This document shows positions 1 to 64,000 of a stretch of DNA of 64,000 nucleotides, in pieces (position 1 is the stretch's first letter; each line of letters starts with the position of its first letter). The stretch is taken from IMG/VR virus record IMGVR_UViG_3300047322_000261; one strand, given 5' to 3'. The notes under the pieces are model-generated. The model did not search any database, was not told the origin of the DNA, and saw only the letters and a list, made by a program, of their open reading frames with translations. A program made the translations under genes and the position numbers. The DNA is from an uncultured virus (IMG/VR IMGVR_UViG_3300047322_000261). Lineage: Duplodnaviria; Heunggongvirae; Uroviricota; Caudoviricetes.

Positions 1-204
1 ATAGAGAATAACTTCCACGGAAACCTAACAGGAGAGGGTGACTACAGGAATAATCAGCCTAACGTAAACGCAACCATAGGGAAAGACCTACTGAGGAACA
101 ACTGTAACGCAGAACAACAAGAATTTCTTAGGTCTCTGCTAGATTCAACTAAGTTTACCATAACACCCCGTCAATACAGTATGCTTAACGATCTGTTAAG
201 CTAA
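1..204 (+). CDS. 3' end of an upstream ORF (partial), probably structural
   Basis: Frame 1 is open from base 1 (IENNFHGNLTGEGDY...NDLLS) to TAA at 202-204, 3 nt before the ATG at 208. Confidence 0.6.
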   Translation: MENNFHGNLTGEGDYRNNQPNVNATIGKDLLRNNCNAEQQEFLRSLLDSTKFTITPRQYSMLNDLLS

Positions 205-207
205 GCT

Positions 208-3200
208 ATGGAAATTATCAACGACTCTCAGTGGATTAATGGGCTAGACTCCATGAGTTATACTCTTGGTCAGGGTTCATACCAGTGGGCACAGAACGTT
301 GTTAACAGGGGCGGCATAGTAGGGACTCGTCAAGGGTTCGCAGAAGTAGCATCTATAGCAGAGAAAGACCCAAGGGGTATTGGGGTGATAACTATATCTG
401 GCGTTACGTGGATGCTAGCAGCTATTGGTGAAAACATTTACAAACTGAATCTTAACAATCCATCTGCCGGACTTCAGATTCTTAACTACCCGCATCCACC
501 AAATCCTCTCAATACACCAGTCGTGTTTCCTATAGGGAACAGAAGGATGGTTCATTTCGAGTTATGCGTTCAGGCCCAAGAGTCACTTAAAACCAATGAT
601 GGTTATGTTACACGAAACATACCAACACCGAAATTTGTTCTTATTATTCAAGACGGTGTAACACCACCCCACTATTGGGACGGTGTTAAATGCGACAAAA
701 TAGACAATCTTTACCCAGACTCAAAGCCTAATAACACACCCAAGGGATCGTTTATGAAATGGGCTGGAGATAGGTTATGGACAATATCTGGAAGAAAGGT
801 TCGTGCATCCAACTTGTTAAACCCATTCCAAAACACGGAAGAACTTGTTACCGCTTCTGGTGGTTTTTTCTTCATACCGGATAACGTTACAGGGATAGGT
901 GTTACTCATGACTTTAAGTCTTTGTTAGTTTTTTCTCACTTCACTACCTCTGCCTTTCAGGTAGGAATAGAAGACAGGACAGCATGGCCGGACACACAAG
1001 ACTTCCAGAGGGTAATCTTCCCGTCAATAGGATGCGTGTCGCACAGAACCATTATTAACATGTATGGCATGACATGGTGGATGGCCCATGACGGATGGGT
1101 TGGACTTGATAACACGTTGTCAGCCTATCAGTCTTCTAGGTTAGATATTCAAGACCAGAACATGAGTCGCAGCAAAGAAGGTATAAACTGGTCTACTGGT
1201 GGTGGTTGTTCTGGTTCATACGGTAACTTTTTATTTGTGTCTGTTCCGTCTGCAAACAAATGGAACCAACATACGTGGGTGCTAGATCAATCTCCAATCA
1301 ACACCGTAACTGGTCAGTCTCCCCCTGCTTGGGCATCTAATTGGACAGGTATCAGGCCTGAGCAATGGGTAACTTGTCAGATCAACGGACACCAGCGGTG
1401 TTTCTGTATCTCCCGCGACCTAACAAACGAAGGTCATCAGTCAACAGTGTGGGAAGCGTTTATCGGTCAACGTATGGACGTTCCCAAGGATGGTTCAGAA
1501 AGAAAGGCTAAAGACATTGCCTGTGCATTTGAGTCTAAGTTTTCTGGTTTGTCACCATCTCAATACATGAAGCTTAGATGGATTGAGTTAGACTGCGCTG
1601 AGATTATAGGAGACGTTAGCCTTCAGGTGTATTACTGTGGAAGACGCACGAGCTACAAGAAAATCGTAGACACGCATCTAACATCCACAATCTCTAACTC
1701 TACCGACGAAGTATTTAATCCTGAGGAACCCATCAAGGTTAACGTTCCTCAATTTAGAACCGTCCGATCTGTTACCGACGTTCACGAAGAAGACGATAAC
1801 GACACAGAGGTTCAAACTCCCTATAATAGAAATAAAGACAGAGAGTTTTCTGTTATAGTGCAATGGACTGGTCAAATGGCGGTATCAGCCATAAGGTATG
1901 CAGTTGACCCTGAACCAGACTACATGGAGGGAACGGTATACGAAGACGAGTATCTTGCTAGGAGGATTACAGCAGAGGGAACTGGTGGTATAGGATGCAC
2001 GTTGCCACCACCTAACACTCCCACTGGTAAGCTAACTAGCCAGTTTATTGCTCCGCTTAGACCTAGGTGGGTAGAGTTTCCAGCTTATGACTCAGCCGTT
2101 CCTAATGGAGTTTTCTTTGTTTCTGAGTTAACCGCTTCTCCACCGCCCGGAGCTTATCCGTCTAACTTTTACCCAGTTGATATTAACCTTACATCAGAAA
2201 CACAGGGAATTGAGATTTACTACACCAGAGATGGAACAAGGCCTCATGGGCCACCTAATCAACATGGAAGTCACTACCCAACACCTAAGCCACATATCAC
2301 CGTAGGACAGACATTAAAGGCAGTCGGAGAAAGAGATGGTCTGTTACCATCTGTTATACTTCAGGGTCAATATACTCAGATTCGATGTGAAGACGTTGTG
2401 TTTGATCCGCCAGCAGGAGGATACCCGCCAGATACGTTTGCTCAGCCCAATCCGCCTGAGCAGCTAGCTCCAGCGGCAGCTTACAACTTTAATGAAGGAA
2501 CCGGAACAATTGCCCATGACGTTTCCGGTAACGGAATAGACGGAACACTTCAGAATGGTGCAACATGGAATACCACAGGCAAGCATGGAAAAGCTTTAAG
2601 CCTAGACGGAGTAAACGACTACGTTTATCTTGGCAATCCGCCAATCTTGAGACTAGCTGGTAGCTCTACGTGGAGCGCATGGGTTAAGGCTACGGCTAAT
2701 CCCTCAGGAGATGCTGCCGTTATATCCAAGTCAGACGTTTCTACTGGATGGGAGCTTAAGACCGTTAATATATCTGGTTCTCATAAATTCCAAATACAGA
2801 TAGCTAGCGCGCATAACACGTTTGTAAATAGAACCAGTGTTACGGCAAGATCGCTGAATACTTGGTATTTTGTTACTGGAGTGTATGACGCTCATGCCCA
2901 CACACTAGACATTTACGTTAACGGTGTCCTAGACAACGGAACTCTTACGGGAACCATAACGGGTAGTCAGGTTAATTCTCCGGCTAATGTATCTATAGGC
3001 AGGGCAAGGGGTCAAGCTTATTGGACTGGACTTATCGACGATCTTCGTGTCTATTCTCGCGCTATATCGGCAGCAGAGGTTATGACAGACATGAATACTC
3101 CAGTAGGAGCATCTCAAATCCAATCTGGTTTCCCTGTCCACATGTCCACGGCTACGGCAGAGGCTACAATTCACTTTAATATAGGTGGTGGAACGGTAAC

Positions 3201-3915
3201 AGAAGCACAACAAGAATACGATCCTGCACACCCGCCGCACCCATACGCTGGAGACCAAATTAACGCCAAGGCGTTTAGGCAATACTATCTACCATCTAAC
3301 CAAACCCACGCTCTATATACAGCAGTTCCTAGGTGCGTTCTTCCAACTACTACTCCTGATGGTGGAAGTTATCACGCTAGTGACTACAACGAGCCAACCG
3401 GAATGGCAATAGCTATGTCGTCTGGAACGCAAGGCGCACAACTTAGATTCACGATCAACGACACAGACGTAGAACATGGAACGGTAGTAGCAAACCCTCA
3501 TACAGTCCACGTTCACCCACAAGACACCTTAAGGGTTATAGCACAGAAGACAGGACACAGCGACTCACTGGTAAAAACCTCGGTATACACAACCTTAATA
3601 GAACAAGTTGAAACCCCAGTCATAACGCCAGATGCCGTTATCCTTAGCGGTAACGTTCACGAGTTTGACGTTAGCGTATCGTGCGCTACAACCGGAGCAT
3701 CAATGCGGTATGTTATAGTATTGCCGGGTGATAACACGCAGCCAACAAGAGACATTGGGACACTTATTAGCTCTAATACCGCAACAATCCACATAGGGCC
3801 ACCTGACCACAGGATAGGTCATCAGGTATTGAGGATAATTGCTTACAGGACAGACATGGACGATTCAGATGTAGCAGAGGGAACCTATGACTACGAAGCA
3901 GGGGGTGGAGGATAA
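208..3915 (+). CDS. Tail nozzle/DNA-stabilisation-type virion protein (P22 gp10/T7 gp12-like) with C-terminal CHB_HEX_C/FN3-associated repeats and a LamG domain
   Basis: Beta-rich N-terminal ~620 aa typical of podovirus tail tubular B proteins (e.g. IGCVSHRTII). Repeats such as P..GxY...I.L...T.G..I.YT.DG. LamG signature AAYNFNEGTG...W.G.IDDLRVYSRAIS. Lies before the ejection-protein cluster. Confidence 0.65.
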   Translation: MEIINDSQWINGLDSMSYTLGQGSYQWAQNVVNRGGIVGTRQGFAEVASIAEKDPRGIGVITISGVTWMLAAIGENIYKLNLNNPSAGLQILNYPHPPNPLNTPVVFPIGNRRMVHFELCVQAQESLKTNDGYVTRNIPTPKFVLIIQDGVTPPHYWDGVKCDKIDNLYPDSKPNNTPKGSFMKWAGDRLWTISGRKVRASNLLNPFQNTEELVTASGGFFFIPDNVTGIGVTHDFKSLLVFSHFTTSAFQVGIEDRTAWPDTQDFQRVIFPSIGCVSHRTIINMYGMTWWMAHDGWVGLDNTLSAYQSSRLDIQDQNMSRSKEGINWSTGGGCSGSYGNFLFVSVPSANKWNQHTWVLDQSPINTVTGQSPPAWASNWTGIRPEQWVTCQINGHQRCFCISRDLTNEGHQSTVWEAFIGQRMDVPKDGSERKAKDIACAFESKFSGLSPSQYMKLRWIELDCAEIIGDVSLQVYYCGRRTSYKKIVDTHLTSTISNSTDEVFNPEEPIKVNVPQFRTVRSVTDVHEEDDNDTEVQTPYNRNKDREFSVIVQWTGQMAVSAIRYAVDPEPDYMEGTVYEDEYLARRITAEGTGGIGCTLPPPNTPTGKLTSQFIAPLRPRWVEFPAYDSAVPNGVFFVSELTASPPPGAYPSNFYPVDINLTSETQGIEIYYTRDGTRPHGPPNQHGSHYPTPKPHITVGQTLKAVGERDGLLPSVILQGQYTQIRCEDVVFDPPAGGYPPDTFAQPNPPEQLAPAAAYNFNEGTGTIAHDVSGNGIDGTLQNGATWNTTGKHGKALSLDGVNDYVYLGNPPILRLAGSSTWSAWVKATANPSGDAAVISKSDVSTGWELKTVNISGSHKFQIQIASAHNTFVNRTSVTARSLNTWYFVTGVYDAHAHTLDIYVNGVLDNGTLTGTITGSQVNSPANVSIGRARGQAYWTGLIDDLRVYSRAISAAEVMTDMNTPVGASQIQSGFPVHMSTATAEATIHFNIGGGTVTEAQQEYDPAHPPHPYAGDQINAKAFRQYYLPSNQTHALYTAVPRCVLPTTTPDGGSYHASDYNEPTGMAIAMSSGTQGAQLRFTINDTDVEHGTVVANPHTVHVHPQDTLRVIAQKTGHSDSLVKTSVYTTLIEQVETPVITPDAVILSGNVHEFDVSVSCATTGASMRYVIVLPGDNTQPTRDIGTLISSNTATIHIGPPDHRIGHQVLRIIAYRTDMDDSDVAEGTYDYEAGGGG

Positions 3916-4535
3916 TGGACTTTCCTGTTTCCTTACACATACCAGACTTTAGGCCTCTCGATAACTCGCTAAAGGGTATAGCTTCCTCTTTACCAGATAG
4001 CATGGTTGGTTCAATAGAGTCTGGAGTTATAGACACAGAAGAACTAGCTCAGGTTAACGGGCCTTCTCCCGTATTTGAAGGAAATCAGGCTTTTGGCATC
4101 AAGGTTAATAACGTAACCCTGCAATCAACGCCAACGGATAACAGAAACCAGATATTTCAGGACAAGGATGGTGTCGTAGCGTTGGTAGATGACATACAGG
4201 GATTAAGACCAACTGTTATTTTACCAGAAGGCCTTGTTAGTGTAGATTGGAGTGTGGCGGATAACTTTATGTGTATCCTAAGCGGTAACAGGCAGTCAGC
4301 ATTTTATATGGCGCATAGTAAAGACGGAATGAAGGTAAAATTATTGCTAGTAAACCAAGGAACTAATCAGACAGTTGGAACGTGGGATGCTTCTATTAAT
4401 TGGCCTGCTGGTTCTGCCCCTAGTATGCCTTCTGCTCTAGTTGGAGCTTCTGCTTTTTTATTGGTAGAGCTAAGGAACATTAACAACATTATTTACGGTG
4501 AATCGTTGAGTTATTCTGTCGGGAGCTTCAGTTAA
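3915..4535 (+). CDS. Putative tail/fibre-associated structural protein (paralogue of next gene)
   Basis: Shares QDKDG.VAL..DI...RPT..L....[VI]DWS...NF with 4537..5199; TAATG coupling. Confidence 0.55.
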   Translation: MDFPVSLHIPDFRPLDNSLKGIASSLPDSMVGSIESGVIDTEELAQVNGPSPVFEGNQAFGIKVNNVTLQSTPTDNRNQIFQDKDGVVALVDDIQGLRPTVILPEGLVSVDWSVADNFMCILSGNRQSAFYMAHSKDGMKVKLLLVNQGTNQTVGTWDASINWPAGSAPSMPSALVGASAFLLVELRNINNIIYGESLSYSVGSFS

Positions 4536-4536
4536 C

Positions 4537-5199
4537 ATGATTAACATAAAATTTACAGCAGACCCACTTCCTACAGACTTTAGCGGAACGCTTCAGGACT
4601 TCCAAGACAGGTTTTTGTTAAACCTAAGAGGTTCTATTGATGAAACTCAAGTCTTAACTGGTCAGATAGGTGGCCCACCACCAACACAAGACGTTGGGCC
4701 TTGGCTTAATGGAACTACGTGGCATATCTGGAATGGATCAGAGTATGTTCCGAGCATGGTCAAGATAGGTGGGGCGGGTTATGTTGTCCAACTAGGAGAC
4801 TATACTACCTCAGGTGATGGAGCTAGCCTACTTCCAGATAGATTCCAAACCCTTCAGGACAAAGACGGAACGGTAGCACTACTGTCAGATATTTACGCAG
4901 GTAGGCCGACTATCGTGCTGTCAGGAGCAACACCAACGATTGACTGGAGCCTTAGTAATAATTTCACGCAGGTATTACCAAGTAACATCACTGTTAGCAT
5001 GAAGAACTCTCAGCCCGGTCAGGAGGTTGTTGTTACACTTAAGAACAACGCAACTTCTTACACGGTAACATGGGCAGCAACACCAGCAATTTTCTGGCCT
5101 GCCGGAACACCACCTTCTCAAACAGCTAGCAAAACGGACATGTATATCCTTAAGAACATTGGTGGGTCAATCCTAGGAAGGCAGGTAGCTAACTACTAA
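4537..5199 (+). CDS. Putative tail/fibre-associated structural protein
   Basis: Paralogue of 3915..4535; C-terminus (W..GT.P..TA...D) resembles tail-fibre accessory domains. Confidence 0.55.
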   Translation: MINIKFTADPLPTDFSGTLQDFQDRFLLNLRGSIDETQVLTGQIGGPPPTQDVGPWLNGTTWHIWNGSEYVPSMVKIGGAGYVVQLGDYTTSGDGASLLPDRFQTLQDKDGTVALLSDIYAGRPTIVLSGATPTIDWSLSNNFTQVLPSNITVSMKNSQPGQEVVVTLKNNATSYTVTWAATPAIFWPAGTPPSQTASKTDMYILKNIGGSILGRQVANY

Positions 5200-5873
5200 T
5201 GAGTAGCATTACTGGAGGGGGAGCGCAACCACCACAGCAACCACCGTTTCACCCGATTAATATATTCGGTGGGCCTGATGCTCCACCACACTCAGGGCAA
5301 CAAGGAATAGCAGATAGAGCTTTAGGCCAAGACCTTAATAGGTATTTCAGTTATCAGTTTCCGGTATTTCCGGGGATGACCGACATACGCAATAACGAGA
5401 TACAAGACGCTTACAAGCAACTAACAGGGCCTTTATCATCCGACTTTCAAAACACTTTCCTTAAGAACGCAGCAGTAACATCACAAAGCGTAACTGGTGG
5501 CGGTAATCCATACTCAGGTATTGCTGGTGGGGCTGGATCATTTGTTCAGGGAAACGAAACAGCCTCGGTGGCTAGGCAAACCCTAGCTAAGCAGGACTAC
5601 GACAGAAGCAGATTTGAAGGATTGCTTCAGGCTAATCCGGTTCCGCAACTAGGATTGTCGCAGAACGACCTATTAAGCCTGAGTATCTACAACACAGGAG
5701 CGCAGAACGCATGGTCTATGAGTAACTATGCAAATCAGGTAGCTGGAGCTAATGCGTCTTTTGCCGCTCAACAGCAAGACTATAGCACTATAGGAAGCTT
5801 GATATCTGGCCTAGGAAGCGTCTACGCTAATTATCAAATTAACAATCCGTCAGGGCAATTTACAACAGGATGA
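5199..5873 (+). CDS. Putative internal virion/ejection protein
   Basis: G/Q/N/S-rich low-complexity composition with IGSLISGLG C-terminal segment; position after tail genes. Confidence 0.5.
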   Translation: MSSITGGGAQPPQQPPFHPINIFGGPDAPPHSGQQGIADRALGQDLNRYFSYQFPVFPGMTDIRNNEIQDAYKQLTGPLSSDFQNTFLKNAAVTSQSVTGGGNPYSGIAGGAGSFVQGNETASVARQTLAKQDYDRSRFEGLLQANPVPQLGLSQNDLLSLSIYNTGAQNAWSMSNYANQVAGANASFAAQQQDYSTIGSLISGLGSVYANYQINNPSGQFTTG

Positions 5874-6787
5874 ACTACAGCTTCATAACAGGATTACCTA
5901 GGTCGGGGTCAGCTTGGATAGCTAACTATCTTAGCTATGATAACGTGTGTTTTCTTCACGATGCATGGAAAGACAACACACCGTCAGAGCTTAAGGAACG
6001 TTTTCAGTCCTACCCTGGTTACGCAGCGGGAACGGCTGACCCCGCGAATGTCATGTTGTATGACAAAATTCAAAAAGAATTTCCTGACGCAAAGTGGGTT
6101 GTTATTACTAGGCCGGAAGCAGAAGTCCGAAAAGCTTGCCAAAATCTCAACATGCCGTTGTCAGACTTCACTGATAACTTCCAGAAATTGTCAAAAGAAA
6201 AAAAGCCACTCAAGATTCCTTTTTCTCAACTCTTTGACCGAGCAGATGAAATAGGTCGTTATGTTTACGAAGACTGGCAATGTCCTAGCTGGCGAACAGA
6301 CATGCTTAAGGGTCTTAACGTTCAGGTTCACTGGGGAAAGGTCTCGGAACAATTCAAGGTTCCAAGTAACATTAAGGAAGTAGCAGCCCTTACTCCTAAC
6401 AAAATGGCCTATATTGACCTAGTTAAAGAGATTTGTAACAACGACGCTAACACCGTTAGATTTTTATCTCAGGCTAGGACAGCATCGGAAGTATATCGAG
6501 CCTTAAACGAAGGAAAGCCAATAGACGTAGAAAAAACCAAAAATCTACTAGAGTCTATGGCTACAGAGTGGGTCATTAGTCCGTTCCTTAGAACCTTCGG
6601 AGCATCCATTGTTCCTGCTATTGTGTCAGCCTTAGAGAAATACAGGTCTGAGGAACTCAAGCATTGCCCTATTGATACAGAGCTTGTTACGGCTGTAACT
6701 TATATCTATCGTGGTAACGATGGAGTAAAAGAATACATGCCTAAGGTAAGAGAGCTAAGTGACAAAATTCTGAAGGAGAAGACGTAA
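5870..6787 (+). CDS. Sulfotransferase-like P-loop protein with helical C-terminal extension
   Basis: N-terminal FITGLPRSGSAW (5'-PSB loop-like) and FPDAKWVVITRP (3'-PB-like) motifs. Confidence 0.65.
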   Translation: MNYSFITGLPRSGSAWIANYLSYDNVCFLHDAWKDNTPSELKERFQSYPGYAAGTADPANVMLYDKIQKEFPDAKWVVITRPEAEVRKACQNLNMPLSDFTDNFQKLSKEKKPLKIPFSQLFDRADEIGRYVYEDWQCPSWRTDMLKGLNVQVHWGKVSEQFKVPSNIKEVAALTPNKMAYIDLVKEICNNDANTVRFLSQARTASEVYRALNEGKPIDVEKTKNLLESMATEWVISPFLRTFGASIVPAIVSALEKYRSEELKHCPIDTELVTAVTYIYRGNDGVKEYMPKVRELSDKILKEKT

Positions 6788-7683
6788 TGGGTGTCTACGC
6801 GGCTATTATCTCCAGTGTTATAGGTGCGGGAGTTAAGCTTCTTGGTTCTTCCCAGTCGCCCAACTATCCTTCACCACCCAAGCTTAATAAGATAGATATT
6901 GCTGGAACTCAGGCAGGAATGGAAGATTACGAGCAGCGGAGGATGCAGTCTTCTATTGATGCTTGGAAGCAGAAATTCCCTTTGTTATATCAAGGTGGAG
7001 CTTCAGAGATACAAGACATAGCTAACAACCAAGCAGGTAAGTTGTCTCCGGTTGTTACTGACGCTCTTAGGTCTTCTGGTCTAGGAACCATCTCAGAGGG
7101 AGATCAATACCATCAAGCTGTAGACATGGGGTTGTCTCCTATAACCTTAGCTCAGCGAACCTCTCAGGCCGTTAACAGGCAAATAGCCCTGAACCCAGAG
7201 TGGACTAACAAGATTTCAGGTGGAACGCTCGCAACAATGATTGCGAACAACTACCAAAACCAAAACGCCTTTACCCAGTTCCTAGGAGCTAACCAAACAG
7301 CACAATATGTAGCAGGCCAGCAACGCTCTATGTATAACACGGCTGCTCTTACAACTGGATTACTGGGAGCGGCACAAACGGGAACACAGGCCTACCTTAA
7401 CTCACAGAATCCACTCAACTCTCCATTGAATCCAAACTCCTATAAGGATTCTAGTGGCGGATATTACGGAATGAGTAATTACGGCGCAACTCCTTACGGC
7501 GGAACCCAATCTCCGTCGCCTGCCTCTAACCCGTATTCGGGATTGTCAGTTCCTAACTATGGTAACTCATATTCATCCTTCGGGGCACAAACGCCCACTG
7601 TTCCATTGATCTTCCCACCAGCAAGTCAACCAACATACGGTGGAGCGCAAAGCGCAACAGACCCATACGTAAACTACTTCTAA
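6787..7683 (+). CDS. Putative internal virion/ejection protein
   Basis: N-terminal AAIISSVIGAGV hydrophobic G/A segment, Q/A/N-rich; TAATG coupling. Confidence 0.5.
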   Translation: MGVYAAIISSVIGAGVKLLGSSQSPNYPSPPKLNKIDIAGTQAGMEDYEQRRMQSSIDAWKQKFPLLYQGGASEIQDIANNQAGKLSPVVTDALRSSGLGTISEGDQYHQAVDMGLSPITLAQRTSQAVNRQIALNPEWTNKISGGTLATMIANNYQNQNAFTQFLGANQTAQYVAGQQRSMYNTAALTTGLLGAAQTGTQAYLNSQNPLNSPLNPNSYKDSSGGYYGMSNYGATPYGGTQSPSPASNPYSGLSVPNYGNSYSSFGAQTPTVPLIFPPASQPTYGGAQSATDPYVNYF

Positions 7684-7684
7684 T

Positions 7685-8296
7685 ATGCCATTCGCTAATC
7701 TCCCAGTATCAGGTTTTCAAGCACCGCAAGCACCAGATTGGACTAGGTTTGCCGCGCAAGCTAACGAGTTTATTGCCAATCAGCCTATTCCTAACACGGC
7801 GGCTATGGTTGACAAAGCTGTTGAGCAGATTAATGGTATCCTTAAACTGTCTTCTCCAGAGGAAAGACTTAAAAGACAACTAGAGATGCAACAGTTGGGA
7901 TTCATGCACGATGTTTACAGTGACTACAAACTACATCCCGAAAACTACGAGATGACCGCTCATGGGCCAGTTAAGATTGACGGTTTAACCAGAATAGCTA
8001 AGATAGCAGCTATTAACCACACGCTAGCATCTAACCAGTATCTCAATAAGAAAATTAACTCAGGTTTACCGCCCGGTCTATCGGAAGCAATACAAAAAGT
8101 AAAAGCAGCACAGGACGCAGAGAGGCAGGGTGTTCGTTTATCACCTAGTAATCTACCACCTACCGCTCCTGTCCAGTCAGCCCCAGCAACCGAAGCTTCA
8201 ACCGACAATTCAGATGATTCAGATACCGGAACACAGGCAGTAAACGATGAAGGCGGAGTTGGTAGCACAAACGCATTTGGCCCAAGAGATGTATGA
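7685..8296 (+). CDS. Putative internal virion protein
   Basis: Position within ejection cluster; no recognisable domain. Confidence 0.45.
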   Translation: MPFANLPVSGFQAPQAPDWTRFAAQANEFIANQPIPNTAAMVDKAVEQINGILKLSSPEERLKRQLEMQQLGFMHDVYSDYKLHPENYEMTAHGPVKIDGLTRIAKIAAINHTLASNQYLNKKINSGLPPGLSEAIQKVKAAQDAERQGVRLSPSNLPPTAPVQSAPATEASTDNSDDSDTGTQAVNDEGGVGSTNAFGPRDV

Positions 8297-9963
8297 GCGA
8301 CGAGAACACGAAAAACTACGATAACACAGACCTAAGCACCCCAGATGGAGCTACGCAGATTATAGGAGACGTAGCAACTTGGGGCGGAAGGGATGACTAC
8401 GTAAGTGGTCAGGATTCCGGCGAAACTGCCTCTGGTGTCAAGACCTACGACCCAAAGACAGACACAGAGCCAACCACGAGTGGTATAGCTATAGACCCTG
8501 CTTGGCTTAAGAAACACGGTGGGGTAGTCAACTACGGAGACCTAGTAGATGTTATTAACCCAGAGACGGGAGCAAGTAAGAGGATTCCCATAATTGATGC
8601 AGGGCCAAATAGGAGACTAGGCAGGCTAGCGGATATTAGACCGCAAGACGCTAAGGATATTGGCCTTAGTGGAGTAGGAAGGGCTATTATCGACTTTAAG
8701 CCTGCTATCCAAGGATATAGCGCAGGCAGCACTGACAACCAAGACCAACAAGACCCTAACGCTCCACAAACGGGACTAGAGGACTTAACCACGCCGGAGG
8801 GAGCGCAGTCTTACTTAGCTCGCGCAACGGCCAACCCGGCGTCCCAGACAGCCGCTACGGGGTCTTTATCCGGCTCCCGCACCGATATAACGGGAACAAA
8901 GGAAGACCTAGGTGTTACAAAGCTTCCTGACGGTGGATACGATATAGGAAACGGTTACGTTGGATACCCTAACGGCATCATACAACTAAGAACGGGTAAT
9001 TCTACTACAGAATTTATACCAGACCCCACGGCAGACTCAGGTTACAAAACCCATACCTTTCAAGTTACGCCCAAGAAAGCAGACTCACTAGATGATGTAG
9101 CAGCTAAAGAGGCAGCTAAAAAGGGCATCCTTAGGTCTAACTACCCAGAAGGCGAAGAAGGCGATCAACAATACAAAGACGAACTTAAGCTTACCTTGGG
9201 AGCGGGAGTGGCTGACGACATTGCAGAAGCTATTGTTAGCGGCAAACAACCACCAGACACCAAGGGTCTCTACAGAACAGGCCCACAGGTTAGGGCCAAG
9301 CTAGCCAAGCTAGGATACGATCTTAAGGATGCTAACCTAGACTGGCAGGCATCTCAGCGGTTCATTTTGTCACAGAACTCTCCACCACTGGTAAGATTAA
9401 GGCAGTCAGCTATGACAGCCGATCATTCCCTTGATGTTATCGACGACCTATCTAAACAGTGGCAGGCGGGTAGGTTTCCGGCACTTAACAAAGCTAGACT
9501 AGCAGCCGCACAACAGGGAGCATTTGGGCAGCAGGCAGCTTCTCTAGCTAGACAACTAGATGGTCAGATTAACGATCTTACCTTTGAGCTAGGAAACGTC
9601 TATATGGGTGGCGGAACTCCTACCGATCAGGCTTTGGTTCTAGCTAAGAAAAACCTTTCTGCGGATTGGGACGATAAGACCTTGCGGGACATGACTAATC
9701 TCGCCAGACGAAATCTTCAAATCAGGCTAAATTCATTCAAGCAGGTAGAGCCAGCAGGGTTAAGCGAGGAAGCTGCCAAGGAAGACAGATGGACTAAGAC
9801 GCACGCAGATGTTGCACCAACTCCCGCCGTAGCTCCTAGCACAGCACCGCAGGTATCTAAATCACCTTCTAGCTATAGTGTAGGACAGAGTGTTAAATTA
9901 AACGGTAAGATGGTTACTATAGATTCTATAGACCCAACAACAGGGAGTTTTACCTATCACTAA
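8293..9963 (+). CDS. Ejection protein with N-terminal RlpA/DPBB-like (lytic transglycosylase-type) domain
   Basis: ETASG...GIAID...YGDLVDVINPETG...IPIIDAGP...GRLADI matches the double-psi beta-barrel pattern; helical C-terminal half. Confidence 0.6.
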   Translation: MSDENTKNYDNTDLSTPDGATQIIGDVATWGGRDDYVSGQDSGETASGVKTYDPKTDTEPTTSGIAIDPAWLKKHGGVVNYGDLVDVINPETGASKRIPIIDAGPNRRLGRLADIRPQDAKDIGLSGVGRAIIDFKPAIQGYSAGSTDNQDQQDPNAPQTGLEDLTTPEGAQSYLARATANPASQTAATGSLSGSRTDITGTKEDLGVTKLPDGGYDIGNGYVGYPNGIIQLRTGNSTTEFIPDPTADSGYKTHTFQVTPKKADSLDDVAAKEAAKKGILRSNYPEGEEGDQQYKDELKLTLGAGVADDIAEAIVSGKQPPDTKGLYRTGPQVRAKLAKLGYDLKDANLDWQASQRFILSQNSPPLVRLRQSAMTADHSLDVIDDLSKQWQAGRFPALNKARLAAAQQGAFGQQAASLARQLDGQINDLTFELGNVYMGGGTPTDQALVLAKKNLSADWDDKTLRDMTNLARRNLQIRLNSFKQVEPAGLSEEAAKEDRWTKTHADVAPTPAVAPSTAPQVSKSPSSYSVGQSVKLNGKMVTIDSIDPTTGSFTYH

Positions 9964-12900
9964 TGCCTACAGCCAATCTCGCGGATATTGAGCAGGATAA
10001 CACACCACCGCCCTATCTAGCTGGCCCACAAGACCAGCCACAACAGCAGCCAGCAGACCCAAGTATACCGCCATTACTGGCTAGGCCCGAAACTCCAGCT
10101 AACTCAGCTAGTCTTGATGACGCTACTATTGACCATGACACTCTACAGGCTGACGCTACCAACAACCTAGCTAAGTATAACGCTGGAGACCCTTCGATCA
10201 ACGATCATGACGCAGGAATGTTCAAGGGTATCGCCAAGGCCGCTACCGACTACAAAACTGCGCTCAATAACGAAATAACCGCTGCCGATAACACGCCCGG
10301 ATGGTTACGGGCAGGCAGGGATTTAATTGGTGGGGTTAAGACCTTAGCAGGCAAGGCATCTAATTTCTTAAGCTTGGGTGGCAAGCCGGAAGACTGGGCT
10401 GAGTTTGGCGATGTTCCAAAAAGCACGCAAGACCTAAAAGAAGCAGCTACTGGAGCGGCAGAAATAGCTCAAGGTGTGGTAACTGGCGTTGGCAAGATGC
10501 CAGCGGTAGCCGCTAATCTTGTTGCTGGTCTTAACGAGCTTACGCCCTATCAGGCACTTAGAGAAACTATTCCCGGCCCTTGGCAAGACGAGGCACAAAA
10601 ACAAGCTGCCGAAAGCAGAGCGGTTGGAGATGTATTAGAACACTACGCTAACACAGGAGCTAGTGATATCAGCAGAATCACTGGCGTAAGCCACGATACA
10701 GCCAAGGCAATGATAGGCGAGAACGTAGCCTACATGTTGTTAGGCCCAATGGGAATGGAGGGAACGGCAGAAGGTGTGGCGAACGGTGTTCGTAATGCAA
10801 CTAACGCAGTTGGTAACGTAACTGGTGGATTAAAGTGGGCAGCAGCCAAGGCAGCACCTACGGCGGTAGGACTAGCTAAGGCAGCTACGGTAGACGTAGC
10901 ACTTAGGAAGGTGGGACTAGTTGGAGGAATGAATGAGCTTGTGTCCACACTTGCCGGATTCGGGGGAAGGTCAGGAGCTAAGAACCCAGAGATAGCCAAC
11001 AAGGTAGTTCAATTATTCAGCGACAAGACCCTGCCAGAGATAACGGAAGCTGCCGCACAGCAAGCCACTAAGCCGTTAGGATTAAGTAAGAACCAGTTTT
11101 TCGCAGACGCTCTTAAACAAAAAGCTGGAACACTACAGGAAGCTATAGATGCAGACTTGGCCGACATGGATTCCACTAGCGCAAGGCGAGCTACAGACCT
11201 AGCCTCAGATGGTTCCTATAAGCATCCTTATGAAGACCTAGACAAAGAAGGCCAATCCCTAAGAGATAAAAAACAGCAGGTTCAAGACCTTCAAAATAAA
11301 GCACAGGGCATACTTGCTAGAAACGACTTTCAAAAACTATACGATTCCGCCATTCAGGGATTTGGTAACTTCATGGCTCATACCGCGCAAGGCGCAGCTA
11401 TAGGTGCTGGTTTCGCCGGAGCTAACGCTCCAACAGGAGATACGTCAAACGCTGTAGCTTCAGGACTAGCTATAGGTGGAATACTAGGTGCTGGTGCTGC
11501 TCCGTTTGCTTCATTGTCAGGAACCAGAGCGTTAAGAATTTCCGATGCGGCTAAAGACTTAAAGAATTGGTCAATTAAGAACAACGCTGTAGCTGGCGAC
11601 ATGAGTGACCTTAGTGCCGGACAAAAGCGCACCGCTTACTCCGTAGCTGGCATGGTAAATAAACTAGGTGGTAATAAGGTCTACTTACATCCAGAAGACG
11701 AAATGGTGGCATGGGGTGGTCAGGCCCCTGACTCGCAACCCGGAAGCGGATTCGTTGACTCCCAAGGTAACATACACCTTAACAAAGCCGATTTACCAAG
11801 TGGAGTTGCTGGACACGAATACACTCACTTTACTCAGCAGTTTCAGGGTTTGCTAGGAGAAATGCTAAGCAAGGCTTCTCCAGACAGAATGGCCGACTTT
11901 GAAAAACAGTATCAAGACGCCTTAGCTACCACAGGAAAAACTAGGTTTAACTCTAGGAAAGAACGAGACGCTGAGGTAGGTAGACTTGTATTGCAACACA
12001 CACCTATCGAGTTGTTTTACGGTGGAGAGACTGGTGCTGATGTTCTTGGAAGAATGTGGGATGGTATGATGGGTCAGGGTAAGACAAAGTTTATCAACGG
12101 TTTTAATGCCCCTTATACTCGCGCCGACATTCTGGCTATGAAGCAACGCTTCTATAAAGCTGGCGAGCTAGCCAAGATGACTGACGGTCAAATTCCAAGA
12201 GATGCTAAGCCACCAGAGGTTTCATTCACGGACTTCACTGATGCACAGGCAGAGAAATTTCATAGAGCGGTAGAATTTAACCAACAGCAAGGCATGAGTC
12301 CCGATGCAGCATTTAAGGATGTTGCTGATAACATAGAGTTCATGCCTAAACCTAGGCCCGGTCAAACAAAAGAAGAAGCACTAGACGAAGCTTGGGAACG
12401 TTACTACGCTCAAGTCCAAGAACAAAACGCCAAAAGAGAACCACAAGAACAAGACTTTAACACCAGACCACCTAAGCCTAAATGGTATGACCCTACGTCT
12501 TTTGTTGACGACGCTAGGATGCGTAGTTTGCTACCATCAGAGCAGCGTCCCAAGCTGGAACCCTACGTTCCGAAACCAAAACCATTTGAGAGAACCTATG
12601 GCTGGATGAGTCCAGAAGGTAAGTATATTGAGAACAAATCGGGAAACATCCACGCTAACACTATAGCAAAAGAACTTAACGGGCAAGATAGCTTCCGTCG
12701 GTGGAGGGAGAATGTAATACATAAAGGCGGAGACGAAACTATCAAGAACCACCCATATATAGATGCTATGGAATGGGCGTATCGCAAAGGATGGGAGAAG
12801 GGCTACGTTAGGCTGCTTAACTCAGGCAAGACCCTTTACGCCAATATAGGAAAAGATTTTGTTATTAGCCCAGAAATGAAAGACCACCTTATCAAACGCG

Positions 12901-15900
12901 CCGAAGAAAGTGGTGCTGATAGGGTGATGGTAGATCGTGACTTCAGTAAGACAGAAAAGCTATGGGATAACCCAGACTACGCAGGAAATAAGGCAGGCTC
13001 AGCTTACTTCGGTGAGAGGCCAGAACCAACCCACCGCAGGCTAGCTAGGTTGCTAAACTGGCACAGAGACCAAGACGTTCTAACTCCGCACGTGGGTCAG
13101 CCAGCAAAAAGGGCTACGATTCCACCTGAGTTTCGTGCTGTAGATCGTGATGAATTTCACGGAACAGTCCATGAAACGGTAAAAGCCGCAACAGGCAGGC
13201 TAGCGGATGCGATTACAGGTCGCGGCGTGAATGAAGTGCGAACCTTCACGGAACACCTACGGCGGCAAGGCAAACCAGTTAAGAAGGTGTCAGACATGAC
13301 CCCTGAGGAAATCAGGGCAGAACTAGCTGCTAGGGATGCATGGAACGCCAGAGAGGGCTGGAGAGGTAAGCCTGCTCAAGCACCAGAACAACGAGCAGAA
13401 TCTTACATGCCTAGGAAGCCCGGACAGTCTAAGCAAGACGCAGCACAGGAAGCTTGGGAGCGTTACTATAACGTAGTCCAGCAACAGAATCAAGCGGCTG
13501 AAGCAGGTCAAAAGATGCCTAGCCCCCTAGCAATAACACGAAGACAGAAAAAACTAGAACGAGCTACAGAGGCAGAACGGGTAGCGGCAGAGGCACAGCG
13601 CATAAAAGACCGAGCCGAAGCTGTAGCTAGGGTTAAAGCTAAAGCTAAGGACAGCGGCAAACCTCAACCAGTTTACGGTTGGCTAAAGCCAGACAATAGC
13701 TTCCTAGAGAACAAATCTAGCGACATACATGCCGATACAATATCCAAAGAACTTAATCCAGACTACAAATACGACCAATGGGATCATAAAGACGAACAAG
13801 GTAGATACACTGATGGTGACTATACGTCGATTTACGGTAGCATGCGCGGAGCTTATGAAGCTGGATGGGACAAGGGATACATTAGACTAAGAAACTCATA
13901 CGACACCTTGTATGCCCATCTTCCTGTTAAATATGGGCCGATTCCAGAGAGCAAGGTAAATGTATTAAAGGAACTGGCTCTTGAAAACAACATGAATGAG
14001 ATTATTCATGACAATGGAACCAGTAATTCGTATACCATGTGGTCAAATCCTAACCCGGTTAAAGATACTTCTGATTACATGCCCAGAATTAAATCTCCAG
14101 CTATTCAGGATAAAAAAACTGGTAAGATATACCTAGGAGAAAACCATGCAGTAGCTTACAATGACTATCTTCGGGCAACGCCGGACGACAAAGTAGTATC
14201 ATCTGGCAGGTTTGTTCCTCACTGGGATAACCCTAGAACCAAGGAAGGGTTTATTGACACCGATGGTAACTTTCACGACAGAGCTAATGCTTGGCAAATG
14301 GCTGCTGACGCTGGACAGTTAACACCATCTAGCGTTAGCAGGAAAACTAAGACATTGTTTTCAGAAGACCTAATGCCTAGGCTTACCAAGCGACAGATGG
14401 AAGCACAGGACAAAGCTACTAGAGATTACGACTTTATTCAGGCGCAGAATATGGCTAGGGACGAAGAAAAGAAAATGCCCACCAAGTTGTCTTATGTAAG
14501 GCGCAAAAATAGACTAGAGCGAGCCGATCAAGCAGAAAGAGACGCAGAAAATCAGCGTGCCGAGCAAGCTAGATTAGATGCATTATCTAGGCGGCGGTTT
14601 GGACAAGGCAACGACAGGCCAAGAGAAGTTTATGGCTGGCTAAGTCCAAAAGGTGAGTTCCATAAAAACAAAGGTGGCGATATTCACGCAGATACTATTT
14701 CTAGGCTGCTAGACCCCCAAGGATATGAAGATAGCGAAGGTAGCTACCATGATATGTATGGCGGTATGACACAGGCCTATATGGAAGGATGGAGAAACAA
14801 ATACCTTCGTCTTACTTCATTAGGCCGACAGATGTATGTCCACTATCCGGCGGAATACGGAGACATTCCCAAGTCACAACTAGGAGAGCTAGAGAAAATT
14901 GCAATGGAACACAATATGGATGTTGTGTTACGAGATACAGAAGATGGGCCAGAAAAAGTTTTATGGCAGTCTCCTGAGTTTGGCACGAGGGATGATGGTC
15001 TAACTTCTGAGTATGAGTTCATGCCTAAGGCCAGACAGATGAACGACGAGAACTTCAAAGAGCCGTTCTATGTAGAGAAACACGGTGGGGTTTATGCCGT
15101 TGTTGATCGCCGGAAACCTAGCTCTGTAGGGTTTATCAGTCCTGACTTAAAAGAGGCACAGCACAGGGCATACTGGGCTAACGAAACAGAGAGACCTAAG
15201 ACTAGCGCAAGCGGGTTATGGGATTCTACGTTCGTCGAAGGAGAGGGCGCGGCTGAACGGAAGCAGGTAGCCAAGCAATTAGGAGTCCAAGAAGACAAAC
15301 ATTACTGGGAACAGAAGCCGGAAGCTAGAGCCAAGATTAAAGACTACTACACTAAGCAGGGTGCTGACTTTATGCCAAGACCAACACCGCTACAGGTAGC
15401 CGAGGGTGTTCACCGCGAGCTTAAGAAATCAGCAGAAGAATTTATAGGCGCAAGTCCATACGCTAGGAAGTTTCTGGACAACGACAAAGACGGTATGGGT
15501 AGATACTATCTCATGCATGCTCTGGTAGACTCGGTTAAGGGCAAGCCTCAGGGTATTGATTTACAAGAGATACATAAGTCGTTAGGCATGACACCTACAG
15601 AGGTAGAGGTATTCGCGGATGGGTTTAGACAAACGGTTAACCCTGCCGAGATAGAACACAGGATTAACATAGGATCGCTGCCAGCAGCACCATATCCCTA
15701 TGACATGAATCCTAAGTTTGAAGCTCAGATGCGCGACACGGCAGACCAGACACCAGAAGACACTGCTGGCGAAGAATGGAAATCAGGCAACCCGCCACCC
15801 GGTTGGAATCCAAGGGAAGGTGGCAGCGGTTTCTGGCCTAGGGAGTTTATGCCTAGGATTAGGGCTGCTGCTGTCAGGGACAATGATACCGGAAATGTTT

Positions 15901-18900
15901 TTGAAGGACGTAACCATATTCAAGCCGAGACTGCTTGGCAGGCTGGAGACGGTAAAAATCACGACTACTTCAGGAGACTACCTAACATAGATCAGGGTTT
16001 TGTTACAGACGAAGGAAGGTTCGTTAGCAGGCAAGATGGGGCACCAATAGCTAAGGCTTCTGGACAACTAAAGAACAACCAATGGCGAAGCTTATACGAC
16101 AAGAACCCATCAATGCAGTTAATCTCAGAAGACGTTAACTTCATGCCTAGGATGGGTGTCCCGGTTAACGAAGAAAAATGGAGGGAAATGTTCTCTCGAT
16201 CTAATGCTCATGGATACCCTAAACCTATAGTTTCGGCAGCTATACTAGACCTTAAAGACGGAACCAAGTGGGTTGGTAAAGATCATGTTGAAGCCTACAC
16301 AAGTTGGGGGGCGGGACAAGACCACACTAAGCCATTAAATAACTCAACATTACTAGACGGATTTATTGACACTAACGGTGACTTCCTTAACAGGAAACAG
16401 GCAGGAGTTAGGGTTGGAGAAACCGGACAAATGGGGCCAGAGGCCTCTAGGATTCTAGCTCAAACAGGACTAGACTCACAGACGTTTGAGGGTCTTAGAA
16501 GCTACATGCCTAGGTCTAAAGAAACAGACCTTGCTGAACACGCTGCGAAATTATCAGATGGTAAGATTATCACAGGTTCTAGCCAAGGCGAAGTTTATGG
16601 CAAACTAAGGAACCAAGGCCTAGACCCTGATAGCATAGAAACAGGGTTTGTTGACGGAAGCGGAAAGTTCTTAAACACCGGAGAAGCATACCATCAGGCT
16701 ATAACATCTGGACAGGGTGCTATGTCATTCATGCCTAGGGTTGATAAACAGTGGGAGAAGGAGCGGTGGCTTACCAGAAAGAACATAGCTATGCTAATGG
16801 GCTGGCCTAGGGAAGATGGTCTTAAGAAATTCGCGGAGTTATCACCAAATCAACAAAAGCAGATAGCCGGATATTACGGGCCTAAGCCCGGAACCAGAGA
16901 AGACACATTCTTCATGCCGAAGCCGGACGATAAAAGAGCTATCAAGGAAGCAGCAATCCAATATCCAGATGGAACCATATACGCAGGAACCAATCATGCT
17001 AGCGCAATTATTAACTCAGAAAATAAAGTGGGAGAGTTTAAGGTAGGGTTTGTTACTAACGACAGGAAGTTTTTAGATAGAAAGCAAGCTATGGACAGGG
17101 CTGTAGAGATTGGCCAGATTTCCAAGGCAGCGGCAGACACCGAGTTAAATCGGCAAATTAGAATGGGTATTAGCGAACCAAGCAGGGGTCTTGAGTCATG
17201 GATGTTTAACCTAGACAGAAATTTCATGCCCAAAGCTCCCGCTGCATGGAAAGTAAAAGATTGGGAAGATAACGGTAAACCTAAGTCTCTTATTGTGGCT
17301 CCAGCTACATCAACAATTTACGACACAGGGTTAAACGAACACAGGGATGTTAGGGCTGCTATTAGAGACTCTGGAGTAACCGGAAGCCTAGTTAGGGCTG
17401 TTGTTAATGACCGAGACAACAAATTGAACGTAGAGCCTTATTCTGCATCAGGAGAAGTCTCGGCGTCTGACATGAAAAACCTGAACGATCTAGCTACCGA
17501 GATGGGGCTAGATGGTGCAGTTAACACAGAGTTTAAGAGAGCGGGTGGGCCTTCTAGGATTCAGCAGGCTAGGAGCTATGCCTATATGCCACCTATCCGC
17601 AAGGCAGAAGCTCGCGGTAACTCACGAGAAGTAAGTCAGGAAGAATACGATCACCTAGCAGCCTCAGGTGCTACACAGCTTAACCAGCTTAGGCAAGACA
17701 CCCAGTCAACGGAAGGCATGAAACAGAACTGGAACGACATGCTTAACCAAGTCTACGCAGAGACTAGGAAGCCGTGGGGTGGTGCTACCATTAATCCTGC
17801 TACTGGAAGGGATATCAAACTAACATCAGGTAGGGACGTTGGGCCTTTTGCTATGTCGGTTAAGGATGAAGGTCAGGAGACCATTAGTGTTCCCATTGAT
17901 GCTTCGCAGCGCGAATTTAATGATGCCATGTTAAAGGCTAGGCATGCCTTTCCACAGCTTAACGGTAAAGACCACTATCTAGGGGTGTTCCGCGACGACG
18001 ACAAGGGCACTATAGATATAGACCCTGTGTTAGTGGTAGATACTCCATCGCAGGTTGAAAGGATAGGTGCTTATACTCATGCTTCTGGTGGAGCGTATGA
18101 CTACGCTACTGGTAACGGTTACTTCCCGCCGCACCTAGACTACATGCCTAGAAGTAGAGCTGACCTGAGAAAGTTTCAGGAAGAAATGGCACAGAATTAT
18201 CCAGAAGCTATTAAGCCTACCTTCCAGAAAGACAAAGAAGGTAACTTCAAGGTAGACAAAGACACTGGTGAGTTTGTTCCAGAAGAAAGGGAGTATAACC
18301 TAGACAAAACCCCCTTATACAAACTAGCAACTCAAGGTATTAAAGACCCGCTAGAGAAAGACAAAGCTTATGTCAAGGCCTTAGCTCAAAAGATAGCTAA
18401 CGAATATAAGCAGAATTGGAAAAACGATCCGCTAGCTATGACAGCTAAGGGATGGTATACGGACTTGTTTAAGTTGATTTCAGACAAACTAGGAAAAGAC
18501 AACGCTGAGTTATTCGCTCAGTTACTTTCCACAACAAGTCCCGGTAACTTTGCCTCTAACAACTTTAGGTTCGCGCTAGAGGCTATGAATGGATACCTTA
18601 GTGGGAGATACGATAACATCCTTAAGGCGTTTAAGGAAGCTCACGATGCTTTTGTTAGGGGTGATCTAAAAGACGCTAGCGGTAATCCGATTACCAAGGT
18701 TGGTCAGTTCAATAAATACATAAGAGATAACAACATCTTGGCGTTACAAGCTAGCGGAAAGAAACTCGGAAAATATAGCCTAGGAGCAACGTATGTCCTA
18801 GCCGGACATTTCTGGAACAAGGCAATGGGGAAAAAGGTTACAGCCTTTGTTAAGAACATCAGCGGTGTAGACCTAGATAATCCAACTATTGATACTTGGG

Positions 18901-19262
18901 CAGCTAGAACGGCTCATAGGTTGTCTAACGAGGGCATGACCGATAAGCCTTGGAGAAACCTTCCAATGAACGAATCTGCTATAGGTGACAGAGATTTCGA
19001 CCTAGCGCAAGCCGCCTACAAGGAAGCAGCCAATATGACAGGAGTTAAACCAACAGACTTACAAGCTATAGCTTGGTTTGGCGAGAAACTTCACTATGGA
19101 AAGAGCGGTTGGATCAACTCTGGCCCCGGAGCCGAGCTAGGAGACTTTAGACCATTCCTAAAGGCGGCTACACCTAAAGGAAGCCTAGGGGAACTAGAGA
19201 TACCAAGTGGATTAAAGCTTCCAAGAGCAACACTAAGCAAACCAAAATGGCTAAACCAATAA
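9963..19262 (+). CDS. Giant (3099 aa) internal virion polyvalent-type protein: HEXXH metallopeptidase, 14 MP[RK]-delimited modules, C-terminal HhH-glycosylase-like domain
   Basis: HEYTH at 11814-11828; repeated [FYL]MP[RKP] junctions; internally repeated domains; C-terminal GWY...LLSTTSP...TIDTWAAR...LQAIAW pattern. Confidence 0.75.
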   Translation: MPTANLADIEQDNTPPPYLAGPQDQPQQQPADPSIPPLLARPETPANSASLDDATIDHDTLQADATNNLAKYNAGDPSINDHDAGMFKGIAKAATDYKTALNNEITAADNTPGWLRAGRDLIGGVKTLAGKASNFLSLGGKPEDWAEFGDVPKSTQDLKEAATGAAEIAQGVVTGVGKMPAVAANLVAGLNELTPYQALRETIPGPWQDEAQKQAAESRAVGDVLEHYANTGASDISRITGVSHDTAKAMIGENVAYMLLGPMGMEGTAEGVANGVRNATNAVGNVTGGLKWAAAKAAPTAVGLAKAATVDVALRKVGLVGGMNELVSTLAGFGGRSGAKNPEIANKVVQLFSDKTLPEITEAAAQQATKPLGLSKNQFFADALKQKAGTLQEAIDADLADMDSTSARRATDLASDGSYKHPYEDLDKEGQSLRDKKQQVQDLQNKAQGILARNDFQKLYDSAIQGFGNFMAHTAQGAAIGAGFAGANAPTGDTSNAVASGLAIGGILGAGAAPFASLSGTRALRISDAAKDLKNWSIKNNAVAGDMSDLSAGQKRTAYSVAGMVNKLGGNKVYLHPEDEMVAWGGQAPDSQPGSGFVDSQGNIHLNKADLPSGVAGHEYTHFTQQFQGLLGEMLSKASPDRMADFEKQYQDALATTGKTRFNSRKERDAEVGRLVLQHTPIELFYGGETGADVLGRMWDGMMGQGKTKFINGFNAPYTRADILAMKQRFYKAGELAKMTDGQIPRDAKPPEVSFTDFTDAQAEKFHRAVEFNQQQGMSPDAAFKDVADNIEFMPKPRPGQTKEEALDEAWERYYAQVQEQNAKREPQEQDFNTRPPKPKWYDPTSFVDDARMRSLLPSEQRPKLEPYVPKPKPFERTYGWMSPEGKYIENKSGNIHANTIAKELNGQDSFRRWRENVIHKGGDETIKNHPYIDAMEWAYRKGWEKGYVRLLNSGKTLYANIGKDFVISPEMKDHLIKRAEESGADRVMVDRDFSKTEKLWDNPDYAGNKAGSAYFGERPEPTHRRLARLLNWHRDQDVLTPHVGQPAKRATIPPEFRAVDRDEFHGTVHETVKAATGRLADAITGRGVNEVRTFTEHLRRQGKPVKKVSDMTPEEIRAELAARDAWNAREGWRGKPAQAPEQRAESYMPRKPGQSKQDAAQEAWERYYNVVQQQNQAAEAGQKMPSPLAITRRQKKLERATEAERVAAEAQRIKDRAEAVARVKAKAKDSGKPQPVYGWLKPDNSFLENKSSDIHADTISKELNPDYKYDQWDHKDEQGRYTDGDYTSIYGSMRGAYEAGWDKGYIRLRNSYDTLYAHLPVKYGPIPESKVNVLKELALENNMNEIIHDNGTSNSYTMWSNPNPVKDTSDYMPRIKSPAIQDKKTGKIYLGENHAVAYNDYLRATPDDKVVSSGRFVPHWDNPRTKEGFIDTDGNFHDRANAWQMAADAGQLTPSSVSRKTKTLFSEDLMPRLTKRQMEAQDKATRDYDFIQAQNMARDEEKKMPTKLSYVRRKNRLERADQAERDAENQRAEQARLDALSRRRFGQGNDRPREVYGWLSPKGEFHKNKGGDIHADTISRLLDPQGYEDSEGSYHDMYGGMTQAYMEGWRNKYLRLTSLGRQMYVHYPAEYGDIPKSQLGELEKIAMEHNMDVVLRDTEDGPEKVLWQSPEFGTRDDGLTSEYEFMPKARQMNDENFKEPFYVEKHGGVYAVVDRRKPSSVGFISPDLKEAQHRAYWANETERPKTSASGLWDSTFVEGEGAAERKQVAKQLGVQEDKHYWEQKPEARAKIKDYYTKQGADFMPRPTPLQVAEGVHRELKKSAEEFIGASPYARKFLDNDKDGMGRYYLMHALVDSVKGKPQGIDLQEIHKSLGMTPTEVEVFADGFRQTVNPAEIEHRINIGSLPAAPYPYDMNPKFEAQMRDTADQTPEDTAGEEWKSGNPPPGWNPREGGSGFWPREFMPRIRAAAVRDNDTGNVFEGRNHIQAETAWQAGDGKNHDYFRRLPNIDQGFVTDEGRFVSRQDGAPIAKASGQLKNNQWRSLYDKNPSMQLISEDVNFMPRMGVPVNEEKWREMFSRSNAHGYPKPIVSAAILDLKDGTKWVGKDHVEAYTSWGAGQDHTKPLNNSTLLDGFIDTNGDFLNRKQAGVRVGETGQMGPEASRILAQTGLDSQTFEGLRSYMPRSKETDLAEHAAKLSDGKIITGSSQGEVYGKLRNQGLDPDSIETGFVDGSGKFLNTGEAYHQAITSGQGAMSFMPRVDKQWEKERWLTRKNIAMLMGWPREDGLKKFAELSPNQQKQIAGYYGPKPGTREDTFFMPKPDDKRAIKEAAIQYPDGTIYAGTNHASAIINSENKVGEFKVGFVTNDRKFLDRKQAMDRAVEIGQISKAAADTELNRQIRMGISEPSRGLESWMFNLDRNFMPKAPAAWKVKDWEDNGKPKSLIVAPATSTIYDTGLNEHRDVRAAIRDSGVTGSLVRAVVNDRDNKLNVEPYSASGEVSASDMKNLNDLATEMGLDGAVNTEFKRAGGPSRIQQARSYAYMPPIRKAEARGNSREVSQEEYDHLAASGATQLNQLRQDTQSTEGMKQNWNDMLNQVYAETRKPWGGATINPATGRDIKLTSGRDVGPFAMSVKDEGQETISVPIDASQREFNDAMLKARHAFPQLNGKDHYLGVFRDDDKGTIDIDPVLVVDTPSQVERIGAYTHASGGAYDYATGNGYFPPHLDYMPRSRADLRKFQEEMAQNYPEAIKPTFQKDKEGNFKVDKDTGEFVPEEREYNLDKTPLYKLATQGIKDPLEKDKAYVKALAQKIANEYKQNWKNDPLAMTAKGWYTDLFKLISDKLGKDNAELFAQLLSTTSPGNFASNNFRFALEAMNGYLSGRYDNILKAFKEAHDAFVRGDLKDASGNPITKVGQFNKYIRDNNILALQASGKKLGKYSLGATYVLAGHFWNKAMGKKVTAFVKNISGVDLDNPTIDTWAARTAHRLSNEGMTDKPWRNLPMNESAIGDRDFDLAQAAYKEAANMTGVKPTDLQAIAWFGEKLHYGKSGWINSGPGAELGDFRPFLKAATPKGSLGELEIPSGLKLPRATLSKPKWLNQ

Positions 19263-19417
19263 CACTAATCACGGTAGAAGACCTAGGGCTAACACAAAAA
19301 CAAATAAACCAGTTTGTTAAGGGAGCTAGGATAGCTTACGGTCAAGACCCGCTAGCTAGCGAGAAGCCAACACCTTCTGTTCCTGAGCCATTTACACCGT
19401 CACTTCCAAAGAGGTAA
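19247..19417 (+). CDS. 56-aa ORF overlapping the stop of the giant gene (not in ORF track)
   Basis: ATG 19247, MAKPITLITVEDLGLTQKQINQFVKGARIAYG...PKR, TAA 19415-17; fills the gap to the next gene. Confidence 0.55.
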   Translation: MAKPITLITVEDLGLTQKQINQFVKGARIAYGQDPLASEKPTPSVPEPFTPSLPKR

Positions 19418-19425
19418 GATAACCT

Positions 19426-20160
19426 ATGGCAGCATCGAAGCCGAAACCAAAAGCAGCTAAAGAAAAGAAACCACTTAGCCCTAGTCACGTTAAACACCTT
19501 AGGGCTATGATGGACTTGGCGCGTGACCCTAGCAACATGTCACACCCATTGGTAGTCCCGCCAGCCGGAACACCAGCAGACGGAAATGTAACACAGCAAG
19601 CCAGCGGTGACGATCAACTGATTCCAGCCAAGACTGGAGAATATGTTATTCCAGAACCCGTAGTGAGAGCTAAGGGAACACAGTTTTTCGACAACTTAAT
19701 CAAGAAAGTGTTACAAGATTCCTTACCGCCAGATCAGGCAGAGCAAGCTACCGAGAAGGCAGGCAGCGGCACTCCCGAAACTGGATATAAGTGGGGTGGT
19801 GAAGTCTCCGGCAAGGGTGCAGAATGGAATCCATACGGACACGACCCCAGAGACGACCTTCATCCTACAATCTTTACTCCACCTATTCCTCAAGGATGGG
19901 CCAGTAATCCATCAACTCAAGCCAGTGGTGGAGACCAACCTTGGAGAGAAATGTCCCAAGGTGGAGGGGGTTGGTTTAACTGGGCAGGCCCTAATCAATT
20001 AGGTAACATAGGCCCACCTAACACGCCTTGGTTTACGCAAGGCCCAACAATGGTTCCTACTACCCTAGGTAACTCTGGCTACCCTATGGCTATACCGCTT
20101 GGTGGGATAGATCAGAATACTGGCACTATCGCGGGTCTTCCGCCTAAAAAAGAATCTTAA
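19426..20160 (+). CDS. Putative virion-associated protein
   Basis: Contains the GEYVIP..VVRAKG..FFDNL motif that I recognise from podovirus structural regions; P/G-rich tail. Confidence 0.5.
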   Translation: MAASKPKPKAAKEKKPLSPSHVKHLRAMMDLARDPSNMSHPLVVPPAGTPADGNVTQQASGDDQLIPAKTGEYVIPEPVVRAKGTQFFDNLIKKVLQDSLPPDQAEQATEKAGSGTPETGYKWGGEVSGKGAEWNPYGHDPRDDLHPTIFTPPIPQGWASNPSTQASGGDQPWREMSQGGGGWFNWAGPNQLGNIGPPNTPWFTQGPTMVPTTLGNSGYPMAIPLGGIDQNTGTIAGLPPKKES

Positions 20161-20329
20161 TTTACGTTGCTAATGAACAACGTTAATATAGAAATATACG
20201 ACCCGCCTGTGCCTCAAGAACACATCGAGTTCTATGATATAGAGCTTCCGGCCTATCTGTTAATGATGTTAGAGATTTTTACCTTCTATAATCCGAGAAA
20301 TAGGTCGTGTTAGGGCGTTTGTTACACTT

Positions 20330-20363
20330 TTTCCGTTGGTGAAACGCTGATCTATGCTAGGTT
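20330..20363 (+). promoter_or_regulatory. Conserved promoter motif, copy 1 (TTTCCGTTG-N19-TAGGTT)
   Basis: One of 7 copies with identical 19-nt spacing; 11 nt upstream of ATG 20375. Confidence 0.75.
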
Positions 20364-20374
20364 AATCTATACTT

Positions 20375-20680
20375 ATGACACCAAACACAATAACGGTGCT
20401 AATCGAGGGCGACGACACCGAAAAAGAGGCTAAGTTACGCAAGTTTTCACTGGAATACGGTGCTGGACTCTATGAAACAGAGGATGGTAGGGAGTTTTAC
20501 GTCGAACCTGCGCTAATTCAGGAGTCTAATGACGAACACAAAGCCGTTCCTATCCCGTTACAGGTAATAACACACCGAGAAGCTATGTTACAGAAGCTGA
20601 AATGGGGGCAAGAGCAGCTAGAGCGGCTAAACAAGGAAGATCAATCAGGAATTATCTTGCCAGATGCCTACAAAGCTTAA
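20375..20680 (+). CDS. Hypothetical protein
   Basis: ORF directly after the promoter motif. Confidence 0.6.
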   Translation: MTPNTITVLIEGDDTEKEAKLRKFSLEYGAGLYETEDGREFYVEPALIQESNDEHKAVPIPLQVITHREAMLQKLKWGQEQLERLNKEDQSGIILPDAYKA

Positions 20681-21179
20681 GTGTAACCTGTCGGATGCTC
20701 GTAGCCTAGCTAGCGAAGGCCACCCTGAGTATGTATTTACCAATGCCGGATGCTTTGAGCATGAAGATAACGACTGTGCCATAGTCGCGCTAGCTATAGC
20801 CACAGACCTTCCTTATAAAATGATACACAGGTTTGCATCGGTGTGTCTTGGCAGGGAACCGCAGGCCACTACACTTAACATGATTTATGCCCGACACCTA
20901 TACCCATTCAAATTCAGGATGGTTAACAAGAAACGCTTCAGGCTTAGCACGCTAACTAGACGGTATCCAAAGGGCAGGTATTACGTTCAGATAGGTGGCC
21001 AATCAGTTAAGAGTAAGTATGGCATCAACGGAGAGCTACATTGCCACGCCTTAGCTGTTGTAGATGGTAAGATTTACGACAGACACATCAACCCACCGGA
21101 CAGATGGGTAACTGGTGTCTGGAAGATCATGGGAGTTAAGCCTGATTCTTGGCATGGGTGGAAACATACTGATAAATAA
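20664..21179 (+). CDS. Papain-like (Cys-His-Asp) fold phage protein
   Basis: NDCAIVALAIA...GRYYV...HALAVVDGKIYD; paralogue at 32371..32970. Confidence 0.55.
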   Translation: MPTKLKCNLSDARSLASEGHPEYVFTNAGCFEHEDNDCAIVALAIATDLPYKMIHRFASVCLGREPQATTLNMIYARHLYPFKFRMVNKKRFRLSTLTRRYPKGRYYVQIGGQSVKSKYGINGELHCHALAVVDGKIYDRHINPPDRWVTGVWKIMGVKPDSWHGWKHTDK

Positions 21180-21241
21180 CAATCTATAGACTATAATGCC
21201 TCAAAAGGGTATTGTATGTTATCAGCAAAAGCTGGTATAAC

Positions 21242-21535
21242 ATGGAAGAAAAAACCACATCCTTAATCTCCATTAGCCTAGGGGGATTTAGCGATAAACA
21301 ATATAGGCACTTAGTAAAACTCATGAGTCAACTAGATACACGAATCGAAGCATTGAATACACGGCTTGATGAAGCCACCAGCGAGATTCTCGCGTTGCTT
21401 GGCCAGCTTAACGATGAAACGTTGAGCGCAGAAGGTCAGGCAGCTTTGGCGCAGGCAGAAACGAAAGTTGCTGCACTGGCAGACATTGTTCCGGGCCCTA
21501 CACCGGGGACGCCGGAAGCAACGCCAAAAGCGTAA
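21242..21535 (+). CDS. Small coiled-coil protein (start may be 21242 or 21324)
   Basis: Heptad pattern MSQLDTRIEALNTRLDEAT...; followed by a strong terminator. Confidence 0.55.
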   Translation: MEEKTTSLISISLGGFSDKQYRHLVKLMSQLDTRIEALNTRLDEATSEILALLGQLNDETLSAEGQAALAQAETKVAALADIVPGPTPGTPEATPKA

Positions 21536-21553
21536 GCAAAATCATACCGGACT

Positions 21554-21585
21554 AGAGCGGGGTGCTTCGGCATCCCGCTCTTTTT
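21554..21585 (+). terminator. Rho-independent terminator
   Basis: AGAGCGGGGTGC-TTCG-GCATCCCGCTCT followed by a T-run; cUUCGg loop. Confidence 0.9.
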
Positions 21586-21587
21586 AT

Positions 21588-21615
21588 TTGCACTAATCGA
21601 ATATCCCTGTATATT
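21588..21615 (+). promoter_or_regulatory. Promoter TTGCAC-N16-TATATT preceding the first tRNA-like RNA
   Basis: Same TTG-to--10 geometry as the TTTCCGTTG class but without the TTTCCG prefix. Confidence 0.6.
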
Positions 21616-21621
21616 GTCTTT

Positions 21622-21725
21622 GGCGGAAGTAATTAATCGCGCCGAAAGCCGAGTGGGAAGTTTCGCAGTTTACGCCCAATACGTGCTTAAATGATCGGGG
21701 GTAAAAGTCCCAAGAAACTGCACCA
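21622..21725 (+). ncRNA. tRNA-like RNA 1 ending in ACCA
   Basis: 7-bp GCAGTTT/AAACTGC stem plus A-CCA; T-arm-like GGGG-GTAAAAG-TCCC; followed by ATTTT like the real tRNA; no canonical D or anticodon arm; 5' end uncertain. Confidence 0.55.
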
Positions 21726-21728
21726 ATT

Positions 21729-21762
21729 TTTCCGTTGCGTTACGCTCTACAGCCTGTATATT
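21729..21762 (+). promoter_or_regulatory. Conserved promoter motif, copy 2 (TTTCCGTTG-N19-TATATT)
   Basis: Immediately upstream of tRNA-fMet. Confidence 0.8.
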
Positions 21763-21766
21763 ATAT

Positions 21767-21845
21767 CGTGGGGTGGACAAGTCTGGTTTAAGTCGTCGGT
21801 CTCATAAGCCGAAGATCGCGGGTTCAAATCCCGCCCCCGCAACCA
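21767..21845 (+). tRNA. tRNA-Met(CAT), initiator type, with U31-G39 anticodon-stem variant
   Basis: C1xA72 mismatch, GAC/GTC D-stem, anticodon loop CTCATAA (CAT at 21803-05), GCGGG-TTCAAAT-CCCGC T-arm, encoded CCA. Confidence 0.93.
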
Positions 21846-21852
21846 ATTTTTT

Positions 21853-21943
21853 CGGGGGCTGGCAGGGTAAACCCTGCGAAGCGGTAGAGGCTTGAACGCT
21901 GGCAAGACCAACCAGACGATGTGAAAATCATCACCCCCGTCCA
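21853..21943 (+). ncRNA. tRNA-like RNA 2 ending in TCCA
   Basis: CGGGGG/CCCCCG acceptor-like stem plus T-CCA-ATTTT; GCAGGG-TAAA-CCCTGC hairpin; T-arm-like GATG-TGAAAAT-CATC; no canonical anticodon loop. Confidence 0.6.
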
Positions 21944-21950
21944 ATTTTAC

Positions 21951-22021
21951 AGGCACACGCTAACCGAGAAGCTGTCGGTGAACGGCTGCATGGTTTATAC
22001 TTTAGTGTGTGCCTTTCTTTT
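21951..22021 (+). terminator. Long stem-loop with U-tract (terminator or small structured RNA)
   Basis: AGGCACACGCTAA/TTAGTGTGTGCCT 13-bp stem enclosing GCTGT-CGGTGA-ACGGC, followed by TTCTTTT. Confidence 0.5.
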
Positions 22022-22582
22022 ATGTCTAACATTTTTATCACATCTGACCCGCATTTCGGTCACGCTAACATTCTGACCTTCAAGCGACAAGATGGAAGTC
22101 CATGCAGGGAGTTTGATTCCGTAGAGCAGATGGACGAAACCATCATTGAGCGATTCAATGCAGTCGTTAGGCCACAGGACAAGGTTTACATCTTGGGAGA
22201 TATTGCCATGAAGCGGAAGTTTATAGCTACCGCTGGCAGGCTTAATGGTCACAAGCGTTTGGTGCGAGGCAATCACGATATCTTTAGGACTAGGGATTAC
22301 CTTCCGTTCTTTGAGGAAATCTACGCTTACAGGAAGATCGAGAATCTTTTCTTTAGCCACATTCCGCTGCACCCTGAAAGCCTGAGATACGATTGGATTA
22401 ATGTGCATGGTCACGTTCACAACAACGTTCCAGAATTAAATTTCGGGCCTAGGTATCTGAATGTTAGCACCGAAGTAACAAACTACACTCCGCTAGCTAT
22501 CGAGGAAGTCAGGCAGATCGTGCGAGCTAGGTTTACAGAGGAACAACTACAACAATTAAGAGAGGGTTACAAAGGAAGATGA
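22022..22582 (+). CDS. Calcineurin-like metallophosphoesterase
   Basis: SDPHFGH, LGD, GNHD, SHIP and HGHVH motifs; ATG at 22022. Confidence 0.9.
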   Translation: MSNIFITSDPHFGHANILTFKRQDGSPCREFDSVEQMDETIIERFNAVVRPQDKVYILGDIAMKRKFIATAGRLNGHKRLVRGNHDIFRTRDYLPFFEEIYAYRKIENLFFSHIPLHPESLRYDWINVHGHVHNNVPELNFGPRYLNVSTEVTNYTPLAIEEVRQIVRARFTEEQLQQLREGYKGR

Positions 22583-22728
22583 AAACACCTTGGGAATTAG
22601 GGGTGCTAATTAAGGTAGCATCCGACATGAAAAAACAATCAATACTGAGTCCGTGGAATCCTGTTAAGGTAAACAAAGACTGGATTCCTGTAGCGGTAAT
22701 TGAATATATTTCCGTTGCCGAAGGCTGA
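22579..22728 (+). CDS. 49-aa hypothetical ORF
   Basis: ATGA overlap with the upstream stop; MKTPWELGVLIK...AEG. Confidence 0.4.
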   Translation: MKTPWELGVLIKVASDMKKQSILSPWNPVKVNKDWIPVAVIEYISVAEG

Positions 22729-22742
22729 TCGTATGTTATATT
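22709..22742 (+). promoter_or_regulatory. Conserved promoter motif, copy 3 (TTTCCGTTG-N19-TATATT)
   Basis: Same spacing; extended -10 TG. Confidence 0.75.
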
Positions 22743-22747
22743 GACTT

Positions 22748-22819
22748 GTGGCATCCGAAAAGCCGAAAGGAAATCGCGCGATAACGCCTGCGTAGGACAT
22801 GCGAAAGCTAGGATGCCAC
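22748..22819 (+). ncRNA. Candidate multi-branch structured RNA or 5' leader
   Basis: GTGGCATCC/GGATGCCAC closing stem, two GAAA-tetraloop hairpins and a GCG-ATAA-CGC arm; begins at the predicted TSS. Confidence 0.55.
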
Positions 22820-22825
22820 TCATTT

Positions 22826-22900
22826 ATGAAAACTGCTTTATTGGTCGTCTTGATAATCATTTATCTGGTCGGCCTTTACTACGTAACGAAAGGAAGCTAA
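22826..22900 (+). CDS. 24-aa single-TM peptide
   Basis: MKTALLVVLIIIYLVGLYYVTKGS. Confidence 0.5.
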   Translation: MKTALLVVLIIIYLVGLYYVTKGS

Positions 22901-22904
22901 AACA

Positions 22905-23333
22905 ATGAATATGAACGCAACAGCACAGATGCGAACGACGACACAAGTGGGGTGCGGGAAGGCTAAGAAACCTGAACACGCGGCAGGCAAGGCGCAGGAG
23001 TTAGGCGACCCAAGTGAACACGTATTCTTGTTCGACGTTTGCCAAAAGTGCGGCATTTCTGCGTTCAACCTTGATGACGACGAGACCTGCACGGTAATAA
23101 ACAACCAACACGCGGCAGACAATGCGCAATTAGCAATGGCGTTCGGCCCAAATGACGAGTGCATCCAAATCGGAGGGTTATCGTTCATGGTCAATATTTC
23201 CGCTCAACTTATAGCCGACAAAATCAACGCGAGCATCAATGCCGAGCGGGAGCGTTACCGAAAGCTAGTGGATGCTGAAAGACGCAGATGTTTCGACTTA
23301 GAACAGCAACTCGCAGCCGAGCGGGAGAAATGA
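22905..23333 (+). CDS. Hypothetical protein with C-terminal coiled coil
   Basis: AAAGGAAG RBS-like sequence upstream; LEQQLAAE tail. Confidence 0.55.
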   Translation: MNMNATAQMRTTTQVGCGKAKKPEHAAGKAQELGDPSEHVFLFDVCQKCGISAFNLDDDETCTVINNQHAADNAQLAMAFGPNDECIQIGGLSFMVNISAQLIADKINASINAERERYRKLVDAERRRCFDLEQQLAAEREK

Positions 23334-24080
23334 ACCTAGAAATCCACCCAGTAGCTCTAGCTAAGCTAGGGCTACTTAGCAGGCAGCAGGCTAGAAGGCT
23401 TCTAATGCTAGGCGGATGGTTTAACGCACTAGAAATGGAAGAATTACTTATCGAGGCAGGCTGTATAGACAGCCATGAGTGCTGGACGCCCTACAGGACG
23501 CTATCTAGCTCGCCGTGGTTAGTATACGAGGAAACAACACAATGACGAAGGCAATCTGGAGCGAGCGCATGACAACTAAACAACTAGCACAGCTAGAAGC
23601 TATAGCCACCACCATTAAGACCAGCGAGCTATGTAAACGTGTAACAAACATAGAGAACAACCTGCTGGAGTTAACTAAGCTGGTTAAGATCATAGCATTA
23701 AACCAAACCCGCCGCGAGGCACGACGATACATACCAGAAGGATTTTAATGAAAGTCGGAACCGTATGAGACCAATCCCTAACACCTTAACAATCGGTCAT
23801 CCTCACGTATGGCCTAAGCTAGCCCCTAGGCTGGCGAAATACCTAGAACCTAAACTTGGTAAACCTTATGTTACAACTTCAAGATCGGAACGAGCCACAC
23901 GCAGTCCCTCACACTCTAGTCCTACAGCGGCTAGATGAGTGCCTGTTAAACCTTAAGATTCACCGGAACGACTATCCGGCTGAGTTACTTCCTGTATACT
24001 GGGATGCCTTGAGCTATACCAGAACACTAAGGGAGAGAATGGCAGAAAACTTGGGAGAACCTAGGAGCGGTGGGGTATGA
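23330..24080 (+). CDS. Run of three or four small hypothetical ORFs (about 23330..23545, 23542..23748, 23856..24080)
   Basis: Mostly ATGA-coupled short ORFs; no recognisable domains. Confidence 0.45.
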
Positions 24081-24505
24081 AGATAAAACAATTCAGTGGC
24101 AAGTATCGGTTCCTGTCTAACTTTAAGCCTGTAGAAGTAGAGCTAAATGGGATTCATTATGCGTCTGTGGAACACGGTTATCAAGCACTTAAGGCTACCA
24201 ACGTAGAAGATCATAACATGGTAGCCAGCCAACCAACCGCAGGACTAGCTAAGAAAGCTGGCAGGTCTATTAAGGTAAGACCAGACTGGGACAGCATAAA
24301 ACTTTCCGTGATGGAGAAGCTAGTAAGGTCTAAATTCCGATGGTCTGTTATGGCTGATATGCTATTAGACACTGGAACCGCTGAGTTAATCGAGGGCAAT
24401 AACTGGAATGATACGTATTGGGGTGTATGCCGAGGGGTTGGCGAAAACCACCTTGGAAAGATTCTAATGAAAGTCAGAAGACTTCTATACCTAGGAGAGT
24501 TATGA
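24077..24505 (+). CDS. NADAR (YbiA-like) family protein
   Basis: FLSNF...SVEHGYQA.K...AKKAGR...RPDWD...KF...LLDTG..ELIEGN.WND.YWG...GENHLGKILM. Confidence 0.92.
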   Translation: MKIKQFSGKYRFLSNFKPVEVELNGIHYASVEHGYQALKATNVEDHNMVASQPTAGLAKKAGRSIKVRPDWDSIKLSVMEKLVRSKFRWSVMADMLLDTGTAELIEGNNWNDTYWGVCRGVGENHLGKILMKVRRLLYLGEL

Positions 24506-24690
24506 CAGACCAAGAAAAGATAGACAACCTTCACAAAATCTTGGGCCGGAAGCGAACCGAGATTAAACAACTAAAACAACAGCTAGCTGCTGAGCAGGCT
24601 AGGGCTAACCAGCTTATGCCAGCTTACGCTAGGAAGCAATGCTGTAACAAAGACAAAGGTGCTTACGATAGATTTGAACGGGACTTATGA
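24502..24690 (+). CDS. Small coiled-coil hypothetical protein
   Basis: ATGA overlap with NADAR stop; MTDQEKIDNLH...LKQQLAAEQ. Confidence 0.5.
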   Translation: MTDQEKIDNLHKILGRKRTEIKQLKQQLAAEQARANQLMPAYARKQCCNKDKGAYDRFERDL

Positions 24691-24755
24691 AGGTAAGCCT
24701 TGTTACAACAATACCTTAACCGCTAGCTAGCCTAACGCCAGAATGGAGACTCGAC

Positions 24756-24926
24756 ATGAAACATACTAAAAATTCCCTACCCCTATGCCCATACCACGGC
24801 AACGACTATAAGCCTAGGACTTGCGGAGTCTGCGAGAAGATCGTCAGCGATGCCTTCATAGCCAGATACCACCCCAAGGCAAGTGTAAAAATCCTACCCC
24901 CCCCAGCCAGCCAGCTAGCTAGCTAG
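24756..24926 (+). CDS. 56-aa ORF with CxxH...CxxC (possible Zn finger)
   Basis: GGAGA upstream; CPYH...CGVC. Confidence 0.45.
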   Translation: MKHTKNSLPLCPYHGNDYKPRTCGVCEKIVSDAFIARYHPKASVKILPPPASQLAS

Positions 24927-25166
24927 GGACTCCCATGACGATCAGCGACATAATTCTATACCTGCTAGTCTTAGTAGTGATTTTTTCCCCACCCCTACCC
25001 CCCTCTAACCTACCTAGGATATAGACTTCCATGTGTGGGCATTTTCGGCCCGGCAATTCGATGTAACTACTGCGGGGGTATGGGGGTAAGTAGTTGCTAG
25101 CCAGCATGTTACGAGGTTGGCACGCTAGTTGCTTACATTGAAATGTGTTAGCACTTACCATGCCAA

Positions 25167-25604
25167 CTAGCTAGCTAGCCTAGCTAGCCTAGCTAGCCTG
25201 TGCTTGTGTGTCTGTGCTGCTGTCATGTATCGGTTGATCCACTTATAGCAGCTAGTCATCTCTTGCTTGTGTGACTTGATAGCAATGGTTATGGCCTCTT
25301 GTTGTGTCGCGGAGCCTGTTACTGCTAGCTCTAGCTTCGGCGTATCACCAACCCATGTTACAACCCACTTAGTAGCCTTAGCTGGCTTAGCTGGCTTACC
25401 AGAGTAACTCTGATACCATCTATCAAAGGCGTCTCTCTGCCAAACTTGATCGCTAGCTATACTGTCGTGAGCTAGCTGGCTAGCTTGCATAGCTTGTGTT
25501 ACTTGCGCTGCTGTTAGTGGCTGGTAGTTAGGTAATGGGTTAGCGTGCCTGTATACCCTCATATCACTAGCTAGTCTGTCTTGTCTGTTACTTGTGTTAG
25601 GCAT
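25167..25604 (-). CDS. Early paralogue family member
   Basis: KWVVTWVGDTPKL...ATQQEAI...WINRYM. Confidence 0.6.
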   Translation of the reverse strand: MPNTSNRQDRLASDMRVYRHANPLPNYQPLTAAQVTQAMQASQLAHDSIASDQVWQRDAFDRWYQSYSGKPAKPAKATKWVVTWVGDTPKLELAVTGSATQQEAITIAIKSHKQEMTSCYKWINRYMTAAQTHKHRLARLARLAS

Positions 25605-25643
25605 GTTATGTTATTAGTTAGTTGTTACAACTTGATTTTGGCC

Positions 25644-26041
25644 TTATGAAGCCCCTAGCTGCTCTCTTACGTCATGCTTGTAGCCTAGCCTGCTAGCTAG
25701 CTTACCAGCAGGCTCAAGCACTTGCTTAAGCTGGCTTGCTAGCTCTGCTGCCCACGCTGGCGTCAACCCTATGCTTATATTGCCATGTATAATGATTATT
25801 ACTGCTCCGTTGTTCTTCTCTACTGTTATCATTGGTTGTCTTTCTGTTGTCGCAGGCTTACCAATTTGATCGGAGTTACTTCCTTGGTTGTAACCTTTAC
25901 AATCTTGTCGATATTCACGCCTTTGTATCCAGACTTAATAAGACTCTTGGCTAGTCTTTGAGACCTAGCAAGACTTTCGAATGTTGAGTAGATGTATTGG
26001 TAACTGACTTGGTATGTTGTTGTTTTTTCTGTGTCTTTCAT
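25644..26041 (-). CDS. Two small hypothetical ORFs (25644..25832, 25829..26041)
   Basis: ATGA-coupled; AGAAAGGAAA RBS before 26041. Confidence 0.5.
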
Positions 26042-26060
26042 TTGATTTCCTTTCTTGGTG

Positions 26061-26306
26061 TTACTTTGTTGTCTTTTTGGTTCGTGGTTTTGGCATTGTG
26101 GCCTCTAGCTCGGCTAACTTAACCAACCAATCTTTGTTTGCTTGTATAGCTTCTAGGTTCTGGTTAATCTCCATGTAGCTGGCTCTCGTTGACCGAACGC
26201 AGTAGCTTTTGTGATAGTCCATAGCTTGTCGCTGAGTTTTAAAGCCACCGAAGGTTGTCTTATGGAAGCAAGCCTTACCTTGTTCATTTCTTACGTTCCA
26301 AGTCAT
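26061..26306 (-). CDS. Early paralogue family member (divergent)
   Basis: TWNVRNEQGK...GFKTQRQAM...EINQNL. Confidence 0.55.
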   Translation of the reverse strand: MTWNVRNEQGKACFHKTTFGGFKTQRQAMDYHKSYCVRSTRASYMEINQNLEAIQANKDWLVKLAELEATMPKPRTKKTTK

Positions 26307-26599
26307 AACACTCTCGCGATCTGTTCTGTGGGCATGACTACGATCTGCCAGCCAGCGTCCATAGCCTTAATTTTAGCCTCGGCTTTCTTGACATCCTGAA
26401 GACTACCCATTAGGTAGTTAATATCGTTCAGGTATGACCTAGCCCTACGCTTGGCCGCTTTAACAGCCCAAGCCTTAGCTTCCTGTCTGGTATCTTTCAC
26501 GCCTGCGTCCAGATATCTATAAGACGTTGAAGGCACTTGCTCAAACCTTGGTTGTTCCCCTGACTTGTATCTAACTATCCATCTGTTGCTCAATTTCAT
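26303..26599 (-). CDS. Early paralogue family member
   Basis: RWIVRYKSGEQPRF...DTRQEAK...NDINYLM. Confidence 0.65.
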   Translation of the reverse strand: MKLSNRWIVRYKSGEQPRFEQVPSTSYRYLDAGVKDTRQEAKAWAVKAAKRRARSYLNDINYLMGSLQDVKKAEAKIKAMDAGWQIVVMPTEQIARVL

Positions 26600-26964
26600 A
26601 ATTCCTTCTCTAGCTTGTCTAGCTTGGCTAGCATTTTGCGTTGGCGTTCTATTGCGCTAAGCATGTCGTTTATTTCCTTATAGTCTTCGGCAATATTGGC
26701 CTTGGTATCCCTACGGAAAACATCTATTGCCTCTTGTTTAGTTTCTAAGCCATAACTCGCGGGCACTAACTTAGGCGCACCATCAGGCACGCAGGAGATC
26801 ACCCAATTGTCTAACTTTATACAATTGCCTAACTTGGGTGGATTATCACCAACTTCGTGTGACCAAGGGTTAGTATTGAGACTGTTAACGTTAGCATTGA
26901 GCCTGTTAACTATATCATCCCAATAGTCGTCTTCGTCTCTTATGAGTGGTATTCTAGCTGGCAT
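26596..26964 (-). CDS. Early paralogue family member
   Basis: NWVISCVPDGAPKL...ETKQEAI...KEINDML. Confidence 0.65.
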   Translation of the reverse strand: MPARIPLIRDEDDYWDDIVNRLNANVNSLNTNPWSHEVGDNPPKLGNCIKLDNWVISCVPDGAPKLVPASYGLETKQEAIDVFRRDTKANIAEDYKEINDMLSAIERQRKMLAKLDKLEKEL

Positions 26965-27286
26965 CTTGTTCCCCTTTCTTATAAGCCACTAACGCCTTAG
27001 CTGCCTTGCTTAGTTGCTTGGTATACATTTCGATTGTCTTCATGTATGAGTTAATGTTCTTTCGGGTCTTTACCAAGAAATTCTGAACAGCTTCATCAGG
27101 TGTTGGGAATAGGTTGTCCGGCAGGAAAGTCTGACCACGAAAAACGTGATCTCCCGCACCTTTCTGGTAGTCATCAATCAGCCACCACCATTCATCCTCG
27201 CTATTCCCGTCTCTGTGTGCCGTGACCTTAATAATCTTGTCATAGCCGGACAATAGAAACATTGTTTTTTGTGATTTGTCTAACAT
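26954..27286 (-). CDS. Early paralogue family member
   Basis: LFPTPDEAVQNFLVKTRKNINSYM. Confidence 0.65.
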   Translation of the reverse strand: MLDKSQKTMFLLSGYDKIIKVTAHRDGNSEDEWWWLIDDYQKGAGDHVFRGQTFLPDNLFPTPDEAVQNFLVKTRKNINSYMKTIEMYTKQLSKAAKALVAYKKGEQDAS

Positions 27287-27752
27287 TAGTGAGTGTTGGA
27301 TGTTAATTGTTTAACTGGTTCCCAATCTGGAATACCACACATGCTTTCCTTTTGGGCCAGTAGGTCTTTCAACGCTTCCTGTTCAATGGCTAGGAAGTCG
27401 AAGGCGTCTGCATAATCGCGCTTAGCCTGCTCAAAGGCTAGCTTAGCTTCTGACATAGCCTTGCGTGAGAACCTGATTTCCTCGTATGTGTTATACAACT
27501 CTCTGTCAAGCTGAGCTAGTGTTGTTGGCTTTTCTCTCATTGTCATTGTCCACCTTCCGTTTCCCATTGATCTTCCCATTGAGGAATTGCATCCTCTGTA
27601 TTGTAAAACTTAACGTAGGCCTTGGGTGTCTCCACTGGTAGTTGGCTATGCAGCCAGCGATCTTGAGCGTTACACTCGGCCAGCCTGCGCTGTAGCTTGC
27701 TAATCTCCGCGTTGTTTTCGTCGATCAGTTTTAATAATTGGTCTCTATCCAT
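27286..27752 (-). CDS. Two small coiled-coil hypothetical ORFs (27286..27546, 27543..27752)
   Basis: Translationally coupled ORFs. Confidence 0.5.
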
Positions 27753-28084
27753 GATTTGTAATCTCCGTTGTTGATTTTGTATTTCCGGCTTGGTTTTTCT
27801 AGGTCTAGCCTAGCTATCCAAATGGAAGCTTCCTTACCATCGAGATTAATACGGTGTTCATCATAACATCCTCGTTCAATCCTGCGTATACCTGCTAGTG
27901 TTATGTCATTGACTTCCTGTAGCTCTATCACGATGCTTCCCTTGCCCTTGCGTATCTCTGGACAGAACAAACAGTAAAGATCGTAGCCATTAATGCGATA
28001 GGTTCCTAGCACCTTCTGTTCGCCAAACCTACCGTAGTTAATAAGACCTTCTCGGAGCGTTCCGTAAACCGCTATGTAATTCAT
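27731..28084 (-). CDS. Gamma-glutamylcyclotransferase (GGCT/AIG2-like)
   Basis: YIAVYGTLR.G..N...IE...YD...I..GD; ATG at 28084. Confidence 0.85.
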   Translation of the reverse strand: MNYIAVYGTLREGLINYGRFGEQKVLGTYRINGYDLYCLFCPEIRKGKGSIVIELQEVNDITLAGIRRIERGCYDEHRINLDGKEASIWIARLDLEKPSRKYKINNGDYKSWIETNY

Positions 28085-28383
28085 TTGTATCCCTTTGGTA
28101 TCTGCATTTCTTGAACAGCAGCTATCTGCCACCTGGTCTCCTGTAATTCGTTCATGTAGCTATTGATTTTACTTAGTTGATCTCGGATTTCCGCGCGGCA
28201 ACTGTTATTGAACATTTCAATAGCTTCCTTGGGAGTGGCCGCTCCATACCTGCTACTATAAAACTCAGGCTTAGGCCCGTAAGAAAAAGTAATCTGCCAG
28301 CATAGAGCTTCAAAGGTATTATAGCCACGCTCTTTGCGCCGCTTAATCCATTCATCTACTTCGATCTCATATTTCGTTTTCAT
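28081..28383 (-). CDS. Early paralogue family member
   Basis: CWQITFSYGPKPEF...ATPKEAI...KINSYM. Confidence 0.65.
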   Translation of the reverse strand: MKTKYEIEVDEWIKRRKERGYNTFEALCWQITFSYGPKPEFYSSRYGAATPKEAIEMFNNSCRAEIRDQLSKINSYMNELQETRWQIAAVQEMQIPKGYK

Positions 28384-28975
28384 TTATAATTCGTCCCTTT
28401 TTATCGGTTAGGGTGTTGGCATCCGGCATGGCAACAGATTCAACATCCGTTATAGCTTGCTGGCTGTTCTTAATCCTTTCCAAGAATCTGTTCATTTCCC
28501 TAAGAAACTGCGTTCGTTCTTGCTTGAGAGCATTTAGGACGATCCCCTTGGCTTGCTCTGGTGTAGAATCGCTGTAGTAGTCACGGACAAACACAAATCT
28601 ATTATTCATATCTCTTGTCATTGCCCAGTGATTGCCATGTAGCAACCTTTTCTCGCGATCAGATTCGACCTTTTTGCGCTCAGCTTCAGCACTTACCACC
28701 CATTCTCTGTATTCGCGTTCCTCTCGTTGTTCGCGGGTTTCTGTTCCACCATCAGGCCTAACGATAGAACCGTCTTCGTTGAAGCGCATTATCTCCCTTC
28801 TGGAGCCTATATTTGTAGCCCTGCTACTGCGCCATGTCGTTCCGTCTGGTCGTCTGGTGTAAGTGTCTTCGTATAGATTTCCGTCAATAGGGCTTCGACC
28901 TGTTATTATGATAGGTGGCAGCGTTGTATCGTTTAGGACTTCCTCTACAATGTTATTATTAGTTGGACTTGGCAT
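28367..28975 (-). CDS. Early paralogue family member with long N-terminal extension
   Basis: HWAMT...DSTPEQAK...EMNRFL. Confidence 0.6.
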   Translation of the reverse strand: MPSPTNNNIVEEVLNDTTLPPIIITGRSPIDGNLYEDTYTRRPDGTTWRSSRATNIGSRREIMRFNEDGSIVRPDGGTETREQREEREYREWVVSAEAERKKVESDREKRLLHGNHWAMTRDMNNRFVFVRDYYSDSTPEQAKGIVLNALKQERTQFLREMNRFLERIKNSQQAITDVESVAMPDANTLTDKKGRIINENEI

Positions 28976-29279
28976 TGTGTTCCCTTCTGATGACTTTTAT
29001 TTTGTCTATGTTCCTCATGTGACCTTCAAGGTCTTGAAGATCATCTAGGTAGCGATTGATTCGCTGGCGGGTTTTAATAGCAAAGTCACGAATAGCTAGC
29101 TTAGGCGTTTTGAACAATTCTTCATCATCGAAGAAATATCCATGATAGTATGGCCCTTGTTCCCCTTCGGCAATCCATCCGTCATTCCTGTTGCTGTATC
29201 TACTAACGGTAAGCTCTCTAACTACCGGATTGTCGCCAGTGTCGTAACCAACAATAAATAAATTCACGGTTTTAGTCAT
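28959..29279 (-). CDS. Early paralogue family member
   Basis: GDNPVV...LFKTPKLAIRDFAIKTRQRINRYL; ACGGAGAA RBS. Confidence 0.65.
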   Translation of the reverse strand: MTKTVNLFIVGYDTGDNPVVRELTVSRYSNRNDGWIAEGEQGPYYHGYFFDDEELFKTPKLAIRDFAIKTRQRINRYLDDLQDLEGHMRNIDKIKVIRREHNAKSN

Positions 29280-29448
29280 ATTAGCTTGGTTTCTCCGTTG
29301 TGTTTGTAGGTGGTGCGCTCATTAGCGTAAACGCCAACATCGCGCCTAGGCCTAAAGTCTGCCCATCCACCGAATACATCCTTGACCATAGCGTTCTTGC
29401 GCTTCCAGTCAGCTTTCTTGGATGCGTATACTTTCTTGGGTTGCTTCA

Positions 29449-30006
29449 TTAATAATTCCCTTCTCCATCTGGAAATTCACGGCTAGGTGTCTCTGGCGTT
29501 TGCACCATATCGTCAAGAGATTCGCTTCTATCTGGCTCTGGCACAAGGTTGCTAACCATTGGCATAGGAAAAGGTGTGCTAGTCCATGATATGTTGTCAT
29601 AGGCTCTCGGTGCTACACGAGCAGCAGGTATTGGATAACTGGGGGCGGGTTGCTCCGCTGGACGATTGTGACACACAGGAGCCTCATTAAGAGCATCCAG
29701 AACCATGTTGCAAGCCTCTACGATCTCGTCTGTTACCTTATCTTCTAGCCCTATGCCCTCTAGTATGTCTTTTGCTTTATCTAGGTTCATGCTGTTTCCT
29801 TAATCGTATGCGGGTAGTATCCCAGCCTCGACTGCCTCTGCGTCGGTCATGTAGTCTTCAATCAGAATAGGCTCTGCGTTAGACAGAATCTCGGAACCGG
29901 AATTGGATTCTGAATAGCTCATTAAGATATCCTCTGCCTTTACCTTAGCTTCCTCTTTGGTATCTGCCTCTACTTCTGCCACATTTATCAATACGTTCCA
30001 TTTCAT
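29449..30006 (-). CDS. Two hypothetical ORFs (29449..29790, 29800..30006)
   Basis: AAGGA RBS before each; second has VEADTKEEA motif common in small phage proteins. Confidence 0.55.
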
Positions 30007-30011
30007 GTTTT

Positions 30012-30296
30012 TTATCCTTGGTTGAATGTCTGATTACCGATCTTCAATTCGGTTACTGTGTTAAGGTTCACCATGCGGTAGCCTTGGCTATCCGCAGACC
30101 ACACTGGCAGCAGGCCTTTGGTAGCCGGATTGAACGACATACCTTTGCCTGTCAGATTGCGCTGCATGCCAAGACGCGCACGCATGGTTCGCGGTGTTCC
30201 ATCTTTCTTGATGAAACTGATGGTGAACAAATGGCCTTTCTCGCCTTTGTTTGGCTGCGTGGTTGCGATTAATGCGTTGAGTTTTTCGATGTTCAT
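30012..30296 (-). CDS. SH3/Sm-like small phage protein (WYL_2/DUF2693-like)
   Basis: FTISFIKKDGTPRTMRARLG...VW.....GYRMVNL. Confidence 0.7.
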   Translation of the reverse strand: MNIEKLNALIATTQPNKGEKGHLFTISFIKKDGTPRTMRARLGMQRNLTGKGMSFNPATKGLLPVWSADSQGYRMVNLNTVTELKIGNQTFNQG

Positions 30297-30550
30297 AATT
30301 TCTTAGCTATCCCTTCCAGTTGTTTAATATCCTTAATCACTTCGCTCATGTTGTTAGAGCTTCGGATAATATCATTCTGCCAGTATTGGAGCATCCTTGT
30401 GGAGTCTTTCATGGCACACTTTAATGCCTCTTTTTTGGTGTCAAACCCATAGCTGGCATATCCCCTAGCTCGGATGGTTTTGATATACAGCTTTCCGGCT
30501 TTGTTGCGATCTTGGTAATAGGTTACACGGACTTTTTTCGGGTTTCTCAT
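30293..30550 (-). CDS. Early paralogue family member (divergent)
   Basis: GFDTKKEALK...QNDII. Confidence 0.55.
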   Translation of the reverse strand: MRNPKKVRVTYYQDRNKAGKLYIKTIRARGYASYGFDTKKEALKCAMKDSTRMLQYWQNDIIRSSNNMSEVIKDIKQLEGIAKKL

Positions 30551-32369
30551 TTTGCCTCTCTGTTAACTGTGTTGTATTTCCTAGCCTTGTTGCGCTTAGC
30601 GTTAGCTCGACCGTCTATGAACGGCACACCATCCACAAACGGTTCTAGGCCGCTCTGTGCGCTATCCAGCACTAGCTTAGCCTGCCACACAGGAACGTCC
30701 AGAACGTCAGCCATAGCCTGTAGCGTTGAGTTTCGTGTTATCATAACCCCGTTGTGATTTCTTTGATTTCTTGGAGTTTATTCTCGGCTACCACCGCTCG
30801 GTGCATCCAGTATATACGAGAGGCATCTAGCTTCCGCATTGCTTCCTGTCGAATCTGCTCATCTTCGTATGTTTTGTCTTGTTTCATTTTGCTAGCTCGG
30901 TTAATCCAGTATATACGAGAGGCATCTAGCTCCAGTGAGTATGTTGTGTTTTTTTTCATTTTGCTCCTATTAGGATTTGTTTCTCTGACTGTCGTTGCTG
31001 TCTTTCGATTTCTTTGTTGTGGCGATACATCATGATTTCCTCGATGACTACTTCCGGTTTGAGGCTAACCACCGCTCGCCAGAACGTGATGTAGTTAATG
31101 TCTGGAATGACCTTTCTGAGCGTCTGGAAGGCTCCCTGTTTCGTTTCGTTGTAGTCAAGCCATAGCTTGTAGTCCAACGGTGCATTGGAAAGCCTAGAGG
31201 CTTCCTGATAGGCTTCGTAGCCCTTCCTTGCGTTCATGTAAGTTTTCCAGAACATTACCAAAGCCGCCATTTCGATCTTGTTAAGCTGTAGTCGCTTCAT
31301 CGTGTTCTCCGTGTGATCTGTGAGCGGTTCCAGTTACCTATGCCACCAGTTGAGTTGTTAAGCTGGTCTACCATTGCCGAAGCGGCACACTCATGCCAGA
31401 AGCTATGATACTTTACTCCGGTCTTAGTGAAGACCGTATAGACATAAGAACCAGTGTTGGTGATTCGCTTTTTTTCATACCATGCCCTAGGCGCACGCTC
31501 GATCTCTACCGACTTAATTACTGCGCCAGCTTCGTTCTTGCGTGGCACAAGATTAATTGTCAGATTGATTGTAAGTCTTTTTGTCATTTACTTTCCTTGG
31601 TTGAACGCTACAACCCTAGCCCTAGCTGTGGCTGACGTTGTGTTTTCTCTGTCGAGTTTATTCATGGTTGCACCGAATGTTGACCACTTGTAAGAACGGC
31701 TTACTCGGCACGTTCCACGCTGCATCCAGTTAGCCTTGCAGGTCGAAACCTTGTCACGGCCCGCTGTTCCGCTGCCTTTTCGCTGGTGGCGAGCTTTCTT
31801 GGCTCCACGAATACCGCACCCTTTGGTTGGGAATGATGGTTTGGTTGTTTTCATTGTTTATCTGTCTCCTACGTTAGCTGGCATGTTGTCACACATACCA
31901 GAGTTAATTACCAATTTGGTTATCTGTGTTCGCAAGTTATTAAGCTTGGCTTTCATAACTCTATCAACAAGGTTCTTGGCTCTGCGATAGGTTGGGACTT
32001 CCGCATAGAAGCCAGTGTTTTTGTTATACACCGTAAAGCCATGCTCAAAATCGTCTTCGTAGCCGATAATCTCATGCCCACGGTAAATTACTGCCTCATA
32101 CATTAGTCGCACTCCCCTTCCCGTTTCAGGAACGCTCTCTCCGTTCCAGTATTAACCGCATCCTGCCATGTTTGCTTGCGAGCATAGCTGCCACGCATCT
32201 GTGAGTTTTTCCAGTTTTGCCAGCGAGCGCGACGACGCTTCCAGACCCTCTGCGTTGGAGTCAGGTTGGCGTCTGTGGCGTTTTTATTGGTGAAGCCTAC
32301 TGGGAGAGCCAGCGGCAACTCCAAGAACGATCTGTGGCCTTTTAGAGTGATTGTTGGTTTGAATTTCAT
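30547..32369 (-). CDS. Run of about seven small hypothetical early ORFs (30547..30744, 30741..30959, 30956..31300, 31297..31587, 31588..31854, 31858..~32103, 32103..32369)
   Basis: Tightly coupled ORFs, many basic; no recognisable domains. Confidence 0.55.
30805..30931. repeat. 28-bp perfect direct repeat (period 99 bp) inside ORF 30741..30959
   Basis: ATCCAGTATATACGAGAGGCATCTAGCT at 30805 and 30904; encodes LDASRIYW twice. Confidence 0.9.
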
Positions 32370-32370
32370 A

Positions 32371-32970
32371 TTATTCCCTGTTGTTGACTGAGATTGTCCA
32401 AGCTGCCTCAACGATTGTCCGGCTACCCATTGGGTGAGCCTCAACGTCTACGACCTTGCCATTAATCACGGCGAAAGCGTGTTTCCGACCTTCGACATAG
32501 AAGCGGCCAATCGGATGTTTGGCTAAGAACCGCGCCAGCGTCGTTTCCTGTCGCGTTACCTTCGTCAGTTTGTATCCGGCAACACCGTCAGCCCAAGCTA
32601 GCGAGAAAGACCCATTGTCGCGCCTTCCAGCGAGCTTAATAGCCAATCTAGCGGTGAAGAACGGAACCTGAGCAACGTTTGAAAACGCATGAACGGTGCA
32701 GCAGGCGCGATCTGCGACCTTGGTGGTATTACGGTCTGAATGAATCACCGCGACCACTGGCTTGATTTTGGGAGCGCGAAATAGTTTCGCCTTGCGTCCA
32801 GCCGACAGCTTGACGCGAACCAGCGTGTTTTCCTTCGTGGTGGGATTCGGAATGAACCTGACACCAGAGGATTTCTTAGATGCGGGGTTCCAAGTCCAAT
32901 GAGAAGGTTTTACCTTACGGATATTCCCAAGGGACTTCCAGTTGATTCTCGCGAATGAGGCTTTTTCCAT
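32371..32970 (-). CDS. Papain-like (Cys-His-Asp) fold phage protein with basic N-terminus
   Basis: CCTVHAFS...GRFYV...HAFAVINGKVVD; paralogue of 20664..21179; start uncertain. Confidence 0.55.
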   Translation of the reverse strand: MEKASFARINWKSLGNIRKVKPSHWTWNPASKKSSGVRFIPNPTTKENTLVRVKLSAGRKAKLFRAPKIKPVVAVIHSDRNTTKVADRACCTVHAFSNVAQVPFFTARLAIKLAGRRDNGSFSLAWADGVAGYKLTKVTRQETTLARFLAKHPIGRFYVEGRKHAFAVINGKVVDVEAHPMGSRTIVEAAWTISVNNRE

Positions 32971-33028
32971 CACCTGTAACTTAGACGGTATACGACGATA
33001 AGCAATGATTTTGTGCAATTCATAAAAC

Positions 33029-33063
33029 TGACCAAGGGGTAAGGAATTTCCCTACCCCTGTCA
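33029..33063 (-). terminator. Stem-loop after the GATase gene
   Basis: Minus strand TGAC-AGGGGTAGGG-AAATT-CCTTACCCCT-TG-GTCA-GTTTT; G-U pairing favours the minus strand. Confidence 0.6.
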
Positions 33064-33077
33064 CCTTTTATACGCAT

Positions 33078-34265
33078 CTAGCACGCAGGAGCATTGTGCC
33101 GATTGTTCAGCAACGGCATCGCTATGATTTTGCCGCTCGGCTGAGTAATTGAAGCAATGATTGGCTTCTCTCCTGCCTTTGTTTTACTAAGGTCACGAAA
33201 CTCTCTCGCCTTCGCTTCCTGTTGTTTCAGCCAGAACGCAACGTGCCTCTCTTGCTCTGTCTCTGGCGCAAACTCAAGATCACCCTCTAGCTCGGCCAGT
33301 GTTCGCGCTTCGCCAGCAGCAGCGATTTCTTCATCTGTTGGCTCGCGTTCTGAATCGTCTGCGGTGTAGCTGCCAGTAAACGCCGCGTTAAAGGCCGCGT
33401 CTGCCGCTTCGTTCTCGTCTTCATCGGTAAGAACACGTGGAGTGCCAGTTGTAATCCAGCGGTTGTTGCAGTCGTAGTAGCCCTGCGGCTCGTAGTCACG
33501 CACCTTAACCCAATCACCAACATAATCATAGTAACCGATGCTGCGATGAAGGGACGAATACACTGGGTTGGACGCTGTGCCAAAGCCGCGATAGGTTGGG
33601 CTAGCTAGGCTATTCCACATGTTACTAACAGAGCCTTGTGCGCCTTTCCAAGCACGTTTGATTGGGCCGTAGGCGTAACCTGAGTTACTATACCAAACAC
33701 CCTTATTCCACGTTCCCTTTTGCTCATTGAATAACCAGACCTTGCCGTTGACGTTCATTAAGGCGATCTTGTTATAGCCGATAGCTTCACCGACTACCTT
33801 GCCGAATCCCTCATGCCCAAACGGAACCATTTCCAGTAAAGGCTCTAGCAGCTTAGCAAACTGTTTTGAATCAGATTCGTTTTTGTCATCCTTGTGAAGT
33901 GAGCTAGGCAGTATACCATTGTGAACCAACGCATACTTGCCATTGCTAACGTCAAACGGGTGGCAGTTGTCAGCATTAACAACTCCGTGAGTAGCTATCC
34001 TGAAATGTAACAAGGCAGCATACTTTTGTAGGCCTTGATAGGCTTTCCAGAAGTCGTCGAAGCTAAAGAATCCTTTGTGAATCTCGATCTTACCATCCTT
34101 AGCGATAGCAAAACCAGCACCCTCTTTGTTGTTAGCGTAACAGTTTTGAAGGTATTTCCTTGCGATATTGACGCCTTTTGGTTTCCATACCGCGATACAA
34201 CCTAGCATGGGAAGCAACTGCCAACAGGTGCTAACCCAGTCTATGATTTGAATTAAGTGTGTCAT
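33078..34265 (-). CDS. Class II (Ntn) glutamine amidotransferase with a 22-aa N-terminal leader
   Basis: CIAVWKP...N.EGAG...HFRIATHG...NCHPF...HNG...SDS...WYSN. Confidence 0.88.
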   Translation of the reverse strand: MTHLIQIIDWVSTCWQLLPMLGCIAVWKPKGVNIARKYLQNCYANNKEGAGFAIAKDGKIEIHKGFFSFDDFWKAYQGLQKYAALLHFRIATHGVVNADNCHPFDVSNGKYALVHNGILPSSLHKDDKNESDSKQFAKLLEPLLEMVPFGHEGFGKVVGEAIGYNKIALMNVNGKVWLFNEQKGTWNKGVWYSNSGYAYGPIKRAWKGAQGSVSNMWNSLASPTYRGFGTASNPVYSSLHRSIGYYDYVGDWVKVRDYEPQGYYDCNNRWITTGTPRVLTDEDENEAADAAFNAAFTGSYTADDSEREPTDEEIAAAGEARTLAELEGDLEFAPETEQERHVAFWLKQQEAKAREFRDLSKTKAGEKPIIASITQPSGKIIAMPLLNNRHNAPAC

Positions 34266-34275
34266 GTTTTTCTTT

Positions 34276-35121
34276 CTAGTTAATTACCGCTGGATGAATG
34301 TAGTCCATATACGTTCTTCCGTGAACATCATTAAACGGTTCTTTACCATTCTCGATGATATAATCAAAGGCCTTAGCTGTGCAGGACTGCCTGTATGGTG
34401 ATGTTTGGCTAGGTGCTGAGTTAGCCTCTAGGACGTATGGATTACCGTTTGCGTCTACCATAACATCGACACCGCAGAAGTCTGCCCCGCCAACCTTAGC
34501 AGCTTTAATGGCAGCTTTGATTACCTTAATGGGCCAAAGATTCCATCGAACGTTGGCAAACTTTCCACCACGAGCAACGTTCCAAGCTACTTCATCTGGA
34601 TTAGCCGGTGTCTTGCTAGCTACCCATACTACCCGATTCTGGCATACGAACACTCGATACTCAGCTACCTTGGCAACCTTAACAGCTATGTAACCGTCGC
34701 CAAAGTTATCCAGTAACCAATGCTTACAGGCCGAAAAACTACCTACAAACAGGTTCCTTCCCTGTGAGTGAGTAGGTGGCCTAGCTATCCAGTGGTTGTT
34801 ACGATACTCATGCGGAACAGTGTCACCGCAAACTAGAGTGAATGGAACGGGAACACCAGCAGCTTGCATATCTAGCCTGCTCTGTTTTTTGTTCCCGCAC
34901 CAGTGTATAGCCTTAGCTGCGTTAACAACCTTGGCATGGATAGGAATGTTGGAAGTGCAACCCCATCTAAATACTAATGGTGTATCGTCATCGGTGGTTA
35001 CACTCTCCCAGTCACCCCTAATCCAGTTTCTAACCTGAGCTATCTGCTTTGTAGCAGCAGCTATGATTCCGTCTGCGCTTGCCTTACCAAGTGCGCGTCG
35101 TCTAAAGATAATTGCTTTCAT
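34276..35121 (-). CDS. ATP-grasp ligase (RimK-like)
   Basis: NKKQS...EYRVFV...DFCGVDV...YVLEANSAP. Confidence 0.88.
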   Translation of the reverse strand: MKAIIFRRRALGKASADGIIAAATKQIAQVRNWIRGDWESVTTDDDTPLVFRWGCTSNIPIHAKVVNAAKAIHWCGNKKQSRLDMQAAGVPVPFTLVCGDTVPHEYRNNHWIARPPTHSQGRNLFVGSFSACKHWLLDNFGDGYIAVKVAKVAEYRVFVCQNRVVWVASKTPANPDEVAWNVARGGKFANVRWNLWPIKVIKAAIKAAKVGGADFCGVDVMVDANGNPYVLEANSAPSQTSPYRQSCTAKAFDYIIENGKEPFNDVHGRTYMDYIHPAVIN

Positions 35122-36107
35122 TATTCCTCGAATGTTAGTCCAAACTCGTTCTTAGCTGAGCAGTTTTTGAACGGCTTCCATCCAACCTGCTCTGATAGGT
35201 CAGTAGCCTTACCAAACCAGCGGCACATGATGAATGACATAAGGTGCGGCCATTTGTCGCTATGCTTAACAAAGCGCATGAATCCTGCCCGACTAATAGC
35301 TTGGCTTAGCGTAACATCTTCCTGAGAGCAGAAGTCCAACAAGGCATCGACAAACTCAATGTTCTTGTAGACTGACTCTTTCTTTAGCGTTCCCTTGAAC
35401 ATGCGAAACTCAATCGTTTCCTGATTGCACAGGTTGATAGCTTCGTGTCGCTCGCTAGTCAAGGCGGCAGTCTCAGGGTCTTTCGCTTTATACTTAGTAT
35501 AGCTGTTGTCTTTGCGGCCAGACATAACATAAACGAATTTCTTGTTAGCTTGGCTGTTAATAAAGCATACTGCCTTAGCTATAATACCCTCTGTTAGAAC
35601 GTCGCGGCTAACGTGAACGTGCATACCGCAACGATCACTGTTCCACGAGATAAGACCATTGGGGCGTTTTGTCAGGAATTTCTCCCAAATGATATACTGT
35701 TTTTCTTTCAGATATGGTCTTGTTACGATCTCGATTCCGTTCTGTAGGGAACCATCACGTTTCATTATCACGGCATCACCCATGAGATCGTCAATTTCAC
35801 GAAGCTTTGCCTGAACGTTCTTCTCGGAAGGGTCTTTTACTTCGGTCTCTAGCTCGACGCCGAAATACCGCTTTCCCTTCTCGATCTTGCTAGTGTCTAC
35901 TCTTGTGCTGTATTCTGCTAGCTGTGGATTCTCGCGGAAGCATGGACGACATTGGTCGTTCCTCATGTGGTTTCGCAACATAAACTCCCCGCAGAACGGG
36001 CAGTAACGATAGCGAAGCGCGCATGAAATGCACCGCTCTGTGTCTAGGTATCTGTTAGCGTCGTCGCCCTCAGACACTAGGACTACATCGCACTCAATAC
36101 AATTCAT
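35121..36107 (-). CDS. Putative amidoligase (COOH-NH2 ligase type) with N-terminal Cys-rich region
   Basis: FGVELE...KRDGSL..GIEIVT...CGMHVHVS...AINL...TIEFRMFKGT. Confidence 0.88.
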   Translation of the reverse strand: MNCIECDVVLVSEGDDANRYLDTERCISCALRYRYCPFCGEFMLRNHMRNDQCRPCFRENPQLAEYSTRVDTSKIEKGKRYFGVELETEVKDPSEKNVQAKLREIDDLMGDAVIMKRDGSLQNGIEIVTRPYLKEKQYIIWEKFLTKRPNGLISWNSDRCGMHVHVSRDVLTEGIIAKAVCFINSQANKKFVYVMSGRKDNSYTKYKAKDPETAALTSERHEAINLCNQETIEFRMFKGTLKKESVYKNIEFVDALLDFCSQEDVTLSQAISRAGFMRFVKHSDKWPHLMSFIMCRWFGKATDLSEQVGWKPFKNCSAKNEFGLTFEE

Positions 36108-36644
36108 TGTTTCCTTTCTTTAGTGGTTGACCGTTATTATCAGCGGATGTTGTTAGTTTGTGTATCATTACCAATAGCGACTCGGTGTCCATAGAACCCG
36201 TAGCCAGATTGGTTTGAATCTTGATGTATTTCTCGGCTTCCCTAAGAGCGAAGCGCAAGTCTCGGATGTATGCTATTCGCTGAATGGCTAGCTGAGAGCT
36301 AATATGGTCTCGTGTAGCCACCCTAGCTCTTTCTTGCCTGATGCTATATAAGAACAGATGGAACAGAACCAGAGTTGCTATTACGCCAGCCGTAAGCAAA
36401 ATTTCAAATGGTGTCATTGTGCGTCTTCCCATTGCCAAGGATGAAGGTGGATTGTGGGACGATGATCTGTGTCACCGTCTTCAAATTCATCCAAAGCGGT
36501 TTTGATGTTTCGCATTGTGCCAGTGAACCCACGAAATTCGATTGGCGAACCTTCGTCATCGAACCCAATACCATTACTGGCCCAATCCTTCTCGTCGAGA
36601 ACCACCTTATGAACGGTGATTCGCTTTGTGAATTGCAACGCCAT
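36094..36644 (-). CDS. Two hypothetical ORFs (36094..36417 with N-terminal TM; 36414..36644)
   Basis: Coupled ORFs; hydrophobic ILLTAGVIATLVLFHLFLY. Confidence 0.55.
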
Positions 36645-36790
36645 TAGAAATCACTCGCGTCTTCAAATGACGGAGCCTCGTTTTTGTTTACTGGCGTTCT
36701 GTAAACGTAGTTAGCAATACCTACCGTTAATACAAACCAAGCAGGATACGCAAACCATACAGTATCCATTAATGCCAAGACATGTTCCAT
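36644..36790 (-). CDS. 48-aa membrane peptide, first gene after promoter copy 4 (not in ORF track)
   Basis: ACGGAGAAAACA-ATG; MEHVLALMDTVWFAYPAWFVLTVGIANYVYR...; TAATG coupling to the next gene. Confidence 0.6.
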   Translation of the reverse strand: MEHVLALMDTVWFAYPAWFVLTVGIANYVYRTPVNKNEAPSFEDASDF

Positions 36791-36841
36791 TGTTTTCTCC
36801 GTTGATTGTTTATGCGGCAGACGTAATTCTCCCGCACTACA

Positions 36842-36875
36842 AACTTAGACGGATATTTTGGCAATGCAACGGAAA
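36842..36875 (-). promoter_or_regulatory. Conserved promoter motif, copy 4 (TTTCCGTTG-N19-TAAGTT)
   Basis: Heads the 25-37 kb accessory block. Confidence 0.8.
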
Positions 36876-37039
36876 AGTTTTAAGTTTTTTCTGCACCCCA
36901 TTTAGCTAGGTGAATCAGCCGATCTTCAACGATTCGCCTGACAGATTCATATGCAATCCTGCCGAGAAGTTTTCTATTGAATCCAAACAAATACGTATTC
37001 TGTGCGCCCTCTACGAAATGATGGATTTCCTCTTGCCCT

Positions 37040-37369
37040 TTATCGCTTTTCCAAGTCTCGACGTTCGTTCTCTTTTTGTCTTTCATAATGCCAGCAAACA
37101 ACGGCAGCGTTCCATAGGTTAGCGTAAACATGCGGTATGCCGCTCTCAGGGTCTAATTCTTCTCCCTGTGCTGCCGCAAATGAATGTCTAGCACCAGCGG
37201 CTAGATATCTAGCAACGCCCTCATCTGGCTTATTGTGCATCCAGCTATCACGGTTCCCGTATTTAGCGTTACCATAGTCTGAAATAACAGAGAAGGCTTT
37301 TGTAGCCTCAAATGGAATTAGTAACGGGTTAACTTTTCCTGTAACATCTTTTCTGTCTATGTCGCTCAT
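37040..37369 (-). CDS. dATP/dGTP diphosphohydrolase-like (DUF5664)
   Basis: K...LLIP...YG..KYG..SW...RY..A..RH...GEELDPESG.PH...WN. Confidence 0.8.
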   Translation of the reverse strand: MSDIDRKDVTGKVNPLLIPFEATKAFSVISDYGNAKYGNRDSWMHNKPDEGVARYLAAGARHSFAAAQGEELDPESGIPHVYANLWNAAVVCWHYERQKENERRDLEKR

Positions 37370-37866
37370 GTTATGATTGCTAATGTATCTACTACTCTGC
37401 ATTGCTTATTGTATCGCTTCACAAACTCATCTACGGCTCTGGTAGCACCCTCGCAAGACCTTCTGCCGTAGTCATGGCAAGCTAGGACTTCTGGATAGAG
37501 ATTATCTAGGCAGAATCTCGTGTCGTCATACCTACCAGTAGCATCTATAAACGCCATATCGGCGTGTCGTAACACAGGTAATGCGTCTTGTGCTTTAGCT
37601 AGAACAGGTATCACCCTGCGACTAACACCATGCTTGGTTATGTTATCCATGAAGTAATTCAACGTTGGTGAAGGATTGTAACTTGGATAACCAGCGTGAG
37701 GGTCAATAGCTACCACGCTGATAGCTTGCTTAGCCATTAAGATCGTCGAGTAGCCAAGTAGCGATCCTATCTCTATTACGTATCGGTTTCTAGCTAGTGC
37801 CTCTAGCTCCCTAGCTTCTCGCTTGCTAAGTGACGAGCTAATTCCTAACTCTGTTATTCTACTCAT
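37366..37866 (-). CDS. Class I SAM-dependent methyltransferase (Methyltransf_24-like)
   Basis: VIEIGSLLGYST, AIDPH, AFIDA, CHDY...AVDEF. Confidence 0.8.
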   Translation of the reverse strand: MSRITELGISSSLSKREARELEALARNRYVIEIGSLLGYSTILMAKQAISVVAIDPHAGYPSYNPSPTLNYFMDNITKHGVSRRVIPVLAKAQDALPVLRHADMAFIDATGRYDDTRFCLDNLYPEVLACHDYGRRSCEGATRAVDEFVKRYNKQCRVVDTLAIIT

Positions 37867-38191
37867 TGGTATCAAGATAGTAGACTGGTAGTCCAAGAAA
37901 CTCAGCCAATGACTTCTCTACAGCTACACCCTTGGACTTCTCCCATTCGGGCATTAACCAGATGTTATCAACCTTGGTTATGGCTTCACAATCTCGTAAG
38001 ATCATCTGCCGGATTAGCTCAGGTGTTACTTCGTCTGTCTCTGGATTAAAGCCAGCCTCTCGATCTAAGGTAGCTGGACTAACAACGGTGTAGCCTTGTT
38101 TCTCTAATAGCTCTGCGTATCTATCAAACGCGGGAAAGTTATAGTGTTCATAGCCCCTCATTGGGCCAGCTAGGTAGCATCTTGGTTTCAT
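37859..38191 (-). CDS. DUF4406 / nucleoside deoxyribosyltransferase-like protein
   Basis: YLAGPMRG...NFPAF...D.I..MP.WE.S.G...E...A..LGL.V. Confidence 0.8.
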   Translation of the reverse strand: MKPRCYLAGPMRGYEHYNFPAFDRYAELLEKQGYTVVSPATLDREAGFNPETDEVTPELIRQMILRDCEAITKVDNIWLMPEWEKSKGVAVEKSLAEFLGLPVYYLDTNE

Positions 38192-38607
38192 TTGATTTCG
38201 TATTCTAAGTAAGGGGGTATAACAGCCGCCCAGTGTTTCATTTGTCTTTTGGTTCCGGCATAGATATCTATGACTGGACACTTGCCATGACTGGCCTTTC
38301 TTCGCTCAACTGCGCTTCCTCTGTCTTCGACGGTAAATACCCCGCTCCCAATAAATCCAGCCAGCGCAGGAAAGAACACCTTTGTGCCAAACGGGAAACA
38401 GCACGACTCAGCCGCGACCGTTCTCGCCACCTTTGCGCGTCTTCTGTTGCTTGCAGCAATTCTATCTCCATATTTGTCTTCGTGTTTGTTATACAGGGTA
38501 ACTCTAGCTACCCCATGACTAGCTGCCTTGTTTGCAACTGTAGCCACAGTTGAGCAGCCTGCTAGCCAGCAGGCCAAGACAGCTAGACATAAAATTGTTA
38601 GTCTCAT
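38188..38607 (-). CDS. 3D-domain (cell-wall hydrolase-like) lipoprotein
   Basis: Lipobox LAGC; TVAA...PFGTKV...VEDRGSAV...IDIY. Confidence 0.75.
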   Translation of the reverse strand: MRLTILCLAVLACWLAGCSTVATVANKAASHGVARVTLYNKHEDKYGDRIAASNRRRAKVARTVAAESCCFPFGTKVFFPALAGFIGSGVFTVEDRGSAVERRKASHGKCPVIDIYAGTKRQMKHWAAVIPPYLEYEIK

Positions 38608-41397
38608 TTCGTTTTTGTTACTTTTATACCTGCCCTGCGGCGAGCCGCATAAGTGCGCCTAGTATCAACCACAACTCTGCGTTGAAGCTTCCCGTTCCTA
38701 ACACGATAATCAGTCTTATGAACCATGCAGCACCCGCAGCACATTTCGTGGTTTCCTCGCCAATCCCAATCTTCCCATTCTCCATCGTATACCTGCTCAA
38801 ATCTTTTCATAGAAAGAGCTAGCTAGTGAGGGCTAGCTAGCTCGATTATGTTAGATATCCACTTCCTCTGGTGTTGGGTCTTTGGTTTCCAACTTGGTCT
38901 TAAGCTGAAGCACAAGAGCGTCCCTAGCTGCTGTCTTGCTCTGTCCGTAGGCCATTAGGCAATCCGATTTATCTGGAAGCAAAGACCATGCTTTCCAAGA
39001 ATAGCCCGTTCCAGAGATTCCGCGACCGTCTGCGTTGCTCTGATATGTGTAGTTTACTGTTACTTTCATTTTACCTTTCTGTTTGTTGTTACTTGTTAAA
39101 TATCTCCGTTTTCGTTTAGTTTGTGTATCTCGTATGGCATAACATACTGGATAAAAAATACCTGCCAAGCTAACTCCCTAGCTCTCTGCCAAGCTGGACT
39201 AACTTTGTCTCCTGTTACTTCGGAATAGATTTCATCAGCCGTAGTCCATCGTGGATTCTTTTTCCATTTGGCTACCATGTCGTTGTAGTAGAAGTAACAA
39301 CGTTCTCCTGCCGTTCTAGGGCATCTTTTTGTTGCCAATTCCCTTCTGTCTTTTAGTGATATGAATGGCATTAGTTATCCTTGTTGCTAATCTTGAGCCT
39401 ATCGTAGACTTGGAATGAGTTATCCCTAGAAGACAGGTTGAAGTGCAAAACGTCGTTCCTTGGCCCACCTGTTGAAATGGTATACTCAACCATTCCTTCT
39501 CCTAGGTCTTTCTTGGCCATTATCCTCATGTCGTCCATGTTATACCTGTATTCTCCGCAAGCTACCATTAGGCATGTTAGCAGTATTAGTGTTGCTTTCA
39601 ATGTATATTAGCCTTTCTTGTTTTAGTGAATGGGTCTTTCTCTGCCAGTAAGCCGTATTTGCGGTAGCTAACAGATCGCTTAGACATTGGGTTAGCGTTC
39701 TTACTTCTAGTGCCCCTAAGCGACGCCCAACTAGAGCCTTTGTTCTTCCACAGTTTTTCGGTTTTGTATGCCCTGCCTGTCATGTTTCAATTCCTTAAAG
39801 TATTTCCTGCCTAGCTCAAGAGTAGTTACTAACTCTCCGGTGCTAGGAACCCGATCAAAGGTTGGGTCAAACCTGATTATTGCTACTCCGTTATCAGCGG
39901 TTACATCAAAGAACCGCATGTTAAATGGTCTATTCATTGGTTGTTTCTCCGAGCGATACATGCGCCTAGCCTCGTCGTATTCTTCTTCTATGATTTCTAG
40001 GTCTTTACCAGTCACTCCATCTTTGAGAGCATTAACGAACATTTTATCACAATGCTCCATCCAAGCTTCCGTGTCACTCATTCTCCGCAGCACCCTTCTA
40101 TTACTCGTTCTCTACACATAGCTGACACGCATATAGCATGACCGTTTCTTACTATAACAGGCCTGCTACACACCGGACATACATCTAGGACAGCTTGGCG
40201 CGGCAAGCTGGTAGCTACCGCGCACTCTTTAGCTGCCTCTAGGATTATGTCTAGCGCGTCATCTACTGGTGGTAGATCGTGGTTCATTAGAAATCACTTC
40301 CTGCGCCTGCTCCACCAAAATCCCCGCCACCGCTATCAAACGAGCTATCTGGTGTTGGGTCTGGTGTGGTATCGAAGCTAGGACTGTCATCTGAGCTAGA
40401 CAACATAGAACCTATGCCGATAGCTGCCCCTAGCAAGCCAGAGCTAGAATCCTCGCGATCTGTTTCATCGGACTCCTGTGTGTCACCGAGATAGAATCGC
40501 TCAGCTTCGTCGAACGATCTACATACCCTGCTACTGCCATACTTAACGCATGTTACGTTTTCTTCGGCATGGTTAAGAAACCATACCCTTGCTTCCTCTA
40601 CTGTATTTACCGTATCCATTACTTATCCTTTCTTGTTATCTTTTTTGCTGCCGCAACTGCAAGATGAGTTATTTCTACTACAACCATCCCTGCGGCAAAA
40701 TATAGCCAGCACAAGCTAGAGTCACTCATTGATTCTCTCTATTGAGGCATCTGCCCATGCGCTGATTAACTTACGCCTGTCGGTTGGTGTTAGTGGTTTT
40801 GTTGTAACATGCCATTCGCCGTTCTCTTGCCTGACTTGATACCCAACCCCTTGCTTGTTACAGACCTTGGAGAATTTTACGAAGTTATCGTTCGTAAAAA
40901 AATGCAGGTTAACTGGTCGTTCTTCGCTCATGTTACTTCCTTTAGAAATATTGGCCTGACTTCAAATAACCTAGAGTCTCTGTAAGCTTCTAGCCTTTTC
41001 TTGGCAGCGCGAGAGAAACCAAACACCTGCGCCTTTTGTAAGTCATCTGTCATGTGTCCACCAGACCCTATGTATTGATTAACTGGGACTGGTGGGCCTT
41101 TCTCAATCCATTTTGATACATCGTAGTCATAATATGATAAATCCAGTTTTGCTTTCTGGAATACTACGGACAGTATTGGCTTATAGCTCATGAGCCACGC
41201 TCCCACGTTTCGGGAGTTTCGTTGTCATGGCTGTGATCTTTCCAATCAACGGCCAAGGTTGTCCTAGGTGGCGTGTCTGATTGCTTAACCTTATGGTATA
41301 GCAACAACACTCTTGGGTCTGGCGACCTGCTAGCCAATATGAGTTGCTCTAATACCGACTGCTCGGCTTCGTTTATCCTAATTACCTTGCTGGTCAT
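38604..41397 (-). CDS. Run of about 11 small hypothetical ORFs (38604..38810, 38851..~39069, 39096..39371, 39371..39601 lipoprotein-like, 39598..39783, 39731..~40078, 40078..40287, 40287..40619, 40722..40931, 40928..41206, 41188..41397)
   Basis: Coupled ORFs; 39096..39371 has MPFI...PYE..K..ENGDI; 40287..40619 ends in DSGGGDFGGAGAG. Confidence 0.55.
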
Positions 41398-42155
41398 TTA
41401 TTCCTTCCTAGGTATGCTTTGTAAGCTATGTTAGGTATCATGTAATACTTTCCACAGTCGCTATCCAGACAGTGCATCTGGTGCTTAGTGGTTCCCGTTC
41501 TACCTACCATTAATCGGATATGTCCAACATGCTCGCTGCCGCAACGCTGGCAAGACCAACGTTCTCCACCATCCTGCACTCCGGCATGGGTATGCAATGG
41601 GCAGTATAGGCTTAGCTTACTATGCACTGGCTTAAGTAGGTGCGCGTCATGCTTGTTATACCTACGCATCTTTTCTACCGCAGCTTTTGAATGACGGTCA
41701 TTGCCCTTAGTGGCATCCTTCCATAAGTCATACTCTGTCCTGATCTTGGTTCCTATACCTAAGTAGTGGGCAAGATAGTCGAGTTTATTAGAGTTGAGGA
41801 AGAAGTAATTAGAAGACCAAGCTTTCGTGTCTACGGACTTCCAGTTAGGGACTACAATTCCATGTTTTAATGCCCTACCCCTAACCCAAGGAATATCAAA
41901 TCCGTCGCCATAGTGGGCTACGATTTCGTCTGCCTCGTTCATTTCGCCAGTTAGGTCTTTTACTAACTGTTCGTCTTCTCGGTTCTTATCCCATGCAAGA
42001 TCGTGGATTTTGTTCTTGCCTTCCCAGTTAAACGCTGCCGTAATGATGCGACGTTCCTCTAGGATTTGTTCGTAAGAGATATTGACCTTGTATCCGGCAG
42101 ACCAGAAGAAACCTACATTTGGGCAGGTTTCAATGTCTAAGAATAGTCGCTTCAT
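41394..42155 (-). CDS. RNase H-fold (YprB/DnaQ-like) exonuclease with C-terminal Zn ribbon
   Basis: LFLDIET, HYGDGFD, SNKLDYLA, YNKHD, CQRCGS. Confidence 0.85.
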   Translation of the reverse strand: MKRLFLDIETCPNVGFFWSAGYKVNISYEQILEERRIITAAFNWEGKNKIHDLAWDKNREDEQLVKDLTGEMNEADEIVAHYGDGFDIPWVRGRALKHGIVVPNWKSVDTKAWSSNYFFLNSNKLDYLAHYLGIGTKIRTEYDLWKDATKGNDRHSKAAVEKMRRYNKHDAHLLKPVHSKLSLYCPLHTHAGVQDGGERWSCQRCGSEHVGHIRLMVGRTGTTKHQMHCLDSDCGKYYMIPNIAYKAYLGRNK

Positions 42156-42158
42156 TTG

Positions 42159-42498
42159 CTAGTTACTGGCTTTACATTGGCCTTGATCTTTGGCCGTGAC
42201 GGAAACAGAAGCGTCCCTAATGGTCGCTGGTGTCGTTGGTTTGCAAAGGCATAACTTGTTGCCCTTGGTCGCTTTGTTCTTTTCTTCATAGTATTGGTGC
42301 AGCCATAAGACCGCTATAAATAGTATTGATGCTAGAATACATCCACATATTGGGCCGAAAACGGAAATCAATAAACATGATACCGTCATGGTTAGTAAAA
42401 CTTTAGCGTGAATCATTCTTGCCTATGTAGTATAATGCAATGACAACTATAGACACCACTAAGACCAATCCACAGCAAGCTGCCATAGTCCAGAACAT
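42159..42498 (-). CDS. Two small membrane proteins (42159..42416; 42403..42498, 31 aa)
   Basis: Hydrophobic segments; the second is MFWTMAACCGLVLVVSIVVIALYYIGKNDSR. Confidence 0.45.
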
Positions 42499-42549
42499 AT
42501 CTACATCTGTCGTTCGCTCTGTAATTATTTGAACCGTTTGTGCTATCAT

Positions 42550-42644
42550 AAAAAGCTGCGCCGACTAGGTGAAAACAATGAAACTCCTAATCGGCGCGAG
42601 GGGCGTGGAGAGAGTTGGAGAAGATTGAAATACTCTCTGACCAC
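42550..42644 (-). ncRNA. Candidate two-hairpin small RNA with related 16-nt loops and U-tail
   Basis: Hairpins at 42605-42644 and 42558-42597; the U-G wobble works only on the minus strand; starts at the predicted TSS of promoter copy 5. Confidence 0.65.
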
Positions 42645-42649
42645 AACTA

Positions 42650-42683
42650 AACCTAGCACATGATCCTAGATCGACAACGGAAA
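42650..42683 (-). promoter_or_regulatory. Conserved promoter motif, copy 5 (TTTCCGTTG-N19-TAGGTT)
   Basis: Identical spacing; extended TG. Confidence 0.8.
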
Positions 42684-43618
42684 TTATTTAGGAACCTTCA
42701 ACCCCGATAGGCCTTTGCGCCTTCTGCCCATTGCCTTGAATCGCAACGCCAAAGATTTTCGTGCTGGCGTGCAAGTTTTCTTGGTCATGGGGGTGCAATA
42801 GCCTTCGTGCTTAGGGTTAACCGCTCCCGCTATCCAGTTTTTCTTACTCATAACTTCCATCCTCGTTGTAATACTTAATAGGCCTGCCCCTAGTGCCAGC
42901 TTCCCATCGCTTAGCACCTATGTATTTACGCTGGTTAAGTCGTCTATCTATTGTGCAGGATTCGCAAAGAACGCGCCCACGCTGGCGTTTATTCTTACAG
43001 CGTGCGCAAATACCATTACGGTAGCGTTGCTTCCGATACGCCTTCTGCCTGTTTTTGCGGGACTGGTCGTTCATTCTCTCGTTTAGGTTGTGGGATAGGC
43101 GCACCACGATCACTCCATCCGGCTGCTCCACTACCTATCTCTGGTGGTAAGTCTTTAATCGGTGCTGGCTGCTCAACGTAAGGAACGTCCTGACCGTTCA
43201 CCTTCTTGATCTTCATGGGTGGCAACGGTTGAGTATTGATGCGTCCGGGTCGAGTCATGTTAACTCCAAAGTTTTGTTCTGTTGGGTCTGCCTCAATCCA
43301 GTCAGGCGAGCTACCACCAGCAGATACCGCTCGTCCACCACCAAATTGCGGTTGAACCTTTGGTAGATTATTGGGTAAGTGTGTTAGTGGGTCAATGTCT
43401 GGTTCTGTAGCTGCCGGAATAGGGTCTACCGCTACATGTGGCTCTGGTTCTGGTGCGCTAAGCTGCCTAAGTGTTTCCTCGGCTATTAAGACTTTCTCTA
43501 CTGCCTTCATGGGAATAGAGCCTGTCTTAAGCCAGCGAGCTACCGTAGCTTCCTTTGTGTCGAAAAACGAAGGAGCTTTGTCTCCTAGTTTCTTAATAAA
43601 CTCTCTGATGTTAGTCAT
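42684..43618 (-). CDS. Three hypothetical ORFs (42684..~42851; 42844..~43076 with CxxC...CxxC; 43016..43618 with N-terminal HTH-like segment)
   Basis: KKNWIAGAV motif; CARC...CESC; ATVARWLKTGSIP. Confidence 0.5.
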
Positions 43619-44901
43619 TATCGTAATACTCCTGCTCCTGTTAATAGATCACTTAATGCCTTACCGTCTGGAATCCGTAACAGGTCTTTAGGTGAAGGTA
43701 TGGTTGGCGCAGGTGGTGGCGTTAGGTCGCCTGCTTGCGACGTGCTACCCGCTGCCTTGATTTTGTTAACGTATTCCTGCAAGCTAGTTACCTGAGCCTG
43801 TAGGTCTTTATTGACAGCCGCTAATACATCCGCTTGTGTAGCCTTAACTACAATGCGACCTGATACCTTCGGGTCTTGTGAAGTCTTGATGTATTCGGCA
43901 AACTTTGCTTCGGCCTGCTTAATCCGAGCGTTGTGGTTGTCTGCTACCAAGCGTTCCTCTGCTGTCATGGTTGGTAACACCGCGATAGGTTTAGCTATGT
44001 CTCCTAGCTCAGCTAGAGCCTCGTCACGTCCGGCGTTAAACTCGGTTGTAAATTTCTCTACCTTGGCTTTGTAGCGTTCCTCGCCTTGGCTATGGAAGGC
44101 CTGTAATTCTTTGTTTGCTTTATCCTGAGTGTTAAGAGCGTTGGTTAGCTCGCCTAATGCTCGGTTCCTGTGGAACATCGGAGTCCTAGCGAGTAACTCG
44201 TCGTTAATCCATTGCTGTGCTGTTAGGCCTTTGTCTTCGTCAACGACTTGGTTAGACCTAGACATAGCTACAATGCCACCGTGGTCTTCGATGAACTTAA
44301 CGTGTTCATCCTTAAGTCCAGCTTCTCGCAGGATGTTAATGATGTTACCTTCAGCTTCCCTAACTGGCTGGATGTAGTTCTTCTGAAACTCAGGGTCTAG
44401 CTTAAGGTCTACTTCTCGACGAAACCCTCTTAGCTCGTCCAGTTCTTTCTTAACGTCTTCTGGAATAGACGGTGTGTTAGCCTTGGCTTCATACTCAGCT
44501 AGTTTTGTGTTAGCTTCTTGGAATTTAATCTCGGCTTCTGTTCTAGCTTTGTGTTCCTCTCGGCTAATGCGCCTTAGCTCGTCCATCCCCTTGATAACAT
44601 TAGGGTGCGTGCGATCACCGGCCTTAATACCTTCAAGGGTCTGCTCAAACGGGTCTACCGGAGCAGCGGGGGCTGCTGGCGCGGCAGGATCAGTTGTAGG
44701 GGCTACTGGTGTTGGTGTTGGTGCTGTAACAACTGGTGCTACCGCTGGAACCTCTACCTTGTCGAATAACTCAGACAATGCCTTGAAGTTATCGGCTCCG
44801 TGTTGTGAATCCAAGTTATCGCCAGATGTAGCTGGCGGAGTAACATCTTGTGATGTTATCGGCTGGATAGTTGGGGTTGCGGGTGTGGTTGTGTCTGCCA
44901 T
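43618..44901 (-). CDS. Putative capsid scaffolding protein
   Basis: Pro/Ala/Thr-rich acidic N-terminus, long coiled coil, downstream of the portal-like gene. Confidence 0.55.
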   Translation of the reverse strand: MADTTTPATPTIQPITSQDVTPPATSGDNLDSQHGADNFKALSELFDKVEVPAVAPVVTAPTPTPVAPTTDPAAPAAPAAPVDPFEQTLEGIKAGDRTHPNVIKGMDELRRISREEHKARTEAEIKFQEANTKLAEYEAKANTPSIPEDVKKELDELRGFRREVDLKLDPEFQKNYIQPVREAEGNIINILREAGLKDEHVKFIEDHGGIVAMSRSNQVVDEDKGLTAQQWINDELLARTPMFHRNRALGELTNALNTQDKANKELQAFHSQGEERYKAKVEKFTTEFNAGRDEALAELGDIAKPIAVLPTMTAEERLVADNHNARIKQAEAKFAEYIKTSQDPKVSGRIVVKATQADVLAAVNKDLQAQVTSLQEYVNKIKAAGSTSQAGDLTPPPAPTIPSPKDLLRIPDGKALSDLLTGAGVLR

Positions 44902-44902
44902 A

Positions 44903-45387
44903 TTATGTGTTCTTTGATTGTTCTACCGTATAAAGGCCTTTATAGTCACACCATGCGTTTACAGCCTGTTCGTCGGTCATCATCATAGGGTTTTGAACCC
45001 TGTATTGAGAGTAACATTGCCTAACTTCTGTTTCAGGGTGGTCTCGGTAAGGAGCGGCCCAGCTTTGAGCTAGGACTTCGCGCTGTTTGCGATCTTTTCG
45101 CCATGCTAGAAATTCTTGAAATAGGTTCATTAGTCTCCCTCTCTCGTTAGGTCGAGAGCTTCATTGTCTCTGTATTCAGCAGGAGCGGAATCAGCTAAGG
45201 CTAGGAACTTGTTAAACAAATTCTCCGCACCTTGTTTTTCTACTGCCTGAATCCATGCTGATTCTTTAGTTAGTGCCTTTACTTTAGGTATAAGGTTTCG
45301 TAGTTCTTCTACGAGTTTTCGTCCTGACGGTTGACCTAGAATGTTTCTAAGCCAAGCTTCGTCTGCTGGTTCCCAGTTAACTTGCAT
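44903..45387 (-). CDS. Two small proteins between portal and scaffold (44903..45130, 45130..45387)
   Basis: The second (L....G.KL...L) resembles small head-module proteins that follow portal genes. Confidence 0.5.
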
Positions 45388-45401
45388 ATTTTGACAACTC
45401 T

Positions 45402-45431
45402 AAGATAGCTTATTGTGCAATGCCTTGTCAA
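45402..45431 (-). promoter_or_regulatory. TTGACA-N18-TATCTT promoter
   Basis: -35 overlaps the portal stop codon; same geometry at 48759, 50146 and 50420. Confidence 0.6.
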
Positions 45432-47881
45432 ACGGCATTAGGTGAGTCTGGTGTAGGTGGTTCTGGCGTCGGTTGAACACCGCCCGGAGGGGCTGGTATA
45501 CCTTGCTGTGGTAACTGTGGTGCTGCCTGTGTTACAGCTTTGTCTGCTATCTTCTCTGGAAGGTCTGGGTGCTTGTAGACAGCTTCCTTAGCTGCCTCTA
45601 CGTCTGCCTCATTTGGGTCTGCTGGCTGTAACCCTAGTATCTGCTCGATCTGCCGCTTAATAGAGCCTACGGTGTTAGGATACAGCGAGACTAACACCTT
45701 CATAACGTCAGGGCTAACCGGATTCTGTTGTGCCTGCTGAGCCTGACCTTGGGCCTGTGCCTGTTGGTCTTGCTGTTGGGCCATACCCTGCGCTGTCTTA
45801 ACTGACAGTTTCTTGAGTATAACATCTACCTGTTTAAGACCTTCGATGTATGGCTTAAGGGTCTTGGCGTCTCCACCAGCTTGCTGCCAAGCTTGTAGAT
45901 GGGCCTGCGCGTGCGTCAGGCCTGCCGCTAGCTTGCCTAAACCGTCTGGGGCTATGCCTACCTGCGATGCAGAAGATACTGCCTTAAGTAAGTCTGGTAT
46001 GATTACGTCTAGGTGGGTCTTATGGTTATCCCTAGGACTTACTGGCATACCGGGGCTACCCATGTTCATAGCCTCGGTTTCTAACATCTGCTCCCTCGCG
46101 GATTCTAGGATGTTAGCCGTTACATCTTTAGGTGGTAACACCAAGGCTTCCGCAATAGCTGGCGAAGCCATAGCAGAGATTGTTCTGATCTTCAACTCTC
46201 TTGTGTTAATGTCAGGGTCATTTGCGTATGCCTGAGACACCATTAAAATCTGTTGGTTCTGAATCTGCGTAAGGTCTTGAATAACTTCTGCGGCAGGGGC
46301 GTTGGCAAACTCCTGCATTTCCTCTTTAGTTATTCCGGCGTTGATTAGCTCGGCCTGTAGCTCTTTAGCTGCCTTATCTGTAGTCTGTGGGTCTAACAGC
46401 TTTCTCTGGATAGCTGATACTAAGTCTGCGAATTGACCCCAGAACCTAGATAAGAACGCTACCTTAGCTTCCGCTTCGCGTTGGTAGTCTACCGTGACTT
46501 CCTTAGCGGTTTTATCTCTCATCCCCTCGTTGTTAGTCAACTGGTTAGGGAGATACTGACCTACTCGCTGCTGAGCCAAGTCCATCATCTTAGCATCAGC
46601 GTCTAGGTATGCCTTTACGTTAGCCGAGATTTCTTGGTCTACAAACTGAGCGTCGGTTGTGGTAAGGATGAATGGGTGACGAACCTTAAACTGAACCTGT
46701 GGTGCGCGAGCGGCGTCGGCATGAAGGATCATAAGACCAGACATTTCTAGCTGGTCAAACATCCTGTTCCTAGCTCGCTCGATAGCTAGATGCTTGTTAA
46801 TAAGCTTCCTGCCGAGACCCTTGGAGCCATAGAACTTACCGTTACCGGGTTCTAGCGTGAATAACGTCAGTGCATCGTCTACCTTGTCAAACCTGTCTTC
46901 TTTCTTGAACAGAACTTCATGGTTCTTGTCCCGATACAAAATAAAGTGTGTTACTGGATTGTCTTTGCCTATGGTGTCCGTAGCTTCTACGGCTAATACG
47001 TGGGCTATCTTGATAACAGAGGCTCCAGCATAAGACGCACCACGATTACCTTCTCGTATACAGTCTTCGTAGGTTCGCTGGTTAGCTGGCTGGCTACCTT
47101 CCTGTGTTAGATTAATTGGTAGGGCTGCGTTAATAGCCATTACCGTATTGGCAATATCCCATCCTGCTGCCTGCGCGGCATCTTTATTTCGGATGAAGTT
47201 TACTAACTCATGGACTAACAAATCTTGTTTAGCTACTAGAAACTGAACCGTTCTGGCATGTTCGCCTGTTCCGTTAGGCAAAAAGGCCTGATCTGTGCGA
47301 AAGAATTTGGGCCACGGAGTATATGGGTCTAGGAACACCGCGAAACACCTACCGATTAAGACTAACTCTTGGCATAGTCCGGTGCAAAAAGTCTTCCAGT
47401 CAGGCCACCTACGAATGTATTTAGTCACCTTCTCTCGTAATATGCCAGTCTTACTACCCTTAGTTGGGTCTACTGGAGGTTGGCCAGTTTTAGGGTCATA
47501 TTCTCCCTTAGTATAGTCTGTGTTACACAAGGAAGCTGACGTTAGATACCTAGCTGAGTCAATGATAGCTATAGGAACGGGAGTTACCCTGTCCACAATA
47601 GATGACATAAATCCAGTAGGGAAATTGTATCTGTTAGATTGTCCCGCGTCTGCTAGTGCCTTGGGGTCGAACGGCTGACCGTCGTTATATTTGTTCCATA
47701 TAACAGCATCAGTGGTGTTGCGTTCTTGATTAGCCTTCTCGATCTCAGAAAATACGCGCCAAGCTTGCGCCCCATCTATGATAGCTCGCTGTGTTACCTT
47801 AACTTGGTCTGATACCTGAGTGGTATTTAGGAGACCGTCCTGCTTACTGTCTCCTATCTTAACGTCAGTTTGTATTGCCAT
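45428..47881 (-). CDS. Portal protein (probable)
   Basis: 817 aa, helical, TAKEV motif, Q/P-rich C-terminal tail; lies between terminase and scaffold. Confidence 0.7.
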   Translation of the reverse strand: MAIQTDVKIGDSKQDGLLNTTQVSDQVKVTQRAIIDGAQAWRVFSEIEKANQERNTTDAVIWNKYNDGQPFDPKALADAGQSNRYNFPTGFMSSIVDRVTPVPIAIIDSARYLTSASLCNTDYTKGEYDPKTGQPPVDPTKGSKTGILREKVTKYIRRWPDWKTFCTGLCQELVLIGRCFAVFLDPYTPWPKFFRTDQAFLPNGTGEHARTVQFLVAKQDLLVHELVNFIRNKDAAQAAGWDIANTVMAINAALPINLTQEGSQPANQRTYEDCIREGNRGASYAGASVIKIAHVLAVEATDTIGKDNPVTHFILYRDKNHEVLFKKEDRFDKVDDALTLFTLEPGNGKFYGSKGLGRKLINKHLAIERARNRMFDQLEMSGLMILHADAARAPQVQFKVRHPFILTTTDAQFVDQEISANVKAYLDADAKMMDLAQQRVGQYLPNQLTNNEGMRDKTAKEVTVDYQREAEAKVAFLSRFWGQFADLVSAIQRKLLDPQTTDKAAKELQAELINAGITKEEMQEFANAPAAEVIQDLTQIQNQQILMVSQAYANDPDINTRELKIRTISAMASPAIAEALVLPPKDVTANILESAREQMLETEAMNMGSPGMPVSPRDNHKTHLDVIIPDLLKAVSSASQVGIAPDGLGKLAAGLTHAQAHLQAWQQAGGDAKTLKPYIEGLKQVDVILKKLSVKTAQGMAQQQDQQAQAQGQAQQAQQNPVSPDVMKVLVSLYPNTVGSIKRQIEQILGLQPADPNEADVEAAKEAVYKHPDLPEKIADKAVTQAAPQLPQQGIPAPPGGVQPTPEPPTPDSPNAV

Positions 47882-48041
47882 TCAGGGGTTCTCTTTGTTC
47901 TTCGCACTTCTTCTGGTAAGCTTGCCAGTCTTTGATGACTTTCTTTTGTCGCCAATTAATTGAGTCGTAATTCTCGCGGTAATCCTTAGTTGATGGACGA
48001 GAGCGAATGTCGCTACCCGTAATCCAGCCTTGGCCTGTCAT
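47865..48041 (-). CDS. 58-aa hypothetical ORF (not in track)
   Basis: MTGQGWITGSDIRSRPSTKDYRENYDSINW... Confidence 0.5.
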   Translation of the reverse strand: MTGQGWITGSDIRSRPSTKDYRENYDSINWRQKKVIKDWQAYQKKCEEQREPLNGNTN

Positions 48042-48044
48042 AGT

Positions 48045-48638
48045 TTATGATACCTCTCTGTTGGTATTTTCGTCAATCTTTGAACACCAGCACTCGCTAG
48101 GTGTTAATCCTTTGTCTCTATTCTGTAGACAACTGGGAGCTAGATGGACTGCTGTTCTGTTATCCCACCCGCATACCTTGCAGGCCCCTAGGCTTTCGTC
48201 ATACGGGGTCGTCCTGCCTTGGCGGATAGCAAACAGCCCTCTAGCTGTTGAGTTAAAACACTCTATACACTCATCAGCGTAGTTAGTTACGTTATTAGGG
48301 CAAGCTACAGCTAGCGAGGCACGAGCATCTGCTACGTCCTGACTCACATACTTAACTGTTCCAAATTGCCTGCCTAGCAACCAATTAGTAACTCGCTCTC
48401 TTAGGCTTCTACCTTGTGCTGTTGCTTGCGTGTGAGTTACGGGAGCAGATACGCCCCTAGCTAGTTCTTCCTGAAGGGTGTCTGTGGGAAGGTTGTTATT
48501 TCTTCGGAACTCTAGGACTTCTTCGTAGAGTTTTTTCTTGCTTGTTGCTAGGAACGGTCGATTCGCTCCGTTCGGGAGTTTCTGTAGGAATCTCCACCCC
48601 CCTCCCGGTGGGACGACTGCCATTTCTGGATTGTTCAT
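48045..48638 (-). CDS. Cys-rich phage protein
   Basis: PPGGGWRF...CPNN...CIEC...CKVCG...CW. Confidence 0.6.
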   Translation of the reverse strand: MNNPEMAVVPPGGGWRFLQKLPNGANRPFLATSKKKLYEEVLEFRRNNNLPTDTLQEELARGVSAPVTHTQATAQGRSLRERVTNWLLGRQFGTVKYVSQDVADARASLAVACPNNVTNYADECIECFNSTARGLFAIRQGRTTPYDESLGACKVCGWDNRTAVHLAPSCLQNRDKGLTPSECWCSKIDENTNREVS

Positions 48639-49303
48639 AATACGGTTCTAAGCTTGGTTCCTGTCTGGGTGGTATAACAGCTACCTCTGGTGTTGCTAGT
48701 GGCTCGCCGGGCTTTGGCTCAGCCCTAGGTGGCATTACTGCTGATTCTATCATGTAAAAAAATACTGCTATAAACTAATTCCTGTCAAACAGAACCATAG
48801 GATTCATCTCCGAATTGATCTGTTCCATGAGGGGGAACTTGAGCGCAGTTTGTGTTACGATTCATAACAAACCATCCCGGTGAAACCACAGACAGCCAGT
48901 TGTCGGGCGTATAAGGCGGAACAGTGGCTACGGCTTGTTCCCAATCTATACAGGTGACACCGTTCCAAGTCACTTAATACCCCCTAGAGGGCATGACTGC
49001 GATGTTCTGAGACGTGCTAAGAACTAGCTGGTCGTAACCCACAAACGGTGTATCTAACACAGGATATGGGTTAGATGGATCGTAAGCTGGAACCGTAGCT
49101 ACCTGCAAAGCGTATGTTACTGAATCTTCTGTAGTAGCCATTTATTTATCGTGACTGTTTTTATGGGAAGCTTTTGAGTCTTGTGCAACCTTGTCTATGG
49201 GTTTTGCTACCGCGTTAGTTTCTGTAGCAACCTGCCATTGAACATAAGGCCTTACTATCTCGTTGGTCTTACGAATATCCTGCATTTCGTTTTGGTAAGC
49301 CAT
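48496..49303 (-). CDS. Cluster of tiny ORFs (48496..48753, 48785..48973, 48974..49141, 49142..49303)
   Basis: Abutting ORFs sharing Q.VAT(VP.Y.P) and AV[MI]P motifs. Confidence 0.5.
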
Positions 49304-50104
49304 TATGTTGAAATATAACTGATGCTGGCAGGGTTGGTCAAGCCAAGGTTATTAGTAATGCTAATTGTTTTGGTTGCTGGCGTAACTGGCGGGGTGTAAG
49401 TAAAGGTCTTAGAGCGATCCGTGTCACTTAGCCTTACTGTAGTTGGGGTGAATGTTCCACCACCGCTAGCGTCGTCCATTGTCACCGTCAGGTCGCCAGT
49501 TAGTTGATCTTGTGCTGGCAAGCTGACAGTAAACGGAGTAGATGCTACTTGGTGGACACCCGTAGTTGGGCCTGTTAGGAGAATACTGGTAATCGCAAAC
49601 CGTTGCGGATTCCATGCCGCATAGGGAGCGACTTTCTCCATGACCCTGTTAGGGTCAACCATTCCACTTGTTGCCATGTTACGCAGACAATACCATGTAG
49701 TTGATAACTACGTCGATCTGACCTTGAGTGGCAGCGTTTAGGTTGCCAGTCGTTGTAGTCAACGCGAGTTTCAATACAGGAGCGGTTCCGAGCAATGACA
49801 CGCCAATCTGTGTTCCTACCGCAGCAAGAAACAGTCCGGCAGTATTTTCTGCGCCTGCGCCAGTAAAGACGTTAGCCGCAGCGGGGCCTATAAGGTTGCC
49901 ATTGATCTTAAGCTGCGCTGTAGCCGTGGCTATAGTGCCGCCTGCAACCACCGTGGATGCGTGAATCATGCCCGCCGTAATAACGCTACCCGGAGGCAAG
50001 GTATCCAAGGTAACGTCGCCAGTAAGCGAAGCTCCTAGGGCTACAATGTCGGCCAGCTTTACGGTGTATTTAAGGTGTCCGTATTTTGAAACTGATAAGT
50101 CCAT
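49303..50104 (-). CDS. Two putative virion decoration/structural proteins (49303..49677, 49679..50104)
   Basis: T/G/A-rich beta composition; 49679..50104 resembles capsid decoration proteins; AGAAAG RBS. Confidence 0.55.
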
Positions 50105-50165
50105 ATTTTCTTTCTTTTAAGCTAAGTCCATTCCTAGCCTGCTTAACTATCTATCCCTAACAGCA

Positions 50166-50459
50166 TAGCTGTCAAGGAGTCGATTTTGCTGGTTTGTTCT
50201 CGGCTTGAGCTTTGGTAGCTTTCTCTGTAGCTTTCTTGGCTTCTAAGGAACCCGCTGTTTTGGCAGCTTGGTCGGGCGGCTCAGGCGTTGAGTAACCAAC
50301 TATAGTTGCACCAGCACCATGAAGATCATGGCCTTGGTTAAGCTTGTCTTGTTCTTTTGCTAGGTCTGGGTTTTCGGCCCTATAGCGTGAATCAATCGAA
50401 GAATCTGTAGTCATAACTTACAATCATGTTTTGATGCGGTAGCTGTCAAGGAGTCGATT
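50166..50459. repeat. 20-bp perfect direct repeat flanking an 80-aa gene (50172..50414, minus)
   Basis: TAGCTGTCAAGGAGTCGATT at 50166 and 50440; each contains a minus-strand TTGACA. Confidence 0.9.
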
Positions 50460-51216
50460 ATGTAAAACACCTTCCAAGGAAAGCTACAAAGTCATCAGCT
50501 AATGCTGGCGTGAAATTTGATGGGTCTCCGTGGTCGCCAGTTGTGTGTATACATGTTGCCTCAGTTGCATGTCCTGTTGCTAAAGTAACAAGGGCGTCTC
50601 CGTGTTGATTAACTGGAACCGTAACGTCTGATAATGAACCCATGCAGCGAATCCTGAGTCCGTTAAATGCTGTTGCTGGAAAAAGTATAGGGTCTCGTCC
50701 TGCTGTGCCAGTTGGATAGCTAGGGAAAGCTGCGTTAATTGATGCGGTTAGATTGGCGTTTCCATGTGCTGTTGCAAGATCGCATACTGGGAATATTCCA
50801 TGCCAACCCTTAACTGTTACTCCGGTAAATCCTTGTGTTGCCTTAAGTAATCCTATCGGGCCACCCGCGCTGCCGCCAGTCATAACAAGACTGGTTACTC
50901 CGTAGTTGGCTACAAGGTGCGCTACTAGATTTTCAACGGCTGTCTGTGCTGTTGGGTTATCCCACTGGAATCCTCCGAATTGACCAGCAGCATACAGGTA
51001 TCCGTTTGTTATCGCTTGAGTGTAATAAAAGTGATTGAGAGTTACCGATGTAGGACTAAACTCACTCATGTCAGATACGAACTGACCTAATCCGTGACAG
51101 AACACTAGGGCGGTTCCTGACACACGATTAGCTGGAATCATTATACGACATAGGTCGCCGGAGATTGTTACATCAACGATTGAATAGCTTCCTTTGACTG
51201 AGCCGCCAGATTTCAT
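50458..51216 (-). CDS. Alpha/beta hydrolase (esterase-like)
   Basis: FCHG, GGSAGG nucleophile elbow, D..VP and GDHG triad motifs. Confidence 0.8.
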   Translation of the reverse strand: MKSGGSVKGSYSIVDVTISGDLCRIMIPANRVSGTALVFCHGLGQFVSDMSEFSPTSVTLNHFYYTQAITNGYLYAAGQFGGFQWDNPTAQTAVENLVAHLVANYGVTSLVMTGGSAGGPIGLLKATQGFTGVTVKGWHGIFPVCDLATAHGNANLTASINAAFPSYPTGTAGRDPILFPATAFNGLRIRCMGSLSDVTVPVNQHGDALVTLATGHATEATCIHTTGDHGDPSNFTPALADDFVAFLGRCFT

Positions 51217-52202
51217 TAGTTATTCATCAACACCGATATGCCGCTTTGTGCTGAGCCGAGTGACGTTCCAAGAAAGATGGAAGCAACGTCCATTCCTATT
51301 TCGTTCCAGCTAGCATAATGATAGCCTAGACCCGGACTTCCCTTGTATTGACTGATTAATGGGAAAATTAATACTCCAGCCTGAGCTTCGATTAGTCCCG
51401 TAAGGCCAGTAAATGACGTAGTGGTATCTATTCCCACTCCTGCTGCTGCTGCCACCGTGTTAGCCCCACTGGAAACAACAGATGCTATAACATTTGCTTC
51501 TATTAGGTCTGAGGCAAATCCTGTAATATACTCTACCTTGTTTCCACTCGCGCCATGAGCCTGCCTTATAGTGGCAGTTGAATAAGTCCATGATGCGGCA
51601 GTGTCTATAGCTAATATAGTTCTAGCTACTTGGTTGTAAGTATTCCAAACAAATCTCTTTCCGCCAACCTGTGATACAGTTCCCCCACGGCTATCCTCGG
51701 TGACGTTTGTTCCGCTAGCTCTGATTGATCCCAGCCAGAGCTTTGAGTGATCGCTACCAAGAACAGTAACTCCATCCTGTGTTCCAAGTGCATCTGCTCT
51801 TGTGGTATCGTTTGTCCATGCTGACGACAAACTTAGCGCGTTAGCACCAGAGTTAATGAATACGTCGTAGTTTTTGCCGCTTGTTATAGTTAACGAGAGT
51901 GAGATTTCGGAAAAAACCTTAGCCTGCCAAGCTGACCCAGTATAGGTATAGATGTTGTTATGTATAAACGGAGTGTAATACAGGGTTCCCTGAGCAGTCC
52001 TATCTAATGTGGATACAGGAACTCCCGACTCTGTTGTAAGTCTTCCTCCGGGGGTTAGGAACGCAACAGGAATACCAGCCAATATCATTCCTGCCGTAGC
52101 GAATTTACTTACACCAGATTGCTCTATCTCAAATATGTCTGAAGGGCCTACACTTACCGCTGGTGTTAGTTCGCTAATCTTTTTAGTTATTATCATGTCC
52201 AA
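51216..52202 (-). CDS. Tail fibre/receptor-binding-like protein
   Basis: KKISEL..A N-terminus; GGRLT..SG.PV...TLYYTP...YDVF...WN.YN motifs of the kind seen in phage fibre proteins. Confidence 0.6.
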   Translation of the reverse strand: MDMIITKKISELTPAVSVGPSDIFEIEQSGVSKFATAGMILAGIPVAFLTPGGRLTTESGVPVSTLDRTAQGTLYYTPFIHNNIYTYTGSAWQAKVFSEISLSLTITSGKNYDVFINSGANALSLSSAWTNDTTRADALGTQDGVTVLGSDHSKLWLGSIRASGTNVTEDSRGGTVSQVGGKRFVWNTYNQVARTILAIDTAASWTYSTATIRQAHGASGNKVEYITGFASDLIEANVIASVVSSGANTVAAAAGVGIDTTTSFTGLTGLIEAQAGVLIFPLISQYKGSPGLGYHYASWNEIGMDVASIFLGTSLGSAQSGISVLMNN

Positions 52203-52495
52203 ATCCTAAAACTTCCATCTGAAGTAAACCTGAAATCTCCAAATGTTGTAACCCTTGGAAAGTCCGGCAGTTCGTCTCCACCGCCGCCGCTATCTGTGTT
52301 ATGTCCGATTGGTGGTGGTGGCTCAAGGTAGTATGTGTCCGGTGGGATTTTGTCAACAGCTTCGTATCCTGTAATTGCTTGACTTATCACTACAGGCTCC
52401 ATTGTCGGCTCCAATACTGGGTATGGGCGAGATGGATTGTATGGTGGAACTACAGATGTTCCGGGGCCTGTTGGTTGATCGCGGGGTATAGCCAT
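52193..52495 (-). CDS. Pro-rich small structural protein
   Basis: VPPYNPSRPYPVL shared with 48974..49141; R.T..G..R.T..G..R tail. Confidence 0.5.
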   Translation of the reverse strand: MAIPRDQPTGPGTSVVPPYNPSRPYPVLEPTMEPVVISQAITGYEAVDKIPPDTYYLEPPPPIGHNTDSGGGGDELPDFPRVTTFGDFRFTSDGSFRIWT

Positions 52496-52507
52496 GCATT
52501 AATTAAC

Positions 52508-52780
52508 TTAAGTTACATGCGAGGCATCCTGTGAGTCAAGTCCGTGTCTGCTATACCGTTCTGGGAAATTTATGTTGTTATAGCTAGCAGCGCAACTTGA
52601 GTTACAAAACTTTTTCTTCATAACATCTGCTACTCGCCTATGCCCTACCACGATAATTCCTTTACAGTTAAGGCAAAAGTGTGGCTTACTGTGGTATCTA
52701 GCTAGAGCTTCCTTGCGTTCATCCCATCCTCTAGCTTTTCCGCCAGCCCTAGCTCGGCTAATCAGTATTGATCTTGTCAT
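52508..52780 (-). CDS. Zn-finger protein (possible homing-endonuclease remnant)
   Basis: CLNC...KKFCNSSCAASYNN. Confidence 0.5.
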   Translation of the reverse strand: MTRSILISRARAGGKARGWDERKEALARYHSKPHFCLNCKGIIVVGHRRVADVMKKKFCNSSCAASYNNINFPERYSRHGLDSQDASHVT

Positions 52781-52808
52781 ACCTTATTATACTCCACTAA
52801 CCAGCCTG

Positions 52809-54641
52809 CTAGTCAAGTTTTGTTACCCATTTAATCTGAGAGTCTATCACGGACTTGTCGTCCCAGAGTTGTCTAGCCATGAACGGTTGGGGTTTAGTTG
52901 GCATGCTAGCTGGCAACTCTCCCGCGTGCAATCTCATAGCATGAGGAATCATAACTAAAGAATCCGAGTGGTCACAAGACCTACCCATATTAGATTTCTT
53001 GAAGTCTACCTTAGACTCTAGTTGCTGCAACGTCTGAAAGAACTTCCATCGCCGCATACATAACTCATCTCTGAGTTTATGGTATCCATCTAGTCCGGGT
53101 GAGAACTTGATAAATCCTGCGTCTAGCCATACAGAACAAGCAAACCACATCTCTGTTGAGATACCACGGTAACGCTCGCAGGCTGGCTCTGTGTCTTCCT
53201 GTAGTATCTTTGTTTCTGTCGCAGCTTCTCCCCACTCCACGCCCTCTACCTTGCCGTATTGCCACGTTAGGTAGTCATATAGCCCTCGGCCATTGCCAGT
53301 CTTATCAATAGTTACCCACTCAGGCCTAACTCCGTAACTTCGGAGTATTTTGATAATGTCGTTACCCATTTCGTGAGTCTTGCCTTTACGAAGGGTTAAC
53401 TGTTGGTCTATCTGTAAGGCTAACCTTGTCTGTGGTATCTCGCTGAAGTTTCGCTGCTCGTCTGTGAATCCTATAGCTCTACCGAATGTCCCTATGGTTA
53501 GGATCGGTTCGTCTCCACCTTCAGCAAAAGCGGGGTCAATAGAAGCTACAGGAGTTATCCTTCCCTCAAACATCCATCGTCCTACCGAGTTATTAAATGA
53601 TGAAAGAGAAAACACGTTAAAGGAAGCTGTGCTGTCAGGTGGATACATGCCACGAGCATAGACCCAGTAACTAGGGTCTGCCTCACCCTTACGAACATAA
53701 TTCATGTAACCTTCATAGGTCATCATGCCCGGAAATACGGTTTTCTTAGATATGACGTTCTCTGACTTAGCGGCGTCTAGCCTAACGACATTCCATCCCT
53801 CGCGTGACACCCACTCATCCATGTCTTCTGTTAGAGAACCCCAACCTTCTATCGGCTCTGCTCGGAAGGCGCATGGGTTTGTTTTCTGCCGTGGGTTGGT
53901 TAGAGCTACAACCTTGATTGACCCTGAGTAGTCTTGGTTTCCTAGGATGTTGTCTACGCCGCGCCACACACCTTCAGGAACAACGTCAGCTTCGTCGATA
54001 ACAACAAAGCATCGAGACATAGGCCCGAATAACGGGTGAGGCCTAACCCTAGGATAAGGGTGGAATCCGGTTAGGCGACCTTCTCCTGTGTCACCTTCAG
54101 GTATAGCTACCTGTAGGATAGAAGCAGATTTGTCGCTCCCCGGAAACATCAATCCACCAGCTACAATATCGCCAGCGGGATTAACTATCGAGTTAGCATG
54201 AAAGTTGGTCAGACGGGAAACTAATCCACTTTTCGCATGTCCTGCCGTTGTCGAAACTAACTTCCCACTCGTATACTGTGGGTCTTGCGTCCAGTATAGG
54301 TCTGCCCACGCTGACGTGGAAAAGGTTTTCCCAGATGATCCGCACCCTAGAATGATTACCTTCGGTTCTAGTGGGTTTGTTAGGTGCTTCCATATTAACT
54401 TAACTGACCTAGGCTCTGGGGTAAATAGGTTGTTTCCCCATGCCAGCAATGCTGCCTCTGTAAATTGGCCTGTATTGAGTAAAGATAGGTAGTAGGCGTT
54501 AATCCCCATCTTGGCGTCTGATTCTGCCTGAACCCTAAGTGGGTTATCGGAAAACTCAAGTAAGCTGTTAACGGCTTCTGTCCAGTTTCCACGGTCAATC
54601 AGTTCCCTCGCCTTTAAGATTACTTCTGCTAGCTCGGTCAC
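52809..54641 (-). CDS. terL: Terminase large subunit
   Basis: Walker A GCGSSGKT, Walker B VVIDEAD, LTNP; nuclease SIDPAF...DKTGNG...S.DHSDS. Confidence 0.88.
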   Translation of the reverse strand: MTELAEVILKARELIDRGNWTEAVNSLLEFSDNPLRVQAESDAKMGINAYYLSLLNTGQFTEAALLAWGNNLFTPEPRSVKLIWKHLTNPLEPKVIILGCGSSGKTFSTSAWADLYWTQDPQYTSGKLVSTTAGHAKSGLVSRLTNFHANSIVNPAGDIVAGGLMFPGSDKSASILQVAIPEGDTGEGRLTGFHPYPRVRPHPLFGPMSRCFVVIDEADVVPEGVWRGVDNILGNQDYSGSIKVVALTNPRQKTNPCAFRAEPIEGWGSLTEDMDEWVSREGWNVVRLDAAKSENVISKKTVFPGMMTYEGYMNYVRKGEADPSYWVYARGMYPPDSTASFNVFSLSSFNNSVGRWMFEGRITPVASIDPAFAEGGDEPILTIGTFGRAIGFTDEQRNFSEIPQTRLALQIDQQLTLRKGKTHEMGNDIIKILRSYGVRPEWVTIDKTGNGRGLYDYLTWQYGKVEGVEWGEAATETKILQEDTEPACERYRGISTEMWFACSVWLDAGFIKFSPGLDGYHKLRDELCMRRWKFFQTLQQLESKVDFKKSNMGRSCDHSDSLVMIPHAMRLHAGELPASMPTKPQPFMARQLWDDKSVIDSQIKWVTKLD

Positions 54642-54930
54642 TCAGTATTCTACGTTGGTGACAGGTTTTTGACAAGTCATCCATAGTGGTTAGTGCGTTG
54701 TCGTCTATCTCTTTAAGCACCCACATGGAATGATTTTTGTCTCCTAGGATCGCGCTATCGCTTACTCCCCACACTCGTAGTTCTTCAACGGCTAGTGCTT
54801 CCTTTAGCATGTATCGGTGCTGACTGTATGGAGAAATCCACCACAGTCCGTCGTGCTTCCATCCTTTGTCTTGTAGCTTGCCTTTTCCGTTAACTCGTTT
54901 GGGCATCTGGTATCCTAGGTTGCTCGACAA
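54595..54930 (-). CDS. Hypothetical protein
   Basis: ORF between terS-like and terL. Confidence 0.5.
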   Translation of the reverse strand: MSSNLGYQMPKRVNGKGKLQDKGWKHDGLWWISPYSQHRYMLKEALAVEELRVWGVSDSAILGDKNHSMWVLKEIDDNALTTMDDLSKTCHQRRILSDRASRSNLKGEGTD

Positions 54931-55393
54931 CTTCTGCCTCGATTACCTTACCTTTGCTCCTATTAGCTAAGTTAGCCATAGCCTCTATAACACCTTCTGC
55001 TATACCTTTACCTAGGGCTTCTGCCTGACCACGCTCGGCTCTTGGTAGAGTATGGAATCCGAATAATTTCGCTTGGTCTGATAGTATTTTAGTTACCCTG
55101 TCAGTGGCGTATAGTTGGTCATCAACCTCTCTCGTATTATCCAGCGCAACAGGAACCCATTTGTTAAGCAATGCCTCGTAAATCTCATTCTGATTTACAA
55201 TAAGTTCCTTGTCTTTGCCTTCAAGTGCCTTTATGCGATGTTCGGTTAGAAACTTAGCGTCTTGGTGTGCCGTGAAGACGGTAATACCTAGCTCTCTTGC
55301 GATCTGTCGATAGGTCTTGCGCTCGACAACTCTAAGCTGCCATACCTTCTCTCGTCGCTCTATTGTAGCTTGCTTACTGCCTGCTGTTCTCAT
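54890..55393 (-). CDS. Terminase small subunit-like HTH protein
   Basis: RR..V..LR....TYRQIARELGI...TA..D; C-terminal VIEAEVV; upstream of terL. Confidence 0.6.
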   Translation of the reverse strand: MRTAGSKQATIERREKVWQLRVVERKTYRQIARELGITVFTAHQDAKFLTEHRIKALEGKDKELIVNQNEIYEALLNKWVPVALDNTREVDDQLYATDRVTKILSDQAKLFGFHTLPRAERGQAEALGKGIAEGVIEAMANLANRSKGKVIEAEVVEQPRIPDAQTS

Positions 55394-55500
55394 TCAGTTC
55401 TTTCCTGCGTTTGTTCGCGGCTCGTATGTAGATTCTCCTAAGATGACCAGTTGGGTTAGTCCAGTTAGCGTAATTAAGCACGTATCTTATCCTGTCTTCG

Positions 55501-55821
55501 TTAGGTGCTTCTGCTAGCATTTCTGTTACGGGCTTCATATTTCTTTAGGTAGTCGTAGATTTTTTTGGCCCATTCCGCGTCGAGCCTTCCGACCTTGAAT
55601 TTATTGCACCTAAAGCACAGAATCCCGCGCACGAGTTTACGTTTTTCTTTTGGGGTAAGTTTTTTGTATCCTGCGACATGCTGGTGGTCAACATGTAGCG
55701 AGACGTTCTTGGGTGGGCTTCCACATAAGCGGCATACCCCCTTCTGTCTTTTAAGCATCTGGTTGTATTCACGCTCTGTTATCCCGTAGGTTCTTCGTAG
55801 GTGACTGTCGCGTGCTGTCAT
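55501..55821 (-). CDS. Endonuclease VII-like protein
   Basis: YGIT..EY..ML..Q.G.C.LC...LHVDH.H...VRGILC..CN. Confidence 0.88.
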   Translation of the reverse strand: MTARDSHLRRTYGITEREYNQMLKRQKGVCRLCGSPPKNVSLHVDHQHVAGYKKLTPKEKRKLVRGILCFRCNKFKVGRLDAEWAKKIYDYLKKYEARNRNASRST

Positions 55822-56329
55822 GTATAATTTTTGCCCAGACTGGGAGCCTAGCTTGTATAACTAACCACGGTGATAGCTCTTTTGGCAAGCCAATAATATG
55901 AGCGGTTGCTGCCGTGTAACAGGCTGCGTTTGGGTATATATGCTTACCTAATTCATTCAAAAGATTAGTAACATAACTTATCCTGTAGTGCGTATCAGGC
56001 CAGTGGGCGTGAATGTAGCTATCAGTCTCTTTCCATATAGGGTCTGCTTCGCCTTTAACGAATGAGTTGCCCCATCCCATGATTTTATTACCGTCACCGA
56101 TAAATACACTACCGTTCTTCAGAAACTCATACGCCTGTATTATAGGTGCGTGTGTTCCACCTAGAGAGCTAATGGCAGCAACAACAGACTTAAGGAAGTC
56201 TCCGCTACCCATGTAGGCCACCTTAAGGATTTCCGTGCTTATGTTCTGCCTCTGTGTTGCCTCTCGGTGTCCACGGAACAATGCATCTACCAGAGATGCT
56301 TTGGGTTCATCTTTCCAAAGGTGTGTCAA
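55769..56329 (-). CDS. Citrate-synthase-like protein (truncated, catalytic residues altered)
   Basis: NIST / LGGTH / KIMGWGN...DP / IYPNAACY / ARLPVW align with the citrate synthase motifs NAST / GPLHG / IMGFGH...DPR / YPNVDFY / R..GW. Confidence 0.7.
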   Translation of the reverse strand: MTHLWKDEPKASLVDALFRGHREATQRQNISTEILKVAYMGSGDFLKSVVAAISSLGGTHAPIIQAYEFLKNGSVFIGDGNKIMGWGNSFVKGEADPIWKETDSYIHAHWPDTHYRISYVTNLLNELGKHIYPNAACYTAATAHIIGLPKELSPWLVIQARLPVWAKIIHDSTRQSPTKNLRDNRA

Positions 56330-56657
56330 TTTTATATCCTCGTCTTTCTAGTTCTTGTATTAACTCGTTATCCCTAGCGCACGCAAACTTGTGCATAGGC
56401 CCTCTTAGCTTAGAGTTTTCACTGTGCGTTCCCCACTTAACGTTACCAGCCGAGAACGGTAGGGATTTCTCTATCCTAATCAAGACATGACCCTTCGGCC
56501 TTGGGCCTACACACGCTCTGAATGTTTGATACCTTTCTTCGTTGTCGCTAACACCCTTATACCACTTCCATGTATCGCATACATGATCGCCATGTGTTGT
56601 ATTCATGCGATACCATGCCTTGTATTCCGGCGACTCGTTAGCTGGCGGTCTATCCAT
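56307..56657 (-). CDS. Degenerate HNH homing-endonuclease-like protein
   Basis: SPEYKAW..M...VC..W...F...VG.RP.G..L.RI.....F...NVKW.T..EN; the usual DRID/NCRW residues are altered. Confidence 0.6.
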   Translation of the reverse strand: MDRPPANESPEYKAWYRMNTTHGDHVCDTWKWYKGVSDNEERYQTFRACVGPRPKGHVLIRIEKSLPFSAGNVKWGTHSENSKLRGPMHKFACARDNELIQELERRGYKIDTPLER

Positions 56658-57589
56658 TAACCACATACAATTTCCTTTATCTGTTTAAGTGCTTCGTCTT
56701 TTTCTGCGGCTGCTTGGTAGTGCCATGCGTAGGGAATGGACAGTGTAGCTCTTGCTAGGTCATGATAGCTGTTAACTATCAGGCTGTTAGGAACCGTGTA
56801 TCCGCTTCTCTGTATCGTGTTCCAGCAACTATAATCAAACAACGTTGGGCAGTTATCGTTTAGTGCCTCATAGAACCTATTAGCTAGATAGTTGTATGAG
56901 TTATGGGTTACTTCGTCTTCTATGTATAGCGATGCCTCAAAATCTATCAACCCCCTGTTATTCCAATCTATCCTAGGTATAAAGTTAGCCCTATAGCACC
57001 CCGTAGCCGATCTGAATTTTATTACGTTTTTAGGGTGCGTAGAAACAATAACATTTCCTCGGAGATATTTCTGGAAGCTTGGTATCCTTCCCCTGCGGAA
57101 ACTACCGTAGTAAACGATACCCTGTCTCCTATCTGGAAACATATCTATGTCTGTTTGGACTTTATGAACCCTAGATGGTTTATAGCACAAGGCGTTTAGG
57201 TTAACCTTTCTCCAAGATTTTGTGTATTTCTTAACTACCTTTGATATGTCAGGTTCGTGATTAGCTATGACGGTATAATGCCTTCCGGCCTTAGCTGGCT
57301 TCCATAGTATCGTAGGTTCTCCTAGGTTGTATTCGTTGGTAACGTAATACAAGTCTGCGTCAGGAGAGTTATCTATCCATGCCTTATCTACAGCGCAGTA
57401 TGGCGACGCATGGACAAAAATAATCTTGTCGTATACTCCGTTCATCTTTAACGCTTCATTAACAGAAGGGTAAGACCATATTAGGTCTGCACCTAGGTAG
57501 TCTGCTACCTGCTTAGCGTTCTGCCAGTGAAGGTTTGTTGGTATCTCGCCTTCCGATCCCTTGTGTGAATCTATGACTAATATAGACAT
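56657..57589 (-). CDS. GT-B glycosyltransferase resembling T4 DNA beta-glucosyltransferase
   Basis: IVYYGSFRRGR and SLYIED...NYLANRFYEAL...LFD parallel T4 BGT motifs as I recall them (IYGGSFR; R.WE). Confidence 0.6.
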   Translation of the reverse strand: MSILVIDSHKGSEGEIPTNLHWQNAKQVADYLGADLIWSYPSVNEALKMNGVYDKIIFVHASPYCAVDKAWIDNSPDADLYYVTNEYNLGEPTILWKPAKAGRHYTVIANHEPDISKVVKKYTKSWRKVNLNALCYKPSRVHKVQTDIDMFPDRRQGIVYYGSFRRGRIPSFQKYLRGNVIVSTHPKNVIKFRSATGCYRANFIPRIDWNNRGLIDFEASLYIEDEVTHNSYNYLANRFYEALNDNCPTLFDYSCWNTIQRSGYTVPNSLIVNSYHDLARATLSIPYAWHYQAAAEKDEALKQIKEIVCG

Positions 57590-57816
57590 TACCAGTATTT
57601 CTGAATGAAGTGAACTATAACAAAACAAAGCAGAAACACTAAAATTAAGTCTACGGCCACAGTAAAAGCAAAAAATACAAGCTCTATAATGGCGTCTAAT
57701 AGCTCTCGTCTTTGGTTTTTTTTACGGTATAGTTCGTCTCTTTTTCTGGCAGCTTCTGCCTGCATTACTAACCTATCGTGCTGTTCTATATTGAAGTTTA
57801 CGTCGTAGTTTGGCAT
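57589..57816 (-). CDS. Small membrane protein
   Basis: C-terminal hydrophobic stretch. Confidence 0.55.
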   Translation of the reverse strand: MPNYDVNFNIEQHDRLVMQAEAARKRDELYRKKNQRRELLDAIIELVFFAFTVAVDLILVFLLCFVIVHFIQKYW

Positions 57817-59477
57817 GGTGTTAACTGCATCGTGTTGCCGTTGAAGTTGAAGTAGACTTCCTTATCTACCTTGCCTCTGGTAAACTTCAAGGTCTTGACT
57901 GTTACAATGTCGCTGTCTTCTGGATGTTCGGCGTTGTCTTTGGTGATACCTAGGATAAGGTTGGCTGATTCCTCTAGCTCTCCCGCACCGCGAGCATCGT
58001 GTAAGGATAGGGCCTTCCTAGCTCCACGATTTCCCTTGTCGTCTTTTTGTGGTCTACCTACCTGAGAACCCATAACAACAACGGTTCCTGTGTTCTTGGC
58101 TAATACCTTAGCCTGCTGTGCCTTAGCCGCCATAGCTTCGTATCGGTTGAACGACACGCCTTTAACAAGACCCATGTAGTCAATCATTACCATAGCCGGA
58201 TGCTTGCCAAACTTTAACTCTGATTGCTCGATCAGTCTCTCCATGTAATCCATTGTTATTCCTGATCTGTCGCAGGTTAGGATATGTTCTAGGTTCTTAA
58301 ACTTCTCTTTCATAGAAGCTGTTCCTTCTCGGTAATCTTTAAGAACGTCGTCTTCTAGGCAGTTACATTCCATCTGGGTGTTACGCATGAACATAGCTTC
58401 AAGTGGTAGCTCTAGCTCAAAGAACAACGTTGGCAGAGGCTTTGCAGACCTAGCCATGTATTGCATGAACGCTGTCTTGCCTTGCCCTGTGTCACCCATG
58501 ACCATGATTAACTCTCCCGGCATCATGGTTTTGTTACCGTAAGCGGGAGCTAGTCTACCTAGCGAGAACCCGCGAGTATTGACTTCCTTAACATATTCCT
58601 TAAACTGTTCTTCCATTTCGTAAACAGTGTAAAGAGGCAAAGGCTCGATAGCCATAACTGCCGACATAATAAGATTCCTTACAGCGGTAGACTTGTCTTC
58701 CTGCGTCTCAAGGTAGTCAGAAATATCCTTAAACTCTTTAGGGATGTTGACTTTCTTGGCTGAGTTTACCTTACCGTCTAGCGATGCTATGACTGCTCTG
58801 TAATGCTTGTCTCCTGCCGCGTCATTGTCCGAAAAGATCAGAACGTTCCTTCCCTTGAGAAACTCAGAATAGGCCGGAAACCACGAGCTAGAACCACCGC
58901 AATGAGTAGTAGCGCAGTATCCTAACCCTATAAGGGTGTCTGCATCTTTCTCTCCCTCGCAAAGTAACACGGTCTCTGACTTCATTACTTCGGGTAGATT
59001 GTATAACACGCGGGTTATACCATCAAGACTCCAATTCCAATCATCGCCTTCTGGTTGACGCTGGCGGAACGACTTAGGCTCATACCTAACTACTTGGTAT
59101 AGTAACTTGCCAGTCTCGTCGGTGTAGTCGTAGGTCTTTACTTCTTTAGATTCTAGGGTGGCGGAAGGGGTCGGAGTCTGCACAGTCCCTTGTCCGCTTT
59201 TATTAGCAGGCTCCCCGCCACCCAATTCTTCAACAGCTTGCTTAAAGTCCATTCCTTTCTCCATCATAACCCAATCTATTGAAGTCCCGCCTGTGTCGCA
59301 GTCGTTACAGTGCCACACGTTCTTTCCTACGTCTAGGCTTACACATAGGTGCATCCTGCCATGTTCGGTTGTTGGACATTTGTTGGTGACGTAGTTATTT
59401 CCGGCTCGGCGTAAACTCGCCCCTCGGCCTTGAACGAACGAATGGATTGGGTATTTCTTGATTTCTTCTGTTGTCAT
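57798..59477 (-). CDS. Primase-helicase (Zn finger + TOPRIM + DnaB-like helicase)
   Basis: CP..EH...WHCNDC; LLCEGEKDAD; SDND; GDTGQGKT; MIDY; SQ. Confidence 0.92.
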   Translation of the reverse strand: MTTEEIKKYPIHSFVQGRGASLRRAGNNYVTNKCPTTEHGRMHLCVSLDVGKNVWHCNDCDTGGTSIDWVMMEKGMDFKQAVEELGGGEPANKSGQGTVQTPTPSATLESKEVKTYDYTDETGKLLYQVVRYEPKSFRQRQPEGDDWNWSLDGITRVLYNLPEVMKSETVLLCEGEKDADTLIGLGYCATTHCGGSSSWFPAYSEFLKGRNVLIFSDNDAAGDKHYRAVIASLDGKVNSAKKVNIPKEFKDISDYLETQEDKSTAVRNLIMSAVMAIEPLPLYTVYEMEEQFKEYVKEVNTRGFSLGRLAPAYGNKTMMPGELIMVMGDTGQGKTAFMQYMARSAKPLPTLFFELELPLEAMFMRNTQMECNCLEDDVLKDYREGTASMKEKFKNLEHILTCDRSGITMDYMERLIEQSELKFGKHPAMVMIDYMGLVKGVSFNRYEAMAAKAQQAKVLAKNTGTVVVMGSQVGRPQKDDKGNRGARKALSLHDARGAGELEESANLILGITKDNAEHPEDSDIVTVKTLKFTRGKVDKEVYFNFNGNTMQLTPCQTTT

Positions 59478-59862
59478 TTTGTTAGTGCGTTTTCTCCTGT
59501 TACTGCTTTCATAAAAGTGTCGTGATTTGGAAGGTATCGTTCCTGCATAGCCCATAGTTTTGTAGGAAACAATGGTGAGTTTCGGATAATCCAACCCTCT
59601 GCTTCGGCGTAACTACGTAGCGGTAACGGACACGCCTTTTGTCTATTGTCTTCTCTAATTACATACCATATCTCATTCATTGTATTATGTATCCTTCAAC
59701 GGTTGACCAAAAAGGTTTGAATGGCTCTATGCTCTGTGCCTCAATAGCACCTATTTCAGCTTCCATAGCGTAAGGGTTATCTGAATAAACATAGACTCGA
59801 TGGTCTCCATGTCCTGAGTCTACCAACTCAGTTAGTTTGTCTCTTAGTTTTTCAATGGTCAT
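59474..59862 (-). CDS. Two small hypothetical ORFs (59474..59680, 59677..59862)
   Basis: ATGA coupling. Confidence 0.5.
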
Positions 59863-59964
59863 ATTAATTTTATGCTAGCAGCTAGCTGGTTATTTATTCC
59901 TCTTATTGGCTATTGATTAGTGTAACAAAAACCCGCGTGCGGTGATTGTGTTGCGCGGTTGTTC

Positions 59965-60300
59965 TCAAGTGTGCTCAAGTGTGCTAACATGCTCATGCTG
60001 GTTGCTTCCGTAAATCTTCCATAAGGTATGAGTCCATCGACCACCCTCTGCGTGTTCCTGAGACCTGCTCAGTAGCTTTAACGATTCAAGCTCTTTAGCA
60101 AAACGCCATATACTCATTCGGCTAACTCCTAGAGCCTTAGCAAGAGTAAGAGTTGACGGGAAAGCTACACTTTGTTGCGGAGCGCAGTAGGACTTAAGAG
60201 CTAAATACAAACACTTTCCACCCATTGAAATTTCTGGATTAAGTATAAACTCTTTTCTAACAGGAAACGACCAATCGCCTTCATAAATTATCCTATTCAT
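59965..60300 (-). CDS. Winged-HTH protein (HTH_36 / replication-initiator N-terminus-like)
   Basis: K.LYL.L..YC....AFPS..TLA..LGVSR..I.R..KELE. Confidence 0.75.
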   Translation of the reverse strand: MNRIIYEGDWSFPVRKEFILNPEISMGGKCLYLALKSYCAPQQSVAFPSTLTLAKALGVSRMSIWRFAKELESLKLLSRSQEHAEGGRWTHTLWKIYGSNQHEHVSTLEHT

Positions 60301-60659
60301 CCTTGCAGGTCGTCTTGAATATACTTACTGTGAGACAGTAGAGACCTTCTAGCCTCTAGCATACACCTACCAGTTTCGTAGTTATAGATCGTCTGGTGGG
60401 CATCCTCTACTCGTTTTCTAAGGTTATCCATGTCAGAAATAAAATGCTCTGACGTTCTGGCAAAATACTCGGCCTTAGCCACAGAATCACCAGACAAAAG
60501 GTAGGGATTCATGTGTTTAGCTAGTATGCTTTTACGATCATCAGAGGCAAACTCTAGTATCTGTTTAGCCTCGCCAGCTAAGTCAGAAAGGTCTTTAACC
60601 ATTACCATTGCTTCGTTTAATTCCTTGGCGATTTCAACAGATTGTGTATGGTCACTCAC
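60297..60659 (-). CDS. Helical protein, possibly recombination mediator (UvsY-like)
   Basis: SVAKAE..A...EARRSLLS pattern; GTG start directly after promoter copy 6. Confidence 0.45.
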   Translation of the reverse strand: MSDHTQSVEIAKELNEAMVMVKDLSDLAGEAKQILEFASDDRKSILAKHMNPYLLSGDSVAKAEYFARTSEHFISDMDNLRKRVEDAHQTIYNYETGRCMLEARRSLLSHSKYIQDDLQG

Positions 60660-60664
60660 TACTT

Positions 60665-60698
60665 AGTATCTCACACTCTTAGGTTTGGACAACGGAAA
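60665..60698 (-). promoter_or_regulatory. Conserved promoter motif, copy 6 (TTTCCGTTG-N19-GATACT)
   Basis: Identical spacing. Confidence 0.7.
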
Positions 60699-60708
60699 CG
60701 TTGTAACA

Positions 60709-60978
60709 TTATTTGTAGAGTATGTATCCTTTCTCTCTAGCCTCGCGTTTGTGGTCTTCGATCCAGTTGTGGTGAATAATACAGACCGTCATAAACGTGG
60801 TGCTATCGTTTAGATACTTTCCTCTACGCATCTTATGATGGATTGTTACACCATAGTCACTTCCGCAGATTTCACAGAACGGGTGAGTAGCAAGATAAGC
60901 TGGCTTAGTGTAGTGATTGAAGCAATGAAGCTCTCTAGCTAGCTTGTTACTTACTCTCTTAAGTGGTGTTCGTCTCAT
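60709..60978 (-). CDS. Small HNH-type nuclease
   Basis: CEICG...IHHK..RG...VC..HH.WI. Confidence 0.75.
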   Translation of the reverse strand: MRRTPLKRVSNKLARELHCFNHYTKPAYLATHPFCEICGSDYGVTIHHKMRRGKYLNDSTTFMTVCIIHHNWIEDHKREAREKGYILYK

Positions 60979-61421
60979 ATTAGGTCTTTTACGTGTGTTA
61001 CTGGAGGATTATGAGGATGAGGGTAGAAGTCATTAAATCTAGCCATTTGAGATAGCTGCGCGTCTAAGTGTTTCCAGTTGGTAGAGTCTATATTAACCCA
61101 AACGTCAGGAAACTTATCCATGAATTGAGTATCAAGTTTAGTGCATCCTAAGCCGTGGTGGATGCCATACCCGCCTTTCATCGAATAGGTGTATGAACAC
61201 CAATGATAGGGGCAATCGAGTAGGGCCTGTATAGCACCCGGCCACGGAATAATATCATGCTCTACTATAACAACGGTCTCACGCCTTTCCCATAGCTCGC
61301 ATAACAGCTTCCAGTAATCATCATCCCCGCGCATCTCTATAAACTCAATTTCGGGACGCTCTTGACGGAGAATTTTTCTAATCAATGGCTCATGCCAAGT
61401 ATAGGGACAGATTACTTTCAT
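60975..61421 (-). CDS. GT-A-like (glycosyltransferase family 2-like) small protein
   Basis: VIVEHDIIP (DxD-like), GLGCTKL, W..LD. Confidence 0.5.
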   Translation of the reverse strand: MKVICPYTWHEPLIRKILRQERPEIEFIEMRGDDDYWKLLCELWERRETVVIVEHDIIPWPGAIQALLDCPYHWCSYTYSMKGGYGIHHGLGCTKLDTQFMDKFPDVWVNIDSTNWKHLDAQLSQMARFNDFYPHPHNPPVTHVKDLI

Positions 61422-62083
61422 TTCTTGTTAATTGCGCGGAACGCATAGTATAGGTCTAGCTGGCGTTGAAAAACGTTCCAGTGCTTCTCAAGGTCATCTA
61501 GCCACCTAACTTCCGTATCCTTTGGGTTGTCTTTACCGTGACGAAAGATAACTCGGCGTTTAATATGTTCCTCGTTATTCTCGTTCCAAAGGTTCTCATA
61601 TCCGGCTACTTGGCGATAGAAGCTTCCATAAATACTTGGAGAGCTTTTTTCGTCTACTAACACTAATTCCTTGTCTTTATCTCTAGCAACAATGTCTAGC
61701 GTTCCACCAAACTTATAGTTCTCACTTACTAGCTCTAGCTCGCTAGCAACATACTCAAGACCTTCCTTACCCCAAGTTGTCTTGAATTTCTCAAAGACCT
61801 GAGTGCCACCATCAATGGCTACCTTGGAGTATTCCTGTAGGTCAGGGTCGTCTCCCTTAAGCCAGCACTCAATGAGAAAGTGAGCTACTGAACCTATATT
61901 AGCGGCTACCTCTGTTACCTTTTTGTAGTCCTGTTTATCTAGTCCGAGTTTCCACGCCCAAGCTATAAGGAATGACTGGTCTTCCCCAACCTTGGAAACA
62001 GTAGAACCACCCGGACAGATAGAACCGTCTTTTAACCTATAGATAACATGAGCGCGTGTTGCGCTAAGCTTACGCAGAGCCAT
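61418..62083 (-). CDS. PD-(D/E)xK exonuclease
   Basis: G...H..IE, GGTLDIV, LVDEKSS, QVAGY; ATG at 62083. Confidence 0.85.
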   Translation of the reverse strand: MALRKLSATRAHVIYRLKDGSICPGGSTVSKVGEDQSFLIAWAWKLGLDKQDYKKVTEVAANIGSVAHFLIECWLKGDDPDLQEYSKVAIDGGTQVFEKFKTTWGKEGLEYVASELELVSENYKFGGTLDIVARDKDKELVLVDEKSSPSIYGSFYRQVAGYENLWNENNEEHIKRRVIFRHGKDNPKDTEVRWLDDLEKHWNVFQRQLDLYYAFRAINKK

Positions 62084-62675
62084 GTAGGAAGTCGTAGAAT
62101 TTAGCGGCCAGCTTAACAATCTTTTCTGGACTTCCTTCTCCTGAAGCGGCAGACAGATCAACGGCAGCTTTAAGGGCTACCTGTTTCTCGATTGACTCAC
62201 GTTTGGTTTCCTCAGAAACGAACCTAGTGTTCTTAACCACCATCTCTGACGGTTTGGGTGTTAATTGCTCGGCTAACTCGTCTGTCTCGGTAGCGTTGAA
62301 CACTTCCTTAACATCTTCCTCTGTAACAGGCCCACCTGTAACTTGGTCGATCTTAACGTGCTTCTCTACCTTAAGCTGTTTCTTTCCCTTGTATTCATCA
62401 ACGGTGATTCCGCTAATCCTGCCCTTACTGTCTTCCTGAGCTAACAAGATAACATCTTCACCCTCAAGGTTGCGAAGGTCTAGGTTAAATCGGTTCCAAA
62501 AGGTAGCCCGAATCTCACCATCGAAATCCTTAAGGATAGCAGCCTGCATCTTCCAAGGCCTTCCGTTAGCTTCACCTTCCCCCGGTTCAAACCCTTTCTT
62601 TACCTGAACTGCCAGTTTTAGGACTGGCGAACCCTTAGCTAGCTCATCAATATCCGCGATTGTAACTTGATTCAT
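62070..62675 (-). CDS. OB-fold single-stranded DNA-binding protein (RPA-like)
   Basis: ILKD.DGEIRATFW...VDEYKGKKQL; C-terminal SI..QVALKAAV. Confidence 0.7.
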   Translation of the reverse strand: MNQVTIADIDELAKGSPVLKLAVQVKKGFEPGEGEANGRPWKMQAAILKDFDGEIRATFWNRFNLDLRNLEGEDVILLAQEDSKGRISGITVDEYKGKKQLKVEKHVKIDQVTGGPVTEEDVKEVFNATETDELAEQLTPKPSEMVVKNTRFVSEETKRESIEKQVALKAAVDLSAASGEGSPEKIVKLAAKFYDFLHGSA

Positions 62676-62684
62676 ATATGAATT

Positions 62685-62718
62685 AATATAGCACAGGTTT
62701 AACTAGCCACAACGGAAA
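62685..62718 (-). promoter_or_regulatory. Conserved promoter motif, copy 7 (TTTCCGTTG-N19-TATATT)
   Basis: Heads the replication operon; back-to-back with a + strand promoter. Confidence 0.8.
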
Positions 62719-62719
62719 T

Positions 62720-62748
62720 TTGACACACCCCTTCCAGTAACATAATAT
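62720..62748 (+). promoter_or_regulatory. Sigma70-like promoter TTGACA-N17-TAATAT for the capsid transcript
   Basis: Consensus -35, divergent from copy 7. Confidence 0.65.
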
Positions 62749-62771
62749 AACAATGGGACTGAAAGTAAGTC

Positions 62772-62935
62772 GCTGTAACCCTAAGCAGCCTCTAATATCC
62801 GTAACCTAGAGTAGTTAGCTTGTTACCCTGAGGTAACATGAACCGAGCTAGCATTGGTAACGAGAAGGGTTCGCAACATAAGTCGTGGAGCTACGTGTGT
62901 GGTTCCTGCGTTGCGTTCAAGAACCCTTTGGAGGC
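62772..62935 (+). ncRNA. Structured 5' leader upstream of the capsid gene
   Basis: Nested stems GCCTCTA/TGGAGGC, TAGCT/AGCTA + TGTTACC/GGTAACA, GAAGGGTTC/GAACCCTTT + CGCAAC/GTTGCG. Confidence 0.55.
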
Positions 62936-62976
62936 AATGTAAGACATAAATAAGGGTAACAGAAAGAATAACTTAT

Positions 62977-64000
62977 ATGGCTTATCCTAATGACTGTCTG
63001 TCACCAGCAGTCGCACTGGACATTGCAAATAAGGATTCTCTACGTATCGTTGGGCAGGTTGCCATGACGATTGCGCAGCGTTCGGCATATACCGACACGA
63101 TTGACGGTGGGACATTGGAAAATGTTTCTGACGTTGTTCGTTCGATCACTGGCGAAGCTGCGGTTCCTTCTGCTTCTCTGACTCGACCCATTTTCGTTCC
63201 CGCTGCTAACGCTTGCGGAACGGGTGGTGGCGTTGACCAGACAGGCACTACGGAATATCAATTCCAATTGATGAATCTTCGTGGCCGTGGGCCTAAGGTG
63301 TGTGTTAAGACTACGAGAACTGGCTTTATCTCCAGTTATACTCATGCTCTTAACTCGCTGAAACAGATGCTTGTCAGGTTGCAAAACGCGGATATTCGCG
63401 CTAACTACTATGACAACTCTGGATGTAAGTGTATTGTAGACTCGACTGGGACGTTCGCACAGGACTTCGCAGGAGATGTTAATGCGCTTAGCACAGCGTT
63501 CCCTAGCAGGACACCTAATGCTCCGATTACGTTTCGTTCGCTTGAAGTTGTAATGACTTACATGCGTGAGACGTTAGGGGTTCAACCCGTTGACATGGCA
63601 GGCGTGCAGGAAGGTGTATTCAAATTCATCGGCTCGCAGTTTGCTATTCAGTCAATGCGCGATGAGCTTCACATCGGTCAGGACACCCGCGCCTTGGTTC
63701 AAGGTGGGTATGATCTAGGATATGAAACTGTGAGAGGCTACGGCTGGTCTGGGCCTTATCATGGTATTGTATTCGGGGTTGACCCTGAGCCGTTGAGAGG
63801 CACTACGCTTGCAGCGGGTGTTCTTACGCTCATTGAGCCCGGAACGGCAGTAGCTACAACCACAGGTTTTGGGTATCGTCCTAATGCCTCATGGGTGTCT
63901 GCTACATACGAAGTAGGATTCTTGTTTGGTAAAAGCCCATTTGCACGATTGGTTCCGACCTATCAGAGAGTTCCCGGATGGGACTTCCCTGCTCAGATCG
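62977..64000 (+). CDS. Major capsid protein (probable; partial, runs off the window)
   Basis: Frame open from ATG 62977 to the end (MAYPNDCLSP...IDGGTLENVSDVVRS...RGRGPKVCVK...GVDPEPLR...YEVGFL...RLVP); AGAAAG RBS; no other capsid candidate in the window. Confidence 0.7.
   Translation, partial: MAYPNDCLSPAVALDIANKDSLRIVGQVAMTIAQRSAYTDTIDGGTLENVSDVVRSITGEAAVPSASLTRPIFVPAANACGTGGGVDQTGTTEYQFQLMNLRGRGPKVCVKTTRTGFISSYTHALNSLKQMLVRLQNADIRANYYDNSGCKCIVDSTGTFAQDFAGDVNALSTAFPSRTPNAPITFRSLEVVMTYMRETLGVQPVDMAGVQEGVFKFIGSQFAIQSMRDELHIGQDTRALVQGGYDLGYETVRGYGWSGPYHGIVFGVDPEPLRGTTLAAGVLTLIEPGTAVATTTGFGYRPNASWVSATYEVGFLFGKSPFARLVPTYQRVPGWDFPAQI

Follow-up and report, generated by a model that had tools for sequence, protein, structure and literature searches.

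We found that a gene in the DNA of an uncultured phage encodes a cut-down protein with the fold of citrate synthase (CS) and citryl-CoA lyase, that it belongs to a large and essentially phage-only family in which several catalytic residues of CS have been exchanged, and that the family is genetically coupled to, and sometimes fused with, a small sulfotransferase (ST), with fusions occurring in both orders. We refer to these proteins as mini-CS. Because a mini-CS nearly always travels with an ST and is sometimes joined to it, we consider it probable, at roughly 55%, that the two proteins form one two-part enzyme in which mini-CS would serve as the ligand-binding partner, itself not a citrate synthase, of a phage ST.

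The window, by which we mean the whole stretch of 64,000 nt that was analyzed, is phage DNA that encodes a large terminase, virion structural proteins and a primase-helicase. The features that matter for the argument are the following:

55769..56329, minus strand: mini-CS gene (protein P0001), 186 aa, TTG start, PF00285-like
56337..56341, minus strand: GAGGA, a Shine-Dalgarno-like site 7 nt 5' of the mini-CS TTG, read from the sequence
56657..57628: putative glycosyltransferase (GT) of 323 aa, GT-B-like, a neighbor of mini-CS
52809..54641: large terminase
57798..59594: primase-helicase
5870..6787, plus strand: ST-like protein of 305 aa with its core at residues 1–165, candidate partner of mini-CS

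The start of the mini-CS gene is sound, since its closest homolog (P0002) begins, with MTHLWKDEP, at the same residue, and since the Shine-Dalgarno-like GAGGA lies just upstream.

The initial annotation had read the protein as a minimal CS fold from the order of its motifs, and this reading is confirmed by profile matches in the PDB, by Foldseek and by structural alignment with VIA-align, with a likeness well beyond chance. The CS family PF00285 matched residues 8–166 (E = 2.9e-6, 27.0 bits, exactly at the gathering cut-off of 27), corresponding to profile positions 164–341 out of 357. A profile of the mini-CS family searched against PDB sequences gave 34 matches at E ≤ 1e-3 (best 9.4e-12), all of which are citrate synthases, 2-methylcitrate synthases or citryl-CoA lyases. 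An AF2 model of the protein (mean pLDDT 88.9, pTM 0.85) was compared with known structures by Foldseek, as the annotation had suggested, and chains of the CS family filled the top ranks (TM by query 0.58–0.74). VIA-align superposed the model on citryl-CoA lyase modules and on residues 148–341 of Thermotoga CS with Z-scores of 17.0–17.1 (173–175 residues, rmsd 2.3–2.6) and on residues 213–416 of pig CS (5cts) with a Z-score of 12.9; across CS chains Z was 12.4–17.0, which establishes the fold for the part that is present. A structure search of BFVD returned no mini-CS match (best E 0.26).

That part is a defined piece of the enzyme. The protein begins at the equivalent of pig CS residue 213, or Thermotoga CS residue 148, and neither the first 212 residues of CS nor its C-terminal tail has a counterpart. 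At 186 aa it is not a full-length CS subunit, in which the N-terminal helices of the large domain build the body of the dimer. The small domain of pig CS is given as residues 275–385 (PMC4524684), and mini-CS therefore takes in the end of the first large-domain segment (∼60 residues), all of the small domain and, with the helix that comes next, ∼30 more residues.

All of the motifs listed in the initial annotation were found in the protein: GH-R-EA (residues 20–24), GGTH (57–60), GWGN (85–88), DPI (96–98), NAA (134–136) and Arg161. We counted how well these and other positions are conserved in 169 representatives of 140–260 aa aligned to the family HMM, as follows:

Key residues of the window protein: H21, GGTH60, GWGN88-SF-x-K92, D96, PN134AA, R161, W165
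H60, equivalent to CS His274: H in 169/169
G85, G87 and N134: each in 169/169
R161, equivalent to CS Arg401: R in 168/169
W165: W in 167/169
S31: S in 167/169
H21, equivalent to the first His of HxDH (alignment uncertain): H in 163/169
Position 88, equivalent to CS His320: N in 115, S in 37 and G in 7 of 169
Position 136, equivalent to CS Asp375: A in 86, S in 59 and G in 23 of 169
Position 98, equivalent to CS Arg329: most commonly A, L or I; Ile in the window protein
K92, equivalent to CS Arg324: K in 134 and R in 16 of 169
K129, which precedes the PN motif: K in 141 and R in 11 of 169

In pig CS, His274 is the first catalytic histidine and Asp375 the general base, and oxaloacetate and citrate are bound by Arg329, Arg401 and Arg421'. 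Mini-CS keeps the first of these residues, with H60 of GGTH aligned to the GPLH motif, and of the three arginines only the Arg401 equivalent; Arg329 is replaced and the Arg421' region is absent. The general base is missing, with PNAA in place of PNVD. The second catalytic histidine is missing too, GWGN standing where CS has GFGH; this position, His320, is named together with His235, His238 and His274 among the active-site histidines of the pig enzyme (PMC4524684). The same Ala136 occupies the PNxD position of the catalytic Asp of citryl-CoA lyase, a correspondence to ACLY Asp1026 and Asp541 that is read from the common motif and does not come from superposing the structures residue by residue. 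Also retained are the PGxG loop and a pair of basic residues, which we take to be the elements that in CS hold the 3'-phospho-ADP part of CoA; Arg324 of CS, where mini-CS has K92, is presumably a contact of the CoA diphosphate.

The losses (the equivalents of His320, Asp375 and Arg329) and retentions (those of His274 and Arg401) agree with what had been proposed from the window alone. As these catalytic residues are lost throughout the family, mini-CS is not a normal metabolic CS, and the suspicion that this is no ordinary metabolic gene was well founded. With the general-base Asp, the second His and an oxaloacetate Arg missing, mini-CS would neither condense acetyl-CoA with oxaloacetate nor cleave citryl-CoA, both activities being excluded to the extent that sequence allows. 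That a host gltA was captured and then decayed at random, a possibility which the initial annotation had set against its own reading, is ruled out by the size of the family and by substitutions that are uniform in the 169 representatives. A pattern so uniform over so deep a family shows that purifying selection maintains a different pocket in mini-CS.

An exhaustive profile search recovered 767 clusters (formed at 50% identity) at E ≤ 1e-3, 475 at E ≤ 1e-10 and 327 at E ≤ 1e-30, and nearly all of the best 150 clusters have lengths of 145–220 aa. A word-index search with the window protein gave 26 proteins of 166–204 aa at 31%–100% identity, and relatives in IMG/VR were located at 43 loci. Members come from phages of many environments. 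A collection of prokaryote genomes with one genome for each of 185,579 species held only four loci, all of them on MAG contigs. Among cultured phages (INPHARED, 50,697 records), tblastn with the window protein found no mini-CS at E ≤ 0.01, and blastn with the region found no match; PHROGs holds no family that corresponds to mini-CS.

We then asked which genes accompany mini-CS, by clustering the ORFs of all loci and searching with HMMs of three families of small P-loop proteins (c5, c55 and c18). In 22 of the 43 loci, an ST-like ORF directly adjoins the mini-CS gene or overlaps it, with the ST first in 16 and mini-CS first in six. Seven T7-like loci carry the ST 3.4–3.7 kb downstream of mini-CS, with a primase-helicase gene in between, and the whole records behind four more loci (L038, L039, L041 and L035) contain a fourth type of small ST elsewhere. 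Records at least 99% complete in which no ST lies nearby had one elsewhere in each case searched (3/3). Altogether, mini-CS and ST occur together in 33 of the 43 loci or records. The 10 in which no ST was found comprise fragments with a completeness of 18%–75%, short contigs and L014, for which the search covered the locus alone; none of the near-complete records examined had a mini-CS without an ST. Many of the 43 loci are near-duplicates (the tree holds 31 distinct mini-CS sequences), and the independent cases are therefore fewer than these raw counts. In the window, the two genes lie ∼50 kb apart on opposite strands, a distance that makes the ST invisible from the local context of mini-CS.

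That the two genes are linked is settled by natural fusions, which join the proteins in either order. The ST-miniCS arrangement is represented by P0043 and ten relatives (11 in total, 50%–88% identity), all on short contigs, of which two are cut at the N terminus and one at the C terminus; the reverse arrangement, miniCS-ST, is found in P0164. One further candidate, a 456-aa "fusion" ORF at locus L006, proved to be an artifact of an open upstream frame, the ST there being encoded in another frame. On the mini-CS tree, the six cases with mini-CS first group together with P0164, and the type of ST is clustered, with 10 changes compared with a mean of 17.8 after shuffling (0 out of 200 shuffles as low), a clustering that shared descent alone could give. 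Structure prediction was uninformative about the pairing: a complex prediction for mini-CS with the ST core (residues 1–165) returned "no answer" (score 0.00, mark 0.32) and speaks neither for nor against binding, and an AF2 model of the fusion P0043, built from an alignment of 11 rows, had confidence too low to read domain packing (pLDDT 71, pTM 0.51).

The pair is found on four different genomic backbones. The first is P22-like, with the pair between head-closure and needle-like genes on one side and the gp7-like ejection protein on the other; the second comprises genomes with tail-fiber genes and giant internal proteins; the third is T7-like, with RNA polymerase, a gp2.5-like SSB and RusA; and the fourth is a group with ThyX and DUF932. 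Among tail-fiber, internal-virion and ejection genes is where the pair lies in clades c5 and c55, and at one locus (L015) it directly follows a tail collar fiber gene. In the T7-like phages, both genes are in the DNA-metabolism region.

The partner is recognizably sulfotransferase-like. The window ST has a GLPRSGSAW loop and a VVITRPEAEV...A segment, is matched by the c5-family HMM over residues 5–154 (E = 2.1e-28) and by Pfam Sulfotransfer_3 (E = 3.2e-6; 2.4e-5 for the c55 type), and carries a C-terminal extension of ∼140 aa beyond the ST core. The alignment of the ST family shows a GxPRSG[ST]xW loop and an RDxxDxxxS-like segment, which we take to be the 5'-PSB and 3'-PB motifs that bind PAPS. 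A mixed ST profile searched against the PDB hit sulfotransferases almost exclusively, led by 2z6v (2.6e-8) and followed by SULT1A1, TPST1/2, the CurM ST and NodH, and in the ESM Atlas the window ST falls among viral sulfotransferase clusters of 165–205 aa. The small phage STs measure 160–220 aa, compared with 250–400 aa for solved sulfotransferases, and most of the structure that binds the acceptor must therefore be missing.

The window ST sits in the tail and virion module, 3' of the gene for a protein of 1235 aa:

208..3915: 1235-aa protein, homologous to the cluster (c16) that precedes the ST/mini-CS pair in related loci

Used as a single query, the window ST found no relatives in IMG/VR. 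Among the 50,697 records of cultured phages, tblastn gave eight weak matches for the c5-type ST and none for the c18 type. A whole-record search of two cultured phages with a distant c5-type ST detected a mini-CS in neither, which indicates that the ST can work alone. An APS-kinase-like protein (PF01583, 41.9 bits, cut-off 21.1) is encoded in one out of five near-complete records of mini-CS phages, a presence that fits a need for PAPS; a phmmer search with this type of protein (that of L054) found no APS-kinase-like ORF in the window or the 43 loci.

If mini-CS and the small ST do form one enzyme, the ST half, with its PAPS-type 5'-PSB and 3'-PB motifs, would supply the site for the sulfuryl donor, and the mini-CS half would supply a pocket in the old active-site cleft of CS. 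We infer physical contact between the halves, as well as a ligand and an acceptor. The pocket might hold the acceptor, or else a 3'-phosphoadenosine nucleotide such as CoA, PAP or PAPS. CoA and PAPS have in common a 3'-phospho-adenosine 5'-(di)phosphate/phosphosulfate core, and it is for this reason that we consider a nucleotide-holding role. Where the pair lies among tail-fiber and ejection genes, as in clades c5 and c55, its position would suit the sulfation of some part of the virion, or a protein ejected along with the DNA; the DNA-metabolism position in the T7-like phages is at odds with a substrate in the virion. For bacterial sulfotransferases encoded together with proteins of tail-collar type, it has been predicted that the enzymes modify those proteins (PMC2938197).

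A more specific form of this proposal, which we put forward tentatively and think rather unlikely to hold in full, is that phages recruited the CS fold as the second half of a new two-domain ST, in which the cleft would hold an acceptor that the PAPS domain sulfates. His60, Arg161, Lys92 and Lys129 would line such a cleft, and CoA, acyl-CoAs, hydroxy-acids and substrates in the virion or tail fiber are candidate acceptors. If true, it would combine a chemistry and a pairing of subunits not described before, and would offer phages a means of altering either a central metabolite of the host or the phage particle itself.

The non-adjacency of mini-CS and ST in the window and in the T7-like loci is what might be expected if mini-CS were instead a stand-alone enzyme that binds CoA or acyl-CoA (a thioesterase, a lyase for another substrate or a CoA sensor) and the ST were a frequent neighbor in an accessory cassette. 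Such an enzyme would use His60 and Arg161 with the new residues Asn88, Ser89 and Lys92; its pocket residues are conserved while the catalytic pair specific to CS is replaced, and the citryl-CoA lyase modules are its closest relatives in fold (Z 17). We nevertheless consider this reading unlikely, given fusions in both orders that are still seen at 50% identity, the 22 loci on different phage backbones in which the genes abut in one order or the other, and the position of Asp375, which has no conserved general base.

Mini-CS is small, accessory and phage-only, and its c5 and c55 pairs lie beside P22 gp7-like ejection proteins, tail collar fiber proteins and internal virion proteins. These properties could belong to a nucleotide sponge or counter-defense protein that sequesters a 3'-phosphorylated adenosine nucleotide, or to a virion protein ejected to act right after entry. 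A position in the structural module may, however, mean just a moron, and no similarity to any known sponge was seen in the sequence and structure searches made here; we judge this reading improbable.

The initial annotation had also raised the idea of a dominant-negative effect on the host's TCA entry step. Such an inhibitory mimic would pair with host GltA by way of the large-domain helices it has retained, and so close the TCA cycle at its entry. A portion of the large domain of CS is indeed kept (the segments aligned to pig residues 213–274 and 386–416), a region that contributes to the dimer body, and the occurrence of the family in phages of many environments is a second point in favor. 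Yet most of the CS dimer body is formed by the N-terminal 212 residues, which mini-CS lacks, the invariant residues lie in former active-site motifs and not only on a surface, and both the conserved pocket and the coupling and fusion to ST would be left without a reason, which makes such a mimic very improbable. Hardly credible is a partnership with the GT in DNA or glycan modification, which had been proposed because in the window there is nothing but an HNH-like ORF between the two genes: although the 323-aa protein resembles viral clusters of the GT-B and T4 beta-glucosyltransferase type (a lead), the co-occurrence check that went with the proposal found a GT homolog within 8 kb of mini-CS in 0 of 43 viral loci (best BLASTP E 4.8), and a recurrent neighbor of ∼320 aa (c19) is unrelated to it (hhalign probability 0.5%), so that the GT is rejected as a conserved partner.

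The mini-CS family bears on how viral genes are annotated. Source annotations name mini-CS proteins "citrate synthase," and virome studies, such as one of Lake Baikal (PMC8066274), have reported gltA to be abundant among the auxiliary metabolic genes of viruses. Should the genes given this name be mini-CS, it would be a mistake to claim that phages boost entry into the TCA cycle. A full-text literature search returned no description of a phage CS-like family or of its link to ST. One source describes what phage sulfotransferases do as unclear (PMC10580990), and a partner that is conserved, and in some cases fused, offers a definite starting point for assays of these proteins. Mini-CS also illustrates cleanly how an ancient metabolic fold can be trimmed in nature to the core that binds the ligand and then put to a new use; its size is below even that of the citryl-CoA lyase module, itself the smallest CS-fold relative among the structural matches.

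Finally, we compared the pair with the known systems it most resembles. The citryl-CoA lyase modules of ACLY and of Hydrogenobacter thermophilus (6hxo, 6hxl and 6hxp) are the best structural match (Z 17.0–17.1 over 175 residues, rmsd 2.4–2.6) and are likewise a cut-down CS fold without the N-terminal part of CS; 6hxp is also matched by the mini-CS family profile (E = 1.3e-7). Mini-CS differs in being ∼70 residues shorter (186 compared with 256–262 aa), in its low identity (10%–17%), and in having Ala where the lyase has its catalytic Asp, the residue which, to judge by the PDB titles, is mutated in the entries with citryl-CoA or substrates bound (D1026A and D541A). CS and 2-methylcitrate synthase (PF00285, EC 2.3.3.1/16; for example, 2p2w, 3tqg and 5cts) have the same fold over pig residues 213–416 and share with mini-CS the motifs GxxH (His274), PGxG, DP, PN and R...W, whereas mini-CS lacks residues 1–212 and the C-terminal segment, has the equivalents of His320, Asp375 and Arg329 replaced, and is phage-only and linked to ST. 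On the side of the partner, PAPS-dependent STs of the Sulfotransfer_3 type (2z6v, TPST1/2, SULT1A1, the CurM ST and NodH) match the phage ST by profile (E = 2.6e-8 to 1e-3), but the solved proteins have 250–400 aa and the phage STs just 160–220 aa, and none of the matched entries is described with a CS-fold partner. Because mini-CS fails on the catalytic residues of both CS and citryl-CoA lyase, it should be filed under neither: the fold is known, but the family is new, its partner is new, and its function is probably new as well.

The mini-CS family, phage proteins with a truncated citrate-synthase fold, has a third domain architecture: P0144 (307 aa) fuses an N-terminal pentapeptide-repeat region to the mini-CS domain. 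The window member (186 aa) lies among the following genes.

55501..55821, minus strand: endonuclease VII ORF, 3' of the mini-CS gene (PF02945, 1.2e-18)
55769..56329, minus strand: mini-CS
56307..56666, minus strand: HNH-like ORF, 5' of the mini-CS gene (phrog_3377, 1.1e-6)
56657..57628, minus strand: 323-aa protein placed in viral GT-B glycosyltransferase clusters (ESM Atlas)

The two nuclease ORFs, which overlap both ends of the mini-CS gene, may be homing-type insertions. The 323-aa protein had no match in Pfam or PHROG; in some of its ESM Atlas clusters, T4 beta-glucosyltransferase (PF09198) was found in 40%–97% of members, and structure comparison with bacterial GT1/GT4 models gave TM scores of 0.62–0.72. 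It may act as a DNA or glycan glucosyltransferase.

The window also encodes the proposed mini-CS partner, a small sulfotransferase-like protein (ST), and other genes and gene groups.

5870..6787, plus strand: ST, 305 aa (core, residues 1–165)
9963..19262, plus strand: 3099-aa giant ORF of the virion module (phrog_839; DUF7178 toward the C-terminus)
24077..24505, plus strand: NADAR domain protein (PF08719, 8e-23)
27731..28132, minus strand: GGACT gamma-glutamyl cyclotransferase-like gene
33078..36107, minus strand: three-gene run of class-II glutamine amidotransferase-like, RimK-like ATP-grasp and Amidoligase_2 genes
37040..38281, minus strand: three adjoining genes, with a dATP/dGTP diphosphohydrolase N-terminal domain (PF18909, 7e-19), Methyltransf_24 and DUF4406

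The window ST carries a helical C-terminal extension of ∼140 aa (residues 166–305), which its 160- to 220-aa relatives lack and which matched no family. Stenotrophomonas phage Bhz60, too, has a NADAR gene, which there adjoins a distant sulfotransferase-like gene. One phage encoding the ST/mini-CS pair (the record that holds locus L021) also has a 144-aa APS-kinase-like ORF (L054 1402..1836, plus strand; GLSGSGKTT motif; PF01583, 41.9 bits), a hint that the phage boosts PAPS supply.

The PF18909/Methyltransf_24/DUF4406 trio may form a module that modifies nucleotides or the bases of DNA. In viral loci L015, L021 and L037, giant ORFs of 1344–1793 aa, comparable to that of the window, come after the ST/mini-CS pair. 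The amidotransferase/ATP-grasp/Amidoligase_2 run, with the GGACT gene close by, resembles the systems for ligating peptides or amino acids that are known from phages.
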